The notes beneath the pieces were generated by a model. That model did not search any database. It saw nothing but the letters and a program-made list of their open reading frames with translations, and was not told where the DNA came from. Below, piece after piece: positions 1 to 64,000 of a DNA stretch of 64,000 nt; position 1 is the stretch's first letter; each line of letters begins with the position of its first letter. This DNA is from a virus. Position numbers and translations under genes: made by a program. The DNA lies in IMG/VR virus record IMGVR_UViG_3300046698_000515, positions 1-64,000 of that record; one strand, 5' to 3'.

Positions 1-346
1 AAAACAGCAACGAAAGGGAAAGATACCGAGCGTGTAATTGGCGCTTCTATGTCCCTCCGAACGTAGAAGCGACACCGGCAGTTGCGGGTGCAGCGATTTG
101 TTCTGCCGCATCGTTGAACATCTGGGAAATCTTCAACACACTAAAAGCTGCCGAAATGTTCATAGCAATTCACAAGCCAACCCCGTATTCGGACGGCTGC
201 GAGTGTGGAGCGTGCAGAGTGACCCGCACGCTGAAAAACGTCCGCGAAGTAATGCGGCAGAACGCAAAATCAATAACCGCCGCCGTGGACTTTATCCGCA
301 AAAGTTCACAATTCCACGCTAACTGGAGCATGGAATTTCGCTCTGA

Positions 347-468
347 GCCTAACGCCGCGCTCTGCCAGCCCGCCGAGCGGGACGTGGAGCGCAAAACAAA
401 CACAAAATTATGAGCAAAGAATCGAACGTAAAGAAACCAGCGGGATTGGCAGCAGCAAGAGGTTCGGC
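347..468 (+). repeat. attC-like imperfect inverted repeat
   Basis: GCCTAAC (347-353) ... GTTCGGC (462-468) with inner arms CTGCCAGCCCGC / GCGGGATTGGCAG; a lone similar right end GTTCTGC at 100-106. Confidence 0.4.
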
Positions 469-871
469 GCAAAACGCGAGGAACATCCTCGAAATCACGC
501 CCGAAAAACGCACGCTCTATACGATGCCGCCGAAGGTCTATGACATCATCAATTCCGCGCTCGAACGTCGGGTCACTAAAAGCGTGGAACGTGCGCTCGC
601 GCTTCTACCAGGAGAATGGCGGAAAACCGTCACGAGTCGCGTGCTGCCAAAACGTGACGACAACATGAGAGGCATCCGGGCAACCTTCGTCGTCATAGAC
701 GAGGTCACGTCACTCACGGCTTCCGAAATGGCCGCACTCTTTGCGCCGATGGGCGAAAGGCTCTCGTTCACGGAATCGCTAACTTCCTCGACTGCGACTG
801 GGAATGTCTCGATTACAACACTGTGCAACGCAAGGCAGCGCACCACGCGCGAACAAAAGACCACACGGTAA
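410..871 (+). CDS. hypothetical protein with a Walker-B-like fragment (RGIRATFVVIDE)
   Basis: GC-rich ORF overlapping the upstream ORF 114-413 by ATGA. Confidence 0.5.
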   Translation: MSKESNVKKPAGLAAARGSAQNARNILEITPEKRTLYTMPPKVYDIINSALERRVTKSVERALALLPGEWRKTVTSRVLPKRDDNMRGIRATFVVIDEVTSLTASEMAALFAPMGERLSFTESLTSSTATGNVSITTLCNARQRTTREQKTTR

Positions 872-2192
872 GCGCTGTACTCGGATATGCGGTCACATAC
901 TACGGGCATCCGACAACGGTTTCGCCCAACAATATAATGTATGGGATTGTACAATAGATAAGATAAAGAAAGTATTTGGTCAAGATTGGAAGAATTACTC
1001 ATAGGAAATAATATGTTCTCAATAAAACAAAAACGTGATATAGCTGATGCAGTTCAGAAGATCCTGCGCAGTACTAACCATCCTGAACTACCTAAAGGAG
1101 AGATTAGTTTTTCTCTCCATGTAAACGGTGCAGCATTATGGTCATGGGCAAACATTCTTAACAATGGTGCGGTTATAGAACCAGATGTTAATCCTTGGAA
1201 TGAAGCACAAGATACCAAATAAAGGAATTAAAACAAAACAAACATTCAAAAACCACCATGCAATTGTGCTGATTGGGGAATGACAAGATGTTGCTCAACC
1301 TGCGATAGTAATAAAACATGGATGGATATAATCAAAGAACGAGACCAATTAAGGAGAGAGTTAAATATATTATTTGTATGAAAAGATAATCCTGTTAAGC
1401 GTACGAATAACAACGTTTGAATATAATCCTCGTTGAAATCTAATCAGTGCACGAGATGAGTGATATAGTGTATGAAAAACATAATAGATATTACGAGTAA
1501 GGAAGAGAGTAAACCTAATCAAGAATTAAGTGTTCTGTACAATATATTTCTTAAGCATGTAGAGGCTAAATATGGTAGTTTAACTGCTCATTTATGCAAA
1601 GAACAAATTGATGCTAATTTAAAAATAGGTCGAATAGTACCAGGTCTAAGAGTGCTTAGGTCTGTTTTAAAGTTGAAAGGATGGTAAGGATAGAGTCTCC
1701 GGTCAACTTATTAGTGGGTAGTGTCAGGCAAACAGATTTAGATGGATAGTAAATCTAACAGGATTAAAGATAGGAATAGTGAGTGAATTCTGCTGGTAAA
1801 ATTTATGTTAAGTCCTTCCTGTGACAAGTACTTCTGGATAGTTTCCAGTCGGGTTGGTTTGGCGCGAGTTCGTCCGGAAAAATTAGAATATGCCTGGAAA
1901 CTGATTATCCGTTCCCACTTCCCCTCTCACTTTTCACCCTCCCAGATCACTTATTTTTACCCGCACCAATTGCAAGCTCCTCACCTGCACCACCCGCGGG
2001 AACACACAGCATCTGTGGGAATTCCCCGTTCTGTGCTGGTTCCACTTAGTGTTCCGGAGAAATTAGTCATTAATCTCCCTCATTCACCTATAAAGCATCA
2101 TAAGCAAGAAAACTTAAGATTTTAGTTGACTGCAAACACAAAGCCTTTATATTGATTGTGTAGGCCAAATAAACATAATAAACAATGCAATA

Positions 2193-2567
2193 ATGAAAGT
2201 GAAACACAACATGAAAAATACAAAAGCAGTCAAAACAACCAAAACTCCTCGCACCCGCAAAACCAAACCCACCATCGTTCCTGCCCAGGAAAAGCTCATC
2301 ACCATTCCCGCACCGGTCACCCAAACCGTTCGAGGTAAGTGGAACGTCAGCAAGTTCCCGACCCATCGCTACAAACCAGCTGTGCGGGTAATCGACGAAA
2401 TCAAAACGCTCACTCACGGTGAGTTCAAGCAGCAAGTGCTCAACATCCCCGGCACCCGTTACGAGTTCAAAGGTATCAAGGCGTTCATCTTCACCGGTAG
2501 TTCGACTCGTCCGCGAATCATTACCTGGAGCCAAATCATACCTACACTATCAGCCGTACCAGTTTAA
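2193..2567 (+). CDS. basic hypothetical early protein
   Basis: ORF downstream of a TTGACT-N17-TATATT promoter-like motif. Confidence 0.65.
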   Translation: MKVKHNMKNTKAVKTTKTPRTRKTKPTIVPAQEKLITIPAPVTQTVRGKWNVSKFPTHRYKPAVRVIDEIKTLTHGEFKQQVLNIPGTRYEFKGIKAFIFTGSSTRPRIITWSQIIPTLSAVPV

Positions 2568-2606
2568 TTAGCTATATTAATATAACAAAAATAGGAGCTT
2601 AATAAT

Positions 2607-3035
2607 ATGAAAAACTTAAACAAAGCCTGTAAGCTGTTACTGGAACTGGCAGATGAGTTGGATATTACCAGTTCGAGTGAATATGTTGATAATGTTACTA
2701 ACGGACAATTTGGTAGTATGATTCGTGAAATTGTCAAATTAGCACGGAAGGGAGCAAAGGCTATTCCGCAACCATCATTCAAAATCCCATCTTGTGCAGT
2801 CTTTAATACGGTTTGGTATTGTGCTCTTACTGTGAAAGGGAAAAAGTTAGTGCGAAATGCTTTAACTCACTTGTACTCAACGTATGGTGATGACAATCAA
2901 CAAGACACATACCTTGTTCCTCGTGAGGAATTGAAACACCAACTTGATGAGCTTGATGGGAAGAGTAAATTACTACTCGAAGAGCTCTTTCGTTACATGG
3001 AAGATCGCAATATCGACCTAATCATTTACACATAA
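2607..3035 (+). CDS. hypothetical protein
   Basis: ORF with AGGAG upstream of the ATG. Confidence 0.7.
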   Translation: MKNLNKACKLLLELADELDITSSSEYVDNVTNGQFGSMIREIVKLARKGAKAIPQPSFKIPSCAVFNTVWYCALTVKGKKLVRNALTHLYSTYGDDNQQDTYLVPREELKHQLDELDGKSKLLLEELFRYMEDRNIDLIIYT

Positions 3036-3112
3036 TCTAGTTGACTAATCAATCGAAAGCATCTATACTATAGATAGTCAATAAAAAGAAACAAAGAAAG
3101 GTAACACAACGT

Positions 3113-4171
3113 ATGAAGTTAGAACACATTAAAAAGACTAAAATGCAGAAGATAGGAGGGATTAAAATTCCTGACATCTTCAATCGCAGAATCCGTTCCG
3201 GGATTCAGAAGATGGATGAGCTATTTGGAGGACCGGTTAATTCAGGGATACTTCCCGGCTCATCATTCACCATCACCGGCGTAGGTGGCTGTGGTAAAAG
3301 CTGCTTAATGCTCCAGTGGATGGATGCACTCACCAAACAAGGTTACGCTTGTGGAGTTGCTTCTGGTGAAGAGTCAATCTATCAACTCGCTTACACTGCA
3401 AAGCGCTTAGGAGTTACCGATGTAATGGTAGCAAATGTAAATGATATTGACATAATTGCGGAGCTCACAAAGACATATGACGTAATAGTCGTTGATAGCT
3501 TTCAATCAATGCACCCTTCAGAAGCACGTGAGAAGAAAGGTATCAAAGGTGCTCGTAAAGTGGAAAAGTATTGCGTTGAGACCATATGTGCTGCAGGAAA
3601 ACAAAATGAATGTGTGGTTGGGTTTGTAATGCATCACACCAAAGCAGGAATGATAAAGTGTGGTACGCTAGTCATTCATACTACCGATGCCAACTTCGAA
3701 ATCTGGGCACCTGAACCTGATAATCCCACTCGTTGGGTTGAGACCTCATTGAAGAATCGATTCGGACCTCCAGGGAAGTTTAGTGTAGCATTCACTCCTA
3801 CGGGATATGACTTCTCCATCGATGCTGTGGAGACGGAAGACGATGAGCGTAAGAGAATGACATCGGGATTGGTAGCTGGTGGTGCAGGAGCATTCAGTGG
3901 TAAAGGTGCTCGGCGCCGGGAAGAGATTGAGAAGCTTCTCACGCATGAAACATTAACTCTTGCGGAAGGTGCTGACATCATCGGAGATTGTCAACGTGCT
4001 AGGTTTCTCCTTTCCGACTTACACCTACAAAAATTGTTTAAGAAAGAAGGGCGGGGTGAGAATGCTACATTTACCCGCACACCAGCTGGTACTGCGAAGT
4101 TTAATACACAACCTAAACAATTAACAATTGCCTCAACTACCAAAGTGGAAGAGGTGGAAACAGAGAGCTGA
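3113..4171 (+). CDS. RadA/Sms-like RecA-superfamily ATPase
   Basis: Walker A GVGGCGKS, SGEES, Walker B IVVDSFQ and KNRFG motif; no Lon-like C-terminal domain evident. Confidence 0.85.
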   Translation: MKLEHIKKTKMQKIGGIKIPDIFNRRIRSGIQKMDELFGGPVNSGILPGSSFTITGVGGCGKSCLMLQWMDALTKQGYACGVASGEESIYQLAYTAKRLGVTDVMVANVNDIDIIAELTKTYDVIVVDSFQSMHPSEAREKKGIKGARKVEKYCVETICAAGKQNECVVGFVMHHTKAGMIKCGTLVIHTTDANFEIWAPEPDNPTRWVETSLKNRFGPPGKFSVAFTPTGYDFSIDAVETEDDERKRMTSGLVAGGAGAFSGKGARRREEIEKLLTHETLTLAEGADIIGDCQRARFLLSDLHLQKLFKKEGRGENATFTRTPAGTAKFNTQPKQLTIASTTKVEEVETES

Positions 4172-4179
4172 AAAGCTCC

Positions 4180-4223
4180 CTCCTTACCTGCCCGCTGTTG
4201 TGTCGGGTGGGTAAGGAGATTTT
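4180..4223 (+). terminator. intrinsic terminator-like hairpin
   Basis: CTCCTTACCTGCCCG / CGGGTGGGTAAGGAG followed by ATTTT. Confidence 0.6.
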
Positions 4224-4757
4224 AGAAAGATAAAAAATTATGAGACTAATTCTAAACAAAATGAGACAACGTATACCGGAAATTGAAAAGATATCACACG
4301 ATTGTTATTCACTCGTAGTCGGTGAACGGCTTTACGTTACTTACCTTAACCGAAACTAACTATATGCAAACTACAAAATCAAATCCAACCAAAATCATAA
4401 TAACATTTCCTGGTGACAAAAGTGTCGGTATACCTCAATGTGAAGCAGTTGTTCAATTTAACTTTGACATTCTAGATGACTCACCTGGTGTTCGTGAGAA
4501 GGTTCGTGCGGAGATGGCAAATCTCTTTGAACCCTACAGTGAATGTGGTGAACTAGGAGTACGTTTCGTAGATGAATGCCCCGACTGTGGACAGATAATG
4601 GACTGGAGTGTACCAGTTGGTAAACCAGAACAATACAGATGCAATAATAATAACTGCATAAGTAATCACCCAGGAGATAGCGGAAACAAACCCGCACAAA
4701 GTTAATCGTTGCACAAAACTAATAAACTTGTTACAATTATAATAAAGGATTATATAT

Positions 4758-5321
4758 ATGAAACGTAATACAAAACCAACTCCGGAACAGACGTTAGTGA
4801 ATGCGGCTATCAAATGGTACCAATTTGATTATTGTGAGAATGATGATGGTACTTTTCTTAAAGCTGTCAGACACTTTCGTAGCATTGAACAACAACGCGC
4901 TCGTCGGTATGGAAATGAATGGTGTAGTACAGGCATCACTAACTATGGCAAGCTCACTGGTGAGGAGGAAAATGTACTAGATTGTTGTTGTGATTGGTAC
5001 AAAGCAAATCGAAATGGTAGTATACTAACAGTCGGTAAAGTGACATCACACTTAACAAAGAGCATTGAGCGATTGATTGCGCACCAGAAGAAAGTCAAAC
5101 AAGATGCTATCGTTGGTAATTACATATTTGATAAACGTGACGGAATGGAAGATATGGTACGCTGGTTTGGTAAGATGGCTCGGAGGGGAGCAAAGTACTT
5201 TGTGAGCTGTTACAGTGGCTGTGACTGTTATGAGTTCATTCTCGCATCCCGGTCCCCTATCACCAAGCGTGATGTGCAACGGGAATGTAATCACATGTGG
5301 GATGAGGAACTGCATAAGTAG
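4758..5321 (+). CDS. hypothetical protein
   Basis: 187-aa ORF with AAGGA and a promoter-like motif upstream. Confidence 0.7.
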   Translation: MKRNTKPTPEQTLVNAAIKWYQFDYCENDDGTFLKAVRHFRSIEQQRARRYGNEWCSTGITNYGKLTGEEENVLDCCCDWYKANRNGSILTVGKVTSHLTKSIERLIAHQKKVKQDAIVGNYIFDKRDGMEDMVRWFGKMARRGAKYFVSCYSGCDCYEFILASRSPITKRDVQRECNHMWDEELHK

Positions 5322-5519
5322 AAAGCTAATTCACACCATTAACATTCCTGGGAGCTTATAGTAGTTCCCAGGAAAACTTATCATAAAAGAAACTAATAAC
5401 AGACGACATTTTATGCTACAACTCTTATTAAAATAATTGTTGACTAATTCTTAATAGCGATTATATTTAATTTGTTAAGAGAAGTTATACAGTAAACAAA
5501 ATAACAAAAGGTAAACAAA

Positions 5520-5885
5520 ATGAAATCGAAAACAACAAAAACCAACAAAGCGCAAAAGAGTTCCTTGCGCAACAAGAATGAACAAACCGTACTCGCCAAA
5601 TTGGGATTGGTGAAAAATGCTCTCGCGGGAAAGTTGAACGCCCAAGACCATATCGCAATTGCGAAGGCTGCTCGCGCCGCTTCCCAATTGCTCCGCAAGA
5701 GCGACCCCAGCAAGGCTTCCGACCTCTATTATGTGTTTTACAAACATACCAAGCTGGTTGGGAAGCCGTTGGAAATCGCTCGCCTCTCCCGCAAAGCGCC
5801 CGCGAAGGTAAAAGCGGTTCGCAAACATGCCGCTCCCAAGACCGCGCCCGCCGTTCCCGTTACTGCCGAAGCAGTTGCCGCGTAA
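5520..5885 (+). CDS. Lys/Ala-rich basic protein, possibly DNA-binding
   Basis: K/A/P-rich composition; own promoter-like motif and terminator. Confidence 0.65.
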   Translation: MKSKTTKTNKAQKSSLRNKNEQTVLAKLGLVKNALAGKLNAQDHIAIAKAARAASQLLRKSDPSKASDLYYVFYKHTKLVGKPLEIARLSRKAPAKVKAVRKHAAPKTAPAVPVTAEAVAA

Positions 5886-5900
5886 GGGGGAAGGGAATCT

Positions 5901-5933
5901 AATACCCGTAATGAGAAATCGTTACGGGTATTT
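5901..5933 (+). terminator. intrinsic terminator-like hairpin
   Basis: AATACCCGTAATGA / TCGTTACGGGTATT followed by T. Confidence 0.65.
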
Positions 5934-6216
5934 AATTGTAGGGATTGGATGATAAGGTGAGCTAATCTAGACTGTGAGAGGGATAAGGGAAGTACTTCTA
6001 ATGCTACTGGTGGGAGAGATTAGGGCGGGTAATATACACTTAAGGGTATCAAAATTGGTTGTGAGAAAAACGCGGGAAAAAAAGTGCGAAAGGTCGCATG
6101 GGCCAACTTTTTAGCTAAAAATACAAAATACCTAGATAAGAAAAAATTTTTTAGTAAAACCTCTTAAAACTTTATATTACTACCAAATTCTCATACGGTA
6201 ATGATTAAATAATTAT

Positions 6217-6828
6217 GTGGAAATTACCTGTAGAAAATGCAAACAACTTAGAGAAACAATTCAATTTTATCCTTACCAACTTAAAACAAAATATCCTATT
6301 TGTAAAGAATGTTGTAAGAAAACAATAACTTATAAACATAAACGATCACCATACTATAAACCAATCTTAAAAGATGGAATTTGGTATAAAGTATGCCGAA
6401 ACTGTAAACAATTAAAACCTCTTTCAAAAAGGTATTACAAATGTGCACTATGTGATGATTGTTATAAAACCGCTAATTATTCTGCAAATGTTGCTTACAG
6501 AAAACGCCATATACATGTTTATATTAAAGAAAGAATACGTTCTGGTATTCTTGGTATATTAAAGAGACATAAAACTTATAAAAAAGGAAAAACACAAGAA
6601 TTATTAGGATGTGATGGTAAAATGTTGCAACAACACTTAGAATCAAAATTTCAATCAGGAATGACATGGGATAACCATGGTCAATTTGGTTGGCATGTAG
6701 ACCACATTAAACCTTGTGCTAGCTTTGATCTTACTCAATTAGAAGAACAAAAGAAGTGTTTTCATTATACAAATCTTCAACCTTTGTGGTGGCAAGATAA
6801 TTTAGCAAAAGCTGACAAAATTTTATAA
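6217..6828 (+). CDS. HNH homing endonuclease
   Basis: GMTWDNHG..WHVDHIKPC..HYTNLQPLW..N, N-terminal CxxC pairs; TAAATA late-type motif upstream. Confidence 0.85.
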   Translation: MEITCRKCKQLRETIQFYPYQLKTKYPICKECCKKTITYKHKRSPYYKPILKDGIWYKVCRNCKQLKPLSKRYYKCALCDDCYKTANYSANVAYRKRHIHVYIKERIRSGILGILKRHKTYKKGKTQELLGCDGKMLQQHLESKFQSGMTWDNHGQFGWHVDHIKPCASFDLTQLEEQKKCFHYTNLQPLWWQDNLAKADKIL

Positions 6829-6892
6829 TTTTTTTTGCAAAATTCTGCTGAAATCTCTATAAAGTGCTTGATTTTATCGTGTGTTCATAATA

Positions 6893-6991
6893 CAATTCAA
6901 TCATGGATAAAGATAAAATATACTACAATTCAATCATAGATAAAGTTAAAATATACTTCAATTCAATCATGGATAAAGATAAAATATACTT
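6893..6991 (+). repeat. 3 x 33-bp tandem repeat over the start of ORF 6903-7154
   Basis: Unit CAATTCAATCATGGATAAAGATAAAATATACTA with minor variants. Confidence 0.9.
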
Positions 6992-7150
6992 AGGTGATTC
7001 TGTCTATGCAGAACTAGATGATGGAATGATTAAACTCACTACTAACAATGGATTTCCTGATGATCCACGTAATATAATTTACATGGAAGAAAATATTTTT
7101 AATAATTTAGTAAATTGGGTTAAAAAATTGCAAAATTATGATCATACTAT

Positions 7151-7441
7151 ATGAAAAGAGTTGCTATTACTGGTTTTAACGGCTCTATTGGAAAAGAAAT
7201 TTGTGAAGGTGATATTTTAAGTTGGGAAGAAGACGAAAAGAAACGCCGACGTTGGCGGAGAAACGGTGATGGCCAGGGTGATTTAGCTATTGTTGAATGG
7301 TATTCTCATAAAAATACCTGGATTGGTTCTATTGCATCTCGTTACGGTGGAGGGGGATGTGAAAAACTAACAGCAGATAACTATAAAAATGATTGGATTA
7401 TTTTAGGAAACATTTTTGAAAATCCAAAGTTATTAAAATGA
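7151..7441 (+). CDS. YopX-family protein
   Basis: TG..GKEICEGDIL ... IILGNIFENPKLL. Confidence 0.8.
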   Translation: MKRVAITGFNGSIGKEICEGDILSWEEDEKKRRRWRRNGDGQGDLAIVEWYSHKNTWIGSIASRYGGGGCEKLTADNYKNDWIILGNIFENPKLLK

Positions 7442-7804
7442 ATATTCCTTTTGGTCATCCATACTATAAATTAGAAAAAAGTCGATTTACTACAATTCGT
7501 GGTAAGAGTTGGATGAAGAAGCTTAAAATTGGTGATGAGGTTACTATTTCTACTCTTAATGGAAAATTTCTTGCACATGTAGAATTTTTACAAGTTTCTC
7601 GTATTGTTGATTTATCTCTTGAGATGCTTAAAATGGATGCTGAATATCCTGGATTAGTAATTAATACAAAAACTGATTTTGTTAATCTGATAAATTCACT
7701 TCGATCATATTATATGCCTGTAGCAACACTTGAATCACAAGTTACTGTTATTACTCTTCTTCGTGTGCCAGAATAATTTTGTTATTGATTTAAATTTGTT
7801 TGGT

Positions 7805-7912
7805 CATTATATTCTGATTATGAATAATAAACCTTTACTTACTATTAAACCTTGGGCACATTATATTCTGATTATGAATAATAAACCTTTACTTACTATT
7901 AAACCTTGGGCA
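7805..7912 (+). repeat. 2 x 54-bp perfect tandem duplication
   Basis: CATTATATTCTGATTATG...CCTTGGGCA repeated. Confidence 0.9.
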
Positions 7913-9970
7913 ATATATTTTCTAATAATATTAACGATATTTATGGTATTATTTGCAATAGATATTGTAGATATTGGAGCAAATAGGTTAACACAGACAG
8001 TGGAAAAGAATCCACCTTATCGGTTAATTACTGATGGTTCACAATATGAAATTCAAGAGAGAACTTTTTTTTGGTATTCTAATTTTACTCCAGCTGGTTG
8101 GAACAAAACTAATGCTTTAGCACGATTAAAAGAATTAAATGATGAAAATTATAGACGAAATCATCCTTTAGCTTGGACTGTAGTAACTAATATCCCTTAA
8201 TAGAACATAGTTTCTTGTGTACAATACTACTCAAATAACTGTTTTTGCTTGCATATAATGAATATATCGTTTATTGTGTGTATTATATGAAAATCCTTGA
8301 TTTTTTTAAAAGCTTGTTTCAGGCTAAATCTCATCATAATTTAGGTGATCATTTAATTGGAAAGTGTTCTTGTAGTAAGTTAAATAGTAATTGGGATAAA
8401 TTATTTGTACCTAAAGATAAATTGTTTTCTGTCGATGTATCTGTAAATGAAATAAAAAGAAAGATTTGTAGTTGTGGAGGTGAGATTATTACTACTGGAA
8501 AAGGAATTAAACGCCAAGTATGTTCTGAATGTGGTAAACTTTATCATGACTTTATATATGAAAAAGAAAATATTTAAATGGAGTATACTATTACCATTAA
8601 TACTTTTAACATTTATTATGGCATTACCATACTTAATAGTAGAAATGGTAAAAGAAATAATAAATTATTCTTTATGGGTAAAAAATAAAGCAGAACAAAT
8701 TACTGAATGGTGGTATGAATTATGAAATATAAATTAAGAGAATTTTATTATAACATTAGAGATTTTTTCAATCCACGACAAAAATGGTTAACTCAAAAAA
8801 TTCCTAATCATTGGATTGATAAAGATACTCTTTGGGAAATTTGTATTTTTGAGGGAATTAAACATTACGTTGAAAAGGATGGTGGATTAGGTCACGAGGT
8901 TGGTGATTATGAATCAAGTCAAAATGATCCTACTTTTCCTGAATGGCAAAAAAAGTTTAATAGAGAAGTTAAACAGAACTATGAACTAATAACACAACGC
9001 TTACCTGCTTTGGAAAAGGATTTTGAAGAAGCATGGAAAAAGATACCTCATTTTGAAATTGGTGAAGTTGGAAAGATTGATTATGAAAAGGTGTACGGTG
9101 AAGTTAATCGATTGGAAGAGCAAATTCATAGTCTAAAAACCAGTATAATGTTTTGGGTAATATTTAACCGCAATTCAATATGGACTTAGAAATTTCAGAG
9201 AGATCAACAGAAAAGGATAAGCAAGGATTCTATCTTCCAAAGGATATAGATACTGTAACTGATGGATATGCTTTTTGGAGTAGTTGGTGTCCTCAATGCG
9301 GTTATAAAACTATTGAAATTGTAAGACCAGGAAAAGTTCAATGCAGTAATTGTGAATGATAAAGGATATTTTTATGGATGCAGAACAGCAGTTAATTGAC
9401 TTAAGAGTTCAAAACGCACTTTTAACAGAAATTATTAAAATACAAAATTTAAAGGACAATCCTTTCCATGTTAAAATTGGAGAATTAACTAATGAAAATC
9501 GAAAGCTAAAAAATTTAAATCAACATATTCTTATAAAGGTTGACATGTTAGAAACACAATTAGAAAATGTTTCAACTATATTGAGAAATGCCCCTATAGT
9601 CATTTGGGCTGAATCTGCTTTTGAATTTAGGGAGAGATATAAAGAGTGGTTTAAGTCTGTAAATAATATTTTACTTGATTTAAAAATTATTTGAGATATC
9701 ATTTATACATTATGAAAATATTCTTATTTGTTCTTGGTGTTCTCCTTATTCTAGGAGGAATCTTTGTTGGCCTCTATTTAGGGATTTGGGTTATGTTTAT
9801 AGGTGGAATCGTTGCTCTTATAACAGACATAAAGGCAGCAAATATTATTCCACTACATATTGCAATTGATATTGCTCGTATTGTTTGTGCATCTGCTGTT
9901 GGTGCGTTTAGTTGGATGATATGTTTTACACTTGGAATGGGCTCAATTGCAATTGCTGCGAAACCTTAAT

Positions 9971-10708
9971 ATGAAAAACGTTTTTGTTATTCCAGTTCAT
10001 AGTTTTGTTGATTTAATTACAAATAGTTCTTCTGAATTATTTGTTTGTAATGGTAATAAATCTATTGAAGCAATTAAAGAAGTTCTCATACAACTTACTA
10101 AGAATCATAATGAGCTTTCTGAAGATAAAATAAATCTTGATATTTTGTTTACTTCAGTGTTTAAAGAGCCGGAAATTGTAGAATATTCTTTTGATTATTA
10201 TTTGTTTCCTCAAAATCTTCGAGATGAGTATGAAAAATATCATCATGTTCCAGGAGAATATAATTCGTTTTTTCCATATGAAGAAAGACAAGAGTACAAA
10301 GATTTAGAGTTTGCAGAACAGCAAATGGAACTTGAAGTAAATATTCATGAAAAGGATTTATACAAAACAAATAAAATAGAGTATGAACGAAGATGGAATA
10401 TAGTTTTTGAGAAACGTGATGAAATCTGGAAAGAGTGGAACCGAAAAAAATGTGCTTCCGTTTTTGAATTATATAAACATTTTCTTATTAGTAATAATTT
10501 ACCTGAATGGAAAGAAAAAGAATTTAATTTAAACAAATTATATGCAAATAAGAAAGAGTATAATTTCTTTCGCACCTGCTTAAGTTGGGGTATTAGTTGT
10601 AAGAAAGGAGATATCTTTCTTTACTCAGCAATCTATAATACTATTCCATATGAAATGATGGAAGCTATAACAGCATATTTAAATGCTCAAAGATTACATT
10701 TAGGATAA
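9971..10708 (+). CDS. ITNSS-motif protein, paralog 1
   Basis: N-terminus IPVHSFVDLITNSSSELFV; start moved to ATG 9971 by alignment with the paralogs. Confidence 0.8.
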   Translation: MKNVFVIPVHSFVDLITNSSSELFVCNGNKSIEAIKEVLIQLTKNHNELSEDKINLDILFTSVFKEPEIVEYSFDYYLFPQNLRDEYEKYHHVPGEYNSFFPYEERQEYKDLEFAEQQMELEVNIHEKDLYKTNKIEYERRWNIVFEKRDEIWKEWNRKKCASVFELYKHFLISNNLPEWKEKEFNLNKLYANKKEYNFFRTCLSWGISCKKGDIFLYSAIYNTIPYEMMEAITAYLNAQRLHLG

Positions 10709-10711
10709 TTT

Positions 10712-11035
10712 ATGACAAAAAAATACATAATAAAAATACACTCGTTCGTTGATTTAATCACGAATTCATCAACTGAAATCTATGTTGCAGCAGGTGAACA
10801 TACCGTTAAAGCTGTAAAGGAGATTATTAACAATATCCTTCTAATTGGAGGTAGTAAACTTATTGCTGACGATTTGTTTGAAATTTCTCTCAGTAATAGT
10901 GATGTTGGTGAATATTCATCAGTGGAATTAAATGTTAAAGCAAAAGATCAAAAATCTCCTGATGCCCTTACAGCAGCTAAACTATTAAGTGACTTAACTG
11001 GCTTATTTTCCATTGAAGCACAATATAATGGCTAA
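10712..11035 (+). CDS. ITNSS-motif protein, paralog 2
   Basis: IKIHSFVDLITNSSTEIYV. Confidence 0.8.
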   Translation: MTKKYIIKIHSFVDLITNSSTEIYVAAGEHTVKAVKEIINNILLIGGSKLIADDLFEISLSNSDVGEYSSVELNVKAKDQKSPDALTAAKLLSDLTGLFSIEAQYNG

Positions 11036-11038
11036 TTT

Positions 11039-11407
11039 ATGAAACAATATATTATTCCAGTCCATTCGTTTGTTGACCTAATTACTAACTCATCAACAGA
11101 AATCTATGTTTCACCTACAAATAAAACTGTAACTACATTAAAAGAAATAATTAATGAGATTCTTAGAATAGGTGGAAGTAAACAAACTTGTGATGATTTA
11201 GTTAATATCTCTCTTGAACAAGTCTGTGATTGTGCTGAATATCTAGAAGGTGAAGATCTTGAAGAACACAATCCAAAAACATGTGATTGTGCGAAGACAA
11301 ATCTAGTTATAACTGCTAAAGGTGAAGATAAAAAAGAATATAAAAAGTTAATAACAGCACTAAGTAAACTTATCAGTACTATTGAGTATGGTGAAAAAAT
11401 AAATTGA
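11039..11407 (+). CDS. ITNSS-motif protein, paralog 3
   Basis: IPVHSFVDLITNSSTEIYV; two CDCA motifs. Confidence 0.8.
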   Translation: MKQYIIPVHSFVDLITNSSTEIYVSPTNKTVTTLKEIINEILRIGGSKQTCDDLVNISLEQVCDCAEYLEGEDLEEHNPKTCDCAKTNLVITAKGEDKKEYKKLITALSKLISTIEYGEKIN

Positions 11408-11413
11408 TATTTT

Positions 11414-12271
11414 ATGCGCACTCGTCGAGAAGAATCTGCAAATTATTCCTCTGTATTTATCAATGGCAAAACGCTTAGGTTTTGCATTGATCAAAGTAAA
11501 CCAATTACAGAATTAAAATTTCCGGAATTTTACGATGTGTCGTGCGGCAATAAATGTGAGACTGGAAAATGCTGTTACTGTTATGCTAGTGGAAATCCAA
11601 AAGGAACACATTATAACAATGTTGTTGAAAAAATAAAAACATATTTTGGTAAAATGTCTCTCAATGAGCGACCTTATCAAGTTGCAATTGGTGGTCAACA
11701 AGAGCCTATTGAACATCCAGAATTTGAAAATGTATTAAAAGCTTTTTGTGAATTAGATATTGTTCCAAATATCACTACTAATGGAGTATTAGTTGATCAA
11801 TCTATAGTTGACATCATTAAGAAATACTGTGGTGGTGTTGCAGTCACCCTACATCCACATCTTGAAGAACACTGGCGAAGAGCAATAAACATGTTCGTTC
11901 AAAACAACATTCGAACCAATATTCATATAATCGTATCAAACAATGAAACAATTGAAGCATTGAAGCGGATATACGCAGAGCTTAATGATAAAATTGAGTA
12001 TTATGTGTTGCTTCCGTATAAACCAGTTGGCTATGCTAAAAATAAACCGATTGCGATTGACTATGATAAATTAGAAGAATTTTTAGATTTGAATTTTAAT
12101 AATGCAAATATTGCATTAGGGGCTAACTTCTATGAATTTTTGACTAATAAGAGGAAGTGGAATGTGTCATTATACCCACCTGAAATTATGTCTAAGTATT
12201 TGGTGCTTGATGATAATTTGAGTTTGTATAATAATAGTTTTGACATGAAATTAGTGACAGGAAATATATGA
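11414..12271 (+). CDS. radical SAM protein
   Basis: CETGKCCYC (CX4CX2C), VAIGGQQEP (GGEP-like), ITTNG. Confidence 0.85.
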   Translation: MRTRREESANYSSVFINGKTLRFCIDQSKPITELKFPEFYDVSCGNKCETGKCCYCYASGNPKGTHYNNVVEKIKTYFGKMSLNERPYQVAIGGQQEPIEHPEFENVLKAFCELDIVPNITTNGVLVDQSIVDIIKKYCGGVAVTLHPHLEEHWRRAINMFVQNNIRTNIHIIVSNNETIEALKRIYAELNDKIEYYVLLPYKPVGYAKNKPIAIDYDKLEEFLDLNFNNANIALGANFYEFLTNKRKWNVSLYPPEIMSKYLVLDDNLSLYNNSFDMKLVTGNI

Positions 12272-12467
12272 ATTATACACTTAATGTTTGTGATAAAAAT
12301 ATTAAACCAAAACCAGGTTTTGGTAACTGTATTTTATCTCTTGAATTTCAGACTATAAGTCCATTTGAAGTTAAAAGGGTATTTGATACATTTTATCCAA
12401 AACCGAGATATAATGTTGAAATGGTAAAAGTTGATATGTCAAACAGACCATTAAATGGGTGGTAATA

Positions 12468-12745
12468 ATGTGTATTTTCTGTAAGAGGGATGTTAAGACA
12501 AGAGAACATCATATAATTCCTCGTTGTAAAGGCGGAACTAAGACTGTTCCTGCTTGTGAGAATTGTGAGAATTTTATTCACGCGACATGGAGTCACTTAC
12601 AATTACGTGATACGTATAAAACGTTGAAACAATTTTAACATCTCCTGAATTTCAAAAATTCTTGAAGTGGCTCTTAAAACAAAAAGAAACAACGTATTTC
12701 AGAAGTGATAAAAGTTGCAAACGTGATAAGTACAAATATCATTAA
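12468..12745 (+). pseudogene. small HNH protein interrupted by a frameshift
   Basis: MCIFC..HHIIPRCKGG..CENCENFIH, continuing in the -1 frame at about 12620 as NVETILTSPEFQKFLKWLLKQ. Confidence 0.6.
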
Positions 12746-13552
12746 GTTATGGCAAAAAAAGCTAAAAAAGGAAAAGAGGAATTGCAGACAACTAATTATT
12801 GGATAAGTCATACTGGAATTAAAGTTCATGGTGTAATAACTGATTTGAATGAAGCCGAACTTCCAACCAAGAGTTGGGTAACAGATAATCTTCCATTTGT
12901 TGTTCCTATTTCAAAAATTAATTTTCTACAAAGGTGTTCCGTTTCTATTTGTACTTACCCTATTGAAATTCTTTCAACTGATTCGTTACGAAATTTTCTG
13001 CTAAAAATTCTTAATACACCATGAAAACACCACAAAATGGAGACAAGTTAAGTAGGGAAGAAGTATTTAATTGGATTATAAAAAATCTAAATAAAGCAAA
13101 TACAAATAGTGAAAATGGCTACGATGAATTATGTGATTTATTTGAAGCTAGTTTTAGTTATTCCAATGACGTTAAAATTAGGTATTCTGGACCAAATAAA
13201 ATATTTGAAGTTTATGAAAATACAAATTATAATTAACACACTATGAATATTGAAGAAATTAATGCATTACTAACTAGTGAAAAACTATATTGTGGAAGAC
13301 TAATTTCAGCACATAAAACTAGTCCTAAAGGCCACGTTTGTGTGTTCAACGCAAACATTATAACTGAGTCAGCAGGTAAGATTTGGTTTGGTGATTTAGA
13401 TTTAACAAAAGAAGGAATTCTTCTTAAACAAATTTCAGAAGTGATTGGTGAACCATTATATGTTTTGAGAGAAATGGATGCTCGGTTTGGAACTGAAGAA
13501 AAATCCAGTTTGGAACTAATCAAAAAAGCAGTTTGGTCAACAAAGGAATAAT

Positions 13553-13828
13553 ATGATAAACCAAAAAGGTGTGCCTGCATTTCCGAGAAGCGTTAGGAAA
13601 TACTCTGCATTTCCGAAAAAACGTTCAGTACACCATAGATTTGATGTAGATAATTTAATACATGATCCTCCTCAAGATGGAATGGATTTACGTGATTGGT
13701 TTGCTGGTTATGCAACTGAACAAGATACGTACCGCTGGCAAACAGAGGGATTAACTATAGCGGTAACAAGAGAAGCTGCCAAATACCGATATGCTGATGC
13801 TATGATTGCTGAACGAGAAAGGAAATAA
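13553..13828 (+). CDS. conserved small phage protein (PAFP...GMDLRDWFA...YADAMIAER type)
   Basis: Motif pattern common in small phage proteins. Confidence 0.7.
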   Translation: MINQKGVPAFPRSVRKYSAFPKKRSVHHRFDVDNLIHDPPQDGMDLRDWFAGYATEQDTYRWQTEGLTIAVTREAAKYRYADAMIAERERK

Positions 13829-15200
13829 TATGGGTTGTAATAATTATACAATTGAATGTCCAAAATGTAAGGCTGTAATAGAAGCAGACGTTGACATTTC
13901 TGAGCACATAGTTGATTGGGCTGAGGAGTGTGAAGAGTGTGGTTATAAATTCACTCAAGATGAAGTGTTAAAAATTTATGATGATGCTCTCACTGATTGT
14001 TTGTCAAGTATGATTGATCATGCTCATGAAATGTCTAAAGATCGTTAAGAATAAAATTTATGAAAAACATTAAAAACACCACATTAGTATTATTAACTAT
14101 TATGATAGTTATTATAGGAGTAGTTGGAACGGGTTGTGAGGTAGTTGCTAATCCATATCCTCAACCATATTATTCTAATTATTATCCATACAATTACTAC
14201 CCTTATTACTACTATCCTCCTGTTTCAGTTAGGATTGATGGTGGATATCACGGCGGTTGGCGTCGCTAAAACAAATGCAAAATTCAAATGATCCATTACA
14301 AACAGTAGTTGAATCTTTTAAAAAGCTTGGTTGGATATCTCAAATTGAGCGTCTAGGTAGAGATGGTTTTGCAGTTAAAGATAGTGATAATAATGAAAAA
14401 TTTGATGTTTATTTTTATCGTGTTGGTAAACATCTTTCTCTTGAAGGTAAAGAAATAGCTGCAGCTATACAATTTAGCGTTTATGTTGTAATGCCTTGGA
14501 GCGAACAAATCAAAAATAACGAATTCAATATTCCTATTGATGATGTACCTATTGATAGTAATTTAGATGAACACGTTCAAACAATTGTTGATCAAATAAC
14601 AGCTTTTGTTCTTCCAGAACGTCCTACACCTTTAGAAGTTGAAAATTATAAATTTGACAAAAAAGCAGATCAAAAATATGATTTGTCTATATAAAAGATT
14701 ATCTTGATCTTTATACAATTTGTAGCTATAATTCTTATATGGAAATAGCATACAAAGAAAATGATACGGTATATTTTGTTATCCTTATAAAAGGTAGAGC
14801 ATCTTTACAAGGACAAGTATTCCGAAAGCCTTACTTTCTTGCTGTTGAAGGAAAAGTTGCATCAATTTATAAACCCACTAAAGTTAGTATTCCATTATTA
14901 TCAATACAGGTTCCAAAATGGCCATTAAGATATTTGATTGAACCTGAACATTGTTTTAAAACACAAGAAGATGCTAATAAGGTAGCAACCGAAAAAACGG
15001 CTAAATTAGGTTAATTTTATGAATAAAGAAATAATGAAAAAAGCTGGATTTAGTGAACACGTTAAACTAGTTGAAGAAGCGTGTTGTCCATTTTGTGGAA
15101 CAAACATTATTCTTGAAGAATTTCGCGATGAAATTTCACGTAGTGAATTTAAGATTAGTGGTTTATGCCAAAAGTGTCAAGATAAAGCATTTGGTACTTA

Positions 15201-15626
15201 TTAGTCGTCAGCAGTAAGGTACTTTTGAGCTCCACCTAAATTACCAAGTGCAAGACGAGGATCTTCTTCATGTAAATCATCAAACTCATTAATAGGATGG
15301 TAAGTTTTACGTTTATCATCCCATTTAAAGTTGGCAGAAACAATATAAGCATCTTCTGTAGTTGTTACATCAGGATTATCAATACTGATTTGCATAGTTA
15401 AATTAGGATCATTTTCACATGCAGCTTTTACTACATTACCCATTCTACCAATAATTCTATAGACAACATTTGTTTCGCCTGAATGAGGACCACCTTCGTA
15501 AATTTCTTTAACTTTAATAATAGTAGGAAGTACTGTAGTACCTTCTCCGTATGTTTCCGTTAATAAAATAGAGGGTTTAACATTAACATATGCTTTTGAT
15601 AAACCTTTGATATCACTATTAGTCAT
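15201..15626 (-). CDS. late-expressed hypothetical protein, possible virion cargo
   Basis: TATAAATA 5 nt upstream of the start; N-terminus MTNSDIKGLSKAY resembles the LIFEAY tag. Confidence 0.65.
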   Translation of the reverse strand: MTNSDIKGLSKAYVNVKPSILLTETYGEGTTVLPTIIKVKEIYEGGPHSGETNVVYRIIGRMGNVVKAACENDPNLTMQISIDNPDVTTTEDAYIVSANFKWDDKRKTYHPINEFDDLHEEDPRLALGNLGGAQKYLTADD

Positions 15627-15631
15627 GTAAT

Positions 15632-15639
15632 TATTTATA
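15632..15639 (-). promoter_or_regulatory. T4-type late promoter TATAAATA
   Basis: Exact T4 late consensus just upstream of the ATG; TAAATA cores recur before 17150, 32013, 35020, 46535, 52440, 61224 and 61329. Confidence 0.7.
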
Positions 15640-16023
15640 GAAAGTAGTGGAATTTTACATGATTTAATTTATTATGTTAGTATATGACATTGAAGAAATT
15701 TATTGAGAAGTATGAATTATCCGATTTTGTTTTAATTGATAAAATTCCTATCAAACATCCTGAAACAGGAGAAAAGATTTATATTGTTTCAAATTGGATG
15801 AGTGGATTTTGGTATAGGAAATTACCAAGCCAGAAAGAAGGACAAATGTGGCCTGTTCAATATCCTGGTGATTTGAATGACTTAGAAGTGCATAAGGATG
15901 CAAAGAAGGAATTAGAATTATGAATGAATGTAAAGATGGAATTTATCAAGTTACAACTTGTAACGAGAGTACAGATTGGGAAACTGGCGTACTAGATGAT
16001 TTAAAACTTATTCCTTTTACATT

Positions 16024-16461
16024 ATGAACTTTCACTCAGGCTATATTACAAAGAATCAAAAAAACGGAAAAACTATTTTTACTTTTGGAAGTAATTTAAG
16101 CGGAATTCATGGTAAAGGTTCTGCTTTAACAGCTAGAAAGCATTGGGGAGCTATATATGGTAGAGGTTCAGGTCATCAGGGACATTCTTATGCAATACCA
16201 ACTAAAGATCAAAAATTAAAAACATTACCTTTAAAGGATATACAGTACTATGTTGAACAGTTTATTGAACTTGCAACTACTAATCCTGATTTAAAATATC
16301 TAGTAGTAAGAATCGGTTGTATGCTTGCAGGATATAAAGATGAACAAATTGCTCCAATGTTTAAAGATGCTTCAGATAATGTTTATTTACCACCTGAATG
16401 GAAGCCTTATCTTCAACCTGAAAAAGTAGGCATAAACTTAATGTCTGATTTAATAGGTTAA
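16024..16461 (+). CDS. macro-domain-like phage protein (A1S_2505-like)
   Basis: IFTFGSNLSGIHGKGSA, SYAIPTK, RIGCMLAGY. Confidence 0.75.
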   Translation: MNFHSGYITKNQKNGKTIFTFGSNLSGIHGKGSALTARKHWGAIYGRGSGHQGHSYAIPTKDQKLKTLPLKDIQYYVEQFIELATTNPDLKYLVVRIGCMLAGYKDEQIAPMFKDASDNVYLPPEWKPYLQPEKVGINLMSDLIG

Positions 16462-17150
16462 TCACCTATTCGAATTCGATTGTGGAATTGAGCAGGAAGT
16501 TCTTTACCTGTTTTAGCTGCTCTTAATTTTTGATCTGCAGATCCATGTAAACCTTTTTTAATTTCAGGACTTGTATGTTGCATTCTTAATAATTTTTGAT
16601 CTACATGAGGGTGTGCTTCATAAGGAATACCCATAAAATCCCAATATGAAAAAAGAATTTTTTGATGTTCAATAAATTCAAATTTATATTGTTGAATATT
16701 TTGACCTAATGATTTAAATAATTCATGCAATTGTTTTGAATAACTTTGAACTGTACTCTGAGTATTCCAAAATGAAATTGTTTTAGAGTCAATCCACAAT
16801 CTACCACTTACATCAAAAAAATCATCACGTAAAATTTCAGGTTCTATTTCAATTTGTTTTGAGTTAACAACAGACCACGGACAATTTCTAATTCTACTAA
16901 ATAATATTTCTTTATTTGCCTCATAATCGCCTATTATTGTTACCCTTAATTTTTTAAGATTGTTTTTGTTTAAAGAATTTTGACGTGTTGTGAGATACAA
17001 ATCATTATACATATCAACATGTCTACCAATTTTTTGCCAAAAAGACAGGCCTTTAATTATTCCTATAGTTATAGCATGAATGCTTTTATAAACTTGCCCG
17101 TTTACTGCATCAGGAGATTCTTTAAGAAAATATTGTTTAAATGATAGCAT
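16458..17150 (-). CDS. probable internal head protein
   Basis: N-terminus MLSFKQYFLKE resembles the T4 capsid-targeting sequence; CATAAATA upstream. Confidence 0.55.
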   Translation of the reverse strand: MLSFKQYFLKESPDAVNGQVYKSIHAITIGIIKGLSFWQKIGRHVDMYNDLYLTTRQNSLNKNNLKKLRVTIIGDYEANKEILFSRIRNCPWSVVNSKQIEIEPEILRDDFFDVSGRLWIDSKTISFWNTQSTVQSYSKQLHELFKSLGQNIQQYKFEFIEHQKILFSYWDFMGIPYEAHPHVDQKLLRMQHTSPEIKKGLHGSADQKLRAAKTGKELPAQFHNRIRIGD

Positions 17151-17178
17151 TCCTAATTATTTATGATATATTTGATAC

Positions 17179-17634
17179 ATGAAACAATACATCTCATGGG
17201 AAGACATAGACCATTATTGTTATGAACTAGCTAAACAAATCAAGGCAAAAAGTAAAGGATATGATGTTATTATAGGTGTTGCTCGAGGTGGACTAATACC
17301 AGCAGTAATATTATCTCATTTGCTTGATATATCTTCTGTTATGTGCATCGGAACATCCTCTTATAGTAAAAATAATATACAACAAAAATTATACAACTAT
17401 CAAAATATTGCACCAGAATTACTTTTTGAAAAACGTGTTTTGATTGCGGACGACTTAGTTGACTCGGGTTTAACTTTAGATACTATCAAAAATTATTACA
17501 AAATTTTTGCAGATATTACTATAGATACAGCAGTTTTATTTAAAAAGGATTGCACAAAATTTAAACCTGATTTTTTTGTAAAAGACGTTAAAAAAGAAAC
17601 GTGGATTGTATTTCCTTATGAAAGAAAGAGATAG
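17179..17634 (+). CDS. type I purine phosphoribosyltransferase
   Basis: ARGGLIP, PRPP loop VLIADDLVDSGLT, WIVFPYE. Confidence 0.88.
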   Translation: MKQYISWEDIDHYCYELAKQIKAKSKGYDVIIGVARGGLIPAVILSHLLDISSVMCIGTSSYSKNNIQQKLYNYQNIAPELLFEKRVLIADDLVDSGLTLDTIKNYYKIFADITIDTAVLFKKDCTKFKPDFFVKDVKKETWIVFPYERKR

Positions 17635-17987
17635 CTTTTGTTTAATGAATAAATAGTAATGAATGTAAAGTTTTGATGATTACCAAAATTTTGTTGATTA
17701 CGTTAGAAAAAGTAGACTTGTAATGAAAGGTATTCTAACTGATACTAATCCTCCTGAATTACTTTTTGGTAGATCTGGTGAATATCATATTGATCTTGCT
17801 AAACGAACTTTTTCAGTTGCAAATATCTCAGAAAAAGATTATTTTATACAACATCATATTGTTGCTGTTATAGTAGAAGGTTCTACTGTATATGTTTACA
17901 CTCCAAATAATGTAAAATTGACATCTAATCAATTTGATTTTATGATGGAATGGTGTACTGAAAGAAATAAAATTTTATTACAAGCTT

Positions 17988-18431
17988 ATGGTACAAAAAC
18001 AAAAGAAATTTTTAAACCACATAATTATGTGGAAGAAAAATGTAAACCTGAAATTTTGGTTTAGTCTTTTTATTATAGGACTATTCTTACCTCTTCATGC
18101 TGATATAATAAAAGATCAAGATGCAGTACGTGCAATTATAGGTGAAGCTGCTAATCAAGGATATACTGGTATGCTTGCAGTTGCGAGTGCTATTCATAAT
18201 CGTAAAACTTTAAAAGGAGTATACGGATTTAAATCTTCAATGCCTGATACTCAACCAACATATGTTTGGACAATGGCAAAAAAAGCTTGGAAAGAAGGAC
18301 AAATAAACGATAAGACAAATGGTGCTACCAATTGGGTGAATGAAAAAGAGATTGGTAAGCCGTGGTGGGCAAAAGATATGATACAAACAGTTACTATTAA
18401 GGATCATGTTTTTTATCGAAAGAAGCCTTGA
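17988..18431 (+). CDS. SleB/Hydrolase_2 cell-wall hydrolase
   Basis: IIGEA..QG..GMLAVA..I.NR, DKTNGAT, IKDHVFY; hydrophobic N-terminal segment. Confidence 0.8.
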   Translation: MVQKQKKFLNHIIMWKKNVNLKFWFSLFIIGLFLPLHADIIKDQDAVRAIIGEAANQGYTGMLAVASAIHNRKTLKGVYGFKSSMPDTQPTYVWTMAKKAWKEGQINDKTNGATNWVNEKEIGKPWWAKDMIQTVTIKDHVFYRKKP

Positions 18432-18488
18432 ATATTATACTAAATTATCATATAATATTCTCATATTCAATAACACTTATTAAAAAAT

Positions 18489-19022
18489 ATGCCTAAAATA
18501 TGTAAAAAAGGTGTAAAAATTGCGTGCATCATAACTGGAAAAACAACGTATTTCGCAGAAATGTTTTTAGAAAAGAAAAGAGCAAAATATGGTAGCGTTG
18601 ATGAATTTGCAAAATGGTTTGTTTGTAACGAAGCAAAGCGTATGCTTCGTAAGGGAATGACTGTTGATGAAATTCGTGCAGAGTTAAAATGTGATCCAAA
18701 TTTACCAAAAGTTGATATTGAAATACTATACCGTAAAAAATTACTCAAGAAAAAGAAAGACAGAGGAGGTAGCGGAAAAATTTTCTCAGAAGAAGAAAAG
18801 CAAAAACTTACAGAAGAACAAGCTAAAAAAATACTTGATTATCAAAGTGATGTTAAAGCATATGGTGCTCAAGGAGCATGGATTCGTGAACACACATATA
18901 CTTCTAATGGTATTGGTGTTTGCTTAAGGCCTGATATTTATCTTAATAATGATGAAACTTGTGGACTATGTGAGTATTATGAATTTTGTTTATGTCGTAT
19001 TTGGAACCGAAGGAAAAAATAA
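18489..19022 (+). CDS. CIITGK-family hypothetical protein, paralog of 19325-19669
   Basis: Shared CIITGK...VC.EAK....G.TVDEIR. Confidence 0.7.
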   Translation: MPKICKKGVKIACIITGKTTYFAEMFLEKKRAKYGSVDEFAKWFVCNEAKRMLRKGMTVDEIRAELKCDPNLPKVDIEILYRKKLLKKKKDRGGSGKIFSEEEKQKLTEEQAKKILDYQSDVKAYGAQGAWIREHTYTSNGIGVCLRPDIYLNNDETCGLCEYYEFCLCRIWNRRKK

Positions 19023-19324
19023 TGAAATTACCAATGGATTTAACAGATAAAAAGTTAGATCTCACTCAGTGTGATCCACCAGATAAGGTATTAGACATCT
19101 TAAACGAAGTGATGGTAGGCCAAAAAACCTGCAGAAAAGCGTGGCATGACATTGATGCAGTATATGCTTTTTACAAAGCAAATGATCTCGAAGCAATTTT
19201 TTGTGTTGCCTTATTAAACGCGTTAGATACACGTCAAGTACAAAAAGTGTTAGAATGCTATATTAAATTGAGAGATGATGCACACAACACACTTGTTTCA
19301 ATAGGAAGAAGATAATTTAATTAC

Positions 19325-19669
19325 ATGGAAAAAGAAAAGAAGACAACACGGCTTTCCTGTATAATCACCGGAAAGACTCTTCTTGCTGCTGCAGAGTATT
19401 ATCAAAAAAAAGTCGCTCGCGCTGGTAGTGAAGAAATGCTTCATAAAACGTACGTTTGTAAAGAAGCAAAAGATTTATTGTTTCGTGGGCATACTGTTGA
19501 TGAAATTCGTAAGTTGTTAGGTAGTCAAATAACTATCTCAATTTCTGATGAAGTTATTAATCTTATTATCAATCAAAAAATGAAAAATCGAATTTTGTCA
19601 AAACCTCAGATTCCTGTTCATTATGAAACGGATAAAGATGTTGTCAAATTTCTCAATACTTTGAAATAA
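19325..19669 (+). CDS. CIITGK-family hypothetical protein
   Basis: Paralog of 18489-19022. Confidence 0.7.
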   Translation: MEKEKKTTRLSCIITGKTLLAAAEYYQKKVARAGSEEMLHKTYVCKEAKDLLFRGHTVDEIRKLLGSQITISISDEVINLIINQKMKNRILSKPQIPVHYETDKDVVKFLNTLK

Positions 19670-20165
19670 TACCCCCCCCCAATACAATAAATACTTGTAT
19701 AGTATGGAAAATCAGGGAAGTTGTACAACTCACAATAATTATGATAAATGTAAAGAAATTTTTTCTTCACATATAGATATGCTTAGTAACTCTGTTGATT
19801 TAAAACTTCAAGCATCTGATGTAGCAAACACTTTAAAACTGACAGCACTTGAAACTTTAATAAACATTAAAACTAAAAATTATGAAGATAATGCTGTACA
19901 GGCAGGAATAGCACTCGAAAAACGTTTAGAAATAATGAACAAATTTAGAGAAGCAATGAAAGATCAGTCAGTTACTTATATTCCTCGTAATGAATTTGTT
20001 CTTTTACATGATCGAGTTTTAGAAGATATACGAATACTTCGTGAATCTAAAGCTACATTAGAAGGTAAAGCATCCACTAATTCTGTTGTTGGTGTTTATA
20101 TTATTAGTATAATAGGCTTATTAGTTGCTGCACTTGATATTCTTTTACGTATATACGGGAAATAA

Positions 20166-20537
20166 ATGATTACACTTGATGCTATTACAACCTATTTATT
20201 AAATCCCTATACAGGAACAATTCTGTTTGTTATTGCGTTAGGCTACTTAGTTCGTGCAATGCCATTTATTACTAACAAATGGATTCCGTTTTTGGGTATT
20301 AGTTTCGGAAGTTTGTTCTTTTTAATTATTGCACCTATAACAATAAAACCAGACCCAGAACATTCTTGGAATTGGTATGTAATGATCTGGGGTATTGGTT
20401 TAATTCTATCTGCTTTCGCATGGTTGATTCATCTAATTGTAATTTCACGATTAGAAGATTATGTTCGTACAAAAATTCCTGCTGTAGATGTATGGTTTAG
20501 AAAGACTAGTGATTCATCATCTAAATCATCTTCTTAA
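20166..20537 (+). CDS. holin-like membrane protein
   Basis: Three hydrophobic segments, NKWIP motif, in a unit with a TAAATA late motif. Confidence 0.55.
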   Translation: MITLDAITTYLLNPYTGTILFVIALGYLVRAMPFITNKWIPFLGISFGSLFFLIIAPITIKPDPEHSWNWYVMIWGIGLILSAFAWLIHLIVISRLEDYVRTKIPAVDVWFRKTSDSSSKSSS

Positions 20538-21168
20538 TTATTTGTCAAAAGTAACACACTTGATACCTAAAAATTCTATGTTATTATGATCACATGGAAA
20601 TGGTAAAAATAGAACTATGTGAAGTGCCTGTTGCAATTGATAATTATCAGGCATATGATGAAAGACAGCTGCCAAAAATTCTCCTTGGATTTCAAATAAA
20701 AAATAAATTTGATGAAAATCGGCTTCAAATTAAACCTGAATATAATCCTAAACGTATAGTTCATTTTCGTAAATTTATTGAACTTGAACCAGTTTTCTTC
20801 TATGGTATAGAAATTGATGTTAAACAATATTATAAAGGATTTTTTAATTCACTAATAGGAATTAATTCTATTGAACTGTATCAGCATCAATTAAAACAAG
20901 TTGAACTTAGTTGTGATGATTGTTACCATTATTGTTGTGATGGAATATATCCAATAGATTTAAAACATCTTTCGAAAATAATAAACAACATTAGAAATTT
21001 TCCTATAAATGATCTCCCAAGCATGTTAGAAATAACAAAAGAGCAATGGTATCTCAATATTGGTGCTTTTGGTATTTATGTTCTTAGAACTTGCAAAACA
21101 TATAATAACAAAATTTAGTTGTAAAATAGTTTTTGTTTTGAAAATTTGTATTAAATATTTTTCTTAAT

Positions 21169-23028
21169 ATGATAAAAACAGAAACAATCCCTGTTGATTT
21201 TTCGCAAGAAATTTCAGATTTTGTATTCCATAGTAAATATGCTCGGTACAATGAAACTTACAATAGAAGAGAAACTTGGGATGAATGTGTAAATCGAGTA
21301 ACTCGAATGCATCTCGTAAAATATAAATTTTTACCTCAGGAAGATTTAGATAAAGTAAAATGGGCATTTCAATTAGTAAAAGAGAAAAAGGTTGTCCCAT
21401 CGATGAGGAGCATGCAGTTTGGTGGTAAAGCTGTCGATGTTAAAAATGAAAGGCTTTATAATTGTTCTGTTCGAAATGTTGATAGTATTCGTTCGTTTGC
21501 TGAAATCTTTTTTATGCTTCTTTGTGGAAATGGTGTGGGGATGAATGTTACAGAACAATTTATTAATCGGCTCCCTCTTTTGGTTGATGCATCTGATAAG
21601 ACCGGAACAGTTACAACATATAGTGTGCAAGATAATATTGAAGGTTGGGCTGATAGTGTTGAAGCATTACTTTTATGTTATTTTCGAAATACAGCTTATA
21701 CAGGTAGAAAGATAATTTTTGACTACAGTAAGGTGAGACCAGAAGGTGCACCTGTTAAAACAGGTGGCGGAAAAGCTCCAGGATATAAAGGATTAAAACG
21801 TTCACATAAGAAAATAAAAGAACTTTTAGATCATATAATTGAGGAAGAAGGACAAACACGACTTAAACCTATTAACGCATATGATATCATAATGCATATG
21901 GCAGATGCCACACTTTCCGGAGGTATTAGGCGAAGTGCTTGTAGTATTGTTTTTAATAAACAGGATCAGGAAATGATGACTGCTAAAACATTTTCTGAAG
22001 TTGTAAAACACACTAAGTTTGTTTTTGATGATGATACTAAAAAATGGAACGGTAAAATTACATTAAAAAATAAAAAACGATATGAAGTTGAATTAACTGA
22101 TTTTGAATATAATGATAAAACTAACAAAAATAACTTATTAGATTATAACAGAATTTGCTGGATACATGTCAATCCACAAAGGGCTCGAAGTAATAATAGT
22201 GTTCTTCTTTTACGTAGTGAAGCTAAAAAAGAAGATATTGAAGAGATTGTAAATAATGCAAGAATTTATGGTGAACCTGGGGTAGCTTTTTGTAATGATT
22301 TGCGACAAAATTTTAACCCTTGTTTCGAAATAAATTTTTTGCCGATAACTTCTGATGGTGTATGTGGAGCTCAGTTTTGCAATTTATCAAGTATAAATGG
22401 AGCAAAAATAACATCACAAAAAGATTTTTTACAAGCAACTGAAGCAGCAACTATTATAGGAACTTTGCAAGCTGGTTATACAGATTTTAAATATTTAAGT
22501 CAAGCGGCAAAACAATTAACTGAAGAAGAAGCATTGCTTGGTGTTTCATTAACAGGATGGATGGATAGTCCGGATATTTTATTAAAGCCAGAAAATCAAA
22601 AAGAATCTGCTCAGCATGCCATTAAAACAAATGTTAAATGGGCTAAAAAAATTGGAATTAACCCTGCTGCACGTATTACATGTGTAAAACCAGAGGGTTG
22701 CCTTGTTCCTGAGACAAAAATTAAAACATCATGCGGAAATTTAACTTTAAAAGAAATTTTTGAGATTAATGATTATGATTTTGAACAAGTATTAAAGTAT
22801 AAAGATACCTTTTTACCTGTGAATGAGAAGATATTTATTTATAATAAAAATAATGACTTAGAATTAATAACTCAATTATATATTAATGGAAATTCTGAAA
22901 CAATTAACATTGAACTTGAAGACGGTTCTAATATCTGCTGTACAAAGGATCATCAATTTTTAACACAAAGAGGGTGGGTTAAAGCAAGTGATTTAACAAA
23001 TCAAGATGATATAAAACAAGGTAATTAG
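21169..23028 (+). CDS. nrdJ: class II (B12-dependent) ribonucleotide reductase, N-part plus N-intein
   Basis: RRETW, PSMRSMQFGG, YNC, GGIRRSA, NPCFEI, CNL; after TCVKPEG the intein starts CLVPETKI with block B CTKDHQFLT. Confidence 0.9.
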   Translation: MIKTETIPVDFSQEISDFVFHSKYARYNETYNRRETWDECVNRVTRMHLVKYKFLPQEDLDKVKWAFQLVKEKKVVPSMRSMQFGGKAVDVKNERLYNCSVRNVDSIRSFAEIFFMLLCGNGVGMNVTEQFINRLPLLVDASDKTGTVTTYSVQDNIEGWADSVEALLLCYFRNTAYTGRKIIFDYSKVRPEGAPVKTGGGKAPGYKGLKRSHKKIKELLDHIIEEEGQTRLKPINAYDIIMHMADATLSGGIRRSACSIVFNKQDQEMMTAKTFSEVVKHTKFVFDDDTKKWNGKITLKNKKRYEVELTDFEYNDKTNKNNLLDYNRICWIHVNPQRARSNNSVLLLRSEAKKEDIEEIVNNARIYGEPGVAFCNDLRQNFNPCFEINFLPITSDGVCGAQFCNLSSINGAKITSQKDFLQATEAATIIGTLQAGYTDFKYLSQAAKQLTEEEALLGVSLTGWMDSPDILLKPENQKESAQHAIKTNVKWAKKIGINPAARITCVKPEGCLVPETKIKTSCGNLTLKEIFEINDYDFEQVLKYKDTFLPVNEKIFIYNKNNDLELITQLYINGNSETINIELEDGSNICCTKDHQFLTQRGWVKASDLTNQDDIKQGN

Positions 23029-23078
23029 TTGTTACATGCTGGAAACCTACAATAAATAATATAAGTAATTGCGGGCTT

Positions 23079-31341: not shown

Positions 31342-32013
31342 TAATTTTTGATCAATGATAGAAATGATAATATCTAAATATTTTTGACCGGTTGTTGGTT
31401 TAAAATATAGTTGGTGGGAAGTATCAATAATTACCAATTCAATTTCTCTTTCTAAACATGCTTGAAATTTCCTATTGTCATTATTTTGAATTTTTGAGAG
31501 TAATTCTTTTCCATGAATAGGTTCATAATGGTAAATACCATTTAATTCTACTGCTAATTTTAGAGATGGAATATAAATATCAAGTTCTGAATTTATTGCT
31601 TCCTTTTTATTGAACAGATTTTCTAATTTTGGATATTTTTGAATTAATTGTTGTTCTATCCATTTTTCTAATTTAGATCGTCTTGTACCATGCTTTTTAT
31701 GGGTATTATTATATGTTGCAGCACATGATTGTGTACAAAACATATTAGTTGTCTTTTTATGTTTATTACGGGTTGCTGAAGCAACCACTTTAAAGAGTAC
31801 ATTACAATTTTTACATATACAAGATACTTGTGTTATTCTTGATTTATGCGCACATTTTCCACTACAATATATAACATTTCTATTATTTCTTTTTGCTAAA
31901 TAAATAGCATGTTTTGTTGTTTGAAAGGTTTTATTGCAGTGTGGGCAAATAGTATCTATAATTTTTTCATGATGTTTTGCAGATTTATATTGCGTTTTAT
32001 TATATTTAACCAT
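31306..32013 (-). CDS. free-standing homing endonuclease (Zn-finger repeats plus PD-(D/E)xK/Vsr-like domain)
   Basis: YCSGKC and FCTQSC repeats; ELDIYIPSLKLAVELNGIYHY. Confidence 0.8.
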   Translation of the reverse strand: MVKYNKTQYKSAKHHEKIIDTICPHCNKTFQTTKHAIYLAKRNNRNVIYCSGKCAHKSRITQVSCICKNCNVLFKVVASATRNKHKKTTNMFCTQSCAATYNNTHKKHGTRRSKLEKWIEQQLIQKYPKLENLFNKKEAINSELDIYIPSLKLAVELNGIYHYEPIHGKELLSKIQNNDNRKFQACLEREIELVIIDTSHQLYFKPTTGQKYLDIIISIIDQKLLLQKGLAPSST

Positions 32014-32066
32014 ACAATTATTTAATCGAAAATAGGATTTCGAATCCGGTTTAGATAACCTATTTC

Positions 32067-32142
32067 GGGCTTGTAGACCAATAGAAGAGTCAACGGTCCT
32101 AAAAACCGTACAGTGCGGGGGCAGGACCCGCCAGGCCTACCA
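32067..32142 (+). tRNA. tRNA-Leu(TAA), short variable loop
   Basis: ACGGT-CCTAAAA-ACCGT; ACCA end. Confidence 0.75.
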
Positions 32143-32603
32143 TTTTAAAATTATGAGCATAAGAACTAAAAATGATACACATCACGGATGTAAACCCGAT
32201 GACTGTCATTGTGAAGAACACTGCAATGATAAGCCTTTAAGATCTCTTTTAGAACTGTTTCTCATTGTAGGAAATATGACCCTTTGGTTCTATAATATTT
32301 TAGCTCTTGTAAATGTAATGAAACATTAAATGAAAAAGAAAACTAAATGGCCAACTTTAAAAGGTAGATTATCTCAACCATTAACTACTCGAAAAGAGGC
32401 AGTAGAGCAATTGCAAAAGTTTGGTATGCCTTTAACAGAGCTAGCAAAGAAATATTTAAAAAATGAAAAATAGTCTCCGTAAAGACGCAATAACTAAAGG
32501 TGGTTGGGGTCGAGGAATGAATAATAAATTATCACGTACTTCTAAACATAATCTTGATCGTAAAGTAGATAAGCGCAGACGGAGAGAAGGAAAAGAATTT
32601 AAT

Positions 32604-32680
32604 GACCCTATCGACTACGTTAGCTAGGTCGGAAGACCTTCAATCTTCAGGAGCGAGGGCAGCACTCGCTAGGGTCACCA
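32604..32680 (+). tRNA. tRNA-Glu(TTC)
   Basis: GAAGA-CCTTCAA-TCTTC; GACCCTA/TAGGGTC-ACCA. Confidence 0.8.
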
Positions 32681-32688
32681 ATTTATAA

Positions 32689-32764
32689 CCTCGTGAAGAT
32701 GAAGAGTGGAATCACAGGCTTGTCACGCCTGAATAAGCAGGCGCACCTCCTGTCGCGAGGACCA
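32689..32764 (+). tRNA. tRNA-Asp(GTC)
   Basis: CAGGC-TTGTCAC-GCCTG; ACCA end. Confidence 0.8.
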
Positions 32765-32781
32765 ATTTCTGACAATGTATA

Positions 32782-32852
32782 GGTAACAATCGTCTAATGG
32801 CAGGATGCCGGCGCGAAGGTCGGAGATATTGGTTCAAGTCCAGATGCTACCA
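32782..32852 (+). tRNA. atypical tRNA, 6-nt anticodon loop GCGAAG
   Basis: Canonical-looking D (GTCTAATGGCAGGAT) and T (GGTTCAAGTCC) arms. Confidence 0.45.
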
Positions 32853-32944
32853 ACGTGATGTATATTGTTGTGAAAATGAGTCTGTATAGTTTAGTGCATT
32901 TCACAGTGTGCTCCGCCATTGGGCTCATATTGAAGTAGTTAGTA

Positions 32945-33016
32945 AGGATTATGGTGCAATGGTCAGACACAGCGGCTCCCAAGTCGCTTGTCCAAGTTCG
33001 AGTCTTGGTAATTTTT
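32945..33016 (+). tRNA. atypical Gly(CCC)-like tRNA, 6-nt anticodon loop
   Basis: GCGGC-TCCCAA-GTCGC; CCAAG-TTCGAGT-CTTGG. Confidence 0.5.
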
Positions 33017-33038
33017 GCTAACTACGGATTTTATTTTT

Positions 33039-33113
33039 GCGGTATAGGTGTTTATAGATACATACGAGACTTCCAATCTTGGGTAGAGGGTGTGATACCC
33101 TCACACCGCTCCA
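33039..33113 (+). tRNA. tRNA-Gly(TCC)
   Basis: CGAGA-CTTCCAA-TCTTG; TCCA end. Confidence 0.85.
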
Positions 33114-33887
33114 ATTTTAGAATAAATAATAGTGTGATGCCATTTAAAATTTTTTACGAAAAAATTGAATCTTGTGCTATTAAATTAGAAGATGGAAGAA
33201 TCTTTACAGGATCAGATCATGAAAGTGCAGCTGCGGAAGCTCATACAGCAGGAGTTCAATGGACTGATATTGAAAAATGTATTTGTGGTTTTATGATAGA
33301 TGGAGAATTTTTTAATAGAGAACAAGCTTTTAATATTGCAATTTCAAATGGTATTCTTTGTTTGAAACAACCATGTACTCCAGGTAGATTAGATTCTTAC
33401 GATTTACCACACTTACATCCGTAAGCATAATATTGATTTTCATATTTTGTTTGTTATTATTTCTTTACTATGAAAGTAAATGCTAAAGCTGATTTAACTG
33501 GTAATCTTGTTGTAATTAATGATAATTGGTATTATCTTTGTAAGATTGATGAACCTAAACATTTATCTACTAAACCATTAGTTAATTTTACTATACAGGG
33601 TACTTTTACAAAAGCTAAAAGATAAGCATAATATTGATTTCAATAAACTAGTTATTATCATGTCTAAGTTATGGAAAATATAAACTTAAATATAGTTAAA
33701 GGTACACTTAACAAATTAAGTGTACTTCTTGATACACAAATTGAAAAGTATACTGCAGCAAAAAAGCCTACAAATGTAGATTTTGAAAGAATTCATAAAA
33801 CACTTTCTATATATGAATCAGTTGTAGATATATATGGGAATCTTATTGGTATTGATAAAATGGGTAAGGAAGAATTGTAATTTATTT

Positions 33888-33978
33888 GCCTGTTTGGCTC
33901 AGCGGCGACAGCACCATCTTTGTAAGTTGGCAGCTTTTTAATAAGCTCACGGGAGTTCAAATCTCTCAACAGGCTCCA
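33888..33978 (+). tRNA. tRNA-Thr(TGT), long variable arm
   Basis: Loop TTTGTAA; V-arm AGCTT..AAGCT; TCCA end. Confidence 0.8.
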
Positions 33979-33986
33979 AATTTATT

Positions 33987-34076
33987 GCCAGTATGCCTCA
34001 GTAGCGACAGGACCTGTTTCGTAAACAGATAACATTTAAAAGTGTTCACGGAAGTGTAAATCTTTCTACTGGCTCC
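33987..34076 (+). tRNA. tRNA-Thr(CGT), long variable arm
   Basis: CTGT-TTCGTAA-ACAG; V-arm AACATT..AGTGTT. Confidence 0.75.
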
Positions 34077-35020
34077 GCTTCTATAAGTTGTTTAATACTT
34101 TCCCATGATAACTCATTTTTATTAAGAATTAAAAGTTTTTGAGAAATTAGTTTTTTAACTTTTTGTATTTTTTCTGCATCTGTTTGTTGGCAAAAATTAT
34201 TTTTAGGATCAAGATATGTATTATAATCTGTTAAATAAAAATCAGGATAATATTTCTTATCAATTCCGAGATTGTTTACCCATGGTATTGGTGAGGGTCT
34301 TATCCATTTAATTTTGTTTTCGTCAAGTGATTGTGCAACTTTAAATTCCCAACTTGACTCCAACCATACCTTACCAGCAAATGGTGAAGTATAGTAACCT
34401 GTTTTATGGTAATGGTTTTTATTTATACATAAGTAAGTTTTACCAATATTTACACGAACTAAATGCAGACATTTACCGCAATACTTTCTTTTATGTCTAT
34501 GTATGAATTTAATAATTGTACCACATCCACCTTTACATAATTTTGGTTGTTTATTATATTCATTTAGTATAGTTTGTTTTCTAATCGCAGCATATTTTTG
34601 TAATTTAAGAAGTTTTTGTTTCTCCTTCTCTGGTGATAATTTTCCTGAGTATCCATTTTTATTTCGTTCTTTATTACTAAATGTTGCTGAGCATGTATGT
34701 GAACAAAAATTATGCTGTCGGATCGCATTAAGACACTTTCTAACTGATTTTTTACAAGTTGTACAAAAAATTGTTCTTGTAGTAGATGGATAAGTATATA
34801 ATTTTCCACATTTACTAGAACAAAAAATAGCAGTTGTATTTTTACTTTCTTTATTTCGTTGCTTCTTTCGTCTTACTGAGCCAAGAATATTATATTTCTT
34901 TCTAGTTTGTATTTTATTACATTGTTTACATTTAAAAGGAATATTATCATTCCATTTTGAGTTAACAAATGTTTCTTTATCAATTAATAAACAATCTAGT
35001 AGTTCTTTAGGTAAATCCAT
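34046..35020 (-). CDS. free-standing homing endonuclease (TnsA-like PD-(D/E)xK C-terminus)
   Basis: FCSSKC and FCSHTC repeats; ESSWE..A..LD, YYPDFYL..YLDPK. Confidence 0.8.
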   Translation of the reverse strand: MDLPKELLDCLLIDKETFVNSKWNDNIPFKCKQCNKIQTRKKYNILGSVRRKKQRNKESKNTTAIFCSSKCGKLYTYPSTTRTIFCTTCKKSVRKCLNAIRQHNFCSHTCSATFSNKERNKNGYSGKLSPEKEKQKLLKLQKYAAIRKQTILNEYNKQPKLCKGGCGTIIKFIHRHKRKYCGKCLHLVRVNIGKTYLCINKNHYHKTGYYTSPFAGKVWLESSWEFKVAQSLDENKIKWIRPSPIPWVNNLGIDKKYYPDFYLTDYNTYLDPKNNFCQQTDAEKIQKVKKLISQKLLILNKNELSWESIKQLIEAEPVERFTLP

Positions 35021-35157
35021 ATATTAATTATTTAATGAAACATAGTCGCAATAACAAGGTGCGGCTCCTATAATAAAATTTGATACGGCTTCCTTAATCA
35101 AGAAGGTGGAAATAAAGCCGGAATGAGCGTACACTCCTGAGCCCTCAAATAAATTTT

Positions 35158-35230
35158 GCCTCTGTAATTCAAAGATAGAATATTGCTTTGGTAAAGCAAA
35201 AACGTTTGGGATTGTTACCCACCTGAGGCT
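35158..35230 (+). tRNA. tRNA-Thr(GGT)
   Basis: TTGCT-TTGGTAA-AGCAA. Confidence 0.7.
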
Positions 35231-35239
35231 CACTTTAAT

Positions 35240-35330
35240 GGCTAGTAAACTTAACAAGGTTAAGGGTTGTCTGCTAAACAACGCGCTCACCTAAGACGTG
35301 GGTCAGAGGCAGGATCTGTGCTAGCCGCCA
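35240..35330 (+). tRNA. tRNA-Ser(GCT)
   Basis: GTTGT-CTGCTAA-ACAAC, long V-arm, GCCA end. Confidence 0.8.
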
Positions 35331-35371
35331 TTTTTTATTGAAATAAAAACATATTCTAATATAATGTATCC

Positions 35372-35914
35372 ATGTTAGCATTTCATGGAACATCAATTCA
35401 AAATGCAGAATCTATTTGGAAAAATGGATTTGATATTAATGCTCCAAAAAATTGGCAATTGTCACCTAGTAATAAAATATTTTGCCTTTTAGATACAGGT
35501 GGTTCAGAATCTTTCCAATATACTTTAACACAAGCTACTCTTTCAGCTTTTCGTGAGATTGATATTGTAAAACGTGCTGTTATTGTTATTGATATTACTG
35601 GAATAAAATATGCTCCTGATTCAACAAATACTATGCCAAAACATATGACCTCGATTGAAATGAAGCATATTCCACATAATAGGGTAAAAGCAGTTTTTGC
35701 TGATGTAAATAATTTAGTCCAATATAAGTTATTATTTTACTTTCAAGTTGTTAGTAAAAATTTAAAAACAACGCTTAATATTAGTTTAACGGAAGATGAA
35801 ATTAAAGAGACATCATGTAAAATGGAAACAGGCCAATGTATTTTTACAGATATTGAAAAGATTTATAGTAGAAATATTTTTTATAAATTACCGCAAGCCA
35901 AATATTATTTATAA
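35372..35914 (+). CDS. putative ADP-ribosyltransferase-fold protein
   Basis: N-terminal FHGTS..A.SI...GF motif. Confidence 0.45.
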   Translation: MLAFHGTSIQNAESIWKNGFDINAPKNWQLSPSNKIFCLLDTGGSESFQYTLTQATLSAFREIDIVKRAVIVIDITGIKYAPDSTNTMPKHMTSIEMKHIPHNRVKAVFADVNNLVQYKLLFYFQVVSKNLKTTLNISLTEDEIKETSCKMETGQCIFTDIEKIYSRNIFYKLPQAKYYL

Positions 35915-35923
35915 ACAAATTTT

Positions 35924-36011
35924 GGAGGTAGTCCGGCATGGACGAGGACGCGATCCTGAAAATCGTCGCTGGTAAAAACAGTCGGGAGTTCGATTCTCTC
36001 TGCCTCCGCCA
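35924..36011 (+). tRNA. tRNA-Ser(TGA)
   Basis: GCGAT-CCTGAAA-ATCGT, long V-arm, GCCA end. Confidence 0.85.
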
Positions 36012-36057
36012 ATTTTACTTGATTATAATGAAATGTATTATATCATATTTTCTGAAC

Positions 36058-36146
36058 TGCAGGGACAAGCCGTGTGATGCTAACTGCGCTCATAACGCAG
36101 GAGATTAATTTCTCTATGAATAGTTAGACTCTATTCTCTGCAACCA
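36058..36146 (+). tRNA. tRNA-Met(CAT), long variable arm
   Basis: CTGCG-CTCATAA-CGCAG; V-arm GAGA..TCTC; ACCA end. Confidence 0.7.
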
Positions 36147-36152
36147 ATTTCT

Positions 36153-36244
36153 GGACCTATGATGTAATGTAGCATTGCTAGTTTTATAAACTAGGCGCAG
36201 TAGATTTCTGCCAAGTTTTGGTTCAAGTCCAAATGGGTCTACCA
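36153..36244 (+). tRNA. tRNA-Ile(TAT), long variable arm
   Basis: CTAGT-TTTATAA-ACTAG; V-arm GCAG..CTGC; ACCA end. Confidence 0.8.
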
Positions 36245-36252
36245 ATTTTCAT

Positions 36253-36330
36253 CCCACAGTAATTCATTATTAGTAGAATATCGTCCTGATAAGGCGAAAG
36301 TGATTGGGGCAGAGCCAATCTGTGGGACCA
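36253..36330 (+). tRNA. tRNA-Ile(GAT)
   Basis: TCGTC-CTGATAA-GGCGA; ACCA end. Confidence 0.85.
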
Positions 36331-36623
36331 ATTTTTGTTCTTGCAATTAATCTTGTTTGTGCTTATTATATTGACATGAAAAATTTCTTTATCTGTGGCC
36401 GTAAAAATTTTAAAGGTTATGAAGTAGCCTTAAGTGGCAACAACGTAATCATTTGGATTACTGGTGAAGAATCTCCTGAACGAGTCAAAGAAATAACCAC
36501 CGCAGTTTTACTCTATCTCGAAAATGAAGGATTTGGAGATTTAAGCCGAATGAAAGTTCGGGTAGAGCTGAAAGAGTTTGGCGAGAGTGGGGGTATTTTA
36601 GTTCCTGCATAATAATTTCAAAT

Positions 36624-36697
36624 GGGCTGCAAGCTTTAAATTGAAGCAAAAAGCTTTTAACTTTTTGAACTTGGGGAAGTACCAAGGCGGCTCACCA
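36624..36697 (+). tRNA. tRNA-Lys(TTT)
   Basis: AAAAG-CTTTTAA-CTTTT; ACCA end. Confidence 0.8.
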
Positions 36698-36709
36698 TTC
36701 CATTTTTAT

Positions 36710-36783
36710 TCCAGAGTAGCTCAACTGGTAGTAGCAGATCATTGTTAATGATCAGATTGCTGGATCGTACCCAGCCTCTGGAG
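36710..36783 (+). tRNA. tRNA-Asn(GTT)
   Basis: GATCA-TTGTTAA-TGATC; TCCAGAG/CTCTGGA-G. Confidence 0.85.
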
Positions 36784-36784
36784 C

Positions 36785-36858
36785 GGACCACAAGTATTAA
36801 AGTGATACAGCAGACTCTTAACCTGCAAAACACGGGGTAGTACCGTGGTGGTTCACCA
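36785..36858 (+). tRNA. tRNA-Lys(CTT)
   Basis: Loop CTCTTAA; ACCA end. Confidence 0.8.
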
Positions 36859-36863
36859 AATTT

Positions 36864-36934
36864 ACCTGCATAGTATAAAAGTATTACCAACGGTTTTGGC
36901 CCGTAAGAAGTAGGGGCAGTACCTACTGCAGGCG
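36864..36934 (+). tRNA. tRNA-Gln(TTG)
   Basis: ACGG-TTTTGGC-CCGT; CCTGCA/TGCAGG. Confidence 0.7.
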
Positions 36935-36946
36935 CGTTTTCTTAAT

Positions 36947-37018
36947 GCCAGTATCAAGAAGTCTTGAGCATGATTTCATATGTCATTGCGCGATTTGGAG
37001 CATTACCATCTGCTGGCA
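36947..37018 (+). tRNA. tRNA-CAT (Met or Ile2)
   Basis: ATGAT-TTCATAT-GTCAT; GCCAGTA/TGCTGGC. Confidence 0.6.
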
Positions 37019-37579
37019 CTAATTTTATCAGAAATCATTTGCATTTTATATTAGGTAATAAGAAAATGAAAATATGAACGATGAAAACGAGTCTCCTAAA
37101 AGTGCATTAAGAATTTTTCTTGATGAAATAATTGATTCAAACAATGAGTTCATACACACAGAACTTGAAACATTACAAAAAACAATTTTAAACTTTTTAT
37201 GTACTAGTAAAGGAGTGATTAGAGAACACGATCGTCGGAAGATGATCTTAACAGTTAATCAAATAACAAAACTTGAAAAGCTTCAGCAATACATTTACAA
37301 TTCACTTCTGATTTATGAAGGTCAAGGAGTTGTGGGAATGTTAGAAAGATAAATATGGATAATCCTAAAATTACAGTTCATAAAGGTGAAAAGAATCATT
37401 TTTTAAGGGTTCATCTTGATGCAGAACCTAGCGGGATGTTACGATTTGAATCTGAACATGCATATACTAAACCTGAAGCTGATTTTAGAGCAGTTATGCT
37501 TTCATCTCGATATGGTTTTGATAGGGATGAGTTACCAACACATCTGATAATCGAAGTATATCCAAAAGTATAATTTAAT

Positions 37580-37653
37580 GGGAGAGTAGTTTAAAGGTAG
37601 AACATGAATCCTACAAATTCGAGACGATGGATCGTTACCATTCTTTCCCACCA
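37580..37653 (+). tRNA. tRNA-Val(TAC)
   Basis: TGAAT-CCTACAA-ATTCG; ACCA end. Confidence 0.8.
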
Positions 37654-37659
37654 TTTTAA

Positions 37660-37735
37660 CCCAATCAAACTAACCTAGTGGAAGTGCATACCCGAAGAGT
37701 ATGAAGGTCTGGAGCATAACCAGAGATTGGGACCA
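37660..37735 (+). tRNA. tRNA-Phe(GAA)
   Basis: CATAC-CCGAAGA-GTATG; ACCA end. Confidence 0.75.
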
Positions 37736-37739
37736 TTTT

Positions 37740-37813
37740 GTTCTATTCGTCTAAAAGTAGGATATTAACCTCTCAAGTTAAAAACACCAGTGCGATACTG
37801 GTATAGAACACCA
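37740..37813 (+). tRNA. tRNA-Glu(CTC)
   Basis: TTAAC-CTCTCAA-GTTAA; ACCA end. Confidence 0.85.
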
Positions 37814-37860
37814 TATTTTAATATTGATTTTAACTTAAAATATATTATACTTTATCTATA

Positions 37861-38241
37861 ATGGATTTATTCAAAAGTTCAGGTAAGTTAGAATATCGTA
37901 ATGAAGGATGGGTAACTCTCATACCTTCTTCATCTATTGGTAGATACTATAGATGGTGGGTTGAAAAAACAATTCATCAAAAAACCAACGTTCCAATGAA
38001 AGGCTGGCATATTACTGTTGTTGCTGGAAAGTATGAAGATTGCAGTTTACATCCAGCATGGAAAAAACATGAAAATGAAATAATTGAATTTGAATATGAT
38101 CATAATGTAGTTGATGATTTTACTTCTTATTGGCTTACTATTTACTCAAGACGACTTGAAGAGATCAGATTAGAGTTAGGATTGTATCCTTTTCCAAAAT
38201 TTCCGTTTCATTTAACGGTTGCAAATCTGAAGAATCTATAA
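37861..38241 (+). CDS. 2H phosphoesterase-family protein
   Basis: Two HxT motifs: WHITV and FHLTV. Confidence 0.7.
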   Translation: MDLFKSSGKLEYRNEGWVTLIPSSSIGRYYRWWVEKTIHQKTNVPMKGWHITVVAGKYEDCSLHPAWKKHENEIIEFEYDHNVVDDFTSYWLTIYSRRLEEIRLELGLYPFPKFPFHLTVANLKNL

Positions 38242-38250
38242 ATAATATTA

Positions 38251-38322
38251 CGGAATGTAGCCTAACAGTGAGGCCCTAGTTTTGGGAACTAGTACAAGTG
38301 GGGGCAGCACCCACCATTCCGA
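38251..38322 (+). tRNA. tRNA-Pro(TGG)
   Basis: CTAGT-TTTGGGA-ACTAG; CGGAATG/CATTCCG-A; TATAAATA at 38237. Confidence 0.85.
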
Positions 38323-38336
38323 CACAATTTCGAATT

Positions 38337-38411
38337 GCTCTCAAAGTGTAATGGATTATGCACAACTGTCTACGGAACAGGAGGTTCTAGATTCGAATTC
38401 TGGTGGGAGCA
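38337..38411 (+). tRNA. tRNA-Arg(ACG)
   Basis: CTGT-CTACGGA-ACAG. Confidence 0.85.
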
Positions 38412-38419
38412 CACTTTAA

Positions 38420-38497
38420 GCTAGTGGATCGAGTAAGTAAACGAACCCGTCTGCAAAACGGTAAAAATAGTGGGAGCATTACCCACCTCTAGCTCCA
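38420..38497 (+). tRNA. tRNA-Cys(GCA)
   Basis: CCGT-CTGCAAA-ACGG; TCCA end. Confidence 0.8.
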
Positions 38498-38937
38498 ATT
38501 TTTCTTCTTGCAATCAATCAAAAATTAGTTTATATTTAAAATAATATGAAAGCAGTAATTCAACAAAAAATTGAAGAATTAGTAACAATAGTTAGAGATC
38601 AATCACCTATGAAGTAGAAATGGGATTACCAAATGCATGTGATTGCAAGGATTATTTATGTACACAGAAATAAATTTTAAAACTAAAAAACAACTTAAAG
38701 AAGCAGTTATACAAGGAGAAGAAATTCGTGTATATCAACCTAATGATGTATTTGATAGTCCTCAAGCAAAATCAAATTATTCTGGCCGTGCAGCTGTTGA
38801 AGGTCCTCATTATCCTGAAGCACATCGTTGGTATGCTTCAGTTGAAATTAAAAATGGATTAGTTGTCAAAGTAAAGTAGAAAATTTCTCAAGACAACCGA
38901 TTGATTTTCTTTCAGAAGACTCAATAATATCATTACT

Positions 38938-39501
38938 ATGAAATTCAAAATCTTAGGTATATTATCGGCTGCAGTGCTTATCATAGCACTTGCAGGTCTC
39001 ACTACAAGTACTACAGGTTGCAAAACAATTACAAACCTTATAGGTACAAACACAACTCAGATTCAATCTGATGTAATGTCGGCAGCTACACAAGCTACAA
39101 CTTATGCTCTTAACCAAGATGCAAAATCACGTATTTATTTTGTTGCAGCGACTGATGTATTGGGTTCGTTTGTAAATTCAACAAATTCAAACCCAGCAAG
39201 TATTGCGGCTGCTCTAGCTGCATTACCTATTAGTCAATTGCAATCACCTGAAGCTCAATTAGCAATTACTGCAATTTTAGGAGTATATGATATAACATAT
39301 GCATCTTATGTACAGAATGCAGTTGATCAAAATGGTATGGCTAATGCTGTACTAAATGGATTAGTCCAAGGTATAAATGCTGGTTTAGCAGCAGTTCCAG
39401 CTCCTGTTGCATCTGCAAGCACAATTGCAAGTTTAACCAATTTAAAATCACCATACATGATTATTAAACCTGGTTTAGTTCCTCAACAAAAGAAGAAGTA
39501 A
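38938..39501 (+). CDS. probable lipoprotein
   Basis: Signal peptide with a TTGC lipobox-like Cys; Ala-rich helical body. Confidence 0.65.
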   Translation: MKFKILGILSAAVLIIALAGLTTSTTGCKTITNLIGTNTTQIQSDVMSAATQATTYALNQDAKSRIYFVAATDVLGSFVNSTNSNPASIAAALAALPISQLQSPEAQLAITAILGVYDITYASYVQNAVDQNGMANAVLNGLVQGINAGLAAVPAPVASASTIASLTNLKSPYMIIKPGLVPQQKKK

Positions 39502-39519
39502 ATTATTTTAAAAATCAAT

Positions 39520-39549
39520 AGCCTATGGTGAAAGCCATAGGCTTTTTTT
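39520..39549 (+). terminator. intrinsic terminator
   Basis: AGCCTATGG-TGAAAG-CCATAGGCT then a T-run. Confidence 0.85.
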
Positions 39550-39624
39550 GTGCTAGTATTAGTGCCCTCTCCTAAAGGGTAAACGTATAAATTGGATAAT
39601 GTAGGTTCGAGCCCTAGCACACCA
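39550..39624 (+). pseudogene. degenerate tRNA-Arg(CCT) lacking a D-arm
   Basis: GCCCT-CTCCTAA-AGGGT, GGTTCGAGCCC, ACCA end; T-stem and acceptor 3' strands overlap. Confidence 0.5.
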
Positions 39625-39632
39625 TTCTAAAT

Positions 39633-39706
39633 AGCCTAATGGCGCAAAACGGTAACGCAACTCGCTCTGAACGAGAAGATTAAAGGTTCGAATCCTTTTT
39701 AGGCTG
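39633..39706 (+). tRNA. tRNA-Gln(CTG)
   Basis: CTCG-CTCTGAA-CGAG; GGTTCGAATCC. Confidence 0.85.
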
Positions 39707-50413: not shown

Positions 50414-51343
50414 ATGGATATATTTAACTCACTTTGGATTGAAAAATACCGTCCCGCTATTTTAGGTGATTTAGTTTTAAGTAAAGAAAACTTAGATACA
50501 TTTAATGTTTACCGTAAAGAGCAGAATATACCTAATCTACTTTTTGTAGGCAACCCAGGTACAGGAAAGTCGACCCTTGCTAAGGTGACTGTAAAGGATA
50601 TTCTTGATTGTCAATACATGTACATTAATGCATCAGATGAATCAGGTATTGATACTATTCGGAACAAGGTAATAGGATTTGCACAAACAAAGAGTATTGA
50701 TGGTAAAATTAAGGTAATTATTTTAGATGAAGCGGATGGAATTTCAGGCGATGGCCAGCGTGCTTTGCGTAATGTAATGGAAGAATATTCACAAATTTCA
50801 AGATTTATTTTAACTGCAAATTTTCGCTCTCGTATCATATTACCATTGCAAAGTAGGTGCCAAATATTTGATTTAGTTCCACCTATTGAAAATATTATTA
50901 CAAGACTAAAATTTATTCTTGATACTGAAAAAATAAAATACAATATAAATGATATTGAGCAAATTTCACGTGAAAATTATCCAGATTTACGTAAATGTAT
51001 TAGCCAAATACAACGATATAGTAAAAATGCTAATCTATTATTACCAATAAAGGCTGAAGTAAACGACTTTATTGAATCTTTGTTTAAACTATTACAAAAT
51101 GGACATGTGTTAAAAATAAGAAAATGGGTTATTGAAAGTGAGATCAAATTTGGAAATGATTATCCCTTCCTCTTAAAACAATTATTTGATTATGTATATA
51201 TTCAAAAACTTGACAGTGATTGTAAAAAACAATTATTAATAATAATTGCTGAATATCTTTGGAGAAATTCACAGGTATTAGATCAAGAAATTAATGCATA
51301 TGCATGTTTTTTACAAATAAATGAAGTATTAATTAAAAAGTAA
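50414..51343 (+). CDS. sliding-clamp loader subunit (gp44/RFC-small-like)
   Basis: WIEKYRP, GNPGTGKS, NASDE.GID.IR, ILDEAD, ALR..ME, LQSRC. Confidence 0.92.
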   Translation: MDIFNSLWIEKYRPAILGDLVLSKENLDTFNVYRKEQNIPNLLFVGNPGTGKSTLAKVTVKDILDCQYMYINASDESGIDTIRNKVIGFAQTKSIDGKIKVIILDEADGISGDGQRALRNVMEEYSQISRFILTANFRSRIILPLQSRCQIFDLVPPIENIITRLKFILDTEKIKYNINDIEQISRENYPDLRKCISQIQRYSKNANLLLPIKAEVNDFIESLFKLLQNGHVLKIRKWVIESEIKFGNDYPFLLKQLFDYVYIQKLDSDCKKQLLIIIAEYLWRNSQVLDQEINAYACFLQINEVLIKK

Positions 51344-51449
51344 ATGGCAAAAACACACACAAGTACAATTCCTATTAAATATCCAGTAGATTTACAAGGT
51401 CAAAGATTTAATAAATTAACAGTTATTAAATTTACTCGCTAAATATTTA

Positions 51450-51812
51450 TTATTCATCATGAATTCTTTTTAATGTTTCGGGATTAGGAATATAATCTGA
51501 ATAAAAGCTAACTGAAAGTAATTCTTTAATTGCAAGTTCTATTGGTAAATATATTAATACAGAAGGCTTATTTTTTGTAGCTGTATTAAATAATTCAATA
51601 ATTACCAAATTTTTTGTTCTTTCTACTACAATACCTTTACCTTTTGTAGGTGGATGTATATCATTTCCAAATATTGATGATAATAATGTCGATGTTTCTG
51701 AATCAAGAGGTAATGATTTTTCATGTGTTTTATACTCACAAATGGTGCCAACAGGAAATAAATTTTTATTTCTCTGATATGCTTCAAAAATTAATTGTGA
51801 GTCTTTATTCAT
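51450..51812 (-). CDS. LIFEAY-tagged protein
   Basis: N-terminus MNKDSQLIFEAY. Confidence 0.75.
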   Translation of the reverse strand: MNKDSQLIFEAYQRNKNLFPVGTICEYKTHEKSLPLDSETSTLLSSIFGNDIHPPTKGKGIVVERTKNLVIIELFNTATKNKPSVLIYLPIELAIKELLSVSFYSDYIPNPETLKRIHDE

Positions 51813-52087
51813 TATTTTAAATATTCTGCAGAAAATATTAATTTATTATTGTCTGAAAATTCACCAACACCTTCTTCTTCCCAATTACTTTTTATTAATC
51901 CTTTTTGTGCTAAATCATATAAAATATCATCCATACCTGGACAATTTCCACCATAAACAGGTTTTGCTAATTTACATAATTTTTCATGTGTTATTCCTTC
52001 ATTTTGTTTAATCAAATTCAACACATCATTTTCATATGTTCTGTGCTTTTTATAAGCTTCAAAAATTAATTGCGAATCTTTATTCAT
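51812..52087 (-). CDS. LIFEAY-tagged protein, possible wHTH body
   Basis: N-terminus MNKDSQLIFEAY. Confidence 0.75.
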   Translation of the reverse strand: MNKDSQLIFEAYKKHRTYENDVLNLIKQNEGITHEKLCKLAKPVYGGNCPGMDDILYDLAQKGLIKSNWEEEGVGEFSDNNKLIFSAEYLK

Positions 52088-52440
52088 TATAGAACACTAC
52101 CACGTTTATAGAGTGCTTTGGTCCCAGTACCGGGTTTTACAACAGGACCATCAGAAGAATGCATATCTACAAGTTCTTGTGCTAATTCCTTAATAACTTC
52201 AAATTTTGCATCTTGTTCTTGAGGATTACCAGGATTATGCTCAAGTTGAACAATAGTTTGTAAAATTTCATTACCTATTGTAACTTCTCGTTTTTCAGCA
52301 GGATTTGACATATCTGTCTCATCATGTTGAGGAGTTTCAGGAGCTGGTTGTTCACCTTCTTCTTTTATAACTTTTGTTCTTGATTGTTTAAAGGCTTCGA
52401 ATATTAAGCGATCGTCTCGTTTCATAAGTGGTATTGTCAT
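52087..52440 (-). CDS. LIFEAF-tagged acidic protein
   Basis: MKRDDRLIFEAF; AATAAATA upstream. Confidence 0.7.
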   Translation of the reverse strand: MTIPLMKRDDRLIFEAFKQSRTKVIKEEGEQPAPETPQHDETDMSNPAEKREVTIGNEILQTIVQLEHNPGNPQEQDAKFEVIKELAQELVDMHSSDGPVVKPGTGTKALYKRGSVL

Positions 52441-52457
52441 AAATATTTATTAGTAAT

Positions 52458-54203
52458 ATGATTGATTTTGAAGAATATTGTAAGAATTCACTTTTATTAG
52501 AATACAACCAGGCAATAATTGTAATGCTAATAGAAAAATTTAAGAAAGAGCGAAAAAATCTGACAGATCAACAAATATACTATTATATTAATAGATTTGA
52601 TCAGGTAAGAAATTCTCCTAGATTTGTTGAAATTGTAAGTGCTACTTATCCAGCTATTACTAATCCAAAAGATATTTTGCAATTTACATTCAGACAAATA
52701 GAATCTATTGTTGACCAATTTCCACAACGCGAAAAACAAACTCCTACACCGCAAAATAATTTATCACAAGAAGATCCTTATAAAGATTTACAATTAGTTT
52801 CTAGTGCAAATGGATTAAAAATATATCACGCAACAAGTCAACAAGGATGTATCGCTATTAATAAGGGTATATTTGATAGAACATATAATTTTTGTGTTTC
52901 TACTAGTAGTGCAGGCAATCTTTATAATAATTATAGATTTAGTGGTAAAGGATATTCATTTTATTTTGTTTATGATCCTTCATTAAATAAGGCAAATATT
53001 CTACATTTATTAGTTTTACAAATCAGTCCTTCTGGAAAAATAATATTTACTACCGCTGCTAATACAGGAAACAGCCAAATTTCTTGGAAAGAATTACTTA
53101 AAATGCAGCCAAAATTAAAGGGGCTTGAAAGTGTTTTTTCGTTTCATCCTTATACACGAGAAGAGAAAATAATAAAAGCAATTGAAAGTAGATCACCTAC
53201 ACAATTTGGTAGACTTAGCTATGATGATAAGAAAATGTATATACAATTAGGTGGTGAAATAAATGTAATCAATTATAGAGCTTTACCAGGAGAATTAAAA
53301 TTAGTGTATATTAATCATTTACCTTTCACTAAACGGTTAAAAGAAAATATAGTTAACTGGATTAAACAGCATGAACCAAATAATTGGGCACGTTTACAAG
53401 AATTATTACATTTAGAAGAGTTTAAAAATTTATCACAAATTGGAATACTACGTAAATTGAAATTTTTTAATAATCCATGTTTTGCTAAATTAGCTTATAG
53501 AAACTTAGGCATTAATCCAATAACAATAAAATTAGGAAGGAGTACCGTTATTAATGACCAATGTTGTTTAATTTTTCCGTATAAAGATGCTGAACAGTTA
53601 TTATCAACAGTAACACAAAACAACTTAAATAAAATACAAGAAAGATTTAAAATAACATGGGATACTATTTATACATATCCATTATTAGTATTTAATTATC
53701 ACTATGCTGCCGCAGCATATGTACTAAAGTGGAGTTATTTTATATTCGGTAAAACAAGAAAAGGTAAACAAGTGATTTATGCAAGAAAAGAAACGTGGTC
53801 ACCGGAAGCGGGGCAAACTTATTTATACACTGAAGAAGGAAAAGGTATGGCAACAGATTATGTAAAACCAACAGAATATTATAGAGGTAATGTAAATCCA
53901 GTAAAATATCCTAAAGGACGTAAACTAAATTTAGAAAATTTTGAAGATTTTAGTAAGAAAACTCTTTTATTAGAATTTAATGAGGCAACTATAAATGAAA
54001 TTGCAGATGCAGCACCAGTTGTAGAACCAGCAGAACCAACTACAATTCCTCGTCCAGTTAAACCCGCTACACCACAACCAAGGCCTCAACATCCTATGCA
54101 ACCAACACGACCTAATATTAAACCGCGTCCTAAAGCAGAAGATGATAATCCTGATGTTGAATTATTTTACCGATTGAGAGGAATTACATATGGGAACAAT
54201 TAA
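52458..54203 (+). CDS. probable internal virion protein, paralog of the middle module of 54190-58248
   Basis: MIDFEEY..LLLE start, second LLLE before a Pro-rich tail; shared IEKFK.E..L....I.YY..RF.Q..NS.[RK]FVE. Confidence 0.75.
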   Translation: MIDFEEYCKNSLLLEYNQAIIVMLIEKFKKERKNLTDQQIYYYINRFDQVRNSPRFVEIVSATYPAITNPKDILQFTFRQIESIVDQFPQREKQTPTPQNNLSQEDPYKDLQLVSSANGLKIYHATSQQGCIAINKGIFDRTYNFCVSTSSAGNLYNNYRFSGKGYSFYFVYDPSLNKANILHLLVLQISPSGKIIFTTAANTGNSQISWKELLKMQPKLKGLESVFSFHPYTREEKIIKAIESRSPTQFGRLSYDDKKMYIQLGGEINVINYRALPGELKLVYINHLPFTKRLKENIVNWIKQHEPNNWARLQELLHLEEFKNLSQIGILRKLKFFNNPCFAKLAYRNLGINPITIKLGRSTVINDQCCLIFPYKDAEQLLSTVTQNNLNKIQERFKITWDTIYTYPLLVFNYHYAAAAYVLKWSYFIFGKTRKGKQVIYARKETWSPEAGQTYLYTEEGKGMATDYVKPTEYYRGNVNPVKYPKGRKLNLENFEDFSKKTLLLEFNEATINEIADAAPVVEPAEPTTIPRPVKPATPQPRPQHPMQPTRPNIKPRPKAEDDNPDVELFYRLRGITYGNN

Positions 54204-57200
54204 TTTTGAAACATTTTATCTTCTCGAATCTGTTTTTGATGATGCTTACACCCATTGGAAGATTGAAGCGGGTGTTGATCCTAGTGGAATAACAGGTGAC
54301 ACTATAGAAGAATACATCGACACATTCAAGATATTAAAACAACGTAACTTTCTAAAAGGATCAGAAGCAGATATTTCTCCATGGATTAAGAAACCTTTCA
54401 GTGATTTTAAAGCCTTTGTTGATGCTAAAAGTAAACAGCACGAGCAGAAAAGCGCCATCAAACGAACAGAAGGAGATATTGAACGCGTATTTGAGAATGA
54501 ATTTTGCACGATAGTCTGTCCTAATACATTTGAAGCTTCGAAGAAATACGGAGCGGGAACTAAATGGTGTATAAGCGGAAATGTTATTCAACACTGGAAG
54601 AGCTATACAGAGAAGGGTACAAAATTCTACTTCATATTACCGAAGAATAATACACATAAATTAGCTGTGGCCGTTTATCAGAATAATTCTTCTAAAGAAG
54701 TGTATAATGAGCTCGATCAGACTATATCTATACAAAAATTTACTGCGCTATTAAAGCAGTATGCTATTCCAAAGACAGTATTATTTACGAACGAAATGGA
54801 TTGGGATAAATGGCTATTACAGCACAAGCACACTATTAATCCTGATGGAAGTGTAGATATAGATGGAGATATGAATCTATCTGAAATGAAGCTGAAGGAG
54901 CTTCCATTTAAGTTTGGAAAAGTAACAGGAAATTTTTACTGTTACAGCAATCAGCTCACGTCACTTCAAGGAGCACCCTCGAAGGTAAGAGGTGATTTTT
55001 ACTGTTCTTACAATCAGCTCACGTCACTTCAAGGAGCACCTTCGGAGGTAAGAGGTGATTTTTACTGTCATTGCAATCAGCTCACGTCGCTTCAAGGAGC
55101 ACCCTCGGAGGTAAGAGGTGATTTTTACTGTTCTGACAATCAGCTCACATCACTTCAAGGAGCACCTTCGGAGGTAGGAGGAGTTTTTTACTGTAATTAC
55201 AATCAGCTCACGTCACTTCAAGGAGCACCCTCGGAGGTAAGAGGTGATTTTTACTGTTCTGACAATCAGCTCACGTCACTTCAAGGAGCACCCTCGAAGG
55301 TAAGAGGTGATTTTTACTGTCATAGCAATCAGCTCACGTCGCTTCAAGGAGCACCTTCGGAGGTAAGAGGGGATTTTTACTGTTTTAGCAATCCAAAATT
55401 AAAACAAGCAGATATTGATAAATTAAAACAATTTTATAAAAATCAAAAAATGAAGAAGAAAAATATAACTGAAGCATTTGAATTAGGAGATAAACCGGAC
55501 ATGTTCCATTCTTCTCGACAGAAGCTTTACAAGAAACCATTACCTGTCGAAGAAACTTTTCCTGATTTAGGAGATACAACAAAAATGAAAAATTTTTCAG
55601 ATTTTTATAACGAAAGACTCTTATTAGAGTTTAATGATGTAACTGTTAAGAAACTTATAGAAAAGTTTAAAACGGAGCAAAATAGTTTATCTAATGAAAA
55701 TATTCTTTATTATTTACAACGTTTTGAACAATTAAAAAATAGTACTAAATTTGTTGAATTAATCAAAGATAAATTTCCAGAAATAACTATTCAAAATGAT
55801 ATATTTCAGTATACCTTTAAACAATTAGAATATGGAGTAGATCAATTTCCTAAAAATAATACGCTACAACAAGCGCTACAACAAGTAAGCCCACAACAGA
55901 ATCTAATCTTATTAGGAGAAAATGAAGGATTAAAAGTATATTATGCTAAAAATGAGCAGGGCTGTATTGAAGTTAATAGTGGTGTGTTTGGTAATACAAA
56001 ACCTTATTCATTTTGTGTTACACGGAAACATAATGGAATGTATGGAAGCTATCGATATGGAAAACATGAATCTTCTTTTTATTTTTTATATGATTCAACA
56101 TTACGTGTAACAGATATTAAACATCTGTTAGTAATACAAGTTACTAAATGTAAAACATTTATTCTAACTTATGCAAATAATACCTATAATGAAGAAATAA
56201 CATTAGAAGAATTATTAAAAATACAACCTAAATTAGCCCCTATTATTAATTTATTAACACATCAGAAATATAATGCTGAAGAAGCAATAGCTAAATGGGT
56301 TGCTAATCATGAATATTATAGTAGTATGCGTACTTATGAAGAGAAAAAAATGTGGTTAGAAATGCGCCCTCGCGGCTTAATACTTCAAGATTTTAAAACA
56401 TTGCCAGATGACTTAAAGAATTTATGGTGTAATGTATATGATGATGGTACGTTTTCCTATATAAATATAAATGAAATATTTAAATATATTTTTTTACACG
56501 AGCCAGCTTTAACAAAAAGATTTTTGCAAAGATTTTATAGACATGAATTTCATAAATTATGTTTTGAAGAGTTAGAGAAAATTTTACCTGCTAATTTAAA
56601 GCAAGAAGTAAAGGAAAATTATTTTGGTAAAGAAAATCTTGAAAAAATAAACACGTTAACAGATCCAATTGAACTTTTTGAACTATTAGCTAAACTTAAT
56701 TATGCTACACTCAATTATGACACAGTTAATAGTAAATTCCCAAAAATTAGTATAATTAGAAATAATAAAAAACTAGTAAATAAGAGGGCGGCAATTGAAA
56801 CAGATTATAATAAGATAGAAAAATATTTACCATCTATAATACAGAGAAATATAAATAACATTAAAGGTAAGTTTAATATAAAATTTAATAAAATTTATCT
56901 TATACCTAACAAACCGTCACGATATGATATCTCACCTGCCTGGCTTTATTATATTTTAGGAACTACAAAAAAAGGAAAAGATGTATTATATTATAGGCGC
57001 CAGGGAATAAACCCTCAATCAACATTTTCAAAATTTTTTATTAATGACAAAATGTATAAACTTGTGAATTTATTCAATAAAGATAATTTTGAACAAATGA
57101 AAAAAATAACAGAAGCATTTGAATTAGGAGATAAACCGGACATGTTCCATTCTTCTCGACAGAAGCTTTACAAGAAACCATTACCTGTCGAAGAAACTTT

Positions 57201-58248
57201 TCCTGATTTAGGAAATACTGCACAGAGATATATTGAATTTATCACAAGCGAAAGCTATAAAAAAGCTGTTGAAAGAATGGAAAGATACTTAGGAATGCAA
57301 GCAACAGGTGAGAATTTACCGCAAGCAATCCAACTAATTTTTAGCTCATACATGCAAGTAATACAATTTCAACAAGGGCATGAGAAACAATTAGCAAAAT
57401 TAGCATTGCAAACAGTTTTAGAATTAGAAGAGTTTAAATTATTTAAAGATCTATGTGATAAAGGATACATTATAGTCGATGCTCAAATTGACACTCCTAA
57501 CTTAGATAATGCATTATTACAAAGTGAAAAGCCAAAAGATAAGAAACAGTTGACTAAAACTGAATTAGCAAATGTTAAAGCAGCACAACTCTTTACTTCT
57601 ACGGATGAAAATGTATTGAAGAGGAAGTTTGCTAATATGATTTCACAAGGTAATGCAGTAAATAAACTTTATTTGTTTCAATTAGCATCTGATAAGTTAA
57701 ACGCAATGCATCCTAGATTAGTTAATTTATATGGCATTACTGCATTAGGAGCACAAATAGCGTATTATGCACAACCTAATATTAAACTAAGTCGTGAAAT
57801 GTTAGAAATGGCTCAAGTAGGATCTGAAGAAGTTACTCCTGAAAAGAATGGACCTGAAAAGAATGGAGTTTATAAGATTACTGCTCGTGCATCACTCTTT
57901 CCTTACTTAATTCATGAAATAGTTAAAGGATTTTATGATTATCTGTCAATGGATTTAGTACCTCAAGAAGAACTAGATAAGGAGACTATTGAGGATGAGA
58001 TGGTAGATATAATGTCAGGTCCTGAATTATACAGCAAAATAACACAATTTATCCCTCAAGATAAGAACTACCTCACTCCGCTCGTGTATAAACTACTAAT
58101 CAACAAACCTATAGCAACTATTAAACAAGTACTATATGGAGGAGGACAGGCCCAGAATATCTATAAGGCTTTAATAGGTGAAGCAGAAGCAGCAATGAAG
58201 AAGTTTAACGAACCAGAAGAACCTACGGATTATAATCCTAAATATTGA
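54190..58248 (+). CDS. modular 1352-aa protein with a 21-aa LRR-like array, probable virion polyprotein
   Basis: Modules start MGTINFETFYLLE, MKKKNITE, MKNFSDFY..LLLE and MKKITE. Confidence 0.8.
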   Translation: MGTINFETFYLLESVFDDAYTHWKIEAGVDPSGITGDTIEEYIDTFKILKQRNFLKGSEADISPWIKKPFSDFKAFVDAKSKQHEQKSAIKRTEGDIERVFENEFCTIVCPNTFEASKKYGAGTKWCISGNVIQHWKSYTEKGTKFYFILPKNNTHKLAVAVYQNNSSKEVYNELDQTISIQKFTALLKQYAIPKTVLFTNEMDWDKWLLQHKHTINPDGSVDIDGDMNLSEMKLKELPFKFGKVTGNFYCYSNQLTSLQGAPSKVRGDFYCSYNQLTSLQGAPSEVRGDFYCHCNQLTSLQGAPSEVRGDFYCSDNQLTSLQGAPSEVGGVFYCNYNQLTSLQGAPSEVRGDFYCSDNQLTSLQGAPSKVRGDFYCHSNQLTSLQGAPSEVRGDFYCFSNPKLKQADIDKLKQFYKNQKMKKKNITEAFELGDKPDMFHSSRQKLYKKPLPVEETFPDLGDTTKMKNFSDFYNERLLLEFNDVTVKKLIEKFKTEQNSLSNENILYYLQRFEQLKNSTKFVELIKDKFPEITIQNDIFQYTFKQLEYGVDQFPKNNTLQQALQQVSPQQNLILLGENEGLKVYYAKNEQGCIEVNSGVFGNTKPYSFCVTRKHNGMYGSYRYGKHESSFYFLYDSTLRVTDIKHLLVIQVTKCKTFILTYANNTYNEEITLEELLKIQPKLAPIINLLTHQKYNAEEAIAKWVANHEYYSSMRTYEEKKMWLEMRPRGLILQDFKTLPDDLKNLWCNVYDDGTFSYININEIFKYIFLHEPALTKRFLQRFYRHEFHKLCFEELEKILPANLKQEVKENYFGKENLEKINTLTDPIELFELLAKLNYATLNYDTVNSKFPKISIIRNNKKLVNKRAAIETDYNKIEKYLPSIIQRNINNIKGKFNIKFNKIYLIPNKPSRYDISPAWLYYILGTTKKGKDVLYYRRQGINPQSTFSKFFINDKMYKLVNLFNKDNFEQMKKITEAFELGDKPDMFHSSRQKLYKKPLPVEETFPDLGNTAQRYIEFITSESYKKAVERMERYLGMQATGENLPQAIQLIFSSYMQVIQFQQGHEKQLAKLALQTVLELEEFKLFKDLCDKGYIIVDAQIDTPNLDNALLQSEKPKDKKQLTKTELANVKAAQLFTSTDENVLKRKFANMISQGNAVNKLYLFQLASDKLNAMHPRLVNLYGITALGAQIAYYAQPNIKLSREMLEMAQVGSEEVTPEKNGPEKNGVYKITARASLFPYLIHEIVKGFYDYLSMDLVPQEELDKETIEDEMVDIMSGPELYSKITQFIPQDKNYLTPLVYKLLINKPIATIKQVLYGGGQAQNIYKALIGEAEAAMKKFNEPEEPTDYNPKY
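54928..55392 (+). repeat. 63-bp tandem array, 7 full units plus 1 partial (GDFYCxxNQLTSLQGAPSEVR)
   Basis: Directly visible near-identical units. Confidence 0.95.
55471..57213 (+). repeat. 102-bp perfect direct repeat at 55471-55572 and 57112-57213
   Basis: Identical copies encoding EAFELGDKPDMFHSSRQKLYKKPLPVEETFPDLG. Confidence 0.95.
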
Positions 58249-58880
58249 CCAGGGTGATCGTATTTTTCTAAATCATGTTTAAATAACTGATTTAATGGAC
58301 CATCAGGATCATATGTTGTTTGTAATGTCCAAGTTCCTTTTCTACCAGTATAAATTTTTGTTGCAATAGTATCTTCACCACTTCCCCAGGCATAATTTGC
58401 ATTTTGTGCAGCTTGTGCTCCAAATTTTTTCTTAATTATCGTTTCTTGTGCCTTACATACTCTATTTTGTAATTCCATATCATGTTCATCTGGTTCATCT
58501 TCTGGAACAGAAGTTGGAATTTTTTCTTTGAGAGGTTTTTTGCTTCGATAATAAGCTTCAAATATTTTAACAGATTCACCTAACGCTCCATAAGAAGGGC
58601 CATTATGTTCATTTTCAATTCCTGGTGATTGAGGCGGAACTTTCTTACTTAAAGGAGTTTTAATAATACTTTGTTGTGCTTCAGGGCTACCGGATGCTTT
58701 TGTGACAAAATCCAATATCATTTTAAATATTTTTTCAAGTTCAGTAGAACCACCCTCTCCTTCTTCTTGAGGATTATTCATGTCACTAGGAAAGCTTCCT
58801 GGATTTGCTTCTGTAAAAAGTTTATCAGGTATATTAGCTTTTTTGTAAGCTTCAAATATTAAATGTGATTCATTATTCAT
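58230..58880 (-). CDS. LIFEAY-tagged protein with two tags
   Basis: MNNESHLIFEAY and internal ESVKIFEAY. Confidence 0.75.
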   Translation of the reverse strand: MNNESHLIFEAYKKANIPDKLFTEANPGSFPSDMNNPQEEGEGGSTELEKIFKMILDFVTKASGSPEAQQSIIKTPLSKKVPPQSPGIENEHNGPSYGALGESVKIFEAYYRSKKPLKEKIPTSVPEDEPDEHDMELQNRVCKAQETIIKKKFGAQAAQNANYAWGSGEDTIATKIYTGRKGTWTLQTTYDPDGPLNQLFKHDLEKYDHPGQYLGL

Positions 58881-59455
58881 TTAATTGTATAACCAAGTTC
58901 TTTACAAGCATATTTAGCAGTTCTGATAGCATCTTGTCCTTCCAACCCTAACCTATGTGCTTTATCAATAGCTAAAGTCCAACAATTTTCAGATTCACTG
59001 CCACCTTCAGCTGATGCATCTGCTAAAAACCTTTCAACATGTCGAATGATTTTATTAACATGAAAAACATTGATACAACGAGACATACCTGGATCACGAA
59101 TTACAATTGTACGCCTAGACCCTGGAAATTTTATCCGGTCACCAACTCGAGAAACTCGATAATTTATTGGTTTTGCTGAACGTAAACTAGCTCGTCCACT
59201 TTTTATTATTTGTAAAAGACCGGAAAGACTTATTTCTTTGTTTATGTCTGTTTCTAATTCTCTAATTGTAACAACTCCATTTTGATTAGCATCAATAGTA
59301 TAATCATGACCTAACATTAAAAGCTGATAACCTGGTCTAATATTTGATTCAGTTTGTTTATCTACCATTTTTGGTTGTTTATCCCAAGATCTCGGCACAT
59401 CTATTGCTTCTTTAATATAAGCTTCAAATATAAGATGTGTGTCATTATTCATCAT
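58877..59455 (-). CDS. LIFEAY-tagged protein
   Basis: MNNDTHLIFEAY. Confidence 0.75.
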   Translation of the reverse strand: MMNNDTHLIFEAYIKEAIDVPRSWDKQPKMVDKQTESNIRPGYQLLMLGHDYTIDANQNGVVTIRELETDINKEISLSGLLQIIKSGRASLRSAKPINYRVSRVGDRIKFPGSRRTIVIRDPGMSRCINVFHVNKIIRHVERFLADASAEGGSESENCWTLAIDKAHRLGLEGQDAIRTAKYACKELGYTIK

Positions 59456-59706
59456 GATGGCTTGTAATTTATTTGTGCGTTATTTGTAAAAGCTGTTATT
59501 ACATTTCCTTCTTGTTTAACAAGTGAAAGAATAACTAATGCTTTAATGAATGGTGTAACATCTTTTCCAGAAAAGTTTTTTAAAAGATTAGCAACATCAG
59601 TTGATTTGTGCCGCTGAATGAAATTAAAAATAGTTTGTAAAGTGAAGAGTACATCGTTTGCTCCACCATTATATGCTTCAAATATTAAACGAGAATCATT
59701 ATTCAT
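59452..59706 (-). CDS. LIFEAY-tagged protein
   Basis: MNNDSRLIFEAY. Confidence 0.75.
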   Translation of the reverse strand: MNNDSRLIFEAYNGGANDVLFTLQTIFNFIQRHKSTDVANLLKNFSGKDVTPFIKALVILSLVKQEGNVITAFTNNAQINYKPS

Positions 59707-59709
59707 AAA

Positions 59710-60060
59710 TTATTGTTGACGTGTTCCATTTCCAGGTTGTAAAGTTGTATTAGTATTTGCTATTGGAGGTTGAGAAGCTGCAGCACCAGGAGCTCTATCA
59801 TCACGCTGATTAGTTATTTGAGTTGTATCTAAACCATATTTTGAAACTAATCTATCAACTTCTGCATCAGGCATAGTTGAAACATTTCCAAGAAAAGGAG
59901 CAAGTCCAAGTTCAACACATTTTTTACCAAACACTTCTAAGCGACGTCGAGCATCAAACATTCCATTTTCATTTGGTGAATATTGAATACTAAAGAGTTT
60001 AGCATCATGAAACCTACTATCTTGATATGCTTCAAATATTAGATATGAATCTTTATTCAT
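59710..60060 (-). CDS. LIFEAY-tagged protein
   Basis: MNKDSYLIFEAY. Confidence 0.75.
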   Translation of the reverse strand: MNKDSYLIFEAYQDSRFHDAKLFSIQYSPNENGMFDARRRLEVFGKKCVELGLAPFLGNVSTMPDAEVDRLVSKYGLDTTQITNQRDDRAPGAAASQPPIANTNTTLQPGNGTRQQ

Positions 60061-60063
60061 GAA

Positions 60064-61224
60064 TTATTGCGGGCCTTCCAAAGGAGGAATGTTAGTTTTA
60101 GAAACTGGACCTTCCACTTCAACTGCTTGAGCTTCAGGTTCATTTTTAACTGGTGTTAATTGATAACCTGAAATTGCATACATTGTTCTACCATCTTCAA
60201 AAGTTATATCATAATATTCATAATCTTTATCTGGTTCATCACCTTCAGCAGCACATTGACATGCACAACAATCAATAGTAGCTATTTTTCCTTCATATTG
60301 TTCTAGTACTTCTTGCCAATTTTTAATATCACTTTCTTTTCCAGGATGATCATTAGAAGAAGGTTCGTCAAAAGGACTATCATCACCAAATTCAGAAGAT
60401 GAAATATCATTCATGTTAAAAGTTACCTTTGTTCCATCAGGAATTGCTTGTCTTGATCCTTCATTTCCTTCACCCGGATCACCTTCCGCAGCACTAGAAA
60501 CAAGAGAATGTAATTGTTTTTCTTCCTTTGGGGTATACGGTGTTTGCCCAGGTATCATTTTATAATCTTCTTTGTACATATGTTTATATGCTTCGAATAT
60601 ACATGATTCATCGTTTTTATTCAACGAAACATTTTCTCTGAATTTGTGAAGTTTTGTTTTAGGAATGTTACCTGCCCCGGTTTTTTTGTCATTCCATTTC
60701 TTTCCATGGGGAAGAACTACATTCTTATTATGAAGGTGTCTATCATCATTTTCACCAATACCAGTTTGACGTTCTTGAGTATAATTAATTTCACCCCCTT
60801 TAGCCTTTTTAGCATCTATTTCAGTAGGCTTAATCTGTGTTGAATCTTTACGACGTTTATTTTCTGGAACTTTTGTAAGATTAATTCCTGTATAAACACG
60901 TGTGAGAAGTTTTGTAGGCACGGTCATGAAGTCAATATATAACCCAGGAGCAGTCTCACGAGTTATATCAGCCAAATTTGCTAATTCGTTCTCATAATTA
61001 CCATAACTACCTTGAACAGAAGTTGGCCATGCTTTGGTTGCACTTATACGTAGAGTGTCACCTGATGTAATAAATTCTTGAATCTTATTAGCATAGTCAG
61101 GATTTTCTTGTACCCATGAATTTTTTTCCCAACCTTTTTTAAAATTAACGGGATCACCAGTTAAAAATGCACTTCGTTGAAAACGAACCATTGTTGATTC
61201 TAATAGTTTAGTAAATTTTGACAT
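60064..61224 (-). CDS. late protein with MSKFTKLLE start and an internal CIFEAY tag
   Basis: CATAAATA upstream; internal NKNDESCIFEAY. Confidence 0.7.
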   Translation of the reverse strand: MSKFTKLLESTMVRFQRSAFLTGDPVNFKKGWEKNSWVQENPDYANKIQEFITSGDTLRISATKAWPTSVQGSYGNYENELANLADITRETAPGLYIDFMTVPTKLLTRVYTGINLTKVPENKRRKDSTQIKPTEIDAKKAKGGEINYTQERQTGIGENDDRHLHNKNVVLPHGKKWNDKKTGAGNIPKTKLHKFRENVSLNKNDESCIFEAYKHMYKEDYKMIPGQTPYTPKEEKQLHSLVSSAAEGDPGEGNEGSRQAIPDGTKVTFNMNDISSSEFGDDSPFDEPSSNDHPGKESDIKNWQEVLEQYEGKIATIDCCACQCAAEGDEPDKDYEYYDITFEDGRTMYAISGYQLTPVKNEPEAQAVEVEGPVSKTNIPPLEGPQ

Positions 61225-61328
61225 ACAGTTTTGTTGTAATTATTTATGGAAAATACTAGTTAAAAACTTAAACATTCATCTTAATTTAGAGTTGTTATTA
61301 ATACTTTTACCAATAAATACTTATTGCC

Positions 61329-61850
61329 ATGGGTGCTATTAAGCTTGACACATTAAAACAGATTAACTCAGTATCTAATCAGAACTCTGTTGATCAAAAT
61401 GTAATACCAGCTGTCCAATACAGTTATCAAGATGTATCACTTGATTTAACAGTGGGTAATATATTTGGTAATATAGTAGTAAATCCAGGAATAGATTTAA
61501 CTGATATCAAAGTAAGCTATGATTATGCTGCAATTATTAATTCAATTGAAAATATTTTTAATAGTATGCCTGGACAATGGCTCTTAAATCCAGCATTAGG
61601 AATTGGTTTACCACAATTTTTATTCCAACCTATTGATCAACATGTTGGTGAACAAATAGCACAAGCGATTATTCAAAATTTAACAACTTATGAACCTCGT
61701 TGCACTATTAGAAAAATACAAGTACAGGGTGATCCTGACAATAATCTTTATACAATTACCCTTGCACTTCAGTTAATTTCTGTAAGTAATTCTAATATGA
61801 CTTTAAAAGGTGTTCTAAATAGTAACTCATTTAAATTTACCTCAATATAA
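61329..61850 (+). CDS. baseplate wedge subunit (gp25-like)
   Basis: YQDVSLDL, AIINSIENIF..PG....P..G..L..FLF.P, YEPR. Confidence 0.88.
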   Translation: MGAIKLDTLKQINSVSNQNSVDQNVIPAVQYSYQDVSLDLTVGNIFGNIVVNPGIDLTDIKVSYDYAAIINSIENIFNSMPGQWLLNPALGIGLPQFLFQPIDQHVGEQIAQAIIQNLTTYEPRCTIRKIQVQGDPDNNLYTITLALQLISVSNSNMTLKGVLNSNSFKFTSI

Positions 61851-61854
61851 CAAT

Positions 61855-62418
61855 ATGGCAAGAAAAACAAAACAATGTTCACAGTGCAAAAAAATAAAGA
61901 AGATTTCTTCTTTTAATTGGTGTGTGTATAAAAATGGACAACAATATCCTCAAGCTAGATGTAAAATATGTAATTCTGCAAGCTCAACAAAATGGATAAA
62001 AGAACATTTGTTAAATGAAAATCCAGATATCGCTTTAAAAGCTACTATAAATCAATTGTTTTACTATTCAAAAACAAACGCCTATAATAAAAAACTTGAT
62101 TTTAATCTAACAACAGAATTTCTATTAGAATTATACAAAAAACAAAATGGAAAATGTTTTTATACAGGAGCTCAAATGAAATTAAATGGCATAGGGCTTA
62201 ATAAAGATCCTCTTTATATATCATTAGACAAAGTAACCCCAGAACTTGGATATATTCAAGGTAACGTTGTATTTTGTTGTCTCGGTATAAATTATTTAAA
62301 AGGTGTTCATAGTGTAGATGTATTATATAATACATTATTTACATTTTTTGATGGATGTATAATCACAAATAAATTACCAGAAATCATAAAGGAAAAATTA
62401 GAATGTCACAACAATTAA
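61855..62418 (+). CDS. HNH-like homing endonuclease
   Basis: QNGKCFYTG, ISLDK....GY..GNV...C...N..KG. Confidence 0.8.
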   Translation: MARKTKQCSQCKKIKKISSFNWCVYKNGQQYPQARCKICNSASSTKWIKEHLLNENPDIALKATINQLFYYSKTNAYNKKLDFNLTTEFLLELYKKQNGKCFYTGAQMKLNGIGLNKDPLYISLDKVTPELGYIQGNVVFCCLGINYLKGVHSVDVLYNTLFTFFDGCIITNKLPEIIKEKLECHNN

Positions 62419-64000
62419 CAGACTTTACATTACCAACCGATGTATATGCAACGTTTGATGCAGTATCATTAAAGCGATTAATAATTGATCGTTTAAATCA
62501 AACTAGTTTCTTCACAGATCAAAACTATGCAGGAAGTAATATTACTTCACTGATTGATATATTTTCTTTTAGTTATCATATATTACTCTATTTTTTAAAT
62601 CAGACCAGTAGTGAAGCAATTTTTACTGAAGCACAACTTTATGAAAACATAAATCGAATTGTTAAAGCAATCGATTACAATCCAGTTGGTACCCAAACGA
62701 GTAATTTGACATTTACTGTATCGACTATAAATCCTAATACTACTGTTAGCACTTATACCATTCCAAGATATTCATTTATTAATACAAATGGCATGATATA
62801 TTCGTTAAATGCTGATACTACTTTCACATATACTACATCTGGCATTCAACCTATTTTAGATTTAGGTAATTCAAATCTTCTATATCAAGGATTTTTTACT
62901 GAGTATCCTATTATAAATGCAACTGGTGAATCATTTGAGACTATTGTTTTACTTCCAGGTAGTGATGTAATAGTTGATCATTTTAGTATCGATGTTTATA
63001 TTAATCCAGTAGCAACTAGTACATGGGAACAATGGACAAGAACTTCTTCTCTATATCTTGAAGATGCAGGTGCAAAAAAATATGAAGTACGCTTAAATGA
63101 AAATAAACATTACGAAATAAAATTTGGAAATGGTATAATTGGTGCACAATTAAATCCAGGAGATCAAATTGCTGTTTATTATTTAAAAAGTGAAGGTGCA
63201 GCAGGTCAAGTAGGTATTAATGCTATTAATAGTTCTTCAATGGTCCTTTATTCAACACCTCAATTTTTACAAATTTTTGATGATATATGTGATCAAAACA
63301 CATTATACGTAACTGATACTCAAGTTAATTCATTAGTATTTGCAAATACAAATACATCAAGTCAATTCTTTTCTGGCGAAACAGTTGAAGATATTCGTCA
63401 ACGAGCACCAAAAGTTTTCACATCACAATATCGTTTAGTAACTACAAGTGATTATGAAAACTTTATTATTCAAAATTATGGAAATATTATAGCAGATGTT
63501 CAAGTAGTTAACAATTGGAAATATATAGACGGACATATGAAATATTTGCTTGATACGTTACAATTATCAACACCAAATGGTAATCCGAATATTTTGCTTA
63601 ATAATATTCTCTTTGCTGATACTTGCAATTTTAATAACGTTTACATATATGCAGCACCAATTCAAGGTGCTGCCAATAGTGCAACTATTCGTACCAATTA
63701 TTTAACATCAGCACAGAAAAAGAGTATTATTATTGCTATAAAAGACATTAAAACAATTACTACTGAAACGTTAATAATGGATCCAGTTTATATTGCAGTT
63801 GATCTTGGTACTTTAGATACTAATGAAGAATTAAATACATCAGTTGCAGATAACACTCAATTAGTTATTAATCGTGGAAGTGATTCAACAAGTAATGTAA
63901 CTTCTATTCAAAATGCAGCTTATAATATTTTGTTAAATTATTTTCAAGCAAGTTCTTTAGGACAAACACTTGATATTACAAGTATTATAAACAGCATTCT
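62403..64000 (+). CDS. baseplate wedge subunit (gp6-like), truncated by the window end
   Basis: Not in the ORF track; ATG 62403 MSQQLTDF..FDAVSLK..FTDQNYAGSNITSLID, YEIKFGNG..G, ETVEDIRQRAP..F..QYRLVT..DYE. Confidence 0.88.
   Translation, partial: MSQQLTDFTLPTDVYATFDAVSLKRLIIDRLNQTSFFTDQNYAGSNITSLIDIFSFSYHILLYFLNQTSSEAIFTEAQLYENINRIVKAIDYNPVGTQTSNLTFTVSTINPNTTVSTYTIPRYSFINTNGMIYSLNADTTFTYTTSGIQPILDLGNSNLLYQGFFTEYPIINATGESFETIVLLPGSDVIVDHFSIDVYINPVATSTWEQWTRTSSLYLEDAGAKKYEVRLNENKHYEIKFGNGIIGAQLNPGDQIAVYYLKSEGAAGQVGINAINSSSMVLYSTPQFLQIFDDICDQNTLYVTDTQVNSLVFANTNTSSQFFSGETVEDIRQRAPKVFTSQYRLVTTSDYENFIIQNYGNIIADVQVVNNWKYIDGHMKYLLDTLQLSTPNGNPNILLNNILFADTCNFNNVYIYAAPIQGAANSATIRTNYLTSAQKKSIIIAIKDIKTITTETLIMDPVYIAVDLGTLDTNEELNTSVADNTQLVINRGSDSTSNVTSIQNAAYNILLNYFQASSLGQTLDITSIINSI

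Follow-up and report, generated by a model that had tools for sequence, protein, structure and literature searches.

The tandem array described here most likely forms the ligand-binding arc in an LRR protein with short, 21-residue units of the bacterial class, encoded by a distant T4-like phage of environmental origin. Its exposed face has very probably been shaped by selection without a DGR, and we consider it likely that the best explanation overall is a selected LRR arc, undergoing turnover of its units, in a binder that may be packaged in the phage head and injected. The DGR or "binding code" reading, which had given the array its exceptional look, does not hold.

For delineation of the repeats in the window (the whole stretch of DNA that was analysed, 64,000 nt, part of a 73.5-kb contig, G000), TRF was combined with an in-frame reading. 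TRF placed the array at 54932-55393, with a period of 63 nt, 7.3 copies, 89% matches, zero indels and a score of 724. In frame, seven full units occupy 54934-55374, with the consensus F-Y-C-x-x-N-Q-L-T-S-L-Q-G-A-P-S-E/K-V-R-G-D; an eighth starts at 55375, retains F-Y-C-x-x-N and then becomes a helical C-cap. A sequence-only reading had described eight near-identical units; the near-identity was borne out, but the count is seven full units and one cap, because the eighth turns into the C-cap. The parts of the array are the following.

54871..54933, + strand: irregular first LRR unit (N-cap), from the in-frame reading and the model
54934..55374, + strand: seven full LRR units of 63 nt / 21 residues each, from TRF and the in-frame reading
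54943..54948, + strand: variable codon pair of unit 1 (Y S), which returns every 63 nt
55006-55011, + strand: variable pair of unit 2 (S Y), at the 63-nt spacing
55069-55074, + strand: variable pair of unit 3 (H C), at the same spacing
55132-55137, + strand: variable pair of unit 4 (S D), at the same spacing
55195-55200, + strand: variable pair of unit 5 (N Y), at the same spacing
55258-55263, + strand: variable pair of unit 6 (S D), at the same spacing
55321-55326, + strand: variable pair of unit 7 (H S), at the same spacing
55384-55389, + strand: variable pair of the eighth unit (F S), at the same spacing
55375..55457, + strand: eighth unit running into the C-terminal cap helix (residues 406-418 in the model)

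The codon pairs after Cys are TAC AGC, TCT TAC, CAT TGC, TCT GAC, AAT TAC, TCT GAC, CAT AGC and TTT AGC, exactly as first listed, and every second codon (8 of 8) indeed ends in C, as 7 of 8 first codons end in T. Across the seven full units, 12 of 63 columns vary, and five of these fall within the six columns of the two codons (hypergeometric P = 6e-4); the mean pairwise difference per site is 0.476 in those six columns versus 0.051 in the remaining 57. All of the further variants reported earlier (AAG/GAG, AGA/GGA, AAT/GAT/GTT, TCA/TCG and CCC/CCT) are present, together with ACG/ACA and GGT/GGA/GGG. Outside the two codons, A is involved in six of seven variable columns, four of them A/G transitions; the A-bias that had been seen in these variants is not a significant excess, since the binomial estimate against one half is about 0.06.

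Assignment of the fold drew on sequence matches, structure matches and a predicted model. Searches of PDB sequences with phmmer matched the SspH2 LRR (E = 9.7e-19), internalin-J (1.9e-10), SspH1 (5e-8) and IpaH7.8 (5e-7), and the top rows from Foldseek against the PDB were the LRR domains of IpaH7.8, SspH1, IpaH1.4 and IpaH2.5. In the model, the solenoid has a pLDDT of 95-98 across the repeats and the DSSP register sets a strand at F-Y. The conserved LRR segment is described as LxxLxLxxNxL, hydrophobic at positions 4, 6 and 11 and with Asn at 9 (PMC2946307); the array units fit this segment, with F4, C6, N9 and L11 invariant or near-invariant in every unit, and the two variable codons correspond to LRR positions 7 and 8, immediately preceding the conserved Asn. 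LRR geometry, the DSSP register and the polar make-up suggest that the side chains at 7 and 8 are exposed. The same source gives the "Bacterial" class units of 20-22 residues, a Pro-containing extended variable segment and similarity to YopM/IpaH (PMC2946307). The unit length of 21 and the SspH/IpaH matches in sequence and fold agree with this class, of which the array is a variant because its segment is G-x-P, not L-P-x-L-P. No Pfam LRR family matched the 1352-aa ORF that carries the array at E <= 1; PF12799 is precomputed on 51 of 120 listed homologues.

The closest relatives by sequence and fold are the LRRs of SspH/IpaH (NEL) effectors and YopM, which, like the phage units, follow the rhythm N-Q-L-T-S-L ... 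P-S-E-L/V and have short units made of a beta part plus an extended part. Relative to SspH/IpaH, the phage unit has 21 residues rather than 20, Cys at position 6 and the G-x-P replacement; there is no NEL ligase domain, its place as partner being taken by an uncharacterised phage N-domain, and the protein is encoded by a phage, whereas those effectors belong to type III secretion pathogens. Internalin-J, a secreted, wall-anchored bacterial adhesin, has an equal 21-residue unit with Cys at the identical position 6 (alignment E = 1.9e-10), but the phage protein carries a phage leader, and no signal peptide was seen.

The 1352-aa ORF is modular, with the following architecture.

54190..58248, + strand: 1352-aa ORF carrying the array, comprising leader, N-domain, LRR array, linker, module 2, second linker and module 3
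54190..54228, + strand: 13-residue N-terminal leader ending L-L-E, a candidate capsid-targeting and protease-cleavage signal
54229..54870, + strand: N-domain, a helical bundle followed by an alpha/beta part (phrog_28193 and phrog_17056, both of unknown function)
55458..55577, + strand: 120-nt linker, with a second copy of 98% identity at 57099-57218
55585..57098, + strand: module 2, which has an internal Met as its start and a leader of its own that ends L-L-L-E
57220..58248, + strand: module 3, with no family match

The N-domain has invariant residues at D61, I62, G121, T124, W126 and C127. It gave no Pfam match at E <= 1 and, with VIA-align against 48,161 PDB representatives, no Z >= 8; the best score (Z = 6.8) was to designed helical repeats, with the helical part alone aligned. 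An atlas search returned a weak lead (0.89) to a cluster in which 33% of members carry PF14284, and otherwise unnamed viral clusters, while hhalign against the PcfJ domains (PF14284) gave probabilities of 0.2% and 0.5%. PcfJ proteins make up 17 of the 120 listed homologues and have the LRR module in common with the phage protein, the N-domain not demonstrably. The 120-nt linker encodes I-T-E and A-F-E sites preceding the next module, and module 2 is paralogous to the 581-aa ORF upstream (32% identity over 490 columns, E = 2e-75). For the ORF as a whole, megablast against the phage collection gave zero matches, and two metagenome scans, one for a flank pattern and one for a scaffold pattern, were both without a hit.

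The leader of the LRR protein is one of a local set, members of which flank the gene on both sides.

51450-51812, - strand: small ORF with the shared leader ending L-I-F-E, first of three consecutive
51812-52087, - strand: small ORF with the same leader ending, second of three
52087-52440, - strand: small ORF with the same leader ending, third of three
52458..54203, + strand: 581-aa ORF, paralogue of module 2, with a leader ending L-L-L-E at residues 12-15
58230-58880, - strand: ORF with an L-I-F-E leader, one of five consecutive at 58230..61224
58877-59455, - strand: ORF with an L-I-F-E leader, of the same five
59452-59706, - strand: ORF with an L-I-F-E leader, of the same five
59710-60060, - strand: ORF with an L-I-F-E leader, of the same five
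60064-61224, - strand: fifth ORF, with L-L-E at residues 7-9 and an internal I-F-E-A-Y

The 581-aa ORF has a second copy of its leader near the C-terminus, and a 51-nt leader repeat occurs at 52465, 53938 and 55592. Among 236 ORFs of at least 50 aa, ten have the leader motif within their first 30 residues, and all ten lie at 51450-60060, 67898-68338 or 72499. Glu stands exactly at residue 10 in six leader-tagged ORFs, as it also does in a second LRR gene, paralogue 2; the 1352-aa ORF has L-L-E at residues 11-13, without the shared 10-residue leader of paralogue 2. Across aligned homologues, [LI]-x-E precedes a conserved Trp in 26 of 28, a count to be read knowing that L/I-x-E is short and common and that the cleavage preference of the phage protease is taken from T4 by assumption. 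In T4, gp21 is described as cleaving after L/I-x-E, and a leader of about ten residues as directing internal proteins into the head (PMC9026906, PMC9958956). T4 IPI, IPII, IPIII and Alt have, like the phage family, a short N-terminal leader ending L/I-x-E, and in both cases a diverse, fast-changing cargo stands behind a conserved leader; the cargo here differs in being a large LRR binder with fused modules, not a small basic protein, and its packaging and cleavage are putative.

Gene position adds to this. The array of paralogue 2 lies beyond the window, at 73228-73565 of the 73.5-kb contig and at its very end, and is 91% identical to the first. Paralogue 2 is downstream of the portal and head-tail adaptor genes, in the head block. 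The end of G000 overlaps another contig (G002) by 253 nt with 2 mismatches, and beyond this overlap G002 carries head closure, a prohead protease matching Peptidase_S77 at 76 bits (over the cut-off) and a scaffold-like ORF. A T4-type prohead protease was thus found in the overlapping contig but not in the G000 fragment; with the two contigs joined, paralogue 2 would sit between the portal and prohead-protease genes.

From motif and gene position, head packaging and injection of the LRR protein comes close to an even proposition, if slightly short of one. The LRR protein, with its capsid-targeting-type leader, would be loaded into the prohead, where the prohead protease would clip the leader after L/I-x-E; the 1352-aa ORF may be cut likewise into three modules. 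The protein would then be ejected, together with the DNA, into the host, and the LRR face would there bind a host molecule, perhaps a defence protein. More tentatively, peat and freshwater T4-like phages might in general load fast-evolving injected LRR binders, some of them polyproteins that the prohead protease cuts at L/I-x-E, whose concave face, rich in Asp, Asn, Ser and Tyr, neutralises proteins of the host, those of its defence among them, and which change by repeat turnover with no dedicated mutator. Whatever its route, this T4-like phage has LRR binders carrying leaders of the type that T4 uses for internal proteins. Were packaging true, phage "internal proteins" would include modular, retargetable binders, and the variable face would point to host targets in a phage-host arms race; were the protein injected, phages would have their own equivalent of the LRR effectors found in type III secretion pathogens. 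A search of the open-access literature found no paper linking capsid-targeting leaders with LRRs.

The main competing view of the protein's location is that it is an outer part of the virion, a tail or fibre adhesin for the host surface rather than an internal injected protein. LRR adhesins exist, with internalin-J the second-best PDB sequence match, and in other Vibrio phages an LRR-like ORF is described as belonging to the tail module (PMC10945359). The gene lies between replication genes and baseplate wedge genes; an orthologue in another phage (L004) comes directly after an ORF of at least 980 aa that is probably structural (a weak head-closure match), and BFVD gave a weak fold match to a "structural protein" of Pseudomonas phage PA5oct (E = 3.9e-4). 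This placement is nevertheless unlikely given the L/I-x-E endings of the family leaders, the position of the gene amid about ten leader-tagged ORFs and that of paralogue 2 in the head block, near the prohead protease; searches of PHROGs and Pfam gave no fibre or baseplate attachment domain.

Variation on the LRR face was then assessed across the family, for which one search scored more than 3800 homologues; short LRR binders joined to phage-specific domains make up a large and unstudied family. From 120 homologues fetched, the 106 with at least six units were analysed (996 units). Within-array entropy is highest at positions 3, 5, 7 and 8 (2.1, 2.1, 1.8 and 2.2 bits, respectively) and 0.0-0.1 bits at F, C, N, L, L, G and P; the most variable positions are therefore those of the usual LRR ligand face, here rich in Asp, Asn, Ser and Tyr. 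At LRR positions 7 and 8, codon positions 1-2 differ at 0.45-0.64 per site, compared with 0.07-0.20 at their own third positions, a contrast that overstates omega somewhat because these third positions are not fully neutral (a Y-to-R change there replaces the residue or creates a stop). Scaffold third positions differ at 0.05-0.12 per site, and the pattern recurs in an independent array from a Vibrio phage (0.435 versus 0.131).

In the proposed mechanism each unit would contribute one rung, with equal positions of all units forming a row along the arc; residues 7 and 8 would sit at the end of the concave-side strand, before the structural Asn; in relatives, positions 3 and 5 also vary. Positive selection for an altered binding surface would favour replacements at the first two bases of exposed codons, and the third base, kept as inherited, would leave an NNY look without a reverse transcriptase. 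Of the reprogrammable binding surface proposed from the sequence, the binding-type surface is upheld by positions 7/8, by the high pLDDT of the solenoid and by the variable face of the 106 homologues, and the adenine mutagenesis is not.

Simple drift of unconstrained residues at positions 7 and 8, with no selection for change, is very improbable. These positions are exposed and many residues are tolerated across the family, as drift would have it, but codon positions 1-2 differ 3 to 8 times more than their own and the scaffold third positions, which counts against drift because drift should not exceed the silent rate. Moreover, other exposed positions (10, 15, 19 and 20) hardly change inside an array (entropy 1.0-1.4), and their make-up differs: 53-83% of the residues there are K, E, Q, W or M, versus 5-12% on the variable face.

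Alongside selection on the exposed codons, comparisons between arrays point to turnover of whole units. The second array, with the di-residues YN, HY, SY, YC, HY and DY, follows the pattern of the first. Between the two paralogous arrays, the scaffold consensus is the same at all 17 third positions compared, whereas the adjoining N-domains differ at 28% of theirs (P = 0.004). The orthologues have 8, 5 and 5 F-x-C units whose contents differ, and one unit is 63/63 identical between G000 and L004 while the flanking domain differs by 13%. The units probably became near-identical through recent duplication and recombination within and between the two paralogous genes. "Unit shuffling under selection", the alternative originally offered to adenine mutagenesis, is partly sustained, by the differing unit counts and contents of the orthologues and by change at codon positions 1-2 far above that at the third; the data are best read as gain and loss of units combined with positive selection at codon positions 1-2.

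Raw data were also consulted. A search of sequencing runs returned 14, three of which held two thirds of the sampled words, and Logan contigs from four runs were short, ended within the array and combined paralogues with relatives. One joint in assembled reads, which leaves out 319 nt (a loss of five units) and has 4 letters lying between its two sides, belongs to a diverged relative.

One earlier proposal was a DGR that would use an AAT AAC template to rewrite both codons through adenine mutagenesis, and it is now highly improbable; a DGR origin of the array is not supported and is already largely refuted. What recalls DGR variable proteins is the codon pattern: positions 1-2 vary, the third base is Y, 133 of 136 exposed codons are NNY (five arrays, with four overlapping units counted twice), and Y, S, H, N, D, C and F are all reachable from AAY. 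G000, moreover, is 34% of the genome (CheckV). Set against this, a search of that 73.5-kb fragment found neither a DGR-type reverse transcriptase nor a non-coding template: there is no RVT_1 match at E <= 1 in G000 or in the two related contigs G001 and G002, and the array DNA matches two places in G000, both coding arrays, with no third or template copy. A complete Vibrio phage genome (195,770 bp) with a same-pattern array likewise has no RVT_1 match at E <= 1. The objections already raised by the sequence-only reading (CCC/CCT varies, several A positions are fixed and no reverse transcriptase is in the window) all stand. A-specificity is wanting: only 5 of the 17 consensus adenines per unit vary in the first array, the third-position A of CAA, GGA, GCA, GTA and AGA is kept by all 12 units (three of these sites being fully synonymous), and column 12 (C/T), like CCC/CCT, varies without A. 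The unit shared intact by G000 and L004 also speaks against a mutator, as do the eight position-7/8 codons that are constant between two assemblies differing at 2 other sites in 253 nt. Exposed codons include GAA, AAA and TCG, and in relatives 8% of the exposed cells (320 of 3984) hold K, E, Q, W or M. Finally, known DGR targets have a C-type-lectin or Ig fold, and the fold here is an LRR. NNY-looking repeat variation can arise from recent duplication and selection alone, which calls for caution in DGR calls made from sequence only.

A TALE-like code, in which the di-residue of each repeat would read one unit of a polymeric target, is scarcely credible: the formal likeness of near-identical repeats with two variable residues is set against a beta-strand LRR arc of 21-residue repeats like that of SspH and IpaH, not helical TALE repeats of 33-35 residues reading one base each, against four varying positions per unit in relatives rather than two, and against a face rich in Asp, Asn, Ser and Tyr, with nothing pointing to a polymeric target. 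The one-repeat-per-target-unit idea accordingly found no support, the LRR arc making a single continuous face. TALE repeats and lamprey VLRs both resemble the phage array in having near-identical repeats with few variable surface residues, and VLRs are themselves LRRs that vary on the concave face. The phage differs from the VLR system in that a flanking cassette library is lacking and nothing suggests somatic assembly; its only two arrays in 73.5 kb stand inside complete ORFs.

The repeat array with its hypervariable codon pair is real, and was confirmed by reading in the frame of the ORF that carries it. TRF returned a 63-nt period at 54932-55393 (7.3 copies, 89% matches, no indels), and the eight codon pairs reported after the Cys in a sequence-only reading were recovered exactly as listed. 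Seven of the eight units counted there are full; the eighth is partial, retaining F-Y-C-x-x-N before turning into a cap helix. The reported concentration of change was also borne out: 12 of 63 columns vary among the seven full units, 5 of them within the 6 columns of the two codons (P = 6e-4), and mean pairwise difference per site is 0.476 in these columns versus 0.051 elsewhere. The G+C content of the array (54928-55392) is 45%, a value reached by only 2.4% of the contig's 465-nt windows, compared with 35% for the N-domain preceding it and 29% for the remainder of the ORF.

Arrays and their genes (G000, the entire contig)
54190-58248, plus strand: 1352-aa ORF with array 1 (ORF call)
54934-55374, plus strand: seven full 63-nt units, in frame with the 1352-aa ORF
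Start at 72499 on G000: paralogue 2, a second LRR gene carrying array 2, immediately after the portal and adaptor genes
73228-73565 on G000, the very end of the contig: array 2, 91% identical to array 1

For register, the LRR conserved-segment consensus set out in part of PMC2946307 was used. The unit consensus, F-Y-C-x-x-N-Q-L-T-S-L-Q-G-A-P-S-E/K-V-R-G-D, fits this segment, its F, C, N and first L falling at positions 4, 6, 9 and 11, respectively. The repeat belongs to the 'Bacterial' LRR class, as a 21-residue variant whose position 6 is Cys. By sequence, the closest solved chains were SspH2 (E = 9.7e-19) and internalin-J (1.9e-10), followed by SspH1 and IpaH7.8. An AlphaFold model of residues 1-437, built on a 28-sequence alignment, gave pLDDT values of 95-98 over the repeats, and the LRR domains of IpaH and SspH1 took the top Foldseek ranks. 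No Pfam LRR family matched the 1352-aa ORF at E ≤ 1; by our own count, LRR_4 is carried by 51 of the 120 listed homologues (best 120 of 3879).

The two variable codons occupy LRR positions 7 and 8, just after the short F-Y strand (DSSP) and just before the structural Asn. One database search gave 3879 homologues at E ≤ 1e-5 from 7998 candidates; of the best 120, the 106 with at least six recognisable units (996 units) were used for entropy. Mean within-array entropy was 2.1, 2.1, 1.8 and 2.2 bits at positions 3, 5, 7 and 8, and 0.0-0.1 bits at core positions. All four positions also vary in the orthologue at L004, a locus of a related phage. The di-residue is therefore the share of the usual four-position concave face that varies in the young array 1, much as concave faces also vary in known LRR proteins, and the TALE-like binding code proposed earlier found no support. 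Alignment of the variable residues in a row would follow from solenoid geometry. Across the 996 units, the two faces are sharply unlike in make-up: D, N, S, Y, G and H predominate at the concave positions, with K/E/Q/W/M at only 5-12%, whereas these reach 53-83% at exposed positions 10, 15, 19 and 20.

Judged by its proteins, the phage carrying the array is distantly related to T4: its portal shares 32-33% identity with cyanophage gp20, and PHROGs matches include baseplate hub, wedge subunits, clamp loader, ribonucleotide reductase and head-tail adaptor. The contig is 73,565 bp (34% complete by CheckV), its first 64 kb forming the window. G002, an overlapping related contig, continues paralogue 2 with genes for head closure and for a prohead protease (Peptidase_S77, 76 bits), together with a scaffold-like ORF.

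In T4, gp21 cuts after L/I-x-E, and internal proteins are brought into the head by a leader about 10 residues long (PMC9026906 and PMC9958956); these proteins are described in part of PMC3012670 as diverse injected anti-defence proteins. Of the 236 ORFs 50 aa or longer, ten have a leader motif within their first 30 residues, all of them lying at 51450-60060, 67898-68338 or 72499. Six of the ten, paralogue 2 among them, have a 10-residue leader that closes on I-F-E or L-R-E, its Glu being residue 10; the LRR gene itself has L-L-E at residues 11-13, and [LI]-x-E precedes the first conserved Trp in 26 of 28 aligned family members.

Small leader ORFs and repeats at module borders
51450-52440 (window), minus strand: small leader ORFs, no family match, leader ending L-I-F-E or L-I-L-E
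58230-61224 (window), minus strand: small leader ORFs, no family match, leader ending L-I-F-E or L-I-L-E
67898-68338 (G000), minus strand: small leader ORFs, no family match, leader ending L-I-F-E or L-I-L-E
55458-55577 and 57099-57218: 120-nt linker, copies 98% identical, at both module junctions of the 1352-aa ORF, encoding I-T-E and A-F-E
52465-52515, 53938-53988 and 55592-55642: 51-nt leader-coding stretch, later copies 80% and 65% identical to the first

Most small leader ORFs in the three blocks have Glu at residue 10, and by analogy they look like a T4-style internal-protein gene set flanking the LRR gene. The 1352-aa ORF itself resembles a run of three modules, each with a leader, in a single reading frame. 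Module 2 begins at an internal Met with a leader and is 32% identical (E = 2e-75) to a separate upstream 581-aa ORF; the 120-nt and 51-nt repeats lie at module borders in both ORFs, and the L004 orthologue is only 476 aa. Contigs from sequencing runs X1-X3 diverge exactly after the I-T-E-A-F-E junction, with loose ends at 55481/55482, which suggests that modules are swapped there.

Capsid-targeting leaders are already known for T4 internal proteins, and the LRR family shows similar leaders by sequence. On this analogy the LRR protein may be packaged in the head and injected, a proposal to which we give slightly less than an even chance. The main rival, an outer virion adhesin, we consider unlikely; a diverse LRR-like ORF does occur in the tail module of Vibrio phages, according to a section of PMC10945359. 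In the open-access literature searched, no link between an LRR with a variable face and a capsid-targeting leader was found.

Differences per site at positions 7 and 8 amount to 0.45-0.64 for codon bases one and two, against 0.07-0.20 for the third base of those codons and 0.05-0.12 for third bases in the scaffold. Inside these very codons, replacement thus exceeds silent change, a sign of positive selection acting on units that were duplicated recently. The third base would be kept as inherited, giving the NNY appearance; the residues seen are mutually one to two steps apart inside the NNY codon set. None of 17 third positions differs between the consensus sequences of the paralogous arrays 1 and 2, versus 28% in the adjoining N-domains (P = 0.004). 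The scaffolds are thus kept more alike than their age suggests, which fits exchange among units and between paralogues. Numbers of F-x-C units range over 8 in array 1, 5 in L004, 5 in the listed homologue P0001 and about 10 in paralogue 2 joined to G002.

Rewriting of the variable codons by DGR adenine mutagenesis, as first suggested, is highly improbable. NNY does hold at 133 of 136 exposed codons in five arrays (four overlapping units counted twice), but GAA, AAA and TCG also occur there, and residues beyond the reach of NNY codons (K, E, Q, W, M) make up 5-12% of exposed positions in the 996 units. RVT_1 was absent at E ≤ 1 from G000 (34% of the genome) and two related contigs, as well as from the complete 195,770-bp genome of Vibrio phage VB_VaC_SRILMA; the 212-aa LRR protein of the latter has the same codon pattern (0.435 per site at positions 1-2 of exposed codons versus 0.042 and 0.134 in scaffold), which counts against a DGR. 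Array DNA matched only two places in the contig, both coding arrays, so no template is present in this 34% of the genome. Only 5 of the 17 adenines per unit consensus vary, and the third-position A of CAA, GGA, GCA, GTA and AGA is unchanged in 12/12 units; three of these sites are freely synonymous, and a DGR would mutate such adenines. Unit 4 of array 1 and unit 3 of the L004 orthologue are identical (63/63, rare ACA codon included), whereas their adjoining N-domains differ by 13%. The 253-nt overlap of the G000 end with G002 contains 2 mismatches, neither in the eight position-7/8 codons covered.

What survives of the proposed reshuffled binding surface is the LRR face, the positive-selection signal, shifts in unit number and exchange, but not adenine mutagenesis. 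The array is, on sequence grounds, a selected, predicted binding face in a protein that belongs to a large and unstudied family of phage LRR proteins; carriage of this member in the phage head, again by analogy, is tentative, at not quite even confidence.

Several other features of the phage were recorded. The 832-aa portal protein (L003, part of G000, 6999-9497 = G000 68998-71496) aligns with the portal profile and with gp20 as two separated segments and so carries a large insert. The ribonucleotide reductase match (window 21169-24954) is also split: ORF 21169-23028 covers profile positions 33-520, ORF 24241-24954 covers 520-696, and a 397-aa ORF unrelated to them separates the two. HNH and endonuclease VII-like ORFs are numerous and dispersed across the window. 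ARAGORN called ten tRNA genes at 27961-39707, one with a four-base anticodon (32944-33018) overlapping an ORF start and several of unusual length, 87-92 nt (Trp, two Thr, and Ile with anticodon tat). The G+C content of window 1-900 is 52-57%, versus 32.5% for the contig.
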